DNA of 64,000 nt, taken from Klebsormidium nitens. Taxonomy: Eukaryota; Plantae; Klebsormidiophyceae. Below are positions 1-64,000 of the stretch, piece by piece. The position numbers and the translations under genes were made by a program. Below the pieces are notes generated by a model, which saw only the letters and a program-made list of their open reading frames with translations, was not told where the DNA came from and did no database searches. The stretch is from assembly GCA_000708835.1 (NCBI GenBank), contig DF236999.1, positions 62,001-126,000 on the forward strand. The letters run 5' to 3'. How positions within the stretch are numbered: the stretch's first letter is position 1; every line of letters begins with the position of its first letter.

Positions 1-206
1 TGACACCACGTTGATGCAGAAAGTTCTATGCGACAGCAGAAAGGTGTTGCCCTGACACTTGCAGATTGACAGTAACAGGCCATGCTTGCAAACACCTACT
101 TCGCAGCTCACAAACCCACGTTAGGTATGTCCTGGTCATGGTCCAACCGTGAGAGAATGCAGTGTGCCCAGGAAAAGGTGCTGCTTGCACCAGGTAAGAT
201 ACTCAC

Positions 207-848
207 ATCTTCCAAGTCGTCCATGTCCACTTCATCAAATTTCAGGGAGTTGTCGCCCTTGCCTTGGGCCAGAAGTTCCTGCAAGAGTGGTGTGAGATCA
301 TTGCCTGTCCAAATTGTTCGGCAGGTTTTCAATGTCGGAGTTTCGCAGACTGTTTTTCTGCTGGGCTGCTGATGGTTACAGGCAGTACTGCCATCAGAAC
401 GAGGTTCTACGGGAGCAGAGAGGAATGGGCGGCCATGCAAGCTGAAGAGCTATTTTAGCAGCTCAAAACAAGAGGTGCCACCAGAATATACGGCCTTTTT
501 GAAAGCAGCCTTTGCGAACTGGCCTCGTCAGGTGTAATCCAAAACTGTCAAGCAGCGACTTGGCTTGTCTAATGAGTGCAAGAGACAAGCTGCACCACCC
601 TATCTTAGACCACAAGTTGAGTTTCATCCTGTATCCCATAAGCCCAAAAAAGCATTATTTCTGAGGCAAGGTTGCCTTTTAAAAGTCCTGAAGTTTCTTT
701 CCACAAAGACGGGCACTAAGGCTTGATGCCTGGAGCCTCCAGACTTTTGACTAGCCTGCCTCACCTTCTTGTAGTCCCTGGCAGCTGCCTGCAGAGCGGT
801 GCCAAACGCCATGTCAGACATGGTCCCCCGGAACTTGTCCGGATCCAT
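207..848 (-). CDS. PLP3: Phosducin-like protein 3 / thioredoxin domain-containing protein 9; first two coding exons only, gene continues left of the window
   Basis: Exons 848-765 (MDPDKFRGTMSDMAFGTALQAAARDYKK, donor GTGAGG) and 278-207 (ELLAQGKGDNSLKFDEVDMDDLED, acceptor TTGCAG, donor GTGAGT) join in phase 0. The peptide matches the plant PLP3 N-terminus as I recall it (MDPD..KSTLSNLAFG..LAAAARDYKKE.LA..K....EEVDLDEL.DD). An alternative in-frame ATG lies at 863. Confidence 0.85.
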
Positions 849-1069
849 GTTGTGATTTGCCATGTTGCAAATCGAATCCACTTAGCGGGGATAGCGGATT
901 GTTGAGCTAGATCTAGATAATACGGATGACAAGACACAAGGTTCCAAGGAAGGACAGTATTCTCTGATATTGATCTGATCGCGCCCTCAACATCCCTTGT
1001 GCAAGCTGGAAGAGAAGAAAACTGAATGGCAACTTGAAGAACGAAGCTGAAGCCTCATCCAGGCAATTC

Positions 1070-1120
1070 TAGGGTTTGCTGAGTGCTCCTTCAAGTTCCA
1101 AGTTCCAAGTCAAAACCCTA
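1070..1120. promoter_or_regulatory. Two oppositely oriented telo-boxes in the PLP3/RGLG divergent promoter
   Basis: TAGGGTTT at 1070-1077 and AAACCCTA at 1113-1120, between the two ATGs (848 and 1676). Confidence 0.45.
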
Positions 1121-1675
1121 GCTATTGCGAAGCGTGTGGCGCGCCGCCGCAACCCTAAATTCCAAAACGTAAAGCGCCCCGCACCACTCACATCATACGC
1201 GAAATTGCGTGATCCCCCACCGCCCTTCCAGGCAACCTGCAAAATGCAGTCCATCTTAGACTCGTTACCTGCTGTGGCAGTGCATGCATATTTGGCCCAT
1301 TATGATTGTGGGTTTGTTCACTACCTAGCTAGTTTAGCAGCGGCGCCCTTCTTTTGCTAAGAAGAGCTTCCCTTCCACTTGAGGGATCCCCACTTTCTTC
1401 TTTGCCACTTGAAGGGCGAACTTTCTTCACAGTCTAAGTGCCTCCTTAGCACGCCAAGAATTTGAGCCCTGTGGTGAAGTGGAGGTGCATCATCCTGTTA
1501 TTTGTAGGGGGTGCCAGTCAGCCAAGGCAACTCTCAGCTCTTGCAAAGGCTGTACTAAAAAGGGTCTTGGAGTCGCTTTGCTCTTCTGAGAAAGTAGTCG
1601 GCTACGCGATTGTCTTTGGCAACATAATACAGTAGGTACCTCAGAACTTGAGAGTTTTGGAAGTTGAAACATATT

Positions 1676-4600
1676 ATGGGGCAGGACAGCTCCAAAAGCA
1701 GCCGCAGCCGGCGCTACTCTGAAGGCGGCGGTAGTGCCTCTGCCTCAGGCACAGGGCGGAATATGCAGAGGACGTTCTCCAAGAAATACAGCATTATTCC
1801 AGACAGATACAAGACACTAGAACAGGTAAGAACTTTTTGCCGGATGGTCCATGACAATTCTGTTTGCTCTCTAAGTTCATCCTTCATCTGTGTCTTTGAA
1901 ACGCTCTTCGGTAGACATCTGTGGTGATTGTTAAAATGACCTCGAAGCTCATTCTAAAAAGGGTAAAGCGTGCGCGTTTGATGACATTTTCTGGGGGCGC
2001 AGATGCACCCGTGTTCACTGCGATTGTTTAGTTGCCGTGCTGAGCGACTGCATAGGACCTGTATAATGAACATCTGCTGCCAGCAAACTGGACTCTAAAT
2101 TGCAAAAGGAAAGTGTACGGTTGGAAAGAGGTTGTATGCTTTAAATTGGAGATGCCTGGGACAGCGCCCGATAGTCCACTTTCTGATTGCGATTGCATTC
2201 TGTTGAGGGCTGGTTGAGTACATGGTGTGGCATCGATGTTGCCGCTAAAGGCTTTTCCAAATGCCGCTTGTGAAAAGGTAGAATATTTGCATTTGGTAAG
2301 TCCAGGCAATGTTTGCAAGCTGCGCCTGCCATTAAAGTGTTGTTGTCTTTGGCCACCTGCAGGTGCAGCAGTCACTGAGGGACGCTGGCCTAGAGTCCAG
2401 CAATCTCATCGTTGGAATAGATCTTACCAAGAGCAATGAATGGACAGGTGAGTAGCCCTTTCCACTTACTTCATCTTGCTTCATGTTGCAGTGGATCGCT
2501 CACTCAAATCAGCAGTGTCGATCATAAATGTGCTCCGGTTCTTTATGACAATCTCTTTTAGCATCATTTATTGCTCAGATGCTCAGCTAGTTTCTATCAG
2601 CCCGTTCGGCCAATTTGGAGACAGAGAGCTGTGTCTCTGTTCGCTCTGATTTTAGTTGTTGTTATTTTTAACAGGGAAAGTCTCCTTCCAAGGCCGCAGC
2701 TTGCACGCGCTGAGCAACACCCCCAACCCGTATGAGCAGGCGTCCTCAATCATTGGCAGAACGCTTGCGGACTTTGATGATGACAACCTCATACCTTGCT
2801 ATGGGTTTGGAGACGGTGAGGCTGCACTGTAGCAAAGCGCACTCCTCTTCAAGTGCATTTGAAGAGCTAGTCCTACATGGTGATTGTCCAGGCTTTCTTC
2901 CTCACATCCTTTATAGATTTTGTTCCATCTGTTTTAAGATCTGAATACCGCTCTTCACTGATGGCCCAAGCACTGCGCCTGATGAGCGTTTTGAATTTCC
3001 ACCCTCTTTGCTTTCAGCAGGGTTTTCTTTGTTTTCTGTTTATGCCGATCCAAGTATGTCCACTGTCTTCTTACAGGTACGACGCACGATCAGCGCGTCT
3101 TTAGCTTCTTCCCTGACGACAGGCCATGCAACGGTTTTGAGGAGGCCCTGGCCCGATACAGGGCGATCATACCTCATGTCAAGCTGGCAGGTGAAGCCCC
3201 TTCTGCATTCGCTGGTCTGCTTCTCTAACATGCCCCGCGTCTACTACCTGGGTTGATTGCGTTGAGTCCTGCTTGTGGCATCAGCAATCCTTTTTTAGTC
3301 TGTCAGTGAAGCCGTCCTGGCGGCTTACCTCACCTAGGTTGAGGACATTGAAGCCTACTTCATTTGGACTGGCATTGAAGATTGTTAGGCTCCTCAAATC
3401 TTTGGCGTTTGGGTGCAGGCCCGACCTCATTTGCTCCTATCATTGACCGTGCGGTCAGCATCGTTGAAGCGTCGGGGGGACAATATCACATTCTGCTCAT
3501 CATAGCAGACGGGCAGGTGAGTTCTATTTCAAATTTGACTTTACCAATCGTTTTTAAGGACGTTTGCAAGAAAATTATTGAGAGCTTTCTTCTTCCTGAC
3601 GGTGGTCCCGAACAAGGATTGTTGCTTTATGGAGGGGCACTAAAGGAAACGACGCTGAGAGTTTGCTGAGGCGCAACGATTCGCACACAGAGTTAAAGCA
3701 TTTAGCGTACGTAGAGCAGTTTCGAGAACTACTCCACTTGTGTGCAGGAACACCCAGACCGCCAAAAAGTAGGTTTTGGTGCATGGTCGACTTGGCAGTA
3801 CATTCCTCTTTATCGCAACTCCCTCCGCTCCATTAAGTGCTTCTTCGTCGCTCCGTGGACCCCCAATTGCCTGCGCTCAGCTTCCTTTTCCCGCCTCCCA
3901 TTGGTCGACCGTTCGCACCAACATTTTTTTCCCCGGGGGTACTTACACCCTACATCTGCCCACGCCCCCGCTCAGGTGACGCGCAGCGTGGACATGCCCC
4001 CCAACGAGCTGAGCCCCCAGGAGCGCGCCACCGTCAACTCCATCGTGGAGGCGAGCAACTACCCGCTCAGTATCGTGCTTGTGGGCGTGGGGGACGGCCC
4101 CTGGGACATGATGCGCGAGTTCGACGACAATTTGCCGCAGCGCCGCTTCGACAACTTCCAGTTCGTGGAGTTCAACCGCGTGATGGCCAAGAGCGTGGAT
4201 CCGTTCGTGCGCGAAGCGCAGTTTGCGTTGGCGGCCCTGATGGAAATTCCGTCGCAGTACAAGGCTGCGCTGGAGCTCGGGTTGCTCAAGTGAGGACGGA
4301 AGCGAGCTCTATGAGTCTTCTTCTGGACTTTGTGCGGGATTGATGAGGGAGTCCTAGTCCTTGGGCCACGGTTGCATCTTGTAGAATTGAGGGCGTGGCC
4401 CCGTCGGTAAAACTTTCCGGACAACCATGAACTCTGCTAAGGAAGCTGTTTGAAAAAGTTTTCAACTTGAAAGGTTTCCCAAAACGAGAGGTGTAATGCA
4501 AGTGTTTCGCTAGTCGGCTCCTCCTCTAGTAACGCAAGGTGAGCAGGTTTTGCGGTGGGGTTGGGAGTGCCATTCCACTCCGTCTCCGTCTTTCAGACAA

Positions 4601-5683
4601 GGAATTGTCTTCTCCCAGGATCTCTAAAAGCGTTTGGTCGCTCTGAGAGATCGATGCTGGTCAACGAAGTACTCCTCCGCCGACCCATTTTTGCACGGTC
4701 TATCCTGGTCGAGCTCCGAGCTAGTGGTCTCATCCCACGTCACCGCATCCTTTTCCTGACGCGCCTTCTTCTGGTGCAGCCAACGGACGGGCAGAACGCC
4801 CCCGGCTCAGGCCCTCCCCCCCCCGCCCGCTGTCCTTCGAGCGGACTCTCAGCAGGGCCCACCGACCCCCCCGGGACTGAGCGGATTTCCCCCGGTCAAT
4901 GCTTACGCGCAAGCAGCCCCGTCGGCGCCTCCAGCGAGGACGCCCCAGGAGGCGGCGGAACAAAATGTGAGCACACAGAAGGTCTGGCGGTAGAGAACAT
5001 CTATGTGCTGTGGCTTCTGCGTTGTACTACCAATGTGACATTCTTTGCTTAAGCATCGTTTGATGTCGAGCGGGGTTCTCCGGGAGCGGGGGATAACGTG
5101 CGATATTCATGCGCCTGGCTGCCTCCAGACCATCTGGTTTTGTAGTCTGAACGTCGCTCGCAACCCGGCGAACCGCTTGTGTGGGGCCTGATTAGTGGGC
5201 TCCGCTTTGCAGCTGTGTCCGATCTGCTTGACCGAGAGCAAGAACATGGCCTTCCAGTGCGGGCATCAGGTAAGCGCCGGCACGTCCCACGTCACCCGCC
5301 GCTTCCTCATCATCTTGTTGAAGGGCGACACATAGAGTATCGCATGTGGTAAGGCGGGCAAACACCGCTGCGATACTGCGTTTGCCGTTGCTCGCCACTT
5401 GATTTTAAAACCACGAATGGCCAGGGTTTGGGAAAGTTCTCCTGTAAACTGCCCCGGTATCCCCTGAAATTCTGAATCTTGCCAAAGCTTATGACCTGAA
5501 CTTCGTACTGCCACTTGCATGCGAAGTGTCACTCGAGCACAACTTCTAGCTCGGCTGTCTGTTGAATTTGCGGCCTGACGCTTCCCTGTATTTTTGCTGC
5601 AGACCTGTCGCAACTGCGGCGACACCTTGCAGAATTGCCCGATGTGTCGGGAGACCATCCGGACTAGGATACGACTCTTCTAA
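1676..5683 (+). CDS. RGLG: RGLG-type E3 ubiquitin ligase (N-myristoylation motif, copine/vWA domain, C-terminal RING), 9 exons
   Basis: Exons 1676-1825, 2363-2447, 2675-2815, 3077-3190, 3419-3516, 3976-4289, 4780-4966, 5213-5269, 5603-5683, all GT-AG and in frame. Motifs: MGQDSS, ESSNLIVGIDLTKSNEWTG, GPTSFAPIID, QYHILLIIADGQVTRS, SNYPLSIVLVGVGDGPWD, RRFDNFQFV, a Pro-rich linker, and RING CPICLTESKNMAFQCGHQTCRNCGDTLQNCPMCRETIRTRIRLF*. Confidence 0.95.
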
Positions 5684-7109
5684 ACGTACGATGATGGGGG
5701 CCTGTAAATATGAATAGGTGGTCATGCGTTATACAGTCACACGACGTTGCTGACGTTGCTGCGCGGATAGCAATGCTTTTTGGACCGAGCTCGTAAAGAT
5801 GAAGTTCGATAGATCGAGGTGGTGTAGACAGAGAAATCAGGTAGCCAAATCACTACAGGTGACTCCATCAGGCAAAATGCTTGTCAGTCACTGCTCGATA
5901 TATAAAGTGCAAAGTAGAGTCAAGGATAGGGGTCAAGCTATGAGAGTTCGTTGGTCAATCTCAAACAAGTGCTACAGCGTGGGGGGTGAGTGTGAAGCGC
6001 ACCCAAGCCGTTGATATCTCCTTCGTGAGGACTTGGTTGCAACTTCTTCATGCAGAAATTGAGAATTGAGCAACCCGTCCGAGGATTTCTTTACTAGCTA
6101 GACCACATTGGCTCTGTGTATACGTTTACTCGAGTCCGACCACTGAAAGGCCGGTAAGTTGTGGGCCATCATGTAGCAGTAACGCGAGAGAAGTCATGGC
6201 CCATGAGAACGGCCGCCTGGCCTAAGTCATGTCGCGCCGGGAGGTGTCACTCAGTGCAGTCAAATGTGCCAAGATACTTGCAATATTATGCACTGTGCAC
6301 TTATACTTTATCAAGCGAGCGCCGCAAAGTTACTTATCTGATTTTTGATTGCAAGCTGAAGGATCCAAGCTGCAGATGCCGTCATTTATAAGTGACTGCA
6401 ATTATCAGCTTCTAATCTAAAATCAACTCAAAATTGCTTTTAGATTAGAAACGTCCATATCACGATCGAACTAGGTTACGTCAGATCATTCAAATCCTGC
6501 GCGTACTGTAAGCCATCGCGATCAGAGAACACGTACCTAGATCGGACTGCATCATTACGCGGGCCTGGCGCCTGCCGGCCCGCCGTATACGTGTACTTGC
6601 AAGATTCAAGCGTCCAACTTCTCTTCCAATATGCATGTTCAATTATGATCCAACAGGCTTCCACCAATGCGCAGAGCTGAGCTGAGTCGATCGATCCGCC
6701 GCTCGCCCAACTCATGACATGCATGAGTCCAACACGCGATCGAATGCCTGCCGCGTGCCGCCATGAGTATGGGTGCCAAGACATGCAACAATCGCCCCTG
6801 CCACTCTACCGCAGCCCGTCATCATGCCGGATCGAACATGTGGGTGGCGCACATGGCGCGGTTGCAGGTCGGAACCTTCCGACTGATCGACACTGATTAT
6901 CATAGTGGATTGATGGATGTATGCGAGCTTTGATTGTTGCCAAAGCTCGAATTAAACTTCTGAGGGCCACAGGATATCTGTTTTGATCAAGAGAGCCTCT
7001 CAGTAAACCCTACTTCAGAGTATGACTACTTTCGAAATATGGACTACGTCGATCTTCTTAAAGTCTTGACTCCTGTTACGCCTGAGCAAAATACTGACCA
7101 CTAAAACAA

Positions 7110-10100
7110 TCAAAAAACTAACGCTACCAGGCCAGCAATGACCACGAAGATACTGGCACTTGCAATGAAGCTTTTTGTCGCGCCAGATGCCGGTGCCGCT
7201 GGCGGCGGGGCTACCTGCTGATTCGTTCCGTTGCGAACAGGTCCGGTCGTCAAAAATCCAGCGGGTGATGGTGCCGGGGCCAGCGCAAGAAGCGAGCTGG
7301 CAATCTGAGGGTCGACGCCCAGGGTGAGATTCTTGAACGGGTTGGCGACTAGGGATGGAGGACATGAGCTGTCGGCGGAGCACGTGAAGAAGTTGTTGTC
7401 GTACCTGCCGTGGCGAGAAAGCGGAAGAAATTATCTGAACTGGGACCGACAATGGATAAGCGCCGCAATCACGAGACGTGCACGAGACTGAACGTACCAG
7501 ATCTTGACCGAGGCGGATAACTGCTTTAGTGCGCGGTGAAGAAACAACTTCGAATCCTTTCCGTGTCTTTAACGAGCGCGAAGTCTTTGAACCCTACGCG
7601 CACTTCACACGAATGTCTGACATAAACCATTCAGAGTACTTTGAGGATCGGAGCTCTTTTCAACTGACTCTGAACTGTGCAGGGACTTGTGACACGTACC
7701 AGAGGTGGAGATCAGGGTATCTGACACGATCGAACAAACAGCTGTTTGTGAGGTTCCCCGTCAGCCGATTGTTCGAGATGTCGAGAGCCTTCATGTTCTT
7801 GAGCCCGTTGCATATAGTGCTCGGAACCTCTCCCGTGAAGTTGTTGTATCCCAAGCCTCTGCAAGAAGCACCGCTTTCATTGTGTTAGACTCTCATCTCT
7901 CTTCTTTAAAAGCCGCACACGGACAACTCGAACCGCTCTTCTGAAGTCGATTCTTTGGAAACGAAGCTTATGTAACACGCGGAAATTGGTTCCTGAACTT
8001 CTGAAAGCGAAGCATCGGGAAACGAATGATGAGAAAGTTTCATGTTTCTTCCCATGTCCTGAGAAGTGTGTGCTCAAGCGCAACTCCTTTGCTCTAGGTA
8101 ACTGAATTAGAAAGCTGGGGTTTTTAAGGAACAGTACGTACAGTATCTCCAATCTCGAAAGGTTTCCCAGCTCGAGGGGCAATGTGCCTGACAGCTGATT
8201 GTTGTCCAGGTTGAGGAAAGTCAGGTCGAGAGTGGTGAGGCAGACTGGTAAAGGCCCCCCAAACGAGTTGTCACTCAGATCCCTGAGAAATAGAGATCGA
8301 ACGGAGACTGCATTTAGAACGAAATTGGATCTGGGGCAATCAAAAGCTTCTGGCGGCTTACTCGGGTTTGATCTGACCAGAGATCGAGAGCAGCAAACTG
8401 ACGACGAAGTCCAGAGTCGGTCTCCTTTGAAAATGGAAAAACTTCCCAGTCATCGGATAGCAATTTATGAAGCTGCAAGGTCGGACCGTGTGATTGCAGG
8501 GGCTAGAAAAAATTCTGAGATGTAGAACTCACAACTGTTGGAGATTCGATCCATTACATCCCGTTGGAAGGTCTCCAGAAAGCCGGTTTATCCCTAAGTC
8601 GCTGCATCGAAAGACACTTCGTTTTTGAGATCGATCAAAAAGACTCTAATAAATCATGTAAATGCCAAAGCGCAAATAAGTATCTCTGAGCAGTGACAAT
8701 AAGAGACGCTTCGTCTAAGAGGGCACACTATTAACTAACCTGTCAGCTAAAGTTTGACTGATGACCACTCACAGCGCTCTGATGGACGGGCCCTGGAATA
8801 TGGAGAGTGGCACGCTGCCGGTGAACGAATTCCCGTTCAGTGAGATCTCCTGAAGCGCGGTCATATTCTTGAAGAAGCTGGGGACTGCGCCTCCAAGCTG
8901 ATTGCCTCCGAGATTGCTGTAAGGACGAAGGGAAACGTTTTGAACTTTTCCCTTTTGACTTTCCGCTTTTGCAGTACCATTTGATATGAGAGTGTACAAT
9001 ACCAGAACTTAGTTTCTCTGCGCAAGCCGACCTCAGAGAATGATTCCGAGTACAATCCTATTGAAGCATAACGACATGCTCTGATGAAACCTGTGCACGA
9101 GACTTCTGAGCCGAGAGAAGAGTGGAAACGTCATTTCCCCGCCCGATTTTTGTAAGTCGACAGATGGATCAGGTAATCACTGCGTGTTCGCCGCGGTTGT
9201 CAAAACTTACATGCTTTGAAGATTCCTCATGTTGGTGAAGGAAGTGGGCACGGGTCCAGTGAGCTTGTTGTTTGAGAGATCGAGATGAAGCAGTCTATTT
9301 AGATATGCGAGCTGGTCCGGGACTGGGCCTGAAAGCTTGTTCTGGCTGAGATCCAAGTGCTGCAGGGCCTGAAGGTTGCTCAGAGAAGCGGGAATCCCGA
9401 TCGGACTAGTGGTATTGAGGCTTCCGTTCTCATCTACCGCCCCAAGAGAGTTCTGGCTAAGGTCCAAAAGCACCAAACTGTTGAGCTTGCTGAGATCCGG
9501 AATCGACCCCAATAGACGGTTGTTCTGCAGTTGCCTGTCGGAAAGAGGTGGGAGACGTTGTGATGAAACGCTTCGAAGGTGATAATCCAAAGGGACAAAC
9601 AATGACAAATTGTCTTACTGAAAGCAGAAATATTCTTTCTAATTCACTGAAATACGTGCCCTCGCAGCTAGCGATAGTGAATTAGGCAGAGCCTGCTCCA
9701 TAAGAACGGGATGGAGAAAGATTCTAGATCATGTCACGTGTCGGCTTTAATTCTCGTATTTCGTACTACTTTCAGTGATGCATCTCAACCGAGATACTTA
9801 CAGACTTGTGACCTTTGGGCCAATGTCAGCGATGGTCGCTGGGATGGGACCAGTGAGCAGATTGATTTGCAGTTGGCTGCAGAAAGGCAGAGGAAGAATC
9901 TGAGGAACAATCTGAATGCAGATCAGCACAGTTGGTTCGAAGGGGTCAAAAGGCGCTGTGTTTCAAAAGTGCGATTGAACAAAGATCTTGTCTGAAAATG
10001 TCGAAGTTTCCAGGGCAAACTTTCAAGACCTTCAGAAGCTTATTTCAAATCTGAAATAGCTCGAGATCAACTTACACGTCACGCAACGTCTTCATGTTGC

Positions 10101-13100
10101 CAATCTGGTCAGGAATCACTCCAGTGAGTCGGTTGATCTGCAGCTGCCTGCAAAATAGACGATGAAAAGAGCGTCCGAACGCTGCAAAGACTCGTGCCCC
10201 TTACTTAGTACTGAGGGCGAATCTTATCATAGACGATGTCTCCCGGCCAATCTATTTTCGAGGAGAAACAACTCGCTCGTGACACGTACTTCGATAAGCC
10301 CGAACTCGATTACTAGGTAAAACGTGACAGCACCTTTGAAACTGGACATTGTTTGTGAACATAGCGCACTTACAGTGTCTGTAGTGCAGGCAACGTTGTA
10401 AGAGAAACAGGGATGGGCCCGCTGAGGTAGTTGCTGTTTAGGTTCAATGCCTTGAGTTGATAGAGATGCGACAGCTCGTCAGGAATGCTTCCTGTAAGTT
10501 GGTTTGACGAGAGATTCCTGCGTGCAGGGAAAAGGATCGACATGTTGAGAGGTCTTTTGAGATCTCATGAGGACAAGACCGTTGGTGCGTGATCATGAGG
10601 TCGAGGAACAGGACGCACTTGAAAATGTGTATCACGAATTGCGAACACTATTTGCGGTTGCCGAAGGGATGGCACTTTCTAGCCGTTTTGGAGTACTTAC
10701 AGGGCTTGTAGTTGTGAGATTCTTTCAAGCTGGGGTGGAATGTTGCCCGTCCAGAGGTTTGTCGAGAGATCTCTGCAAGGTACATGAAATAATCTCAGAA
10801 ATTGTAGTGATCAGGTGGATGACTGCTTTTCTCTATCAGAGGCAAAGCAGGGTTAGGTAAGGAATTGTAGCTGTAACATCGCCCTTTCTTTAAGGTTTAT
10901 TGCGCAGTTCTCCTTACATTCAATTCAAAAGCCCGCATCTGAGACAACGTCTTTCCGAATCGATTCTTTTTGACATTTGAATTGAGCAAGAAACGCTCAC
11001 AGTTGCACCAGACTGGTCAGATTCCCAATGTTCTTGTTAATGCACCAGCTGTCGGTTCGGTGGTTTGGATATGCTGCGAGGTCAGCAGACGAAGGTGCTG
11101 TGCAGCTCGCTTCATTTCCAAGCTGGTTGTTATTCAGCAGCCTGCAAGAACTTAAAGTCAAATTGACGTATGCAAGGGTTTAGCTATGGATTGGAGATGA
11201 CGTGAAAAAGAGATCACTTCAGACACTTCTGAAAGCATTGAACGAATATGGGGTTCTACTATACTCTGATAACATATGAACCATTTGTGACAAGCCCTAG
11301 AGACTGGCTCACGCAGAAGTCCAGTGGATACAGCTAGGGAGTTGGTCCATCAATGAAAAGCTGAAAGGTAGCCTCGAGAATACTTACAGGCTTTGGAGGT
11401 TTGGAAGTCTGGCCAACGTGTCAGGAATGCCTCCATAAAGGCCACAATTTGACATATCCCTGCAACGAAGGTTGACATGGAGTTGGCCTTCAGCGTACGA
11501 ATCGTAGCTAAGAATCGAAGGAACATTTTGGGTCGGGAAAAACTCTCGAGAATGCAGATTCCATCCAGCTCCTTCCAAGGCGATCATGGAAAAGCTCAAG
11601 TATCAACGTGCAGAGAGGACCGTAAGAAATAGAGATGAATCTCGTTTCTGACGTTCTAAGGACGTTGAGTCTCACAAGTCGGTCAGGGCCGTGAATGAGC
11701 CGTCCAAGAACGATGGAATGCCTTGACCCCCAAGCGGATTGTTTGAAAGAGTGCTGCAAGAGAACGACAGAATGAGTTATCTCCTCTTCAGTGCCAAGAC
11801 AGAGCCTGAAGCGCTGGACCCTGTCGCTGAATCGCTTCGACTTTAGCAAAGGTGGTCATCGAGCCTATCAGGCATGTCTTCAGGAACAACAACAACACCT
11901 TGAAGAGTCAGTCAGCTCACTGGTTCATCAAGATTTAGCGGCAATCATCGAGTAGCATTTCTCACAGAGTTTTCAGCTTCTTGAGGGCGCTTAGTTCGTT
12001 GGCAATCCCGTTGAAACCGTTGTTTGCCGCGTTGATCGAAGTTAGAGACGGCAGAAGGGCCAAAGATTTTGGAATCGTCCCAGAAAGTGAATTGTTGTCC
12101 AGGATCCTGCAGTTCGGAGATTGGTTGTCTCTTAATGCATCACGTTTGCATCACGCTCGCATGACAGTCGAGGGGGATTGCCAAGATACCGCTTGATCAT
12201 GAGTGCATTGCTCTGGAGTAACGTGCAGAAGTACATTAGAAACTTGGATTTAATAGGAAAACTCTCACAGCATATTCCCTCGAATATTCACAGCCTCGTC
12301 TAGGAGGTTGCATACAGTGGCCTGGTCAATTGGAACCTTTGCCTCTCGACCGGTTGACTCAGCTCTTTAGACGACGACACCCTTCCAAGTAAACACTGGA
12401 GGCCTTTGAAAGGGGTACTCACAAGCTTTGCAACTGAGACAATCGACTGAAGTTTACGCTGGTCAGATCCCCAGCAAAACGGTTCCCACCAATCTTCCTG
12501 CAAAACACAGCACAAAGATACATTAACTTCGAGGAAAGCGCAATTGAGAATATTCTGAACAGCTTGAGTATTGTTAAGAAAAGCTACGCAGTAAGATATG
12601 ATGCACTAGAAGGGCTGTGCTAATACCTCGGCCCATCTGCCCAAATCTCTTTCCGAAAACGAGATGAACGATGTCGATGCAAATGTGCATGGCGCATGCT
12701 GACAAGCACCGAAGCCAAGCTTACAGAGTGACAAGGTTCGTCAGGCTCGTTATGTCTGTGGGAAACGGCGCGGCGATGTTCAGGTTCGTTAGATCTCTGC
12801 AAGATGAAATAGCAAAGCATAAGCAAGAGGCTCATCGTGAGTTGGATGTCTGTAGACAAGTATCGTTTTTACATGCAAGTTCGGCGTTGTTGCAATAAGC
12901 TCGATGGATGCTTTTTAGATAAGGGTCAGACAGGAGATATTTTGTTCTGCTCCTCTTGAGTTTCACGGTCATCTGACATAAAAGCAAATCTTTTATAAAC
13001 GGACATCAGCTTCGAGGTTCACTCACAAGGTCACGACGACTGCGTAATTGGTCGCATCCTTGTTGCTGACGGGGTTTGATTGTGACCAATCACATGTGAT

Positions 13101-13573
13101 GTGCAGCCAAACGCCATCGCCACAAGGGTCGCTTCCCTCCACCCATGAAGAGAAGGCTCCATTGTCATTGCTCCCCACCGCTGCTTTGATTTTCATCAAC
13201 GCATTGTCTGCACGGGTAAGTAAGAGTCGAGGTCAATCTCTTGTATGAAAGAAGCTTACTCCCAGTAATACGAACTTCTTGACGTCAAGGCCCTATGATT
13301 GTGATTCATAGCATCAGCTTGGCATGGGTGTCTGAATGTTCAAAGGCTTAATGGCCGATATATCCTGCAGATCCTGTACTCAAACGTGAGACAAAGAGGT
13401 CTGATGCTGTCTTCAAGGTGGACAGTATGCACCTATGAATCTCATCGATTTCGCGTTTCGAGCTTACAATCTTGAGGAGACGTTGACTGGTTCGCGTGTA
13501 CTGCAGACCAGTGCCAGCTTGCAAGCACAGTAAATGCGAGGAAGAAGCAACGGCTTGTTGCAAAGAAAGACAT
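7110..13573 (-). CDS. Secreted extracellular LRR protein (about 786 aa, about 23 plant-type LRRs, no kinase) with a C-terminal GPI-anchor-like signal, 18 exons
   Basis: Exons 13573-13468, 13207-13027, 12796-12725, 12497-12423, 12106-11966, 11753-11676, 11459-11388, 11141-11001, 10772-10701, 10517-10374, 10147-10076, 9876-9802, 9534-9211, 8916-8773, 8601-8533, 8282-8142, 7858-7700, 7404-7110; total 2361 nt and open. Signal peptide [27 protein letters not shown]; LRRNT cap ([20 protein letters not shown]); repeats such as [23 protein letters not shown]; tail APAPSPAG...[32 protein letters not shown]. Confidence 0.9.
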
Positions 13574-14008
13574 TTCGGAAAATAGACTTCTGAATTCTCC
13601 CGGTCTTGCTAAGAAGTGCAACTTCGATCGTTATTGACGAACACTCTCTGCAGAAGATTTGAAGGCCAGGCGGAAGTCGACCGGTCTTGCTCTGCTCGGT
13701 TGATCAGCCGTCCAAAAGAAGACTGTCCTGCTCTCGCGCTACTCCTGAGAGCCCAAGCTTTCAAGCTTCGTCTATGCTGGCTGCATGTACGTACTTGCTG
13801 TGAGTCCTACCTAACAGTGTCTGCCTACTCCAGTCGCTCAGCAAGCATTCGGATTATGCAAAGCGACTCGCTTGCGCATCTTCGAGCGGAGTTTAGAGGC
13901 GTAGTCAGCTGCCTTCAAGCTGAAGTTGGCACTGAAAGGCCGCATGACTCGTCGCGGCCGCACGGGGGCCGCACTGAGCGGCCGGGCGCTTCGGGCCCGC
14001 GGTCACAG

Positions 14009-14020
14009 TTCGCGCGCCAA
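14009..14020. promoter_or_regulatory. Double-sided E2F-type site upstream of RECQL4
   Basis: TTCGCGCGCCAA reads as an E2F-like site on both strands (TTGGCGCG on the minus strand). It lies in a GC-rich stretch about 380 bp upstream of the RECQL4 ATG. Confidence 0.5.
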
Positions 14021-14395
14021 TTCCTCTACGGAATTGACAGTGACTTCCCTAGCCTTCGGCACCTCACACTTCAATGGGGAGTTCGTCAAGTTCTCAGGTC
14101 AAGGTAGAGGACTTTTGTAATCAAACTCGCCACTGTTCAGAACCCTTGAACTTAAGTTGAAGTGGCAAGGGCCAATTCAAGTGGCAATTGTACCAGGACT
14201 CTCGATCATCAGGGACTCTGGGTAGGAACGAATACGGTAGTGGTGCACGGAGTACCTATGAGAAGTTATGGTGGAAGCAGTTGCACCAATCACCTGCCTG
14301 CGCGTCTAGATCTTCCCCACAATCGTTGCAAACGGATTGTCAATTCATGGGATATCAATGAAACAAAGGAGGCGAGGTTCACAAATCACCCATAA

Positions 14396-17300
14396 ATGGA
14401 CCTTAGCATGCGACCTGGGCTGTCGTCCGAAGCTTTGCTTGCAGTTATCAAGCGAAAACTGGTGGTCTGGGAGTCTCAGTTCCTCGCAGAGCATGGCCGA
14501 GAACCTGGGAAGTTGGACGCATATGCAGATGAGAAAATGGGTGAGCATTGAAAATCTTTATTGACCTGCCAAGCAACTGTATGTTTTGCTATCTTTGCAT
14601 GATGCGTCATCTGATTTGAGCTGAAAATGAGCCACCAGGTTTGCAAGCCCCTTGCTGTATGCGTTGTGGAAAGCCTATCCTCCAGTCCAGGTCATTGACT
14701 TGAGACCATTGGATAAATCATTGCAGCGGCGCTCTATCGGAAGTACGCAATGCTGAAAATGGCCGTCAACAGGAATGGAGCACTGCCGAGGGGGAAGCCA
14801 GATTCAGTAAGCAGCTTGATGACTTATGTTTGTGGCATGCTGGCTGCTTCTATTGCATGGAGAGGCGTCATCCGGCGGGGCAAGCTTCTCGTCTTGACGC
14901 AACAGCGATTGATCAAAAAACAAATCTGGTCTGGGTATGCCCTGGCCACAATACTGCATCACTTGAGCATGCTTAGCAAGTGCGCTTCACAACATTCTTA
15001 CCGGCGCACAGATTAAGAGGAAGAGGGCAAGGTTTTCCAGATACTGACTGTTTCAATGTTTCCTCCAGGCCTCTCATCATCTGGCAACAAAGGGGGCTAG
15101 TGCAGCCACCCAGCGTTGTCTCCTTGAATCAAAAGGCAAGAGGCAGTTTGAAGTTGATTCCCAGGTCAACAAAAAGCACTTGGCAAGGGCACCGTTGAAG
15201 GACAGGGCCAATCTGCAGAACGACAGCATGCAGGGGAACCTCCAACGGACAAAGCTGCCCAAGCCGAAGCAAAAAGGTGGGCTCTTAGGGGATGTTTTGG
15301 GGAATGGGAACAACCTTGCCAGCGCACGTGGAGGACACTCTTTTAGCAGATGGTTACCTTCTGATGGGGAGAGGGGAGAAGAGCGGTCCAATGTGTCCAC
15401 AGTCATCCCGGTTGAAGCTGACAACGCATTTGCTGAAGAAGGGCTTTCAGCAAACCCCAGAAACCCCTCGCACAATCAAGACCGGCTGAGCCGGGACCCA
15501 AACAGCCCGCAGCGATCACAGAAAGGAGCTAGCAGTATGATAGCTGACAGCAAGGTCAAGTTACCCTTTCAGCCGGCAGCGCAGGGTCAAGGGCGCAGTT
15601 CTGGGTCATACGCTGGTGCGGGGTCCTTTTCTAAGAAGCATGGCTCATTCACTGGGTTTGCCAAGCTGCAACAGGTGAACGGACTACTTGCAGAACAAGC
15701 CCCAGAGTTGACAGGATCTGGCCCTGAGCAAGAAGCAAGGGCACCTAGTAGCATGGATACAGTGCCCCCGTCTGAACGCCTCAGAACAGACAACAGCTGC
15801 CCACGAAGCAACGCGGTGGCACAAACTCACTTAGTAGGCATCGCAGCCTGTGAGTCGGAGATAGACAACGACCAGGGAGTCCAGCGGACAGAAGAGTGTT
15901 TCGCAGAGTCGATCGGGCAGGAGCGGCAAGCAGGGGAAGGAGCGGGCCAGGCGAACCAGGGGCAAACTGCTGGGGGGCATGCCGAGCTCCCTCAATTCAG
16001 CAAGCTAGATGGAAGGCGTCAAGAGCCAGGCAGTGCAGAGCCAGTACCGAGTGGCCAACAAGAAGCTGCAGAAGGAGGAACAGGGGCCGCGGTTAGTCGA
16101 CCGATAGAAGCAGACTTGGGCGCGAGCTTAGGCAGCAGCCTGCAGGCCGGCGGCGCCATCGAGGCCAGGCTCTTGAGATTGACGGTGGTCCAATTGAAGC
16201 AGCAGCTGGAAGGGCGGGGCCTCGTGTGCAGGGGCAAGAAGCAAGAGTTGGTGGCACGCCTAGTTGGGGCCATCTTGGAAGAGGGCGACCTGAGCAACTG
16301 GGAGGAAAGCCTGGGGGTGCTCGATGCCGGGGGCTGGGGTAACCCTTCTCTGGTGTTGAAGCGGGGAGCAAAGAGTGCAACAGCGAGGGGAGAATCTGGT
16401 CGGGGTGAGAAGCACGGGGCTGGCGCCGTTGCGGAGGGCAGTCAAGAGCAATGTGTGCAAGATGGAAAGAGTGCGGCAAGTAAGGCTTCGACAAAACGGA
16501 AAGCGGGAGCGAAACAGAAACGGGCAAAAGGGGCCCTTGCTGAAGGTGCAACCTCTGAGTCCAGCGACGAAGACGTGCAGATCTTCGATGGGGCTTCAAA
16601 GAGGAGTCTGCGGAGCAAATCTGAAAAGGGGGAGAAAGAAACCGCTGGCCAGGACGAAGATGCCCCGGAGACGGCCTCAGAGAAGAGCTTTGACTCAAAC
16701 GATCTCAGCGACTCGGATGACGACTACAAGCCACCGAAAGAAGGGGAGGCGGTGGCGGCAGAAGCAGAGGCTGCCCAGGTTGCGAGTGAGGGAGAAGCAG
16801 ATTCAGGGGACCCGGAACGGCAGCCTCGAGGGAAGCGGAAGAGAGCTGCTGGTGAGGAAAGCAGTCAGAAGAGGAGCAAGGCGAAAAAGGTGGCGGCCGC
16901 AGGGGAGCCAGTAAGCAGGTCGAAGGGGACGAAACGAAGTAGGACGGTGTCGGGGCCTGGTGAAGAGATGGAACGTGGGGGGACGAAGAGGGCAGCGGCC
17001 GCCAAGCGGAGGGCTGAGCTGCAAGCTGTGGGGTGGGGAGGGCCCGTTCGCACCAGCCGGGCTACTGGCAAGGCATCAGGCAACTTCTCGAGCGCGGGGC
17101 TGCCGGTGCGCGACAACTTTGTGCGGCAGACCATCAACGGCAGGGGGGGCGGGAGGAAGCGGTTCACAAACGGGGGGCGGTCTTCCTTCAGGAGTAAGAG
17201 CGGAACCCGGCCGTTCAAACGGAACTGGGGCAAGTCGCGGAGGGGCGGAAAGACGGGGTCGAGACCAACGGGCAGGGGGGCTGCTCCTGGGAGTGAAGAG

Positions 17301-20300
17301 CCTGGTGAGGGGGGGACGGGGGAGGGGTGGGGTGCTGAGGAGCAGCCGGGCCTCTTTAAGAACGAAGGCTGGCTGCCCGCAAGTGCAGGGTCCGCAGTCC
17401 AGACGCCGGAAACTGAGTCCCTGGGGGAGCCTTCGATACCTTGTCAGCTGGTTGACCAAGCAGAGCCACCGCCGGCCAGCGTCAGTAACTGTCCGAATGA
17501 TGCTGAGACGGAGGCAGCGATGCAGGCGGCCCGGGGGGATCCCTCCGAGAGCAACCTGCTGATCGTTCTCCAGCGGCTGTTTAGTTTCGACGACTTCCGG
17601 GAGGGCCAGCTGGCGGCCATTCAGCGGGTGCTGGCGCAGCGGTCGACCATGCTGGTGCTGCCGACAGGGGCGGGGAAGTCGCTCTGCTACCAGGTGGGAA
17701 CTCATCTTTCGTCTCTTTGTGTATCGAAACCAATCTGATGTGTAGTTTCTGCTTTGCTGAGGCGCACAAGTGCGCAGAAGAGGCGCAAAAGCCCACTCAG
17801 AAGACGACTGTATTCTCAGATTGCCCTGTTGCGAAAACGAGTATTATGCGTGCGGGTCAATACTATCCTTGACACTCAAGAGCAGACCGAACACAGTCGT
17901 CTTAATGCGATTTTATCTCATCGCTTCCGAGGGATTAACACCGTCTTCTGGAAGGGCGGCGCCTGACCCTCACTTTCCGGTGATGCCAGCTGCCCGCACT
18001 GCTGCTGCCGTCCCTGACCCTGGTCATCTCCCCGCTGGTAGCGCTCATGACGGACCAGCTGCAACACCTGCCTCCCTGCCTGCCCGGGGCGCTCATCAGC
18101 AGTGCGCAGGTGAGAAAAACACACCCTGCGAGGAAAGCTAACTAGCAGAAATACAATTTGCGAAAATCTTCTTCGACCTGAACCGGAATGTGACATGATG
18201 GGACCTCGTACTGGAGGAGTGCTGACCCTTGCCTCACGCCAATTGAATAGAAACATTTTGCAAATGGTGACTGGTTACGGGACCCGGATTTGCGTGCTCC
18301 ATGGACTGTCTCCGTAAACGCGTGTTCTCCGTAACCCTTTTTTGAGTTCCGTTGAAAAGAGTCAGCAAAAGTGACATTATTCTCCTTGGCAGGCCCCTTG
18401 GGAGAGCGCCAGCGTCATCGCAAGGCTGCAAGCCGGCGAGCTAAAGGCAAGCCTCCCCCCCGTCTTTCTGTCCGCCTACCCGCTCTTGCTTTGTGTCGAC
18501 ATGTCAGCGTCATGTGTTCGTTGGTCGCCGCTTTTCTTCTCTCGGTTCCTTCATAATGTCCATTTTCGAGCCTGGTTCTCATCCTTTAATAGTTTAGCAA
18601 GCGCCTCTTCTGTCGCGCTCCTCGTTGCTGGTCCCCTTCTCGCGGCCCTATTTTTTTCCCGACCACCTCTGCTGAAACCGGTCGATCGTGCAGGTGCTGT
18701 TCATTTCTCCGGAGCGGCTCTTCAGCGAGACGTTCCTTGCGGTCATGGCCAGCCTGCCGCCCGTGTCCCTGGCCGTCGTTGACGAGGCGCACTGCGTCTC
18801 AGAGTGGTAAGCAGCCAACGGGACCGTTCCATGTCTTTCGCCAGATTGTTTTTTCAATGATGCAACTCAGATACACGCCTTCGAGGAGCCGATTTTTCGT
18901 GACTGTCAGTACAACATCGAAAGGTGCATGTGTGCCCCGACCGCATTCTAAAAGGAAAAGCAGCGGAGAATGGATGAGCGGTCAAAAAAGGAGATCTCGA
19001 CTCAGACATGAAAACCCCCGCGATCTGCAATCCGCCGTTTGACACGTGCTGTTGACACGCCTCGTACAACCAGCAGCAAGCCGCTTCTCAAAGCCGATCG
19101 CACGACCCATCGATTATCCGGGAAAGAAGGTTGCCTGCGACAACGAAGTTTTGCTTGCCAAAGCAATCCAAAGCAGCCAACGTTATTCCTCCACTTCAAA
19201 AGGCCCCACCAACCGCTCCATTGCAGGTCCCACAACTTCCGCCCCTCTTACCACCGCCTCGGCTCCGTCCTCCGCTCCCGCCTGCGCGTGCAGTGCGTCC
19301 TGGCCATGACTGCCACCGCCACCCCCAAGACGGAGGCCGCGGTCGCGGCCGCGCTCGCGCTCCCCGATGACGCCATCATCCGGTCGGCGCGAGTGCGGGA
19401 GAACCTCCGCCTGTCGGTCAGCAAGGAGGCCAACAAGTGAGCGCGCGCGTTTCTGAGCTGAAGCATGATGTTTGTATCGCTTGATGCTTTTTAGGGAAAA
19501 CTTAAACATTCGTTCCGGGAGTTCTTTCTAGCCAACGATCGAACGCTTGCTCATATGTCCGGGCTAAGCATGCCGAGTGGTCATGCGCTTTCCCCTGCTT
19601 TAAGAGACGCCAATTCCAGAAGCACGAAGTCTCCCGTCCTGCTCAGCTTGTGAACGACCGTTGAAGGACCTTCCTATCTTTCGGCTAGGCAAGCCCGGAC
19701 TTCCTTGCATGAAACGCAGCCGTTGATTCCGATTGGTCCTTTCGTTCCGTCGATTTCAGGATGTATGCCCTGGCCGCCATGCTCAAGACGGGGCCCTGTG
19801 CAAAAGTCAAGAGCGTCATCGTCTACTGCATCTTCCAGGTAAGCAGAGAGCCCCGAAGGCCGCGTAGTTTCTCTGACGTTTTCTCTGACACAGTAGAACA
19901 TTCTCAGACAGCTCTTTGTGGACGAGGACCATATTGCCAGGTGCGTATGCCAGTAGTAGTTTAATTTAAAGGTTTCGGAACAGTCGTAGGACGACCTCTA
20001 TTTCTGAAAGCGAAACCCGATCTCCGTCTAAAATGCTGGTAACCTCTCCTTTCAGGCACAGACGGATCAAGTGGCCGCTTACTTGGAAGCCAACGGGATC
20101 TCTGCTAAGGTGGGTCCTCCGCCGGGCTTGCAGATTGTCTTTTCCACAAGTTGCCTTTTCGAGCTTGACAGCGCTCCTCATCGACGCTTGCAACGAAATT
20201 TGTATCATTCGAGCACATTCTGTAGGTTCTAGAAGGTCAAGAGTTGCAAGGTGGATTCGCTCGTCCTGCACTTACAATGAGGCGACTGCTTGACGCCCGC

Positions 20301-23300
20301 CCCTGACTTCAGCTGCTGACGTCAGTACGGCCGCTCTCGTGCAGAGCTACCATAGCGGCAAGCACGGGGACGAGCGCGCGCGTATCCAGCAGCGCTTCTG
20401 TGCCAACAAGCTGCGAGTGGTGAGCGAGTCGCCGAGGGCCTAACTTTGCTTCGTCAAAACTGGTTTGCAATGCATTATTGCAGTGGCGCAAGCCCTTCCT
20501 TCTTCTGACTAATGGTGTGAGGGGCATGAGCCCTTTACAAGCAGCGACTGTCGGATCGAGTCGAAGAGCAGTTCAAAGAGCTCGGAGGAAGCCTCGCGTA
20601 ATTTTAAAGTGTCCGAAGCCTTTCCTTCAAACGTCGTAGGAATCTATGAAGAGGTTGCGATCTCGATGCCACTATCTGTCAACACCTGGAAGGTTTCTTT
20701 TGAAACCTTCGCTTAAAATTCCTGCTTTTCGTCAGCGTGAAGTCAGAGAGCCATACGCAAAACCTCAACGTTACATGCAGTCTGAACCTCAGACAACAAG
20801 AATACGGGCGTCATTAATGCTTTGACGCGTGATCGTGCGGAGGCAGACGCGTCATCTTCCCCCATTACCGCACACTTCGCTTTGAAACCGCCACTCTCAA
20901 GTTTCGTGTCCTCTACCCAATTCAACCTGTAAGGTGGCCCTGAACGGGACGCATACCCTATCCCCTGCAGGTGGTGGCGACAGTGGCTTTTGGCATGGGC
21001 CTTGACAAGAGCGACGTGGGGGCTGTGATCCATTACAACATGCCGCGCAGCCTCGAGCACTACGTGCAGGTAAGGCCACCTGCCCTCACCGCCGCTCGTC
21101 GCATCTGACTGACTGTTTAGAGCATTGTTTTGAGGAAAGTGGATCCTGGAAAGCTCCAAAATAGTCCTACTCTGAGGGACTGGTTCTCAGAGGCGAGCGA
21201 CTCGTCATAGCCCGCGTGCGGCAGCTTCTTTGCCTCCTGTTATCTCGCCTTTGTCAGCGTCGTCAACGCTGAAGGAGGTACTGCCCAGGACTTTCGAGCA
21301 AATTATGTAGGGTCAGCAGTCAGGCCTCCCTGAGCAGGTCCGCCATAGTCTTTGATGGTTCTCCGGCCTGTTTTCAGAGAATCATCATTGACAGCCAACT
21401 CTTCGGTACAGCGGCTGATTCACCGGTACATCATGCAAGCGGAATACCCCAAAAGCCAAGCGTTCTGTGTGCCCGTCAGCGCTCATACATACCAAGCGAT
21501 TGCAGGAGATCGGGCGGGCCGGCCGCGACGGCTCCCTTGCGCACTGCCACCTGTTCCTGGACGACGCGGACTACATCAAGCTGCGCAGCCTGGCCCACAG
21601 GTACGTGTTTCGTCCTTTTGAGCTGCTCCTTCCGATGCTCGAGCGGAACCCAGTTTCCAATTCCGTTTCCGTGCGAGTTCTCACTACTTTCACACCTTAT
21701 GTATCACCTTGCACACCTTCGGTACTTTACTTGCTGCTGGAAGAATCAGACTCCATTCTTACGGGAGAGGAGAGCATAACAGTGAGTCCAAACGGAGGTC
21801 TGCTTAGTTGGAAGAATATCCGGCACTCCCGTTGGATCGAGCTAGCGTTGCGCGCGGGCATGAACAAGGCTTTTGTGTTGTGCGCGAGCATGACCAAGGA
21901 TCTTTCTGCTTGTGCAGCGACGGCTGCGACGCCAACTCCGTGCTGCGCTTCCTGTCCAAGGTCTTTGTCAGCGACGGCTCGGAGGTGCGCGCGGACCCCG
22001 CGGGGATGGAGTGCCGGGCGGTGGAAATCGAGGCGACGGCCACGGAGCTAGACCTGAAAGAGGAGGTGAGAGGACTTTTGATTTTGGCTCACGACACCCC
22101 GCAGCTCACGGATTGATAAGGCTTATACTAGAGCTGAGCGGGGGTTGCCTGTTCGACTTGATTGGGCACGCTGATTACTTCTGGGGCAAAAGGGTTCGCT
22201 CGCGGAAGTGAAGTGATGCACTCACAAAGATCAGTTTAATGCCGAGGTTCCCTTGCAAGGGTCCGAATATTTCAGTGGAGGTTCGGCCAAATGCGCCGAA
22301 AACATCCTCCCTGCGCAAATTAAAGTGTAATGCCGTGACAGCCAAGCGGTGGCGACATCGAAAGGTAGCAGTGGGAGATGTTGGAACGGAAAGGAAGCAT
22401 AAGATGTCAACCAAGTTGCCACAGTGGTTGCGGCTGTCCCAGAAGAGCCTGGTTGCGGCTGTCTCTTGGCGGCGACCTCGGAGCCGCCATCCCTGCCTTT
22501 CTGTCGCCAAACAAGAAGCACGCGAGCGCAGGTGATGGCGACCATCCTGTCCGCGCTGGAGGTGGGCGACGCCCAGTACGTGCGCGTGCTGTCCCAGCTG
22601 AGCGCCACGTGTACGGTCACCTTTCACGGCCGCAGCCCCGCCGCGCTGGCCGAGGCGCACCCGCTCGCGGCCGCCATCCTGCGCCTGTGCCCGCAGCCCA
22701 AGCAGGGCCGATTCACATTCGATGTGCCCAGCCTCGCCAGCGCGCTGAGGGAACCGTTGGCGACGGTGCAGCGGGAGCTCCAACGACTGCAGGTGCGCAG
22801 CGAGAGGCTCGTATCTCTCAGCTGTTGTCAGGAAATGCGAACATGTGGTTTGAGGTCTGAGCATGTGAGGGGTATTGGGAAGCTGCTGTGCACGATTTGC
22901 GAGCGCAAGGGTCTACGCAGGGTGGTGATTCTGTAACTCACAGAGGGTTCTTGGCTCGCTTGCTCGCGACGCGAAAGGGATGCTGACGGACATGATGACG
23001 TCCTTTCTACTCTGACGAGTCCGCACGCTGACTGCCGCCGTCTGCTTATGCACACTCAAGTGCCGCATATCTCGTCGCAATCCTGTCAAACCCGGTGATA
23101 TTAACACACTCTCAGCAGTGTCAGACGTGTCCTCGATGGCAAGCAGACTGAGACTTGATGCTACTTTTGGGGCAGTCTGCGCGGGAGATTCAGTACGAGG
23201 TGAAGGACCCCGCGTTCTGCTTCTCCGTGCTGCGGCAGCCCGAGGACCTCGCGGCGCTCAGCCGGGACATCGCGCAGCGGCTCGACGAGGTGGAGCAGTG

Positions 23301-24863
23301 CAAGGTGAGCGGCAGACCGCCAACCGCGCTTTAACCCGAAACCCTAGAATCACCCCGCTCGCTTGTCAATGCTGACGTTCAGGGAGTGGACACAGCGTTA
23401 CAGTCAATGTTTACAGACACGCGTATGGGCGGGAGGTGGTTTGTACCGGCCGCATGCGCCTGAACGACAGGAGAAAGGGGCTTGACGTTACCGGTCTTCG
23501 GACCAGTCGTCTCGGTGGCCAGGGGACGAAAGCAACTCAAGGACTGTACACGGTCTGTTATGGCCCGGCGAAGTGTCTTCGGCAACACGTCTTAAAAACA
23601 AGTATACCGCCCACTTTTGAGGAAGACACACGTCAAGTCTTTTGCAGCTACAGCAGTAGGGCGTCTTTCTATCCAGCGTTGGGCTCTCAGTGACATCAGC
23701 AGGGCCTCTTCTCTATCTTAGAGTCGAGTCCCAGGCTTTTTGCAGCGACTTGAAAGGTGCGTCTTCTTTTTCCCAGGTCGCCAAATTGGACGCCATGTAC
23801 AGCGCCGCGGCCGCGGCCGCGGCCGCGAACCTCCAAACCTCCCCCAGCAGCTCGGCGGAAGATGCCAACGCCCTGCTTCACCGGCGCATTGCTGAGAATT
23901 TTTCGACGGGAGAGGACGCGGACGCGCCACTGCCAGGGGTGGTCAAGCGCGCGAGCACCTTCCTCAAAGCGGATATCAAGGCAAGCACCGAATCTTTGCA
24001 CGGCTAGAAGAAAACGATTGGGAGTGGTTGCTCGGCGCTTGCTGGGGATGCAGGGCGACTCGCTTGCGCAAAGCAGACCAAAGGAAGACCTTTGGGTCCC
24101 CAGCGACCTTAGGTGTGTGAAAACTTTTGACGTCAAAAGCAGTTATCGCGGAACTGGGCTCCTTATTTAGGCAGACCACGAAGCCCATGCCTTTGACGCC
24201 TCGCCCCGACATTAAGCCCATGCCTTTGACGCCTCCCCTCGACTCTGAAGGAAAGGTGCGAGAGTCTGCCGTTTCCCTCTGTCAATGAATGCACCGTCTG
24301 TCGTCGTAGAGCAATTTTAGAAAGTACAAGCTCCTCGGAGGTGCAGGCTGATTGGAAACTAGTTTCACTCCGCAGGTCTTTCTGAACGGGAACAAGCACG
24401 CTCCGCTGACGGGCCGTGCCGTCGCCCGCATCTTCCACGGGCTGTGGAGTCCGGCGTTTCCGTACCAGGACTGGTGCAAGAACCACTTCTGGTCAGTGCT
24501 CTGGCTGCTGCTACAAGGTTTCTGAAGGTCACGAAGAAACACGAGGAGCTCATCAAAGGCCTGCGGATTCAATCACCGACGAGGGCTGGACCTCGAAGTC
24601 TTTATGCGCGCTCAGCAATGGTGTGCATTCATTAGGAGACGTGACTTCCGCAACGGAAGTACGCAGTAGTATCGGAAACATAATTCCTGTCGCTAAAGCT
24701 GCGGTGGTCCACTCCTGAGAGGGTTATCATCCAAATGTGCGTCTGCTGGCTTCATTTGAGCGCTTCGATTTTGTCGTGCAGGGGTCGGTATGCGGACGTC
24801 AACTTCCACGACATTCGGAGGATCGCCACAGCAGCGCTAGTAGAAGCGAAGTGCAACAGATAG
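14396..24863 (+). CDS. RECQL4: RECQL4-type (plant RecQ5-like) ATP-dependent DNA helicase with Sld2-like N-terminus and SAP domain, about 1562 aa, 18 exons
   Basis: Exons 14396-14540, 14727-14806, 15069-17693, 17990-18109, 18393-18446, 18694-18806, 19227-19436, 19760-19838, 20056-20109, 20345-20419, 20971-21069, 21506-21600, 21918-22065, 22532-22792, 23176-23304, 23777-23980, 24376-24491, 24782-24863; total 4689 nt. RecQ motifs [79 protein letters not shown]4-specific motifs [11 protein letters not shown] and [17 protein letters not shown]...FWGRY. Confidence 0.93.
24181..24243 (+). repeat. Short intronic direct repeat (33-bp period)
   Basis: AAGCCCATGCCTTTGACGCCTC at 24181-24202 and again at 24214-24235, inside RECQL4 intron 16. 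Confidence 0.8.
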
Positions 24864-25027
24864 ACGTAATCTACCCTTATCCTCCACTCCTTTGGTTTTG
24901 CGAGAGCTCGAATCATTGCTTGTACATCTGACGAACGAGAAGATGCATCGTTCCTGGCCCCAGGAGACGAATGTTACATTTGACTGGTAAATGCACATTT
25001 GACGCTCTTTACACCTTTTGACTGAGA

Positions 25028-26439
25028 TTAAACTGGTCTTCTAATTGATCCGGGTAGGCGCCTATCTTTAGCATGGACTATTCGGAACGGTTCATCGATT
25101 ACTTGCTTGACCCAGGGCGGCCGCAAACTAAAATACAGCTTGCCATCCCCCGGGGCACTGTTCCAATGCTCGGCTGCCTTTACCAGATGTAGGCGATCTA
25201 TTTCCCTGTTGCAAGTGACTAGGACATTCATGTACGCTGCTATACCATCTCGAATGTCCGCACTCTCTTCTCCGAACTGGACTAGGAGCAAATCCTCTGG
25301 GTTGAAGAAGCACTCCACCGAGCATTCCGGCCACTCATTGGAGACGATGTTCTTCACTTCTTCGAGGATCGTTGATGCTTCGTTCCTCGAAGGGACGCTG
25401 ATGGTCACCGTTTCTGCACATAAGCACACAGCCAGGTCGGTGTCACCTTGATCTAGCATGATCCATTAACAAGGTGCAGCATACTTCTACTGTGCATGAT
25501 CAGTTTACTCAGATTTCTACCAAGCTATAGCACTCATATACACAACTCGGCCAGCCAATCCGTTTCTTCCACGTGTTCATATGCACAACTCATGGTAAAA
25601 AGCGCCATATGTTTCCAGAGGACCCAGCCATACTACCTAGCTTGCTATACATGTGTTCTACACCTCAGACCAGAATGACGAGCTCAGCTGGACTTTTCTT
25701 AATCTGAAACTGGCCTGATCAGGAAAACACTGGAAGCTTGACACGTTCTGTCAACAATGTAGCTCTCGTCATTGTATTTGTGTACGTTCGACCATTGGGA
25801 AGAGCCATCTGTGGATCCTTTAGAAAGTTGTCAGTCAAGACCCAGCTGCTACTAGTTGCATGGATGAATTCAAACCCGGCGCTTACTCGAGGAGGGCACA
25901 AAAGGCCCAAACAGCTCCAACGAGCGCTTTGATCGCTCTTCCAGCTTGCTGACGTCATACTGGTCCACATATGCCTGCGCCTCCGGCTCCCCTTCCACAA
26001 AATGGTAGTCTGCGTACTTGGGCTTAAGCGATGCTTCCTTGGGAACAATGAACGGGGTGCGCCCCTCGAGCGCCGACGTTCTGTCCGACCGAGGTGGGCT
26101 GTCAAGGAACGGAGTCGGGATGTACTCAAAGTCCTGGAAAAGGCGCCCCTTGGCGGTGTACCCCTTGGCGGGCGATTTGCTGCGACCCGTGGAAGTGAAG
26201 GGCTGCTCCTGGAGGTCCCTGCGTGCGGCGGTGACCGAGTGGTCGTCGATCTTCTCCGGCAGCCTGCGCAGGTAGTTGTAGTTTCCAGAGTGGAACGTTT
26301 TGTGGATGTAGTCTGCGCCCTCGTTCACGTACTCGGGCAGCAGCCATGCGGCATTGGGCAGAGCATAGCGCGGCACAGTACGCGTCTTCTTCAGCTCGAT
26401 TGAGGGCTGATCGGCGGTGTGCCGATCGTCGGCGGCCAT
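25028..26439 (-). CDS. Protein of unknown function, about 312 aa, 2 exons
   Basis: Exon 26439-25887 (MAADDRHT...GRLFQDFEYIPTPF...LFGPFVPSS, donor GTAAGC, phase 1) joins exon 25413-25028 (acceptor TGTGCAG; KTVTISVP...NEWPEC...AYMNVLV...GDGKLYFSLRPPWVKQ...*). The joined 939 nt are open, with strong GC3 bias in exon 1. Confidence 0.75.
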
Positions 26440-27510
26440 GCTTGGGCTGCCTAGTTGAGCAAAGAGGCTATTGTCGTCATCTTACTTTAGAATCGCTGCA
26501 GCCTGGCGCGGGAATCCAATGCACTCGCCTTTTTGAAGGCGCTTCAACTTTTCTTAGCAGACGTTGCCAGTTCTATCGCTCAATGGGGCCACTGTGTGAT
26601 TGTGTTGTTGCCTTGCAACACAGCCTTCAGCGCTTCGCTAACGGCTGGGGCCAACATTCCTTGCCAAAAGGCAAGCGATTAACTTGTAAGACCTACTACA
26701 GACACTAGAAAAAGGTCCATAGATACGCAATAACGGCAAGGCAGTGGTGTGATTAGTGCCCACACCGACCGTAGGTCAGCCAGCAAGCCTGTACACAGTA
26801 CGTACCACTAGACACAATACAGAACTTCACATTGCTAAGCCCACCAGTCTTGTAGATGTTTTCGTGGTCATAGGACTCTCATTTGGCTCTGTCTTGTCCA
26901 AGGACCAGAACTCAGCCACTCTTGACTCGGTAGACAAAGCTACCAAGAGCAAGTTTGAGTACTGCTTGCAAACTTGAAAAGTCACCTTTGACCACGTCCG
27001 CCGAAAGAAGCCCTTACAAGACACCGTTATCTACGCGCGCGAAATGGCAAATGGAGCAATGTGATTGGTCACAACATGGGGCCGGAGGGATCATCCAGAT
27101 TCGTTCGTACGGATGATACTGATAGCCATCTAGAGTACGCGTCGTCCACAAGATAATTTCTTATTTACCGAATCAAGGACCAAGCGCATTTCTAGGCTCG
27201 GAATGTAGCAAACGGTCCCACCGTGACCTGGCAGCTTCTCGTGAGTAGCGGACAGGGTAATCCCTGTGTTTCATTTGCTCCAGCCTGTAGTTCCGAGTCA
27301 GTGTGGAAAGGCCGCCAATGAACGTCCAATCCTATCTGGTCACCTTCATTGGTGCAATGGAGCACGTCCTTCCAGCCAGCCATACTAGGTAGTATAGATC
27401 TGCCTTTTCAAATATGGAATGCGATTGCCGCGGCATGACTCTACTCGCTAGCTTGTGAAGACTCCCCCCACTTAACCAATCGATCAAAGGAGACGCAGTG
27501 ATTTGTGGCC

Positions 27511-30500
27511 ATGGCCGACCAAACAGGAACATTGGGTCAGCTGGCCCACGAAGGAGGGATTGATACTGCGCAGAAGACGCAGATTCAAAGGAGTATGCAG
27601 AGCACTTCAGTAGAAAGTATTGTCCGACCTTCGCTCAGGAGGAGGCAGAGCACCATTCTCAGAGACGCAAGAGACAAGGTAACATACCCGCTTTCAGTGT
27701 CATGACACTACGCAAAAGAGCGAGCCACATGCCGCCAGCACATAACTGGAAAAAGAGGACTGAAAAGCTGATATGCTTTGACATCAAGGCAATGATCGCA
27801 CTACCAATCCAATCAACACTAAGTTGCTACTTCACCTGCATCCACTTGATTGGTAATGCTAGTGAGTCGCTTATGACGCCATCTGGCCCATGAGCCTCTC
27901 ATGTGATGACTGTTGTGACCAGCCTTCTCTCTGCTTGTGTAGCTCATGTCCTTTGTCAGCTCAGCCAACAAGATCTCAGCAGATCGAGATGGTTTCAAAG
28001 ATGGCACTTACCTCAACGGGGTCCTCAACCCCTACTCAAAGTTTGTACAGAGATGGAACAAGGTGAGCATTCAGAGCTGTGCTCTTTTGAACTACTGCCA
28101 CTTGAGTGCACACAATTGCAGCTAACATCACCCTACGATACCCACCTATCATAGGATTGCTCACTCAGCATTGCCTGTGCTGGATGTTTGAAGTTAAGTA
28201 CTGAAGCGAGACGCATGGTAGGTTTTCCTAGTATTGGGAAAGTAACACGAAAGTAATGTAACAGCATGTGAAACTACACCAAGGGTGGCTGGAGTGAGTA
28301 TGCCTAATGTTTAGCCATCGCTCATGAGATTCATCACGCATAGTATCTCTACCTTGCAGATCTTCTTCCTGTCGATGCTCATTGCGTTCGGCGTAGACCC
28401 ACTGGTAAGCCCCTTACGAAGGGAGCTCTTCCGAAGCACTGGGGTCTTATCAATGTGATACTTCGAAAGCCTGGCATTGCAAAAGTTTTGCTTAGCTGCA
28501 TGGCAAAATTTTGAAGACAGACATTCGATAATAAATGTGCGCTCATACTACGCGGTTCTATTATTCTCGTGGGTGACCTCTCAAATGTTGTTTCTCTGCA
28601 GTTCTTCTATACGCTGGTCGTTGATTCCGACAAGATCTGTACATACATCGACTTTCCTCTAGCACTGGTCCTGACCATAGTCCGATCACTGTGCGACTTT
28701 GTATATGCAATCCACATCGTTTTGCAATTCCGCATCGCTTTCGTCTCGACGGCAACCCGAAACGTAGGCAGAGGAGAACTAATCATAAGCAAGAAACTCA
28801 TTGCACAAAACTACTTGAAAGGACCTTTCAGCGGCGACCTTATTGCAGTTCTACCAATGCCTCAGGTGAGAATCGATAGACCACAGTTTCTTTGAGGAGC
28901 AAACGAACACGCCTCCTGATTGGTCGCATGTTCCGTCAACATTCATGTTAGATCTTTTGAAAGAAACCTAGAAAAGCACTTGTTTGGTGGCTCTCAGTTT
29001 GAGTAGAGCAATAAGACCCACTCTGTTCCAGCTGCCAAAGCATCCTTGATCACCTGTGACTGACGCCCTCTGTCCTGTTCCCACACAGCTGGCAATCTGG
29101 TGCATCATTCCCCACTTCTTGAAGACGGGCGACACTGCCAATATGGCCAAGGACTTGGTCCTTATCATAGCCCTTGTTCAGGTAAGAAGGAGGTAAGACA
29201 CGATGTTAAGTGGAGGTAATCCACAAGTGGCTTGGCCACCCGTAACGGTCGAAGGATATCTATTTTTTCACCTCGAAAGAAAGGTGCAACTCACAATACA
29301 AGCATTTGGCGGGAGGGAGGTATGAGAGGCTCAACTGACGAATTTTCGTTGATAATCACCGTCTGTGAAGATTGCATCCTCTTCGTCCCGTAACAGTTAT
29401 CTTGGCGAATTGTCTCACACTCTGTGGTCTTTCTGCTTTCAGTACGTGCCACGGGTGGTCTGGATCTTCTTTCACTACAGACGTATGAAGCGAGCAACGG
29501 GCATCGTGTTCGAGACGGCTTGGTCCGGGTTCGCTTTGAACGTGCTGGTGTACGTTCTCCTCAGCCACATCCTCGGGGCTTGTTGGTACCTCTTTGCAGT
29601 TCAACGAGTGGTAAGACCAACTTCATCACCTGCATAGAGCTTTCGTTCATTGGCGACCTATTGCCAAGAGGACTTTGCAAGCAGCTCGCCGTCGGCCTGA
29701 TCTGCAACTTTTCCTACGGAGTCTTACCAGTCGCGCTTCCTCTTCGACTTCGTGAAGATCGAGACAAAAGTAGTTCCATGTTCATCCAATCGCCCAATCC
29801 TCTCACCATTCCCTGTGAAGGGGGGACAAAACGGAGTGTTCAATCCTCCCTACCTGCAGGATCACTGCATTAGGGAAGCTTGTATGTCAGACAGCCCCAA
29901 GTGCTCAACCCACTATCTACACTGCAACAAGTGAGTCGCGGCTATCTCTTGACTGATCTCTAAAAAACATGTTAAACTCCCTTGAGATTGCGACCGTTCT
30001 AAGAATAAGGAAGGGTGTTCATCAGGAGACTTCGTGCAAGCGAAAAGATTTTCGATACCCTCATAAAAGTAAATATTGACAATATTTACTTAAACGTTGC
30101 GTCCTGAACTTTGTGCCAAATGCCCTCAGGATCCTCCCGCTGCACGTCAGCTAGATTCTTTTTACCGCCTTGCCTGCAGCAATGGCGTGGACGCAGACCT
30201 ACAAAGATCTATCTGGCTTGCAAGCAACTCATCCAACATCTCGTCAACATGTTTCGCACCTCTATCTTCCAATTCTTTCAATTACGGTGAGCATACAGGT
30301 ATCAGCAGGTCTTCAAATCTCTCTTGTCTTTCAAGGACGACAAAGAGGCTTAGCTGCTCCTAATGCTGTCTTTGCTACAAATAGGACTTTGTAGGGCTTC
30401 TGCAGGAACTCGAAATGTGATCGAATCCAACAGATTCTTCCATCTCTTTCTGCAGGCATCTACGTCAATGCCGTCGATCTGGTGACGGTAAGCGAAACGA

Positions 30501-33115
30501 CTGAATGACGCGGCGAGTAGGCAATTCCTTGTCTTCGTAAAACAGAGATTCATCTGCAGACATTATCTGAAGTAATAATTCCTTCGAAGCTGACAAGCAG
30601 CAACGGAATCACTTTGAAAACCCGACGCTTCATTAAGAAAATCCTGTCTTGCATCAAGATTGTTCGCTTTTCAGTTTCATGACTGTAAGAGGTCGCTCAA
30701 GAGGAGAGTTCTCCGCTGCAGGTCAGAAGAGTAACTCAAAAAGTCCTCTTCTCGTTCTTCTGGGGTCTACAAGCTTTGAGCACGACAGCGGATAACTTGG
30801 TTCCAAGCAAGTTTGAGGGCGAGGTAAGGGCTGCACTGAAAATCTCCTTCGAATCATCAAAGGGACTGCTGAACAAAGTGTGGTGCTACTTGATCCAATC
30901 CTTTGATCATCTCGAAGTTTCCGTGGCAGTGTACGAGCTTCTCGCAACTAAAGACTAACGGCTCATTTTTTCTTTTTCCAGGTTACATTCGTCGTGTTGA
31001 TCATCTTCGCAGGCCTCCTGCTCTTCTCGTTGCTCGTAGGCAATATGCAAACCTTTCTGCAGTCACTGGGTCGCAGAATGGAGGAATACAGAACCACGGT
31101 ACGTTCAAGGCCCGTCTGAGACCTTGCCTTTTTTGGTAACGTATAATCCGTAACTCCACAGGTCTGAACATTGCGAGATTCGGTGTCAGCAAGATCTGAT
31201 GTCAAAAGGAATCATTGAGGAGGGCTCCTCAGCTTCTTTGCGGACATCAGAGAAGACGATACGCTGTTCCTTTGTGCAGCGTCGGGATATGGAGGAGTGG
31301 ATGCTGCACCGAAGGCTTCCGGAAGATCTGCGAAAGCAGGTCACAGACTATCAAAGGTGAGCGCGCTGCAAGCTCGTCACCAATGTGCGGCTCTAAAAGG
31401 AGTACACGTGAACCAGCTCTACTGCTCCAGGTCATACACCGCGTCCAGGTCTCCACATTCTGATAGGCTATTGGTAGTTCCTAGCGAAGCGGCGTCCGCA
31501 GAACATTTCCGCTAACAAGCCCTGGCCGACACACCTAGAGTTGAACTTTTTGTTGCAGGCATCACTGGGCTGCTACTCGGGGAGTCGACGAAGACCAAAT
31601 GCTGCAGTCTCTGCCGGCAGATCTCAGGCGCGGCATCAAGTTCCACATGTGCATGAATTTGATCTGCAACGTAAGGTTCCGTCTTTCTCGGTACGCACTG
31701 GTTACGTGCCTTCTACGACATATTGCAAACTGGGTGTCGGTATTGCAAATCAAATTTCAAAGCTTGCGTTTCATCTGTATGGCGGCCTGGCAAAAGATAC
31801 TCCGCCTCGTCTGGCCATGACATTGCGCGACAGATGCCGTCTCCATGGAAGCAGGTATAAGATAAGGACTTCGAAGCATCTTCGGAAACTCTTCCCTTTT
31901 TCCCCAGCAGGTACCAATCTTCCTGGACCTGGACGTTCGCGTGAAGCAGGCCCTGTGCGACGTGCTCCACCAGCAGCTCTTCATCAAGGGCAGCTGCGTC
32001 ATGCGGGAAGGCGACCCCGTGCCTCACATGCTGTTCGTCATCCGGGGAGAGCTGGTGCGCTTCCGCAATGTTGACGGGAAGGAGCGAGGCAAAGTGGACC
32101 TCAACGGAAAGGGAGGCTTCTGCGGCGCGGAGCTCCTCCTGTTTCTGCTTCGAAACGAGGAAGATGCGCTGTAAGGAGCATGGCCTGCTCAAATTCGTCT
32201 TGTCCACTCGCGCCTGCCATCACCCTTTGCGTCGTCCTTTTCCCACCCCTCGACGATTTTATTTCTTTCCGCGCTGTCAGCGCATACAGTCCTCAGGTGA
32301 CTACAGTGCAAAGTCCTTGGAATGACGGCAAGAAATAAAGCTCTGACAAGTCATCAGTCAAGTACTCCTGCGATATTTGCAGGGAGGACATGCTCTCTGG
32401 TCGGCGGTACCCCGTTGCTCAAAACACCATCCGGTGCACAAAGGCAGTTGATGCCTTCTCACTCAGCGCCGACGACTTGGACATGGTGATCCGCCGCTTC
32501 AAGCTTCGAGAAGACGGAAAGCTGCTAGCTGCTGTCAAGTGAGTTGCCACGCTGTGTCGGTGGTTGCCCAAAGGTTGTAGGATAGAGTCAAAGTCAACGG
32601 TGAACTGCTGCATGCAACTTCAGTAAGTAGGTTCTTTTGAAAGTTTCCTGCGAATATACATCACTTCAAGCTAACCACCAGAATGTACGTCACGCCTGGC
32701 AATGACGCTTTGGGTCGAACATTGGTCGGCTTTCCTCTCTCGTCTCCTGATAAAGACGAAGCTCTGCGTCTCGATTTGAGGACTCAAAAAATTCAAAGAC
32801 TCAGATCGATCAAAATTGAGTCGCTTCAGACGGTAAGCAGCATGGAAGGGGATTTGCTGGCAGCCAAAGTGTGAGGGTGTTTTGATCCCCTCAAAAGTCT
32901 TTTCCGAAGCTGTTCTTTGAGCCACTGACCTTACAAACGTCATCTGCAGCCGCCAGCAGCGTGTGGAATGGGAGGCGGCAGCAAAAGCGGAAGCGCTTGA
33001 GCACGAGAAAAGCGAGAAGCTGAATACAGCGAAAGATTATTCAAGCGCTTCGCGGTCAGACTCCATTGCCGTTGAAATCGAAGGACCCTCTGGGAGGTCA
33101 ACCTTCCAACTTTAG
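27511..33115 (+). CDS. CNGC: Cyclic nucleotide-gated cation channel, plant type, closest in pore motif to group IV; about 685 aa, 16 exons; last exon(s) uncertain
   Basis: Exons 27511-27678, 27943-28062, 28360-28404, 28602-28865, 29089-29181, 29443-29610, 29860-29930, 30180-30286, 30456-30487, 30722-30823, 30982-31098, 31280-31356, 31559-31670, 31911-32170, 32383-32538, 32950-33115. Motifs VLNPYSKFVQRWNKIF, GVDPLFFY, ETAWSGFALN, SHILGACWYLF, FFWGLQALS, LLVGNMQTFLQS, WMLHRRLPEDLR, WAATRGVDE, REGDPVPHMLFVIRG, GFCGAELL. Confidence 0.92.
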
Positions 33116-34422
33116 TCGGAAATAGGAACTTAGAACGTGCTTGAGCGGGGGCTTGAGCGAAGTCGGCCGTCAATATCGTCATATAGACCCACATGCAACT
33201 CCGTCAAATTGAGACTTCCAAGGTACAGAAAACATCAGCTTTGAGTACTATGCCTACATACAAGTCAAAAGAACCAAAGTAGGCTGCTTTCAAGCGTTGA
33301 ACGACTCCACTCGAGACGGTTTTGATAAAGCGGAATCAACGATTAGATGCCCCTAGCAGGTGGAGGATCACTGGATGAAATCACCAGTGAATGCACGGAG
33401 AACACTCGTGTATAACGTAAAGTAGAAAATTTCTATAGCTTAATATTTAGAAAGCCTGGCAGGTTCGTCAATCCGAAAACACGAACTTCAAAAAGTGCAT
33501 GGATCGATCAAAATCCGATTGCACGGATTGTCGTTTGAAAGCTCAGGCATGTCACGCATCCTTAATTTCACTTACTGTCTGCACTTAAATATAATTCGAC
33601 AGGAAAGTTTAGTACACTCTGTATACCACAGAAGTCGAATTATGGATATAATCCAGTACATGCATTGCAGCGAGGACTTTTTCATGTTACTTCTATTTAT
33701 GATTGGAGAGAGCCCGCGCGCTGCTGTCTAAGCGGACGACTCGCAAGCCATGCCCACTGGTGCAATGACAGCATCATGGTTTAATTTTAAGGACTCAGGG
33801 CCATGCCAGCTCAGGCTCAGCTCTACTTCTAGCGGCTAGATATAGCTCTTGCAGAAACATGACTCGCATGGTGGATTAAGGAGGCATAAACATCTAGAAC
33901 GGCTAGCTAGCTTTATTCCTTAATGCAATATATGGCGTCTGGATTTTGAACTTTTGATGACATCAGAAAAGAGCCTGCAGACGCACGTACATGCAGATCC
34001 CGTTGCAGTAGCATTGAACCATCTGCACAGTGGGTTTGATAAGCGGTACTGCAGTATACATGAGCTGTCCATCCTTGATCTGACGCGTAAGTGCGCAGGC
34101 CCATATTCGTGATTGCCATCGGCACATGCGATATGAACAGTGGAGGGATGGGTCTCATGCAAGCTAACGTGACTCAAAGAAAGCTAGCTTTAGCGTCTCA
34201 ATGCGAGTGTCTCGATGCGAGTGTCTTGGTGCCAATAGGTGGTCATTTTGGCCGTCCAGCTTACCATACTTTCAGATGCACATTGGGGCCACTGTCAGTA
34301 ACAAAGGCTCTCAAAAGGCTTGAAAAATTCCTGCCTAGCTCCAGGTTACATAATGCCCTTAAAGTACGGTAACTTACGTTCCTCTTTTCTCGACATAGCT
34401 GATACTGGCCGGTGGGTTAGAA

Positions 34423-35144
34423 CTACTTTGACTTTGCGGTTGCCTCGGCATCCTTGTGGGGCGGCCTCTGCAAAAGAAAACTCTGCGTTTGGAGTTGTCT
34501 TCTCAGGAACAGATTCACTGTACCTTCAAGCTCACCTGTCCTTCGACAACTCTCATCATGCAGCTTCAGCAGAATTTCTTGTAGGGACTGAAAGAGCACA
34601 TAAAACACTATCCACTCGCCCTTGAATCAGGCGATTGCACTTGGTCACAGGTGCCACCCTTTTATGTGAATGAGACAACTGCAGATCCAACTGCAGCCTG
34701 ATTCTTCTGACACTCTCTGATGGAATGTTAGATGGACAAAACCGCTCAAGAAAGTCTGGCTTAGACTGCTTTTATTGCCAGTCTAGGTAACCCGCTTCAC
34801 AGGTTCAGTCCAGTTGCAGCCGACTTCTAGATCCTTTGGCGACACTTTGACATTGACATTTTGCTGAGCCACACCAATGGAACATACCTGATAGGCAATG
34901 TATGAACCAGCGACAATTGCAGTAACTGCTGCACCGAAGTAGACCAGCTGAAGCAGAAATGGACGCACTAGTCAGTACGAAAGCTTCACAGAAACTCATC
35001 ATCTAGGAGACGGGGCAATCTGCAAGGGAGAGAAACTGACTCCAGATGCCATGTTCCGCAACAGATACGTGTGCTCAATAGCAGATTCCTCAGTGCATTG
35101 GGGCGCACCGGTGCAGTAGCTAGGCTCCACTTGTAGAAGATCAT
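34423..35144 (-). CDS. Candidate single-pass membrane microprotein (about 46 aa), 3 exons; choice of 3' exon uncertain
   Basis: Exon 35144-35109 (MIFYKWSLATAP, donor GTGCGC), exon 34947-34888 (LVYFGAAVTAIVAGSYIAYQ, acceptor TTTCTGCTTCAG, donor GTATGT) and exon 34467-34423 (RPPHKDAEATAKSK*, acceptor TTTTCTTTTGCAG), all phase 0. TATA-like CTATAAAT upstream. Confidence 0.6.
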
Positions 35145-35527
35145 CCTTTCAGATAAAAGTTCCTTGACCACTTTTGCCTCTGATGAGATTTTGAGCAGCC
35201 AAGCGGCAGCTGTGTGCAGAACTCTAACCGCTCCTCAACAAAAAGGATACTTCTTATCTTTAGGCTCAAGCACTATTCTGATGTCTGCGAATTTTAGTGA
35301 GAACAGGCGTCCCTGCGGTATGCCCCCGGCGCCTTCAGCTAAAACTTTCAAGAGCCAGTTGAGACGTGTCCCTGCACAAATGAAGCGGTGGATTGTGGCT
35401 GCACACCACGTCAAATCTCCTCAGACTCAGAGTTGCTGCTAACTTCTTCTACTAAGGTTTCTCAAACTTCAAAGCTCCTCCCTTGCTCCTCCCTTCGTTT
35501 GCGCCATGCAAATGCCGCCAGCGCTAG

Positions 35528-35535
35528 ATTTATAG
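35528..35535 (-). promoter_or_regulatory. TATA-like box upstream of the microprotein candidate
   Basis: The minus strand reads CTATAAAT, immediately downstream of a CG-rich island and about 390 bp upstream of the ATG at 35144. Confidence 0.45.
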
Positions 35536-35574
35536 CCTTTACTTTAATGGGTAGTTGCTGGGCGTAATTAAAAC

Positions 35575-35950
35575 CCCCCGACGCGCGAGCGGAGGGCTTG
35601 CGCGCGGGGCCCGGGCGGCCACGCGCTTCATCTTAGCGCGGCCGCCGGCGGCCCGGGCGCGGCCGCCCAACTTAATTGAACGAGCGCGCGGCCGGCTCCG
35701 CGTGGTCACACGGTGGCGGCGCGCCCATGCCGCCCGCGCAGGGCCTCCGCTCGCCGAGGCGAGCCTAGCTGAGCATCACGGAGCCTCACATATGAGACTG
35801 CCTCGCTTCCGTCACGGTCCGTGGCGGGGGCCACTGACAGTTGAAACAGGCTAGCTCGGGCACTTGCCGTGATGTAAGCTGAGCCGCATGGCTGGCGCGG
35901 CGTGCGTGATGGAAGGGGGGCCGGGCCCGACCCCGCGCCCACGCGCCCAA
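35575..35950. promoter_or_regulatory. CG-dense island, probably a promoter
   Basis: Very high density of CGCG, GCGGCCGC and CCCGGG words with no convincing ORF, directly upstream of the TATA-like box. Confidence 0.5.
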
Positions 35951-36964
35951 ATGATTGTACCTCTAATAATCATTCATATCTCAAATACCGTAATACGAAT
36001 GTCGTGCATGAGCATTTCATGCATGGATGCGCACAAACTCATGCACTTTTGGTATCATTGCTATGCATCCGGCCGAATGAAGTTGCATGAGCCTCGCAAT
36101 TCGCGCCCGTGAGCCTAGTTGCTACCTGATAGTGCGCACCACACACATTTTTGAGTGCGCTCACATGGTATATACAACGTCAAGATTGAGCCTACAAGTT
36201 GCACGGCTGCAGGCCTTTACAATATCCATGTTCAACGGAAATGTCTCACATGCGTGACTAATGTACACTATCCGTTTGAAGCCATGGCTGTCTGACGTGT
36301 TGTGCATGTAATACTTGTGCAATTGGGGTTGCGCAACCTTTGCAGTGCAGTCACATGAACGAAGGCACGAAACGTATTGCGCAATCTACACATGACCGGC
36401 ATTTGAAACTTATACAAGTTGCGAATAGCGAAGCGCATCTTTGTGACACGAACCGCAACAATGTACGGGTTGACTCCAAGAAAAGAATACATAGATGATG
36501 TGGACGCAGTGTTCGACCAATATATCACATAAAACCTGGATCCTACAAGGCGCGATGGCGAAGCCAGATCGTCATCCCCTGAATACAATCATTGAAATCT
36601 TTGTTTCCGACAGATACCTACAACCATCCTCGTCGACGACGAGACACCAGCTTCTTGAGCGCCTGAAAACAAACTGGCCACATACCTGCATCTTGGAAGA
36701 AATCATGGCGTCAGATTTTCGTGCAAACGCAACCAGAAGAGACTCGCGTCACACCTGCATCTAGGAAGAAGCCATAATTTCAATATCTAAGCAAACGCAA
36801 CCACAACAAACAAAGAACCAAGCTACGTAAGCGCGGCACTCCACAATTCAGCTCAGCAACGGTTTTGGCTCAGATCCCTGGGTCCGCGGATGACGAACAG
36901 CTTTTGGACAGAATTCAGGGCAGAAAAACCAGGCTGAAACAGGGGCCGATGTCGAGACTCACAG

Positions 36965-39900
36965 TTACACGGCGCCATCCCTTTCGACCAGCTGTGCCCC
37001 CGCCTGCTCCTGCGTGCTGTCAAGAGGCATGTACTGGGCCATGATAGCCCGGATCTCCGAATCCATGTATTGCTGCACGAGAGTCATTTCGGTTATGTCA
37101 GCAGGTGGGTCGGAGCGGCGGATTCGTAAGGGGACGGCCTGGTTTGGCTTTCAAGCAGACGCAGCCGAGCACCCCACAGCCTCAAACAAGGAGCGCAACT
37201 GACACGAAAAGCATTGCATGCCCTGCTTAGCAAGGAGGGCGCAGAGTCTCTTGAACGTATGATGGAGAAAAGGGCAAGCATCTGCTTTTACGCCTGAATT
37301 GTCCCTGGAGAAAACTACGAAGCTGAGAGGGCCAGTACTCACTCTGAGCCTGTACTTGTAGATGAGGTAGCCTGCCGCAGCAGCCAAGACGAGCGACCCA
37401 ACGACGACTGACGTCACAATGACGCCTACCTTGCTGCTGCCGCTTTCAGAGGACGCAACTGCGAAGCAGGCACAAAATGTCAGCATGCTGGCAGTGACCA
37501 TGGAAACGAGCGCAGCACTGCTGACGGCTCAAAGAGGTCACAAAAAATCGGTTGCCTGGCGGATGTGTTTTGATGTACAGAGATGCTCGCTCACTGGACA
37601 ACACTATGCAGCCGAGTGGCTCACAAACATAGCAAGACTGTACACTGCACGGCCTTCGAAAGCGAAAGAGCAACAGAGTGTTTGGACGGAATCAAAAGAA
37701 GTTCGGGCGCTCACCAATGCAGGTGTCGTGGTCGCGCATGTAGAGCTTCCCGGCACTGCAGGTGCACTCAAAGGAGCCAATCGTGTTGCGGCAATTGCAC
37801 TCGGGGCACTTGCACACGGTCGAGTCTGAGGCGCACTCGTCGATGTCTGCCAAGAAAAAGCGCCGCAGTCAGCAAACTACTTCCGGTGCAGCATGCAGCA
37901 ATACGTCAACCTTCGCTCCCATGGACGTCGCAGACCGTAAAAGTAAAGCATCTCTTCGCCTCCGTCACACGCCACTTCACAGGCACACGTCTGTTTTTAA
38001 AAAGCCGAACCAGCTGACGAGTTACAAGGTCGCCTTAGCTTGTGATAAGGAAGCTAAGCGCAGAAATCGACGTTGGCGTCCGACCAGCGGCGGCGCCACT
38101 ACTGAAAGACAAAACAGCAGCATGCAAGATGGCAGGGGGCGCTGACCCTGGCAGGTGATGCCATCCCCGCGGAAGCCCGGCGGGCAGACGCAGTGGTCGA
38201 CGCCCTCGCGGCAGGCGGAGAAGACGGTACTGCTGTGGGGGTCCTTCATGCTCCAGCACCCGCCATTGTTTAGGCTGCACTTGCCCACGCCCGAAGCTGC
38301 GGCAGCGGAGAAGGGATTGTTTTCGGTATCTCAGGGCTGACGTGTACTGGCGCAGGGTGTTCCAAGACTTGCCATAAGAAGCATCCAAGACCGTACTCGA
38401 CTCGCAAAGTTTCCGCATCCAAACTTGCACGATGTTTGCCAAGGTGCACATTTCTGGACGACCAAGGACAGACAAGGGCCAGTTCTGTGAAAATGCCCTC
38501 TTCAGAACTGATCCTTGACAAGCCAACTGTTGAAAAGAGGCGTAACTTACGTGCGCAGTGCGTGTAGCCATCCCCAGAGAAGGTCACCCCGTTGACCACC
38601 GGGCATTCGCACACGCGGCCGCGGAAAGTGTCCTGCGGAAGACGTCCAAGTCAACAATCAAGATCCTCGGAGACCCCAATGAAGGAGCGTAGTATCTTCT
38701 CTGGAATGGGTGCAAAGGCCCGCTTGTGGACAATTTTGCTGGCCCCTTACAAAGTACGCCTTACAGAGTGACAGGGTTTACAACTGCTCTTCATCTGTGT
38801 CGTCCTTCTTCCGAAGCATCCCGTTGACTCAGCGAATTGAAGTGGTGCAGAAGCGAACCCTCCTTGGTTGGACAAGCCTCGATCCCCGAGCTTCTGAGGG
38901 GAACATGGAACGGATGCACTGGCAAGCGAGCAGCATACCTTGCAGGCCGTGACGTTCATTTTGGTATCCTGCCAGCAACCACCGTTGTTGTCGAGGCACT
39001 CGTTGGTCTCCACGTCTGCACAGCAACCGGAACAAGATAACATGAGCATCAACGCATCGCGCTCAGGTCTCTCTAGTCTGAGGCACTAAGCATGAGGCTA
39101 GCTCAAAAGAGGCAGGCGAGGCGCAAACTGGGAGCGTACAAAGGAACGCTGAACATGAGAGCATGTGCCTTCAAAAGCCCGTAGAAGCAGACCCATGCTT
39201 ATTGCCTCAAATCAAATGGTCGATCGCAGACGACACTGACGAACACAGAGCAGGAGAACGAGAGCAATGCGCCCCGGCTCACCTGCCCCCAGGCACACCG
39301 CGGGTTCGGTGGTCTCCTTGAACCCAGAGCAGATGGCCTTGAGCACCGACTGCTTCTCCAGGTTGCCTGCAATGCCACAAACCTCGTCATATTAGCGGCA
39401 AACACGTCATAGTAAAGGCGGCCAGTAATCCTATCGGTCCAGTCGAACAGAAGGATCTCGGCGAAGGAGCTTCATTTCATCTAAGATAGCTCGTAAGTGG
39501 TTCGGCCATAATGAACAGAATAGACATGGGGGTTCCAACACATGGCCGCGCATGCTAGCGGGATCCTGCAAGCAATCGAGTGCCCCAAGAGAGAGAAGTA
39601 TACTGCGAGAAGGAGAGCATGATCTCAAACAAGCAGGGCGGCTCAGTCTCTTCACCTCGGTACTGCCTGTTGTTGATGACCACAGTGGGCAAAATGGTGA
39701 CATCGCCCCTATCGCCATCACCGACCTGTCAGAGAAAGAAAGAAGCAGGTTCACAGCTTGTTAGATGGCACTTGGGTCTGGAAAACTCCAGCTCATGTCC
39801 GAACGAGAATGACCCCGGTTGACAACGCTTCCACTTCATTCCGCACAATAAAGTCTCTCCAGATTCAACCAGTTTCAGAAGGCGCTGGTTTCTGCTGGAA

Positions 39901-42900
39901 GTCTAGGACCTAGGAATGAACCCTGCTCTCCTGTAAAGAGAAGCAATGGCTCTATCTCCTAATGCGCAATCCCTTTTCGAGGCAAACATCACATCTCGGG
40001 GCAAACATCACCACTCCGCCTGAATTAACGCTGCTGAATAATTACCTGAGCCTTCTGTTCTGCTGCCAAAACGGTGTTCTCCACATCGGCGGTGGGGTCA
40101 CCGACGCAGTTGCGGATGTTCTTCACGTCAAGGCCTGCAGACACACACACAGGAGCGTGCTTCCCATTTAGATCCTGGAATCCTCTAGAGCGCCCGGTTT
40201 CCAAAGAATATACGCGCATTCAACTGCTACTACTACTTGCAAGGTGCACATTACCAGCTGATAACAAACACCTTTTTGCCATGCTAGAATGCGTTGCTTG
40301 CTGCAACCACAAGTACACAGGTTCTGGGACTAACAATCCCAGACCGCTAACAATCCCACACTAGAGCTGATCAAACTCGACGAAAACTCATGCTTGTGCA
40401 TATTCCTGCCAACGCCTCCCACCCTCTTTATCTCTGCAGACCACTTTGCATGAGAGAACCCTCGACTCACCCCCCAACTCTTACAAGAATCACAAATTCA
40501 TCATTCAACTTCGAGACGCTCACCGAGTGAAGTGATGACCTGCTCCGCGCACTCGGCGTTGTACTGCCCCGTAGCCATGGAGCAGCGGATCTCAAAGTCC
40601 GACACGTAGTCCCACCACACCCAGGGCTTCTTGGCCGCCGTCGCCTCACGGTACACGCACAGCTGGCGCAGGTTCTCAATGACGACATCCCGCCCGTCGT
40701 ACCCCTGCTCAAAGTCCTGCTCGGGGTCGGGCGCACAGTAGCGCCCGTTGTTGATGCACTGCAGCTGGCACTGCAGGCTGTCTCTGTACGAGTCGGGGCA
40801 GTACCACGTGATGTAGTGCGGCGTGAACAGCGTGAACTGCCCCTGCTCCAGGATCTGCGCGGCGGCCTTGAAGTCCCTGACGAACGCCGCCTGCGCGTCG
40901 CACTTCTGCCCGCACTCGTCGTTCGAGTTGGTCCAGAACTCGTACTCGACGCGCTCGTCCGGGTGCGCGATCGCCTCGCTCCAATCAAGCACGATCTGCA
41001 CCAGCTGCTTATCGGAGAGCGCCTTCTTGAGCTTGTCTGCCAGGTCCTTGGTGATGAGCGCCGACGGGATGGAGATTTGGGCGAGGTACTCATCGGCGGT
41101 GGGGTCATCCTCTGGGGCGTCCATCGTGATCAAGGGCTCGTCCTTGTCATCTGCGACGATGACGGCCGACGCGCCCGCCTGCTGGGCGTCCCACACCTTC
41201 TTGGTGAAGTAGCAGCCTGGCGGAGAGAACGGCTGGGCGGTGAGTATCTCGACTTGGCGAAGGGGAGGAGAAGAGAGTGGGGGGTACTTTGTGGATTTGA
41301 GGAGGTCAGAAACAAGAAGCCAAACACAGTGATACAAGTCACTCACAGCCTGTTGGTCTAGTCTTACAGTATGCGAATTAAAACCTGTTGTAAAAGGCTG
41401 GACAGATCTGATGCAACAGTGGCGGCAACCCAGGAAAGTGGGGAGAAGGTGCAAAATGTTTTCAAGTAATTGTGTACTAAGTAACTGTGCTGTGAATAAG
41501 TGTGCAAAGGTAAAATGAGTAGCATTTGTTCGAAATACATGCCCACACTGTTTTCATGGGCACTACACACGTGGCTTCACCAACTTAGGACAAAGCCCAA
41601 TCAACCCATGCTGCAACCACCAAGCTGACAAAATAACAGTCAAGAGAACAGTTGGACAGCAGATAAGAAAACTTGAAGCAGTTTGTATTCTCCTCGCTAA
41701 TGAAAACCTCCAAGTGCTGAAAATGCTGAGGTTAAAACTTGGGCTCCTTGTTTCAAGCTCCCTGAAGGTGTGCGAATGAAAGCCCTGTCGGTATCAAACT
41801 CAATACTTCGATGGTCACCTGGTTGAAGCTTTTCTAGGTGATAGTGAGGAAAAGCAGGACATCTGTTGCCAGCAAACCCTAAACAAAGTAGTAAAAGAAA
41901 ATTCTCACCCATGCAAGCAATAAAGATCCTGTTTTTGGATAGAAGCAAGACCTCTCAAGGAAATTTTCCAAGAAGGCTTTTGTACAATTCTAATGTTGAA
42001 GGGTTCAAATTGCTGAGAAGACAAGCCCATATCACACTTCATGTAGACTGCCCAAACTGAAGATTGTTACTATATATCAGATCGTTGAATCTTGAATAGT
42101 AAAAAGACTGGACAAAATACAAGAAAATAACTACGCCACCTGGAGCAATCAGGAGGAGACATATTCCCAAAAGGAAAAACTTGCCCCCAAAAAGAAACAC
42201 TCTAGGCCAGCAGACAAGAAAAAAGCCCACTAAGGCCAGGGGTTGGCACCCGAAACCAAAACAAACTCAGAGCTGGGTGGGCCACAAGACTCCTCAACTT
42301 GCAAATCCACATAACTGTTTATGCCACTTAGAACAGCCTTCTGGATGTTAATCTTACGAATCTGCATGCCATGCAGCTCGGGCAGTGAGTTTTGAAACCC
42401 CTTCCAAAGCTGTACCACAGCCACTCTTTCACAACGGAAGCTGAGATGACGATGCATACAACCTCCGAATACAGAAGCTCTTTTACCAAGAAAGAGGGAG
42501 CCCTAAAATCGAAGAAAGAGAGAGTCTGTCCAAGATCTGCTGTTTATGCAAAATTGGGGAACAACATGATCAACAAAAGGAGCAAGGCAAAGAGGATTGA
42601 ACGCAAAGAGGGGAGTTTCATGATGACAACACTCACTGCCTCTGTCGACCAAGACAATCTTCGGCAGCTGCCCTGCCTGCGTCCTGAAGTTGTATCCTCC
42701 ATCTGCAAACCCTGTACACGCGTCCTGGTCTACGCTGGGGAAGACAACAACCCCCGACAACGAGCCACCGTAATTTGGCGTCCCAAAGTTTGCGATTGAG
42801 CTGTCAAACGTGCCCTTCAATTCTTTAGGAGCTGTCACCCGGATGCTGTGGGTTTCCACAATAAACCGGGCGGAGCAGAGAGACGCCCACAGGCCCAGCA

Positions 42901-42937
42901 ACAGCGCCGCCAACAGGCATCCCTGGCGAGGAGCCAT
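36965..42937 (-). CDS. VSR: Vacuolar sorting receptor (BP-80/VSR family), about 633 aa, 11 exons
   Basis: Exons 42937-42637, 41216-40524, 40134-40046, 39725-39656, 39366-39283, 39015-38939, 38632-38551, 38296-38147, 37846-37715, 37458-37343, 37072-36965; total 1902 nt. Signal peptide then RFIVE; PA domain ([22 protein letters not shown]); [12 protein letters not shown]; three EGF repeats; transmembrane helix; cytosolic [22 protein letters not shown] with the YMPL sorting motif. Confidence 0.96.
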
Positions 42938-43276
42938 CCCCTGCAGGAGGAACTGGTAAGCCCTCAACAATAAGTTCAGTATGTACAGGCGAACTGGAGT
43001 AAAACCTCAGACTCTGCCCCTAACCCGCCCAGGTCTGAGCAGTTCAAAAAATCCGATTGGGTGCAAAGATTCGTCACCCCTCCGCCTCAGCAAAGAAGAA
43101 AAGGATCACCAGACGCTGGTCAGCTTGGTGCAAAAAGGCCGCTGGGGCGTTCTCTACTGCAACTTCAACGTCCCCAAACTCTGCCAGTGCCAGTGCATTT
43201 GGAGCAGGGATGGCTCGAAAAGCACACGAGCAATCCCTTTGACCAGTATAGAACTGGATTCATGCAGTCCGGGTTA

Positions 43277-43824
43277 GGGTAGAGTCATTTTGTAAGTGGT
43301 ACCCCCCCAAAATTAGATTTTATGGGGGTGGGGGGCCCTTGACCGAGATGCAGAACCAGGGTCGGACCGGCGGGGGAGACCCAGCGCAGTTTTTGAGAGT
43401 GAGGGTCCCTGGGGGGTACCTACCACCTAGGACCCCAAGAGGCCTTAAGACCTTTAGTATCTTCAGTACCCATTTAGCCTCTTATGAACAGACTTTGTTC
43501 ACATATCTTGATCAAATTCGTACGAAGTTTGCCCCAAATTATGGTCCGAATATGCTGAAAAGCGGCCCTGCGGGGCTCTACAACGTGCACGAACTTAGCG
43601 AAATGTGCGGCTTTTTCAAAAAAGCCCTCTCAAAGCCCCTGCAAAAACTTGCGTTCGCTTTTGGCCGGACGACCCCCTTATTGCGCCGGGTGGGAGGGGG
43701 GGCGGGGCTGGGACCCCTCGGCGAAGCCGAGGGCCCCCTGGGCCTTTGGAGACCACCCCCTAGCTTGATCGAAAAATGGGCGATAGAATAATGGGGGGGT
43801 ACTAGTTACAAAATGACGGTACCC
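43277..43824. mobile_element. Non-autonomous MITE, PIF/Harbinger (Tourist-like), 548 bp
   Basis: 33-bp terminal inverted repeats, 29/33 identical (left GGGTAGAGTCATTTTGTAAGTGGTACCCCCCCA; right, reverse-complemented, GGGTACCGTCATTTTGTAACTAGTACCCCCCCA). TTA flanks both ends (43274-43276 and 43825-43827). Internal hairpin CCCTCGGC-GAA-GCCGAGGG at 43715-43733. Confidence 0.85.
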
Positions 43825-44377
43825 TTATACACAGGACGAGACAAACTGATTCTCTACCACGGTACCTATGACGTTGACCAGATGGCATATGCTATGCCGG
43901 TTGCGCATTCTTCGGAACCAGTAGGTAGTAGGTAGGTACCGGTAGGTACGCAGAACCGAGCAGTCTGTCGGAAGGAGGGACGACGGCGACGGCATCTTTG
44001 CCACTTCGGCAATTCGCTTTGAATGTGGTGGGCATACAGCATACGGCTCAAAGGCATGAACATGCTTTGGTGCACGAGGCTGGCGCTGGTGGCAAGAACC
44101 CGCTCATGGCTCACACAATTGCTCAATGCTTTATAATGTCTGAAGCAGCTGGTCCGAACTTGGAGCTAGGCTCCAGAGAATGGGCATCAATGCTCGGGCT
44201 TCAATCAGCCCTAAGCAAGTCTGATAGCCGTTGCAGGTGGAGACCGTACTGCGCAGATTGCACTTCGAATCTCCTTTTTGCAACCAATTGTGCTACAAGC
44301 GAAGACCAGACATCGTTCTGCTCTTACAGGTTCTATAGAGAAGTCCGCTGGTAAACATCTCATCACACAACTGCAGC

Positions 44378-47300
44378 ATGACTTCTCCCCAGTCCGATGA
44401 GGTGGTGGCCGCCATCGCAGCTCTGTACGGCCCCGGCGAGCCGACACTGAAAGCCGCTGCCAATGATCTCTTGACCCGATTTGCGGCTTCCCCTAATGTT
44501 TGGCCCGTCGGCCTTTCTCTTCTGGACCATACCTCGGTGGAAGTGCGCTACTTCGCTGCCAACATGCTCCTCTCCAAAGTCCGCTCAGAGTGGCACCGGA
44601 CCCCACCGGAGCTGCGGGCTTCGCTGGCGCAGGAGACCGGCCGGTGCCTGTTCACACTGGCCGGTCACCCTGGGGCGCCCTGGGTGGTGGTCAACCGGTT
44701 GTGCCTCCTGACCGCTGCAATGGCGTGCAGAACCGCAGAGAACAGTGCTAGCCAATCCTCTCTCACAACCACTGCTTTACTGGATTCTGCATTCCAGACT
44801 GCGGCAGGGGCTACGGAGGGCAACCCCGGCGCATCTATGCAGCTTTCGGTTGCGCTGGGGCTGTTGCAGTCGCTCACAGAGGAAGTGGACCAGCTTGGGA
44901 GAGAGCGCCAGGTGGCGGCGCAGGAGCGCATGTCGCTACGAACGCAGGACGTGCTCCGATTGGTCGATGCAGTGCTGTCTGGACACCTGGGGGGTGGAGG
45001 GGACGATCGCTTGCCGGTCGTGGCGCTGCGCCTGCTGCACAGCTGGCTGAGGGACGATGCTACGAGCAGGGGGGTGACTGCGGGCTACCTGGCTCAGTCC
45101 CACAGCAGTCTTTTCCAGAGGGTGCTAACTAGTCTGTCTTCAAAGGACGGCACAGATCTTGAGGCGGCCATCGAAGTAGTGGTGCAGTTAGTGTCTCTCG
45201 ACGAAGCGAATGTGAAGGATCTAGGCGCGGAGGAGAACGCGGTCCGAATGGTGCTGGCAGCGGTGGCTGCGCAGAGGGGGCCGCTGCAGCAGGCCTTGGC
45301 GGAGGATCCAGATAGTCGCTTTGCCGGGGGGCTATGCGAGGTGGCGTGTACGGCAGCGGAGCACTGGTGGGAGCTGGTAGCACAGGTGGGGGATTCCCTT
45401 TGGAATCTGTTCGTTCCATTTATGAAAGTTGTGTTTTCATTTCGAATCCATGCAATATCCGTGCCTCAATTGATACTTTCTATCTTCGTTCTGAAAGTCC
45501 CTCGTGGTTCCTTGGTGACTCACACGATCAACCAATCTCTGGATCTATGTGAAAATTGAAGTGCCGTCGTTGGCGCTGTGATGGCATGACAATCAGCTCA
45601 ACCTCATTCAAACCTTATCAATCGAGCTTTGCATAGTGCTGGCCGTCCCAGACCCCATGACTTAAGGCGGCAGAGCCTGTCTTTCGCGACACGCTTAATG
45701 ACGGATGTAAGTCACAGCACCCGTCTCCATCTCTTGGGAGTATAGCAGATTTTAAGTCCTTTCCTGCCCAGTCCGATACATATAGAGGAGAGCAACCCAT
45801 GAATTTCCCTTTTCCTGTCCTTTCCCCAGGCATCCAAGCAGTGTCCAGAGGCAGTCCCCGTTGCTGAGGTAATGCTGACATGCGTGACCGACGGCGGCCA
45901 GGGCGTGGCTGAGCTAGCCCTGGACTACTTCTCCATGTTGAGCTCGGTGCCGCTGGCTGAGCGGCCGCCCGCCCTCCAGGCGCCACTCTATGTGCAACTC
46001 CTGCAAGGCCTTCTGAAGCAGGTGGGATCCAGAAATCATTTTCTGCCTGGCAACGCCTTGAGTGTCTGTCGCGGTTCATCAGTGCGGGAACTACTTTCGT
46101 CCAGGCTAGCTTCGAGCGGCTTTTCTCAGTGGCCTTCTACGAGGAAGCCAACCAGGCATTAGTGTGTGTTCGTCTCTTGCTCACAAAAGCAAGTTGCTTG
46201 CAGAATGACATCGACGATATAGCGACTTGTACGTTGTTGTTATCTTTGTGGCACCTTGTGCGGTGGGCATCCCGTTGCTGTCGCGAGACCTGGAATGTAA
46301 ACGCACGCTCGGTCTTGCCAGCCTCGATCGAGGCTCTGCCATGTTCGTCCGTACTTCACTTGCAAGCCAACTTCGGAATCGCGATGTCCTTTTCGTTTTG
46401 AAATAATCCTCTTCTTCGTGTCAGGGAAACCACCTCCGGAATGGTAAAGCAGTAGGTTTGGGATTGCCTGCCAGTACTCAGATCGCTGTTCGTGTCTCCT
46501 TTCTGCAGTCTGCATACCCACCCGACTTCACCACGTGGCAAAGGAGCAGTATGGACGCCGACAGCTTCCTGCGGTTTCGGGAGCTGTATGCCGCAGAGAC
46601 CTTGGACACATGTTACGCCGTGCTCGGCCCTGCATACCTCTCCGCTCTAGATCAGCATCTCAAGGTAGGTGGCATCTTCGCGCGCTTAGCGGAACAAATG
46701 TTTTGTACACTTCGTCCACAAACCCGCCACAAAGCTCGATTCTTCTAATCCGAAACGATCTGAATGCTCGATCGAAGATCGACGGGTCCGTTTTTGCCAG
46801 TTGCATAAGTGGAGTCTGAGTTAGGCGGCCCTGCGGTACAGTAGAGACTACCTTGGTGCCCCCATTTTGGGAAGCCCGTGTAGACGGCTCCTTGATGCAC
46901 GAAAGGTCGGCCTGTGCCCAAATCATTTTCACCTGCGAATCGTCGAGGGGAAACGGGAAAGGGCCCCTTTGTCGCTCTGGTCGACTGGAACTCTGCCTGA
47001 TTTCCCTTCACTTTCGGCGAACCACGCTGCGGGCTTTTCAAAAGGAGCTTGACTTCGAAAGCTTCACTCTGGGCTCATTGAAGAAAGCGTTGGGTGATCG
47101 GTCTCTCCTCGGGTTACGAAAGCTGTGCCGACAGCTCAACGTGGGGCAGATCTTACGAATGAATGTGAGATGTCCAATGGTTTTTCTGCTACGGATCCAA
47201 GTGCACGGACATACCTTTTGACATTATTACCTGGCGCCCTCTCATGTGGGTTCCAGGCTCGAGTAGCAGTTCAAAAAGGTTTGAGAAGGTATAGACTTAA

Positions 47301-49513
47301 GCAATGAAGCTGAACGGAAAAGATCCACAAATTATGAAACGGATAATATCCTAGTCAGGAAACTTGGTTTTTATGCTCCTTTTAAGATCAAGATTCTTCC
47401 ATCTCCTGCAGGCTGCCCGCTCCTGGCAAGCTCTAGAGGTCGCCCTTTTTGCCCTGCGGAGCATCGCCCCGACCATCAAAATCCGCTGCCTTCCTGTCAA
47501 CGGCACGCCCCCTTCCCCAGGCCAAGAGGCGGTCGAGGCCTTCTTCACTCCGTTCTTCGCCCAGCTCGAGAGGGACGACTTCCTGTCTCACCCCCTCGTG
47601 GGATCGAGCGCCGCTTCTCTAGTTGGCGCGTTTGGCGCGTGGATCTGCCAGCACCCCCAGTCGTTAAATCCCGCCGCGAGCTACGTCCTGAGGGGCCTCC
47701 GGACCAGCCTCGAAGGAAAGGTGAGGGCACGGGATAAATGTGATCGGTCGTGCCTGGTCGTGCCGTTCATTGCAAACGAGACGACTATCTCCGGCTGATT
47801 TTCAGCAGATTGATCGAAAAGTTGGATTTTTTTCTGCATTGAGATTTGCTTGTTGTGGGGGTCTCGCGGGGTCTTCCCGTATGCAAGCCGTCTAGGAGAA
47901 GTTGTTTCGCTCGAGGTTGTGTCAGACATGAACCCATACACTTCTGCAGGGTTGGAGGTTGGCTGTCGGTACTGCCCTTAGACGGCGTATGTCACTCTTT
48001 CGTTCAGACGTTGGTTCCTGTTTGGGAATAGGCAAGGACTACAACGTTTAGCCCAGTGCCTCTCATCCTCATCGCTAAGCTTGTCCAAGTCTGCAACCCA
48101 ATAACATATTTTCCCGTTGATTAACCTTCTGCCGACCTCGGAAACGTACCGGGTCTCCTCCTGCATTGTTCTCTCCGCATATATCCCGCACCTGATTCTT
48201 CCTCTCGTCTGCAGATGCCCGCAGTCTGGCAGGCTTCCGCGCGCGCCTTCCGCAGCCTTTGTATCAAATGTTATCCCCACATGGCGCAGCCCGGCCCCGT
48301 CGAGCAGCTGATCCAAGCGGTAGAGGCCAGCCTCCCACCCCTCCCAGAAAATACCTCCCCCTCTGCCGTTAGCGCCGACGATCGGACTACTGTCAACGAA
48401 GGACTCGCCACTCTAGTTGCCGCCCTCCCCTCCAGTGACGCCTCCAGACTGGGGGTGCGACTAGTGACGCCATGCGTGACGTCAATGGGTCGGTTGGCGG
48501 GCGCCAGAGATCCCCCTGCCACTGCTCTAGTTACATGCCTGGGCTTACTTTCAAGCTCGATCCGGCACCTTGAATTCGGACGTCCGGAGGATGAGGTGAA
48601 ACCGTGCGCTGCGCTCGTGCAGTTTTCGTGGCCCACTCTAGATACTCTTCTGACGACGCCCCACGTTCAGGCGAACGGTGATGTTCTCGTAGCATTGGGT
48701 GACGTGTATACACGTGCGATCCAGAGCCTGGGGCCCGAAGTGCTTCCGATCGCACACATGACATCACACCTCGTCAGCATCTTCGAGCGGTACCAGCACC
48801 CCGACTGCGTGCCACCCCTAGTTACGGCCGTGCAATCAAGCTCCGAGAGTGCACTGCAGTCCCAGGTCGACTTTCATCGGGGCGTGTTTGGCGCTGTCTC
48901 GGGCGCCTCTTTTGGGTGCTTGCATCGGGGTGAGCTTGCGAAACGGCCAGAAGTCTTGGGGGCTTTGTTTTCGCTGGCGTCAGCATACGTGGCACAGTGT
49001 CCAGCTGTAGTTGCGTCGGGGCCGCTGCTGCCGAGCCTTATTGAGGCAGCTGCCGCAGTGGTGCGGTTCCAAGACAAGGACTCGAGCAAGAGCGCACTCG
49101 CTTTTCTGACGGCCTTGCTAGAGCTCCCGGCAAAGCGGTCGGAAACGAGAACAATGATCGAGGGGGCCCTGCTCGCTGGGGCGGGGCAGCAACTGACTGC
49201 AGTGCTTCTAGTTGCGGCGGCTGATAAGTTACCACGGCAGCTACTTAGACTATTAGGGGGAGTGCTTTACTTGTTGACGCAGTATTCTCCCGCAGCGGTG
49301 GGGGTTTGGATTGCGTCGACATTCGCTGATGGAGCGTTCTTAGCGGTAGTGAACGGGGCGTTAGAGGAGAGCAGTCAGCGGCTAGCGGGGGAGGTGCTGC
49401 AAAGACAACCGCCGCTGCCGAAGCGGCGCTTTGAGGCGTTTGTAACGGACTTTGCGTCTGTTTGCAGACGAGAAGGGACGAATGACACACTGCTCGCATA
49501 TCAGATTGATTAA
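44378..49513 (+). CDS. Importin-beta family nuclear transport receptor (importin-13/transportin-SR-like), about 987 aa, 5 exons
   Basis: Exons 44378-45385, 45830-46021, 46509-46664, 47412-47720, 48215-49513; total 2964 nt, all joins phase 0. The N-terminus fits an importin-beta N-terminal domain (AIAALY...AANDLLTRF..SPNVW...EVRYFAANMLLSKVRSEW). HEAT-like helices follow (WQALEVALFALRSIA, SARAFRSLC). Confidence 0.85.
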
Positions 49514-50606
49514 CGCGCACATACTACCAGGCTCGCATTTTTCTATAGGGCTTGCATTCTTGCACTGACAGCTTCCCGGATCCTACCTGTACGCCTGCAA
49601 GCCTTAATGAGTGAGCTAGTCGAGCGGGCAATCATGCAAGGTTGCAATTTGAACTGATGTACGACATGCAGATTCAATTTGAATCAAGTTGCTGTCATGT
49701 TACGACTTTCCACTGGCATACTAAGTCGGATCTAGGTGCATATGGCATTTGACCATGTCCCCTTATATAATCATGTTACTGATGCTGGTCGGTTTGCTAG
49801 CTGCGCGCTATATATACTCTAGCTAGCATGCCGCCATGCTGAGATCAGACTATAGACCTATATAGTCTATCATTTGATTAGCGAGACAACATTACAGTGC
49901 AGCTACGCATGCCGCTGAGTCATGGTTGCAACTGAATTATGGGATCGATCGACTATCATTAATGCTAGCTACTGAGCTCGGTGCGTAAGATACTAAGTGA
50001 AATTGAAAATTATCGACGTCAGCCTACATTACGTCCAATTATGTACCTGCTGCAGAGCCTGTTCATCCTATGAAGCACTGAGATTTTGAATGGTCTTGAG
50101 TGAAAGAAGGTAAGCGAGCGCAGAGCACCAAGCTTATCAAATGGGGGCGTTGATGATCGTGCGAATCAAAATTGAAAGCAGAGTCAGTTCAATTGCCTGC
50201 GCTGGCAATTGTTCTGAGTGCGTCTTTTGACTTCACTGATGTGTTAACAATGTCAGATCAGTGGATCTTATCTCGGGCCCTTTCCCAGGCTCAATATGCC
50301 GCTGCATTATGGTCCTGCTTGGAGGCCCTAGAATTACGCTTTGTCGGAACCTGTGATATGTTTGTCATCAACGTTCGCAAACACACTGCGCTTGTGTATG
50401 TTAAAGGCGTATTCGAACTTCTGAAGCCGGTGCTCTACGACTATGGGGAAGATTAGTCATGAGGGCTCTTAGCAGCGTACTTTTGCGAAAGTCAACCTCA
50501 AACGAATTCCCACGGTAAGTCAAATTGCTGTCGGTCAACGTCTCATCCCCTTAATTGGTCTTCAGCCGAGACCTTTCACTTTGTTAAGCGTTGCAACAAA
50601 AATGAA

Positions 50607-51477
50607 TCAAAGTTCATCTTCTCCAAACTCGCCTCCTTCACTCCCGCCATCCTCAATCTGCTCCGCTTCGTCTTCTTCTCCCTCCGCTTGCTCCTCGGTG
50701 TCAAACTCCTCATGAGGAGGCATGACTGAGGTCCCAATTGGCACTGTGCTCTCATTCGAGCATCGCACTTCATTCCACTGCACAGATCGAATGACGACCT
50801 TTCTTGAGAAGCTGATCGACATTTTCCTTTCCCCACAAGCAACTTTTGTCAACCTGACAACTTACTACAACGAACGCCAGATCGAGGTTTCCAGTAATGA
50901 GCGTCTGGGTCAGAAAACTCTGCACAGGAGGCACATAAAGCCCCTGGGGGATTTGAAAAGCCCCAAGGAGTTAATAAGGCAAGCGAGACATGGTCGATAG
51001 CCCGTACAGCAACCAATGCGTCGGCAAACCGGAAAAACGAGCGAGAAAACAAGACACTGACAGGTTAATTTGGAGAAACTACCTGGTATGACTGAGGGCA
51101 ATACGGATCAACCAATGGCACCAGGGGGATTATCCCTTCTTTCAGACGCGATCAACCAGAAGCTATCAGTCCTCATAAACCAGAGGAAGCAGACCAACCC
51201 AACTACACCTGTCACTCTGATGTAGCTCAGATTCTCTGGGCTTGGGCAACCTTTGGCAAAACAGGAACGTCTTAGTAGTTCCATTAATCAGCTTTGATAG
51301 AGCAAGGTATCGTCTCTACAATCGTCCAGCAACCTTCCAAACCAGCGCCTTCCCGCAACCCACCTTGGCTTCCAGCTCAGCTTCTTCCTGCGCCAATTGC
51401 ACTTCCTCGTCTTGAAAGCTGACCCAGCCTGTAATGTGCTCTATCGTTGGAGGAGCAAAACTTGGAAAGAGCGCCAT
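50607..51477 (-). CDS. APC15: Anaphase-promoting complex subunit 15-like protein, 94 aa, 2 exons
   Basis: Exon 51477-51364 (MALFPSFAPPTIEHITGWVSFQDEEVQLAQEEAELEAK, donor GTGGGT) joins exon 50777-50607 (WNEVRCSNESTVPIGTSVMPPHEEFDTEEQAEGEEDEAEQIEDGGSEGGEFGEDEL*). LFPS.P start, helical segment, VPIG motif and acidic tail all match the ANAPC15 layout. Confidence 0.8.
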
Positions 51478-51910
51478 GCTTCGTTCTGCTGAACCGGCAC
51501 TTAATGTGATCCGTTTCGTTCGTCAAATTCTGGTTGCACAACCAGCTGTTACGATCAAAGACATGCTTTCAGTGCTGAAGAATCTTAAAATCAGCTGCGA
51601 CCTATGACTTCAAGCCATCAAGCCAACAATGTCGAATTGAAGGACAGGAAGGCGGTCGTGCTGCTCTCCCTTGTGCTGAGGCTGCTACTCAGTGCTTGCC
51701 ACGAACCGGTGTTTAAGCTGGACCTGGCCGGCAGAGATGACAGATGCACCGGTGCCCAAGGCACCCCACCGGCTGGACAGCCGGCAAACAATGCTTGGCA
51801 CCTAGGCAGAACCGGCGCCCGGTGCTTTAGCCTTTAGCCCGTGTTGCCAGCCGGTAGAAATGTGGGAGGGCCGGTAGACAGCCGGCACCGGTGAAAGTTG
51901 GTGGCAAGCC

Positions 51911-51974
51911 CTGCTGCTACTGCTACTACTACTACTAGTACTAGTACTTACTACTACCGTACTACTACTACTAG
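51911..51974. repeat. Degenerate (CTA)n microsatellite
   Basis: CTGCTGCTACTGCTACTACTACTACTAGTACTAGTACTTACTACTACCGTACTACTACTACTAG in the APC15/PPOX intergenic region. Confidence 0.85.
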
Positions 51975-52444
51975 CTGAGCCATATCATTATGGGCTAGGT
52001 TCAATCTAGTGCGGCCGCGCGACCAACCTTAGCGGCCGCGTACCACGACGACTGGTATCTTTCCATGTGATCCACGTGGACCGGATTTGAAGATTTTCTT
52101 TAGTCTTTGGGTTCCTTCTGACCAATTAACTTGCCACTTTGGCAACCACGTTGGCAGCTAAAGTTGCCGGCGAATGGTCGAGTTGGAGGAAGAAGGCAAA
52201 TGTGCGTGCTGCAGCGTGCAGCTGCCATCCTCCTGCAATTTCAAAGCACACCACCTCACAACGGGTCGGAAAACGCTCTATACCTAGGTACAAGACTCAG
52301 AGGGTTGGCCTGACGTTCCCTGCTTCCGGAACCTTTTGGGCGCCCCTTGTATTGGGCTGCTTAAGGAGATTTCATATCAGGTCCTGACCTCTTGGGGCAA
52401 AGCAATCTCTGCATTTCTTGAGAGTGTCCTATTGGGGAGGCGGT

Positions 52445-55400
52445 ATGGCAATTGCCGCTGCTGCCAGGATTGCCAATGCCCATGGGGCATTGAGCAACCT
52501 GACAAAGTCTGTACATAGAACGGCCGACCTGGCGCCTTGCCCTGCGATAAGCCAAGCTCTAGCGCAAGGCAGTGTTATAAGCCGGAAGCAGGGTCGCCAA
52601 ATTTACCACCAACTTGCTAAAAGCCATGCCGCTTTCCAGCTGGCGAGGGAAGAGCCGCTGCCAAGGAGAGCTAGGTTCGCGGTCTCGGCAAAGCAAGCCA
52701 CGGTTGCGCCCCCCGCCACAAGGACGGATGATGTCACAGAGGGGCTTCTAGATTGTGTTGTGGTGGGAGGAGGGGTGTCAGGGCTGTGCACAGCGCAGGC
52801 GCTGAGGACAGAGCATGGAGATGCAATGCCGAGGGTGCTGGTGACAGAGGCTCGGGAACGGGTTGGCGGGAACATCACAACGGTTGAGAAGGACGGCTAT
52901 CTTTGGGAGGAGGGCCCTAACAGCTTCCAGCCTGGAGTACCGATGCTCAAAATGATAGTGAGGTTCTGTCAATTTCTGTTGTGATTGTTCGCTGCAACAG
53001 TGCACATCTCTTGTCGTCCACATTTCTCTGCATTCAGCGTAGACATTGCCTTGAAACCAAAAGTATTGTTAAAGTCAACCAGTTGCTTTGATAAATTGGC
53101 GCTTCTTGCCAAAGTTATGCTCGGCCTGTGTGCAGCATTGGAAGAAAAAGTTCAAGCTGCTGGAAATGGCACGTCATCACATAGGGTTTAGTTGAAGAAT
53201 TTGCCTATTTTTAAAATGTTTTCTCCTTATCTTGGAGTGCTTGCAAAACAGGTTGTGTTTCGAAGATCACATATTTGGACCCATTTCTGGTCAATCCACA
53301 ATCATTGGCACCCAACACAGTTGAGATTTCAATATACGGAGCAGAAGCCCTGGGCGCCAAATTAGGGTTTTGGAAGCCAACCTCCAGAACGCTCTGCTTA
53401 CAAGCCTCTGCAATCGCTGCCGCAGGTGGACAGCGGTATCAAGGAGGAGTTGGTCCTTGGAGACCCGACGGCGCCCCGCTTTGTGCTGTGGGGCGGCAGG
53501 TTGCGGCCGGTGCCAGCGGGCCTCACGGACCTTCCATTCTTTGACCTCCTCAGTATCTTTGGCAAGATCAGGGCCGGGCTGGGGGCACTCGGTTTCCGGC
53601 CAGGACCTCCCGTGAGTGCTAATCGTGGCACCTGTCCTTTGCCTGACTGGATTCTTGCTGCTGCTTGATTTCGCGCACTAAGACCTTGGTGGCCCTGGAA
53701 AATGCTTAGGGCAGCATTAATAAGGCAGAATGCGACTCAGATCTCATGCAAGTGGTGACAGGCTTGTTGGACTCATGATGATGGGCTCTGTGCTTGTGTT
53801 ACACCACCCGCCGTAAGCGCAACGACAAGTTGCTGTGTGTGCAGGGGCGGGAAGAGTCGGTGGAAGAGTTTGTGCGCAGAAATCTGGGAGATGAAGTCTT
53901 TGAGAGGCTCATTGAGCCCTTCTGCTCAGGTCAGTGCCTAGCAATTCGAAGAGATTTCGAGAGTTGCGCCAAGTCCATGTTGTTGTGAAATCTGATGCGG
54001 CTTTGAAAAGGGCCAGAGATTTAAGACAAATTTGGAAGTGAACCTGACTCTGATACTTGAGAACAGCTTACAATGCCAATTCATCCAAATTGTTTGCTGT
54101 GGAGTATGCTAAGCAGGACTTTCAAGCATACTGAGAACAGAGCGAACCCCCTTGGGGAATTATCTGTAGGCTCTCCCCCCGATGCGTTTTGTTATCACCC
54201 GTTCAACCAGGCACTCTGCATCATCAATAGGATACAGGCATTCTGCCAATCAGATGGTTTGGAAGCTCCTTAACAGGAGCCTTTGGTTCTGTTCAGGTGT
54301 GTATGCGGGGGATCCCTCTAAGCTGAGCATGAAGGCCGCCTTTGGCAAGGTGCAGCGCCTAGAGGACATTGGTGGCAGTATTGTAGGGGGGAGCTTAAAA
54401 CTGATCAAGGAGAGGAAAGCAAACCCCCCGCCGCCACCTGACCCGTGAGTGCTACAGCCTGCAGCCATTGATGGACTGTTTGTTAGTGAGTAGTGTTCGG
54501 TTGCCGTAAATCAAGCCCGTTGGAATGATGCACAACAAGGAAAGCTGTCTGAATCGATCAGGAGGGTTTGGTTCCTAGGTTGTCACCACTCAATATCCCA
54601 TGTTTTGTGGTTGAGAGACATGGTTGAGAAAGCAAAACTTGTCTGGTCTTCCCTCACCATGCGCCCGTGTGAACGCACTTTGTTGGAGCCCTTCGTACTT
54701 CATACAACAAGATTGTACAACCAATTATTGCCTGCTACTTCATCTGGTGTGCCCCTGTCTGATAAAAAACAGCCATGTGATGCGTTTCATCCATCTCTGC
54801 GGCAGGCGGCTCCCAAAGCCAAAGGGTCAAACCGTGGGATCTTTCAAGAAAGGCCTCCAGACGCTGCCAAAGGCAATTGCTGATATGTAAGTAACCAGCG
54901 ATCCAACTCACAGGGTCCAATCACTGGAGATTGGGCATCAATTTTTTCGGAAGCTCTGGATTATCTTTTCCAAACTCATCAGCGAAGGCGTTCGGTGTCC
55001 GGTTTGGCTTTCGCCGTGCTTTCGATGGCGAACAGCGGTAGTCTTTTGTGGCAAACATCCGCTCAGCAATCCTGTCCGTGGCTGATTCGCACTTCAGGGT
55101 TGCTAGCGAGTTGCCAGTGCTTGACTCCAGGGTGTGGAGCTGTCATCGCTTTTGCGAAGTTGTTTCTGACGTCATCAAAGCAGTGTGCGAGAAGGGGAGC
55201 TTCTTAGTGAAAGGATAGGTTTTAAGCATCTGAAGCGCCACTCTTTCTGCAGTCTGGGCGACACGGTGAAGGTCAACTGGAAGCTGACGGCAATGGCGAA
55301 GGTGGGGAACGCGTATGAGCTGACGTACAGCACGCCAGAGGGGCAGAAGGTCGTCAAAACGCGGACGGTCGCGCTAACTGTGCCTGCTTACACAGCCAGC

Positions 55401-57527
55401 TCGCTACTGAGGGAGATCAACGTGAGTAGACTGCTTGGAACTCTGTTATTTTTGCCTGACGGCGGCCACTTCAAGGCAATCAACGAGCGCGATCGTTTTT
55501 GCACGGACCTTTTCCCGTGGTGGTCAATGAGTCTGTTGGTAGTGTGGTCGGGAATGTGGATCGCCTCGTTCGAGCGACTTCTATGTACAAAGAACGCAAT
55601 TTTAAGAATCTCCAATCCACAAACCGTGAGACATCCGCCCGCAGATTGAATCCCTTGCTGACCATAGATGTCGTAGCAATAAATTAACGCACGCACTTCG
55701 AAGCGAATATCTGTCACCTTCAAAGCCGCACGACCTGAAACCATTGCCTGCAACACCGCTTTTGTCGATCTCCTGCTTTTACGCCTGACACTTGGTGCGC
55801 CCCTCAATCGTTCCTACCCTTTTTTGCAGTTGGAGGCCTCGGACGCTTTGGCCCGGTTCTACTACCCCCCGGTGGGTGCCGTCACCATCTCGTACCCCGA
55901 GTCGGCAGTTCGCGAGGAGCGGCTGGTCAACGGCAAGCTCAACGGCTTTGGACAGCTGCACCCGCGCAGCCAGGGGGTCGTCACGCTGGGTGAGGCCCCG
56001 CTCATCGACCCGTCGACTTCGCGACATTCTATAAGGTGTCACAAATCAGCGCAATTGCTGTCCAAAGCCTTCTCGTAAGCACTCTGTTTGGCAGAGGGTC
56101 TTGATAGGTGAGATCTCTGGGTCTCAGTTGGCTGCCTACGGTCGGAGGTTTTGGGTTCGTGACACTGATTAAGCATTACGGGACCAGTGATAGTGTTGAG
56201 ATGGTATTTGAAACTTTCTGCAAGCACTCTGCTTGCCGGGGGTTGTTTACAGTGTTAGTTACATAGAAGCCTCCTGTTCGAAGATGTAGAGAGTCTTCGA
56301 CGGTCGTAAAACATCTGCCAATGCAAGCCAACGAGACCCCCGGAAACCCCTCTAGGAGTCACCCAAGGCCCTTCGTTGTTTCCTTGGCTCATGAACTTGA
56401 CCTCTAAAGCATGTGGAATTTCAGCTTCATCGCTATTCGAGCTTGTCGTTCAACTCCGTCGAGATGCAGCGGTAGCACACTGGTCCTGGATGCAAATCAG
56501 CAAGGTCGGGCTCCTCTTAAAAGTGCAACCCAGCCAGATGATTCCACAGATCTGCTTTCGTTTTCACCCCCGTGTACGCAGCTCGAGTTTCGCTGTTCGA
56601 TCAAGCCTTCGGTCAAACTGCGCTTGAACTTCCCCAACGTTGCTTGGGATGTCGTTCCGAGAACCTCTATGGTTTCGGTCCTCTCCTTTGGGAAGAATTA
56701 CGAGTCGCTGGTCTGGGCAGATTGCGGTATGGAACCGGTGGCAGACTGGGCAGTGATTTGGTGGCTCCTCTCCTCTGCTCTGATTCACCTTCTTAAGCAA
56801 AGTTTTGGAGCCTCGCTCAATGTTGACGTCACTTCTCGCTCCGCAGGCACCATCTACAGCTCCGCCCTCTTCCCGAACAGGGCGCCCGAGGGCCGGGTGC
56901 TCATTCTCAACTACATTGGAGGGGCCTTGAATCCTGACATCGTGAACCAGGTGCGAACATTCAAGCCACTATCCTCCAACGGCTATTCTCTTTTCTACAT
57001 ATTCTTTTCGGTACAAACGTCGAAGATGTCAAGCACACCTCTCATCTCCGCGGACCAGGGTGCCAGGCAGCTTGCAGTTGAAGATCACTTTACATTGTAG
57101 GGATTAGGCATTCGTACAATAGAAGCCCGCCCTTTACTGAGTCCGCCAGCGAATTTAACCCCCATTCGGCTGTTCTAATTCCGTTGGCTTCTCTCAAGGC
57201 TGACCGTTCGGCTTTCTTCTCCAGTCGGAGGATGAGTTGGTGGCGCAAGTCGACAAGGACATTCGGACAATGCTGATCAAGCCGGACGCGCCCAAGCCCT
57301 TGAAGCACGGCGTCCGAGTGTGGCCGAAAGCGATCCCGCAGTTTACGGTGGGCCACTTGGAGACGCTTGAAGAGGCGCGGCAAGCCCTCAAGGACGCTGG
57401 CCATGACGGAATTATCCTGGGGGGAAACTACGTGGCGGGCGTGGCACTGGGGCGGTGCGTCGAGGGCGCATATGAGAGCGCCAAGGACATTGCAAAAGCC
57501 GCCGAGACGGCGGACATGTTTGTATGA
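52445..57527 (+). CDS. PPOX1: Protoporphyrinogen oxidase, plastid PPOX1/HemY type, about 582 aa, 9 exons
   Basis: Exons 52445-52957, 53426-53611, 53845-53929, 54297-54444, 54806-54886, 55253-55421, 55830-55989, 56847-56950, 57225-57527; total 1749 nt. Transit-peptide-like N-terminus; FAD motif [107 protein letters not shown]. Confidence 0.97.
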
Positions 57528-58292
57528 AGCCGTCGGATCGGAGCGCATTACGTTTGAGGGGGAAAAGTAGGACAATAATAATGAGTGGTATGCAACCATG
57601 CTAAGTTTGAACCGGCGTCTCAAGATTGACCTTTGCATCCTCGGCCTGGTTTTCTTTGCACAAGTGCTTGGCGGATTTTTCTGCCAAGGCCTGATTTGGA
57701 AAGCTAGCAAGTTACGGACATACAGACTGGACGTCTTGGTCATAAGTAAACGGCGCGCACCAGGGCACTCTTCAAGCTCACGATGTGAAACCAAAAGCTT
57801 ATGATTGCAAATCGTTTTGCCACGCGAACTCGGCCCCAAGTCGATCTTTTTGTTGTATCTGATAAGAGCAGACATTTCAAGTCTCATAAGATACACATGA
57901 TTGCCGTTGCTATTGAGCCTTAGTACGAGCTCTAGTGTGATGTATATATGGCTGCCAGCCCGCTGCCAGCCATGGTGGCGACACAGCTTTCAAGCTTCAA
58001 CGGCAGATGCATCACTGAATGACAATGCCACAAAAGTCAAACCGGGCAAATCAGATTTAGTTACAATATCTAGCTTTCGCTACCTACTTTATAATCTTAC
58101 TATCCAACAACAACATATCCTGCCGCCTTCGCTCACCACTTGCGCAACTCAAGTATGGTCCACTTCCGTGCAATTCGACGCGCGCGCTTAGTACAAGATA
58201 CCGCAAGAGGAAAGAGAGGGGGGGTTCGGGGGGGCGGCACGCCCCCCCCGATTTTTTGGCCTTCAATTTCGCGCCATATGCGCCGCCGTTGC

Positions 58293-58855
58293 NNNNNNNN
58301 NNNNNNNNNNNNNNNNNNNNNNNNNNNNNNNNNNNNNNNNNNNNNNNNNNNNNNNNNNNNNNNNNNNNNNNNNNNNNNNNNNNNNNNNNNNNNNNNNNNN
58401 NNNNNNNNNNNNNNNNNNNNNNNNNNNNNNNNNNNNNNNNNNNNNNNNNNNNNNNNNNNNNNNNNNNNNNNNNNNNNNNNNNNNNNNNNNNNNNNNNNNN
58501 NNNNNNNNNNNNNNNNNNNNNNNNNNNNNNNNNNNNNNNNNNNNNNNNNNNNNNNNNNNNNNNNNNNNNNNNNNNNNNNNNNNNNNNNNNNNNNNNNNNN
58601 NNNNNNNNNNNNNNNNNNNNNNNNNNNNNNNNNNNNNNNNNNNNNNNNNNNNNNNNNNNNNNNNNNNNNNNNNNNNNNNNNNNNNNNNNNNNNNNNNNNN
58701 NNNNNNNNNNNNNNNNNNNNNNNNNNNNNNNNNNNNNNNNNNNNNNNNNNNNNNNNNNNNNNNNNNNNNNNNNNNNNNNNNNNNNNNNNNNNNNNNNNNN
58801 NNNNNNNNNNNNNNNNNNNNNNNNNNNNNNNNNNNNNNNNNNNNNNNNNNNNNNN
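58293..58855. other. Assembly gap (563 N)
   Basis: Run of N characters. Confidence 1.
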
Positions 58856-58979
58856 TTTAAACATGACCGCGTCGGTCCATTCGGGGGGTTTCGATCGACG
58901 GTCCAGCTTTCGGCTATCAAATATTCTGTGTTTTTTCATGGCTGAATTATTTACCCTGAATCCCAACGTTGTCCATCAA

Positions 58980-59061
58980 GCGGAGATGGCCGAGTGGTCT
59001 AAGGCGGGTGACTCAAGTTCCCCTCTCTTCGGAGGCGTGGGTTCGAACCCCACTCTCCGCA
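58980..59061 (+). tRNA. tRNA-Leu(CAA), intronless, 82 nt
   Basis: Acceptor stem GCGGAGA/TCTCCGC with discriminator A; D arm GCC-GAGTGGTCTAA-GGC; anticodon loop CTCAAGT (CAA at 59014-59016); long variable arm CTC-TTCG-GAG; T arm GTGGG-TTCGAAC-CCCAC. Confidence 0.92.
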
Positions 59062-59093
59062 AAAATTAACTCGTCGAGCGAGTTGATCAATCC

Positions 59094-59098
59094 TTTTT
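59094..59098 (+). terminator. Probable RNA polymerase III terminator of the tRNA
   Basis: First run of five T, 33 nt after the tRNA 3' end. Confidence 0.5.
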
Positions 59099-60483
59099 GC
59101 CGAATGTGACGGTCTGTCTCTTCGTATTCGCCGTAGCCAAATAGGCCATAGGCTTCTCATGGCATCATGGCATACATATGTGGTGTGTGTTTCTTTGCTC
59201 CTTCTTCAGTTGCTGGTCTCATAGTCACTGCTGAACTGCTCCCACAGTCCCACCTACCAAACGATCGTAGTACACCGTAACCATGGGCCGACTAACGCCG
59301 TGACGCTGCGAGCATTACGCGCTTGAGAGCCATTGGCATCCGCATGTGAACCTTCAGCTCCTTCTGAGCATGTGAAGCACAAGACACGCAGGCTGGTCAT
59401 GGCTTGTTGCGGTAGCTAAGGGCTATGTATATAACAGCCCAATCACGGTCCAATCCAGGTCCAATCTTTCTGTGAAGCTATACTTCATTGACGATTCAAG
59501 TCAACCATGAGTCGAAGCTAAGACTAACTAAGCTAGACTGCATGACCAAGATGCCAAGCATGTCCAGACAATGATAAGGCTATGATCGAGCTTGATCGAG
59601 TTGTAATTGCCCTGCAATTGCAACCTGAGAGCCAGATTGGCTATATGTATAAACATTCAACGTCATGGCACACACTTCATGGCGGCTTGCACCTAGTAGT
59701 GCTGTCATGCAGAAATTGAACCCCAAACCTGAGAACCAGATGTATTATGAAACTTGATTCGCCCTTGAAAATGTCCGGTGTCACGGGCAGCTCTAAGATG
59801 TATAGTACCATCAGTGTGTTCGACGTCCTCTTCCTTTTCGCCCAGAACCTAAGTTTGCACATGGCTAGTATAAATCATACGTATACTATGAGATCATTGA
59901 AGGCAGCAAGTGACTTTTGTAGCATGTGTACGCACATGTGATTCTTAGTCTGGATCTTTTGCAGCTTGACTGATGATCGATTATTGAAGCCGACAGTGAG
60001 CCAAAGACCAATTTCTAGCTGCAACGTCTCCCGACATTGGAAGTCCATGCAAACGCATACGGCCGATTCAATATAGTGAACATGCCCGTGAAGATGGTCG
60101 CGCCATCCAGAGTTACTATGTAACATACCTGGTGTCGGCCTTGCACTTGCATCATGTGCAATGATGCGGGCACGCCGAGTTGCCCTGCTGTACCGTGCAG
60201 GGCGATCCGTTGGCACAATCATTGGCGTGACTTTAAATCAAAATAATGCATTGCAGCGAGTCAACTGACCACAGCGACCACCATATCTTGGAGGACTTCC
60301 AAGAGCCTTATTGGCGGTGGTCGCTGGCATTAATTGCAAGACAACGCAATGAAGTTGTTCGTGATAAGTACAGGTTTTCTGAAGTGGATAAGGCCAGTAT
60401 TGGTGCGGATCGCAACACAGGGAGAGAATTTTTCGTTTGATCCTCATTGTTGTAACAATTTGCTGTTGTATGTACAAAAGGGG

Positions 60484-63400
60484 TCAAAAAGTGACAAGCG
60501 GACTCTCCGTCTTTGACTGTTTTTCTAAAATTATACATTGCACTTCCTGAGCGTGCTGTATCAACTCGTCAGAACCCACATTTCCCTGAAGAACTTTTGG
60601 CCATTGACTAGACGGTATGCAATCCTCTTTGGGCTCTATCAATGGAGTTTGCTCTAGCGGAATGCTGAGCGCAGACCTGGCGAGCACTTCCCCCAGGTCG
60701 GCTAGGTACAGGTCGGCAAGATCGTACTCGTAAATGTCGTCGTCAATGATACCGTTTGCGTTTGTGTATATGGCCGCAGAGAGGAAGAACGACCGGCCCG
60801 AAGGCAGGTGCATGATGTACCTAGGCAGGTAAAGGGCACGGTCAGCTTTTGTGCTGGTTTGAAACAGGTTTTACAAGATTGCCGGAGACAGGTTGAATAA
60901 GTCTGTCGAGTGTGGGAGGACTGATATCTGCGAGGGGGCCATCCGCTCTTAGAGACAGTCGCAAGAGGCGGACAGCTGTACAGCAAATGCCGGTCCAAAC
61001 GGCCATCAGAAGGGTTCGTAACCCCTCTATCATGAAAACGTGGTTACTGTAGTAAATTGCACACAGTTGCCGCCTGATAATACAAATCCGTACGGAGTGG
61101 CGAACTCACGCATTGTCGATGCTAAAACCGTAGGCCCTGCCGACCTTGTTGTAGATCCTCCAGTCAGCTTTCGGGCTCACTCGGCACAGGCCTGGCAGGA
61201 AGAACTGCACAGAGTGAGGGCCACGTGGCGCGTCTCAGAAGATCGAAGCAGAACGGCGGCCGATCGTCACTATCCTGCTGCAACTTTTCTCGTCAGGATT
61301 CAGCCACTTCCCAAGGAACTTATACTTCAAAACCGACGAGTGCTTCGTTCCTGGCATCCTTCGCAAAGCAAGATTCGACTGTTAAGTAAGATCATTGGTC
61401 AACATTTTCGAATTGAACTGCGCTATTGGTTAGTGGGGGCCTCGACCCACAATAGCCGGGAATCAGATGCAGACGACCTCAAAAGCAACGTCTTTGGGGG
61501 TGTGTTAACGCGCAGCGGCGCTGGCGCATCTGATTGACACCCCGTCTTTTTGCGGTGCTGACCTTGCAATAATCGTCGGGGTAGTGGCGGGAGTCGTACT
61601 GCGGGTTGCACGACTGGGAGGGGTACTGGAGCATGGCCTCCATTAGGACGGCCCGCTGTTCCGGCGGAAGCGACAGAACGGACGTGGGGCTCTGAAAAAG
61701 TGGAAAGAGAGAGGGGGAGCTCAAACAAGGTGAGGGAGGTTTTGGCTCACGGAAGTGCTCAACGAGCATTCCTGGGGCTCAAACTTCAGCGATGACTGGA
61801 AACCAGAGATGCAGCGGTAGACAATTCAGAAAGAGTGCGACAACTACTGGGGCAGGTTAAGAAGCTCTTGCTCCAACGAATGCGTAAAAGTTGTTCCGCC
61901 TAAGGAATTCCATCGACCAGCAGGACCAAGGCCCCAAAGCAACTTAACGTGCTAGCGAAGAGACGAAAAGGAGCCGAAGAGAGCACGGCTAGAACCGCGG
62001 GGCAGCAATACGAGCCGCTTACACGAGAGAAGGCGGGGAAAAACAGGGCGACCAGGAAGTCCTGGAGGTCGGTGAGGGTCATGTAGTTCTTCCAACTGAA
62101 GTCCATGGGCTCCTCCACCTGCAGCAAGCAGCGGGTGAATCAGGCAGGGGATCAGCAACTAGGGGTGGTCCAGTTCTTGCGCGTCGCTTCGGTTTGATAC
62201 GATGTATTTTGCGTGCAAGGCAGTCACAACTATCTGATGCTGATAGCCGAAGTTTGGCCGATTATCAGACAACTATGTTGGAGCACCGTGTTGAGGCTTG
62301 TGGAAACCGGAGCAGACTGGGAGAAGGGCAAAGGGGAACCTTTTGAGCGGGCTGCCTCCGCGGTCGAAATATTTCTGCAGGCGTCGCTGATCAACTTCGA
62401 GGATGGTAATGGAAGAAATAGTAGTCACGCAGACGTATCAATCAGCAAAGGTGTGTTTCTTTTAACCCCGTGTAGAACCCCTTCTCACCAGGCGGCCGTC
62501 CTCAATGTAGCCAGTTCCAACGGCGACCCCAGGCACCCCCTCCCGAGTGCCTAAGTCCAACCGACTGCGAGTTTCGGGGAGGCAAAAGGGCGCACTCTCG
62601 TCCCGCACTTCGACCCGGCCACCTAAGCGGGGGTCGTCTTTATTTCTGTCGGGAGGCGACAGCCCGAGGCGGTGGGTGAGACGACAGGCAGAAAAGCCCA
62701 TAGCCCACCTGAAAGCAGAGCGGCTATTGAGCGGAGGCAGAGCGGTTGTACGTGGAAGCAGATGGCTACCTATTGAGGTGTACGCTACGTTCTGAGGCAG
62801 GCGCTAGACAAGGGAAGCAGAGCAAGTGTGAAGTGAAAGGCAAATTTTGAGAATGTGATCTGCATGTCGGAGGTGGAATCTACTGGAAGGAAGCCGGGCA
62901 ACCTTGAGTGGGATTAGAACGGGTCACAAGTGGCAGTAGAGCGGAAAGGTAGTCACAGCACTGATCAACCCGAAATCGTCAGTGAGCAATTGTCACTTTG
63001 GTGCCATTTTGCAGTAATTTACTACACAATGTCTGCTGTAAAGAATGACAAGGAGGGAAGATACAAACTGACGTAGAACCGACAGAAAGAGTTCGCGACA
63101 GTGTATACTGCGAAAGTTTCCCCCTCTTCGACTGGCAACTCAAGCCACTTCAGAAGGCAACTCAGAAAAAAATGGGCATAATGTGTGGAGAACGTAGGCG
63201 GCTTTGGGACGGGAGAGCACCTTACATCCTCTCGTTGAGCTCAGCTTGACCAACAAAGGTGTAGAGCCGGTTGTAAGCGTCATTATCGGAAACCTGCACG
63301 ACAGCCCCATCACACGAGCGCCTGAGATCCTAAGAACAACAATCTTGTATGGAGATTCGATGCAGGTAGATCAGCAAAGGAAAGTGTCTTTCTATAAACT

Positions 63401-63722
63401 GGGCCTTGACCCAAGCGGAGTAGTGTTATAAGCACGAACTTGACAAAATTGACAAAGGATGGCAAAAAAACTTCGTCTAGACAAGATTTGGACCATGAAA
63501 GGTAGGATGACGATAATTGACTCTACAAGACTGTGTGCTAGGACGGTTTGATAACAAGCGACTGATGATCATCTGCATGTCAACTTACCAAGAACACTTT
63601 TCGAATCTCGTGTTTGAGGGTCACAAAGCCCCCCTCCCGGTTTGTCGGGTCTCTGTCAAAGATCTTCTCATGAGGCCCCAAGGGATGAAAGCAAAGGGGC
63701 GTTTGGATGTCAAGGCCAAGAT
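60484..63722 (-). CDS. Class A beta-lactamase-like serine hydrolase of bacterial type; 3' seven exons, 5' end outside the window
   Basis: Exons 63722-63589, 63293-63226, 62708-62489, 62118-62023, 61691-61563, 61204-61110, 60820-60484; six GT-AG introns with consistent phases. Spliced motifs: LKHEIRKVFLVSDNDAYNRLYTFVGQAELNERM, GTGYIEDGRLVEEPMDFSWKNYMTLTDLQDFL, MLQYPSQSCNPQYD...YPDDYCKFFLPG, RIYNKVGRAYGFSIDNAYI, FFLSAAIYTNANGIIDDDIYEYD...LADLG. Confidence 0.85.
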
Positions 63723-64000
63723 CTGTTCGAAACAAAGGGGCACTTTGTTTAAAACTAGATCTTATCAACATTTTCATTTGTCAATCTAGACGAACGAGTT
63801 TCATCACAATTGGGGCTATCTGGTTCCCTCCGCGTAGACTTACTATATCAGGGCTTCCACGTTCTAAGAAAGAAGGCAACAGGGAAAGCTGGATTTGTAG
63901 GCAAGATGCAAGATGTTACCACAGATAAAGGAGGTGGCAGCGGTCGCTTGAGCCTTGAGCAGAGTGGACTTTGTAGACACAAAGACAAAAGAGGAACTTC

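Follow-up and report, generated by a model that had tools for sequence, protein, structure and literature searches.

The window analysed here, a 64,000-nt stretch of the Klebsormidium nitens contig DF236999.1, contains on its forward strand a gene for a RecQ4-type helicase, the parts of which are listed in Table 1. Exon mapping yields an 18-exon coding sequence of 1548 aa that runs from the ATG at 14396 to a stop codon ending at 24863. An in-frame TAA at 14393–14395 lies immediately 5' of this ATG. GTGAGC follows the last base of exon 1 at 14540, exon 2 is bordered by TTGCAG and GTAAGC, and TCCAG precedes the start of exon 3. The first three exons share one frame with zero stops: 48 and 26 residues from the two small exons, joined by a split codon for Ala, lead directly into the third. 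The 5' UTR holds two upstream ATGs, at 14347 and 14358, which open a 4-codon uORF and an out-of-frame ORF overlapping the main start, so that initiation at 14396 requires leaky scanning or reinitiation; neither ATG is conserved in the contig of a related Klebsormidium described below. Elsewhere in the window, GC content dips sharply between 58001 and 60000 (0.35, against about 0.5 in the remainder), and Tandem Repeats Finder reported nothing in this AT-rich stretch at 58–60 kb.

Table 1. Features of the RECQL4-type gene, in positions of the window.
Feature	Position	Strand	Remarks
5' UTR, RECQL4-type gene	14168..14395	+	contigs of three runs begin at 14168-14170
Coding exon 1	14396..14540	+	start codon and first two thirds of region I (residues 1-48 plus one base)
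Intron 1	14541..14726	+	GT..AG, 186 nt
Coding exon 2	14727..14806	+	last helix of region I, then short linker
Intron 2	14807..15068	+	GT..AG, 262 nt
Coding exon 3	15069..17693	+	875 codons; long low-complexity linker, RecQ motifs 0 and I at end
SAP domain in linker	16176..16271	+	PF02037, E 1e-6, 28.6 bits, cut-off 23.9
Sld2 homology region II-like motif	17115..17165	+	regex plus alignment context
Fifteen later coding exons: RecQ4-type helicase core and RecQ4-specific C-terminal region	17990..24863	+	exon map from the 1420-aa public protein

The first-pass annotation had proposed that the two small exons are spliced in frame to the large one. We found this stretch in 20 sequencing runs from 7 studies, all tagged merely "RNA?", and aligned the Logan contigs of four runs, from four studies, to 13900–19899. 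In these contigs, which come from runs only guessed to be RNA and are blind to abundance, strand, transcript ends and translation, the intron between 14540 and 14727 is skipped in all four runs and that between 14806 and 15069 in three of the four. One contig of 2662 nt spans 14168–14539, 14726–14806 and 15069–17276. Five more introns downstream are skipped as well, with junctions visible up to 19760, and all of the skipped stretches have the GT..AG or GC..AG ends of an intron. Because the contigs leave out only canonical introns, we treat these assemblies as transcript-derived for practical purposes. A GC-AG intron at 18447–18693 (AAG, then GCAAGC) is skipped in contigs of all four runs, indicating that non-canonical GC donors are used in this gene. 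Both proposed junctions are therefore present in the presumed RNA contigs and carry canonical GT..AG borders, and the peptide predicted from them is the exact product of the splice.

The large exon is 100% identical to a 1420-aa NCBI protein of K. nitens named 'Helicase conserved C-terminal domain containing protein'. Pfam assigns SAP, DEAD and Helicase_C domains to this public model, and PF11719 is absent from it. The model's first residue, Met 15228, corresponds to position 129 of the spliced protein. Translation truly begins with the ATG at 14396, and the annotated methionine lies 128 residues too late. Near the other end, the public model splices from a GT donor at 23939, leaving out 14 residues encoded by 23939–23980. 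These residues align perfectly with FLKADIKVFL of Physcomitrium and FLRADIK of Marchantia, and use of a GC donor at 23981 (GCAAGC) keeps the frame and gives a protein of 1562 aa. Judging from this alignment, 14 further residues are probably missing near the C-terminus of the public model. We conclude that K. nitens RECQL4 is an 18-exon gene encoding about 1548–1562 residues.

What the added N-terminus encodes is indicated by its family match. Searched against Pfam, exon 1 alone has PF11719 (Drc1-Sld2) as its sole match, at 15.6 bits, and exon 2 alone has none. The spliced 75 residues again match only PF11719, now at 33.6 bits (E 4.6e-8; gathering score 28), with residues 18–62 of the spliced protein aligned to profile positions 4–48. 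That joining the exons doubles the score provides independent support for the splice. Among solved chains, 2KMU, the N-terminal domain of human RECQL4, is the only significant match to the 75 residues (E 1.6e-4, 25.5 bits, 2KMU residues 6–53), and a four-row profile composed of two Marchantia N-termini and the two window exons matches residues 2–53 of the 56 in 2KMU with an E of 8.4e-12. Counted from the ATG at 14396, the domain starts at about residue 15, and its place at the extreme N-terminus is shared by Marchantia, a fern and a protein from run SRR21021234 discussed below; K. nitens and Marchantia paleacea also have an MDLS start in common. By these alignments, residues about 15–62 are Sld2/RECQL4 homology region I, as the earlier reading of the motif had it, and the HMM search proposed as a check gives a match above the curated cut-off. 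Region I is a homeodomain-like three-helix domain in human RECQL4, and the K. nitens fold is predicted to be the same.

A short, helical, charged peptide might resemble region I by chance: the domain comprises only about 45 residues, and the single-sequence score against 2KMU is modest. However, no other Pfam family competes with PF11719, the domain occupies the same extreme N-terminal place in the same orthologous helicase in animals, liverworts and a fern, and the profile, besides its strong match to 2KMU, recovers bona fide Sld2 proteins. We consider a chance resemblance to be of negligible probability and retain the assignment to region I.

Conservation between species points the same way for the exons themselves. 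A 70-kb contig from a related Klebsormidium (run SRR23617307) carries a large exon 82% identical to that of K. nitens, and a called ORF of 66 aa represents its exon 1. Between the two, exon 1 is 88% and exon 2 89% identical, compared with 55% for the 5' UTR, 57% for intron 1 and 52%, with gaps counted, for intron 2. The related contig keeps all splice signals, and its frame is intact despite a 3-nt insertion. By this comparison, purifying selection between the Klebsormidium species has kept region I.

These data also bear on whether the public model could be right after all, with translation starting at Met 15228 and exons 1 and 2 merely serving as 5' UTR exons or an upstream ORF. The NCBI protein does begin there, and the leader does contain upstream ATGs. 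Yet such a leader would have to maintain 128 in-frame codons without a stop over two splices, to double its PF11719 score only once spliced, and to be conserved at 88% where UTR sequence reaches about 55%. Moreover, the liverwort orthologues open with an N-terminus of the same MDLS/MDPP type that contains the domain. We regard a start at Met 15228 as very improbable and take the protein to begin at 14396.

Between region I and the region II/helicase part lies a disordered linker of roughly 690 residues that includes the SAP domain. The Marchantia and Ceratopteris orthologues have a SAP domain between region I and region II as well (residues 422–453 and 378–410, respectively); none was found in the SRR21021234 protein or in the precomputed Pfam lists of angiosperm models. 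Animal RECQL4 does not share the SAP domain. At residue 630 of the 1420-aa public protein, a motif search, the sole method applied here, locates a region II-like motif that aligns with NFVKLNLNG of plant RECQ5 and with the C-terminal NFRRLKL of yeast Sld2. Of the motifs compared, that of K. nitens diverges most.

The helicase part finds its best solved match in human RECQL4 (5LST; 331.8 bits, E 6.7e-98), ahead of E. coli RecQ at 269 bits and of RECQL5, BLM, WRN and RECQ1 at 226 bits or less. A Zn knuckle upstream of the helicase has been described for metazoan RecQ4 and is not universal to the subfamily; in translated exon 3, the segment from the region II motif to helicase motif 0 is free of Cys clusters. 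The first 950 residues contain just two S/T-P sites, one of which fits S-P-x-R, and the K. nitens protein lacks the DSDSDGSHISATPP motif that land plants conserve. Given so few sites and the missing motif, CDK-dependent TopBP1 binding may differ in K. nitens.

Homologues of the protein are the plant 'Q-like 5' and 'Q4' proteins. In a gene tree of RecQ4-type sequences only, with other RecQ subfamilies not used as outgroups, K. nitens is followed by bryophytes, the fern, the SRR21021234 protein and then angiosperms. The SRR21021234 protein (P0160; 1250 aa, from transcript-sized contigs) is sister to the angiosperm clade with support of 98/95, falls outside it with 100/100 and branches further in than the fern; its position in the tree suggests that it is probably from a gymnosperm. 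It carries PF11719 at residues 23–90. Because 5LST is the best solved match and the order of the gene tree mirrors plant species relationships, the assignment of the gene as an orthologue of RECQL4, the plant RECQ5 type, is borne out. Our main reading, a claim about structure and family, is that the K. nitens protein is a RECQL4 orthologue of the type represented by plant RECQ5 and DIV20, and that it carries region I. We give this a probability of roughly 0.85.

We then mapped where else region I occurs. A word-based search with the Marchantia N-terminus (region 1–80) returned only two Marchantia proteins, and an exhaustive profile search was used instead. It returned 780 proteins at E<=0.001, and the account below covers the best 150, most of them without a name. 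Named matches with the domain at about residue 1 include Marchantia polymorpha, M. paleacea, Calypogeia fissa and the fern Ceratopteris richardii ('helicase Q4'), as well as Riccia fluitans and Spirogloea muscicola (models of 392 and 438 aa). Outside plants, the domain stands at the same position in Capsaspora, a chytrid and yeast Sld2 proteins. The profile thus picks up yeast proteins annotated as Sld2 as well as long proteins of the RecQ4 type in which the domain starts at residue 1.

In 82 of these 150 best matches (of 780) we also observed 2–12 tandem region I-like copies, of the pattern L..WK..F....GR.PT..DI..DP....LY.EY..LK. These proteins reach about 2000 aa and come from Logan and JGI assemblies. 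One such gene, at 5294–8980, lies on a gene-dense, eukaryote-like metagenome contig of 28 kb, adjoining histone deacetylase, CH_2 and RRM genes.

Angiosperms present a different picture. When 120 RECQ5-type proteins were scanned with a local N-terminal HMM, the domain was detected in Marchantia only, and none of the roughly 100 angiosperm models among them carried region I. The first-pass annotation had suggested that angiosperm RecQ5-type orthologues lack this N-terminus, and these models agree. It had also allowed that the N-terminus might prove routine in land plants; this applies in part, as the domain is present in Marchantia, Calypogeia, Riccia and Ceratopteris and absent from angiosperms. 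Most angiosperm models start with M-[DE]-SDSDSDGSHISATPP, grasses having a variant; in liverworts, the fern and the SRR21021234 protein, region I is followed, 50–100 residues on, by this same motif. Angiosperm models that extend upstream of the usual methionine contain no Sld2-like sequence. This, together with the conserved start motif, makes the loss of region I in angiosperms look real rather than an annotation gap.

We also looked for a stand-alone angiosperm protein that might carry region I separately, and none was recognisable among the short single-domain matches inspected in the best 150 of 780. Those matches were yeast Sld2, yeast-Sld2-like proteins with a region II end, vertebrate RECQL4 fragments, and Klebsormidium, Riccia and Spirogloea models.

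Several further observations concern the segment downstream of region I. From liverworts through to angiosperms, the proteins share an acidic, Ser-rich motif that ends in SHISATPP(R/K), a full CDK-type site, and most angiosperm RECQ5 models begin directly with this motif. It lies at about residue 154 in P0014, 103 in P0158 and 117 in the SRR21021234 protein. Neither K. nitens nor its close relative has it; a more distant relative represented in JGI data (P0003) carries the similar SEGIPATPTSK. Some models are atypical in their composition. That of Physcomitrium patens (1213 aa) has neither region I nor the SATPP motif, and the Riccia and Spirogloea models consist of the Sld2 part with no helicase, the latter with a region II motif at residue 314. 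These three models could be truncated or split, or could reflect real fission or loss events.

Part of this was anticipated in the literature. Gaggioli et al. (2014; PMC3926958) described the Sld2-RecQ fusion as ancestral and present in the plant lineage, reported that Arabidopsis has region II without region I, and noted that region I is functionally important in yeast. Ikui et al. (2020; bioRxiv 10.1101/2020.04.26.061929) identified DIV20 of Chlamydomonas as an orthologue of RecQL4 that has Sld2 homology at its N-terminus and is essential for replication, its ts alleles blocking this process; the replication-defective mutations adjoin the helicase and are not in the Sld2 region. The same work nominated AT1G27880 as the Arabidopsis equivalent of DIV20. 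Plants are not mentioned in PMC4757822. The proposal that this gene preserves the ancestral Sld2-RecQ fusion in the green lineage is thus correct as biology but was not new, having been published since 2014.

Published work on yeast Sld2, on vertebrate RECQL4 and on Chlamydomonas DIV20, together with studies in C. elegans and Xenopus, suggests how the K. nitens protein might work. By analogy, the three-helix domain at the N-terminus would act, jointly with the linker and region II, in origin firing through TopBP1/Dpb11-linked assembly and activation of CMG, and the helicase part would serve replication and repair. We lean toward a role of the N-terminal module in replication initiation, with distinctly less confidence than we have in the family assignment. 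Alternatively, region I could be authentic but no longer engaged in initiation, persisting as a DNA- or protein-binding appendage for repair or telomere roles of the helicase. The scarcity of S/T-P sites and the loss of the land-plant SATPP motif would fit such an appendage, as would the fact that angiosperms do without region I entirely and the location of the DIV20 mutations. Nevertheless, region I is under purifying selection between Klebsormidium species, has been retained from algae to ferns and matters functionally in yeast, and no other Sld2-like K. nitens protein appears among the best 150 of the 780 profile matches. We therefore judge the appendage unlikely and continue to favor a role in initiation.

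Taken as a whole, the distribution can be read as a piece-by-piece dismantling of the Sld2 module within streptophytes, a reading that we hold to be slightly better than an even bet in all its parts jointly. The land-plant ancestor would have had region I, SAP, the acidic SHISATPP CDK-type motif and region II. The SATPP motif would have been lost in the K. nitens lineage, and region I would have been lost only on the angiosperm stem, after the SRR21021234 lineage split off. If this is true, angiosperm proteins start exactly at the SATPP motif, and flowering plants either rewired origin firing to proceed without the homeodomain-like domain or moved its function to another protein.

The finding is mainly a gene-model correction, the ancestral fusion and the Arabidopsis absence having been published earlier. 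Its value lies in correcting the public K. nitens model by 128 residues at the N-terminus and probably by 14 near the C-terminus, and in adding a streptophyte alga to the evidence on a replication firing factor that has received little study in plants. The layout of region I, SAP, region II and helicase is now shown in a streptophyte alga, although the added value is modest. The K. nitens, liverwort, fern and SRR21021234 sequences narrow the loss of region I down to the stem of the angiosperms, which is useful for asking how CMG assembly is triggered in angiosperms.

Compared with known systems, the K. nitens protein shares with yeast Sld2 and S. pombe Drc1 (PF11719) an N-terminal region I and a region II-like motif. 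The yeast proteins, however, stand alone at about 350–450 aa with no helicase, and their essential CDK site, Thr84, has no evident counterpart in K. nitens. With human and Xenopus RECQL4 it has in common a region I that aligns over the whole 2KMU domain, an NFVRLN-type region II and a RecQ4-type helicase; it differs in having no Zn knuckle, a much longer linker with SAP and very few S/T-P sites. Arabidopsis and other angiosperm RECQ5 proteins of the AT1G27880 type have an orthologous helicase and share region II and the C-terminal region, but region I is missing, in agreement with Gaggioli et al. (2014; PMC3926958). Chlamydomonas reinhardtii DIV20 (Cre15.g634701), likened here from its published description rather than its sequence, is likewise a green-lineage RecQ4-type helicase with N-terminal Sld2 homology; it belongs to a chlorophyte, whereas K. 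nitens is a streptophyte alga whose protein adds a SAP domain in the linker. In layout it resembles the 'ATP-dependent DNA helicase Q4' proteins of Marchantia, Calypogeia and Ceratopteris, which have the same order of region I, SAP, region II and helicase, the SAP being taken from Marchantia and Ceratopteris and not Calypogeia, and the region II motif being unmatched in Ceratopteris. In the helicase part, these land plants are 48–68% identical to Marchantia, and Calypogeia is about 50% identical to K. nitens. Unlike K. nitens, all three carry SHISATPP after region I, and their N-termini are already part of the public models.

Follow-up and report, generated by a model that had tools for sequence, protein, structure and literature searches.

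Positions 60484 to 63722, read on the minus strand of the 64,000-nucleotide stretch of Klebsormidium nitens DNA analysed here (the window), contain the seven 3′-most of the ten coding exons of KFL_000500260, a nuclear gene that is expressed and encodes a protein of 447 residues. The protein is predicted from its modelled structure to be an acyl-serine hydrolase of the class A β-lactamase/penicillin-binding fold and, as judged by sequence comparison, belongs by vertical descent to an uncharacterised clade that spans Archaeplastida. Its motifs suggest that it is most likely a low-molecular-weight PBP-like enzyme (DD-carboxy- or endopeptidase-like) rather than a β-lactamase. The presence of peptidoglycan in plastids is established for glaucophytes, for streptophyte algae such as K. 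nitens, and for mosses and ferns, and the enzymes that remodel it are poorly known. The best overall explanation, which joins the gene identity, the vertical clade, a PBP-type hydrolase, and a role in plastid peptidoglycan, stands in our judgment at even chances.

Gene structure and expression

The spliced product of the seven coding exons inside the window (359 residues) is 100% identical to residues 89 through 447 of the annotated KFL_000500260, whose full locus comprises 10 coding exons and nine spliceosomal introns. The coordinates of the features in the window are given in Table 1. The six introns within the window (295, 517, 370, 331, 358, and 289 nt) have GT-AG borders in all six cases, and each is spliced out in assembled transcript contigs from four runs of four studies (X5, X6, X10, and X16); the six canonical introns that an initial annotation had read from the letters are therefore real. 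A seventh intron, counting those seen from the window, starts just above 63722, and the remaining three coding exons lie 6 to 657 nt past the window end. Use of an alternative acceptor at 61191 shortens exon 9 by 13 nt, with a change of frame. The segment 62276 through 62437 was rejected as an exon; it is stop-free and coding-like, yet intronic, and is used by none of the transcript contigs.

Table 1. Features of the KFL_000500260 locus within and at the edge of its in-window exons
Feature	Position	Strand	Basis
Exon 4 acceptor AG	63724-63723	-	Splice-site reading
Coding exon 4 of 10 (first in window), aa 89-133	63589..63722	-	Transcript contigs, splice sites, identity to annotated protein
D89 codon, split between exon 4 and the upstream exon outside the window		-	Splice sites
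Coding exon 5, aa 134-156; S135-D136-N137 at 63290-63282	63226..63293	-	Transcript contigs, splice sites
Coding exon 6, aa 157-230; conserved H168-R169-L170	62489..62708	-	Transcript contigs, conservation
Most of the family-specific β-hairpin-rich insertion replacing the short omega-loop region (in exon 6)		-	Model secondary structure
Coding exon 7, aa 231-262; E231-E232-P233-M-D235-F-S-W-K-N240	62023..62118	-	Transcript contigs, splice sites, conservation
Coding exon 8, aa 262-304; terminates in QYPSQSCNPQYDSRHYPDDYCK	61563..61691	-	Transcript contigs
Coding exon 9, aa 305-336; K324-V325-G326 at 61147-61139	61110..61204	-	Transcript contigs, splice sites
Last exon, coding part, aa 336-447 and stop codon TGA at 60486-60484	60484..60820	-	Transcript contigs, splice sites
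β4/β5, C-terminal fold helix, and eukaryote-type tail with DCIPSSQW (in last exon)		-	Sequence comparison
3′ untranslated region	60420..60483	-	Transcript contigs stop between 60420 and 60436

The peptide blocks quoted in the initial annotation (VSDNDAYNRLY, NKVGRAYG, EPMDFSWKN, and FFLSAAIYTNANGIIDDDIYEY) are all found on the minus strand, as is QYP..PQYD..DDYCK-FF, which spans an exon junction. The gene is flanked by plant genes, including a vacuolar sorting receptor and cactin, and these flanks and the spliced RNA uphold the earlier view that it is nuclear rather than contamination. The sequence is already public under the automatic name “Beta-lactamase class A catalytic domain-containing protein”; the novelty of this work is limited to the functional hypothesis.

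Fold and catalytic motifs

The full-length protein matches Pfam PF13354 (Beta-lactamase2) with 44.9 bits (E = 1.1e-11; HMM positions 18 through 211 of 214), above the gathering cut-off of 22 bits that defines membership. Taken alone, the exon bearing SDN (exon 5) scores a sub-threshold 16.2 bits against this profile (E = 0.007; positions 81 through 107). Single-exon translations gave nothing further in Pfam and NCBIfam and no match in PDB sequence searches, and the last exon found no usable match in an ESM Atlas feature search. The family profile yields only marginal matches among PDB sequences, to characterised class A enzymes (E of 0.004 to 1). Comparison at the level of structure extends these results. 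The AF2 model of KFL_000500260 (pLDDT 90.4, pTM 0.87) matches class A β-lactamases and BlaB in Foldseek with E of about 1e-10, and VIA superposition on CTX-M, TLA-1, LRA-5, and PBP-A gives Z scores of 23 to 24 and an rmsd of about 3 Å over about 250 residues, in alignments that span nearly the whole target chains. The bacterial-type class A β-lactamase fold proposed initially is thus supported by both profile and model. The fold occupies residues 8 through 389, with the domain beginning at about residue 10; a large family-specific insertion sits over the active-site side in the model and its superposition.

Conservation of individual residues was counted over 102 homologues. The catalytic SxxK, correctly anticipated to lie beyond the window, was recovered in the upstream exons as S67-A-I-K70, the Ser67 codon being the first of exon 3. 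Ser67, Lys70, Ser135, and Asn137 are each retained in 100 of the 102 proteins, Asp136 of the SDN motif in 93, and Lys324 and Gly326 in every one. Such retention of the acylation residues (98 to 100%, in bacteria and eukaryotes) is typical of an active enzyme. It also argues against a catalytically quiet sensor or regulator resembling BlaB of Streptomyces cacaoi, which would bind peptidoglycan fragments or β-lactams and signal the state of the plastid. BlaB (2wuq) is the top Foldseek match, although in the structural ranking true enzymes score statistically level with it; a sensor would also suit the predicted cytosolic location, and the long eukaryotic C-terminal tails could mediate interactions. 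We regard this alternative as very unlikely.

Two motifs depart from the class A pattern. In place of K-T/S-G on strand β3 the protein has K324-V325-G326, with Val or Ile at position 325 in 72 of the 102 homologues and Ser or Thr there in only 15. The hydroxyl of K-T/S-G normally aids binding of the substrate carboxylate; K-V/I-G loses it, which raises the possibility that something other than a D-Ala-D-Ala terminus is the substrate. The second departure is at the omega-loop slot, where Pro233, Phe236, and Asn240 (97/102) are nearly invariant in the family and the residue preceding Pro233, which occupies the E166 slot, is Glu in only 35/102. K. nitens itself has E232-P233...N240 here, compared by sequence only and with a spacing unlike that of E166-N170; Glu232-Pro233 could mimic E166-P167. 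At the family level the acylation residues thus stand on a class A fold without a conserved deacylation Glu, as would be expected of a PBP-A-like protein, while the K. nitens member retains E232.

These departures bear on whether the protein acts on β-lactams as a true β-lactamase, one of the activities first suggested for it. In such a reading the alga would destroy microbial β-lactams that would block its penicillin-sensitive plastid division; plastid division in the lineages concerned is inhibited by β-lactams (PMC3398972, PMC9434261), so that precisely the taxa carrying the gene would benefit from protection. A class A fold bearing SxxK, SDN, and KxG is compatible with this activity, and so, loosely, is the likeness of Glu232-Pro233 and the conserved Asn240 to E166-P167...N170. 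The activity is nevertheless doubtful because the E166-slot residue varies across the family; the Asn240 spacing, the loss of the K-T/S-G hydroxyl in most members, the absence of a secretion or targeting signal, and the marginal sequence similarity to characterised class A enzymes weigh in the same direction, and we consider a working β-lactamase improbable. With the deacylation Glu not conserved and the middle residue of K-T-G usually Val or Ile, low-molecular-weight PBP behaviour is more likely. In the proposed mechanism, Ser67, activated by Lys70 and aided by Ser135 and Lys324, would attack a peptide or amide carbonyl to form an acyl-enzyme.

Distribution and descent of the family

Named eukaryotic homologues come from at least 17 genera, from Glaucophyta through Viridiplantae; the holders include Cyanophora, Prasinoderma, Cymbomonas, Chloropicon, Mesostigma, Chlorokybus, Klebsormidium, Mesotaenium, Spirogloea, mosses, a liverwort, lycophytes, and ferns. 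None of the named matches listed (the best 120 per search) comes from a seed plant, a red alga, or a core chlorophyte. In an IQ-TREE analysis under the site-heterogeneous model LG+C20+F+G4 (unrooted, with the bacterial part a polytomy), Archaeplastida (22 rows; the clade of Physcomitrium LOC112295621) are set apart from bacteria (52 rows) with UFBoot 98/SH-aLRT 98, and a Viridiplantae group that includes the full-length K. nitens protein is recovered at 98/80. K. nitens lies at the base of Viridiplantae in these better trees and not among streptophytes; an AU test does not reject a streptophyte clade that includes it (p-AU 0.385). A FastTree placement of the partial window protein among bacteria was set aside in view of the result for the full-length sequence with the site-heterogeneous model and of the AU test.

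Among bacteria, the closest relatives belong to Planctomycetota/Phycisphaerales, Acidobacteriota/Thermoanaerobaculia, and Verrucomicrobiota, at 44 to 51% identity. The “Bacteroidetes-type” likeness noted at the outset is not borne out, as Bacteroidota (Hymenobacter, Chitinophagaceae) are more distant, at only 36 to 39%. A cyanobacterial (endosymbiotic) origin was considered and gained no support, as no cyanobacterial locus is among the best 80 bacterial (GTDB) loci. Exact peptide patterns of the last exon, searched against genome contigs, confirmed no relative; rescanning the contigs with the family alignment found 184.

The gene had first been read as a candidate horizontal acquisition. In its recent form, as a transfer into Klebsormidium itself or as bacterial contamination of the assembly, this has next to no probability. 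The bacterial homologues are as similar as the plant ones (up to 51% identity), and the FastTree result and the position of K. nitens outside the streptophytes could both be read in this way; however, the nine spliceosomal introns, the spliced RNA, and the plant-gene flanks contradict it, as do the 98/80 grouping within Viridiplantae and the streptophyte clade left standing by the AU test. A eukaryote-only C-terminal motif and the loss of the signal peptide are, moreover, shared with other eukaryotic members, and the pattern expected of recent transfer, a single eukaryotic lineage nested in a bacterial clade, was not found. The wide, monophyletic distribution in Archaeplastida implies that any transfer was ancient. 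A lineage-specific acquisition is thus discounted by orthologues that form one group across Glaucophyta and much of Viridiplantae, and the idea survives only as an ancient transfer, if there was one; a vertical pattern across eukaryotes, which the initial annotation had named as counting against it, is approached here, and the horizontal reading is to that extent weakened. For scans of horizontal transfer the case is a caution: an algal gene may look bacterial, yet be old and vertically inherited.

Predicted location, plastid peptidoglycan, and known systems

A targeting peptide had been expected beyond the window; none is present in the full protein, whose N terminus has no extension, and a hydrophobic or extended N terminus was found in 0 of 15 eukaryotic homologues. 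KFL_000500260 likewise lacks the export signal expected of a true class A β-lactamase. The short N termini, together with an in-frame TAG 6 nt upstream of the ATG, predict by default a cytosolic location, apart from the intermembrane peptidoglycan. Signal-peptide-like N termini occur in 66 of 87 bacterial homologues, which indicates a periplasmic, wall-facing role for these. At the other end, eukaryotic members carry a long, partly conserved tail that is missing from bacterial ones, with a motif DC[IT]PSSxW (EDCIPSSQW in K. nitens) also seen in mosses, a liverwort, a fern, and transcript-derived proteins. The K. nitens protein may work on released fragments in the cytosol, or else at the envelope, reached via non-canonical targeting.

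Several observations link the family to peptidoglycan. In the Cyanophora member the domain is fused to a glycosidase-like GHL10 domain (PF02638). In 25 of the 80 bacterial loci lysA (meso-diaminopimelate decarboxylase; TIGR01048, 419 to 441 bits) lies upstream on the same strand, adjoining the gene in most of these, and an LD-carboxypeptidase (LdcA) is close by in about five of the 80; shared ancestry may account for part of this synteny. DipM is reported from a glaucophyte, charophytes, mosses, and a lycophyte and is reported to be lacking in red algae, green algae, and seed plants (PMC4015805), a complete peptidoglycan pathway including PBP is reported for some prasinophytes (PMC4815162), and plastid peptidoglycan has been visualised in K. 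nitens (Takano 2018, as cited in PMC9434261). As far as sequence searches reveal, the distribution of the family largely tracks plastid peptidoglycan with PBP and DipM, in agreement with the plastid-peptidoglycan option raised at the start. The literature covered on algal and moss plastid peptidoglycan (which does not include Utsunomiya et al. on moss peptidoglycan hydrolases) describes no role for this hydrolase family; the peptidoglycan proteins described there are a class A PBP, DipM, and the candidate PPASP.

Because of the phyletic pattern, the GHL10 fusion, and the lysA and LdcA neighbours, we infer a penicillin-binding-type peptidase whose substrate is plastid peptidoglycan or fragments of it, a reading to which we assign slightly less than even probability; KFL_000500260 would trim or recycle the stem peptides of the polymer or of fragments. 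A cytosolic serine amidase or esterase acting on something other than peptidoglycan (such as D-amino-acid or diaminopimelate/lysine-related amides, or some further small metabolite), for which the co-distribution would be coincidental or indirect, is less likely, though the most probable of the alternatives. It would explain the absent targeting signal, the atypical K-V/I-G with its suggestion of changed substrate-carboxylate binding, the large insertion over the active-site side, and the fact that the gene most often found next to the bacterial members, lysA, belongs to the lysine pathway and not to wall synthesis; but the signal-peptide-like N termini of the bacterial members, the GHL10 fusion and LdcA neighbours, and a phyletic pattern much like that of DipM (PMC4015805) point toward the wall.

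The peptidase reading can be extended, more tentatively, to the family as a whole, which would supply the low-molecular-weight penicillin-binding peptidase so far missing from the set of plastid-peptidoglycan enzymes. The family would derive from a single non-cyanobacterial acquisition that pre-dated the glaucophyte/green-plant split, would have lost its signal peptide, and would have persisted only alongside plastid peptidoglycan with PBP and DipM, disappearing with them from seed plants, from red algae, and from core chlorophytes; this fuller scenario is conceivable but rather less than evenly probable. If it is true, the action of β-lactams on chloroplast division, known for a long time, would involve this family as a second target in addition to PBP1A. 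With its penicillin-binding fold, largely matching distribution, and GHL10 fusion in Cyanophora, the family is a concrete and easily testable plastid-peptidoglycan candidate.

Among known systems, the bacterial “serine hydrolase” orthologues, for example those from a Phycisphaerales metagenome-assembled genome (MAG; MFN7019696.1) and from Acidobacteriota and Thermoanaerobaculia MAGs, are 44 to 51% identical across roughly 300 residues and have both the motifs and the insertion in common with the present protein. They differ in their length (about 400 aa), their signal-peptide-like N termini, the lack of a C-terminal tail, and their frequent position directly downstream of lysA. These orthologues are likewise uncharacterised.

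DipM and PPASP, known or proposed accessory proteins of plastid peptidoglycan in Archaeplastida, have a similar phyletic pattern, comprising a glaucophyte, streptophyte algae, bryophytes, and lycophytes but not seed plants or red algae (PMC4015805, PMC4815162), and moss DipM1 is located at the chloroplast surface although it has no predicted transit peptide (PMC4015805). Their folds (LytM/M23 and LysM) are unrelated to that of the present family. DipM is reported as cyanobacterial by descent, whereas PVC and Acidobacteriota provide the closest bacterial relatives here. Searches reported for green algae found no DipM, and those for the prasinophytes and glaucophyte studied found no PPASP, whereas the present family does occur in prasinophytes.

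Class A β-lactamases (TEM, CTX-M, TLA-1, and BlaC; PF13354/PF00144 superfamily) share the whole fold, with SxxK, SDN, and K-x-G in the usual order. Relative to them, KFL_000500260 has about 120 extra residues, mostly a β-hairpin-rich insertion at the omega-loop site; the family has no conserved E166 equivalent and has K-V/I-G instead of K-T/S-G, eukaryotic members lack a secretion signal, and sequence identity is only 12 to 21%. Equally good fold matches come from class A-like DD-peptidases or weak lactamases, namely PBP-A of Thermosynechococcus (Tll2115; 2j7v/2j9o, Z of 23.3 to 23.4) and LRA-5 (Z of 23.7). The sequence relation to the PBP-A group is marginal (2j7v, E = 0.07), and PBP-A-type proteins lack the large insertion. 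Titles of structure entries record the introduction of Glu into the omega-like loop of PBP-A (L158E) and LRA-5 (V166E), and a preprint title describes a Val to Glu change reported to switch MSMEG_6194 from DD-carboxypeptidase to β-lactamase (bioRxiv 10.1101/2025.11.20.689485). By analogy, PBP-A, LRA-5, and MSMEG_6194 are taken as the best functional models for the KFL_000500260 family.

Structure and setting of KFL_000500260

KFL_000500260 has seven exons on the minus strand of the window, separated by six introns (295, 517, 370, 331, 358, and 289 nt) that are all GT-AG, as the initial annotation had described; the motifs it quoted are all found in these exons. Assembled transcript contigs from four RNA-type runs, representing four studies, were compared with window positions 59500 through 64000. 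Each run contains a 1.2- to 1.65-kb contig from which the six introns are absent, showing that the gene is expressed and its transcript spliced; in two of the runs, one junction apiece rests on just a short overlap or on an alternative acceptor. A stop-free stretch considered as an exon is intronic according to these contigs and was rejected. Contigs of runs X6 (minor) and X10 use an alternative 3′ splice site 13 nt into exon 9, which shifts the frame to a stop after ...DDYCKACAE; this isoform is probably unproductive. Contigs on four intronic stretches, at a depth of 2 to 6x versus 22 to 40x on exons, suggest intron retention or precursor RNA not yet spliced.

No family could be assigned from individual exons, which are too short; only the SDN exon reached Pfam Beta-lactamase2, with an E value of 0.007. 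A phmmer search of 1.84 billion representatives with the last exon gave 126 matches, and the spliced 359-residue product aligns end to end with many of these (40 to 51% identity; E values of 1e-60 to 1e-105). The full database protein (P0286; “hypothetical protein KFL_000500260 [Klebsormidium nitens]”, 447 residues) was retrieved by a word search that took a moss ortholog as its query; its residues 89 through 447 are 100% identical to the spliced product. The transcript contigs extend ∼520 nt past 63724 into sequence beyond the window, and the peptide EKARRLSGDL from their loose end runs exactly into P0286. The complete locus comprises 10 coding exons (GCA_000708835.1, scaffold DF236999.1). 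P0286 matches the Beta-lactamase2 profile PF13354 at 44.9 bits (cut-off, 22 bits) over HMM positions 18 through 211 of 214, bearing out the original assignment.

On the scaffold, the neighbors of KFL_000500260 encode cactin and an amine oxidase. The window, which also carries a vacuolar sorting receptor (VSR_TRX and PA domains), is ordinary plant-lineage nuclear DNA; spliced RNA and these plant-lineage genes uphold the earlier view of a nuclear gene rather than contamination. One AT-richer segment (GC 0.435) contains several overlapping ORFs of 230 to 310 residues, none with a Pfam match.

Coordinates of the features (window positions unless a locus is named)
Feature	Position	Strand
KFL_000500260, in-window exons	63722-63589, 63293-63226, 62708-62489, 62118-62023, 61691-61563, 61204-61110, 60820-60484	minus
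Three upstream coding exons, scaffold DF236999.1	L081 (scaffold stretch past the window end):4001-4652, 6-657 nt past window position 64000	
Alternative 3′ splice site, exon 9	61191-61204	minus
Stop-free stretch rejected as exon	62276-62437	
Low-depth intronic contigs	60863-61107, 61237-61468, 61695-61949, 62742-63204	
Vacuolar sorting receptor, long exons	40501-41451	minus
Importin-beta-like gene, long exons	44378-49510	plus
SAP-domain ORF	15180-17735	plus
AT-richer segment with ORFs	56411-59069	both
lysA-hydrolase pairing, examples in bacterial loci	L001:2337-3845, L024:2424-3926	

Distribution and descent

Homologs occur in the glaucophyte Cyanophora paradoxa, early green lineages (Prasinoderma, Cymbomonas, Chloropicon, and an MMETSP transcriptome), streptophyte algae (Mesostigma, Chlorokybus, Klebsormidium, Mesotaenium, and Spirogloea), bryophytes (Physcomitrium, Ceratodon, and Calypogeia), lycophytes (Selaginella and Diphasiastrum), and ferns (two Adiantum species). 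With moss and lycophyte queries, none from seed plants, red algae, or core chlorophytes stood above bacterial matches among the matches listed (best 120), and absence from these groups is provisional. An unrooted IQ-TREE phylogeny (LG+C20+F+G4; 74 rows) splits the 22 Archaeplastida rows from the 52 bacterial rows (UFBoot 98/SH-aLRT 98), with support of 98/80 for Viridiplantae. The K. nitens protein is basal within Viridiplantae, with a rather long branch; a constraint uniting all streptophytes lowers the log-likelihood by only 7.4 units (p-AU 0.385). FastTree had grouped the partial sequence with bacteria, a position discarded as an artifact in view of the later IQ-TREE placement.

The bacterial loci (best 80 of 184 in GTDB species genomes) belong to Acidobacteriota/Thermoanaerobaculia, Planctomycetota/Phycisphaerales, Verrucomicrobiota, and a few Proteobacteria, with no cyanobacterial locus in that set. 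The supposed Bacteroidetes-type resemblance is weak: Bacteroidota (Hymenobacter and Chitinophagaceae) appear only at 36 to 39% identity among the matches listed. The gene is bacterial in type, yet old within eukaryotes. Of the domesticated horizontal acquisition first proposed, the bacterial origin in type stands, and a recent or Klebsormidium-only event falls, since Archaeplastida group apart from bacteria at 98/98; recent transfer or contamination is barely credible. The best-fitting history is a single gain that predates the divergence of glaucophytes from the green lineage, after which the gene descended vertically and was lost in places; because the tree is unrooted and its bacterial part unresolved, the donor cannot be named.

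A hydrophobic, signal-peptide-like N terminus is present in 66 of 87 bacterial homologs versus none of the 15 eukaryotic ones. The search for a targeting signal upstream of the window gave no recognizable one in eukaryotic members; in K. nitens the folded domain begins at about residue 10 of the AlphaFold2 model and an in-frame TAG lies 6 nt 5′ of the ATG. Eukaryotic proteins instead have C-terminal tails, with the motif DC[IT]PSSxW common to K. nitens, mosses, a liverwort, and a fern. The sequence of KFL_000500260 and an automatic domain name were already public. What the analysis adds is that these proteins form a subfamily of their own across Archaeplastida, distinguished by a large insertion, K-V/I-G, the lost signal peptide, and the conserved tail, together with a proposed link to plastid peptidoglycan; no published account of either was found in the literature searched, coverage of which is incomplete.

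Active site, fold, and proposed function

P0286 carries S67-A-I-K70, S135-D-N137, and K324-V-G326; as anticipated, the SxxK motif lies outside the window, the Ser67 codon opening exon 3. The acylation residues are near-invariant in a 102-sequence alignment (S67, K70, S135, and N137, 100 each; K324 and G326, 102 each). The slot of E166-P167 (the residue before conserved Pro233) holds Glu in only 35 of the 102, and the middle residue of K-x-G is Val/Ile in 72 and Ser/Thr in only 15. Judging from the alignment, the family as a whole appears to have kept neither of these hallmarks of class A beta-lactamases, and a true beta-lactamase is improbable, although the K. nitens protein itself, unlike most of the family, has Glu232-Pro233.

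Sequence similarity to solved structures is marginal (best E value, 0.004). The AlphaFold2 model of P0286 (pLDDT 90.4, pTM 0.87) contains the entire class A fold within residues 8 through 389, with about 120 additional residues as insertions. In Foldseek it matches class A beta-lactamases and S. cacaoi BlaB (E about 1e-10), and VIA-align gives Z of 23 to 24 and an rmsd of about 3 Å over about 250 residues (CTX-M-14, TLA-1, LRA-5, and PSE-4).

A penicillin-binding fold with intact acylation residues and no conserved deacylation glutamate points to peptidoglycan peptides, as do GHL10 fusions and the lysA and LD-carboxypeptidase neighbors in bacteria. A GHL10 domain (PF02638) is fused to the hydrolase in Cyanophora (P0072) and one metagenomic relative (P0080); the GHL10 family includes the E. 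coli denuded-glycan hydrolase DigH/YddW. Two metagenomic proteins (P0061 and P0045) are fused to Peptidase_C39_2. In 25 of the 80 top-ranking bacterial loci (of 184), the hydrolase gene is preceded on its own strand by lysA (meso-diaminopimelate decarboxylase; TIGR01048, 419 to 441 bits; cut-off, 298 bits), in most cases abutting it, a pairing that spans Acidobacteriota, Thermoanaerobaculia, Planctomycetota, and Phycisphaerales; an LD-carboxypeptidase (Peptidase_S66) is nearby in about five (4 to 5), and genes for an M20 peptidase and for a beta-lactamase-type protein of PF00144 each recur in 4 to 5. We tentatively favor a peptidoglycan-linked peptidase, at somewhat short of an even chance. 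The missing targeting signal in eukaryotic members counts against it, as does the K-V/I-G variant, which may alter substrate recognition. Another amidase or esterase role is possible but unlikely, and a sensor or regulator highly improbable.

The peptidoglycan-linked reading draws further on the phyletic pattern, which is much like that reported for DipM (PMC4015805). A full peptidoglycan pathway including PBP is reported in some prasinophytes (PMC4815162), and K. nitens plastid peptidoglycan has been visualized (Takano et al. 2018, cited in PMC9434261). The moss peptidoglycan hydrolase DipM1 has no predicted targeting signal, yet is found at the chloroplast surface (PMC4015805). The model matches cyanobacterial, DD-peptidase-like PBP-A (2j7v and 2j9o) as well as it matches class A beta-lactamases in VIA-align. 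PBP-A and kindred class A-like DD-peptidases share the pattern of this family, with acylation residues intact and the deacylation glutamate not conserved; the title of a preprint on MSMEG_6194 (10.1101/2025.11.20.689485), together with the mutant structures PBP-A L158E and LRA-5 V166E in the PDB, shows that this one residue has been studied as the switch between DD-peptidase and beta-lactamase activities.
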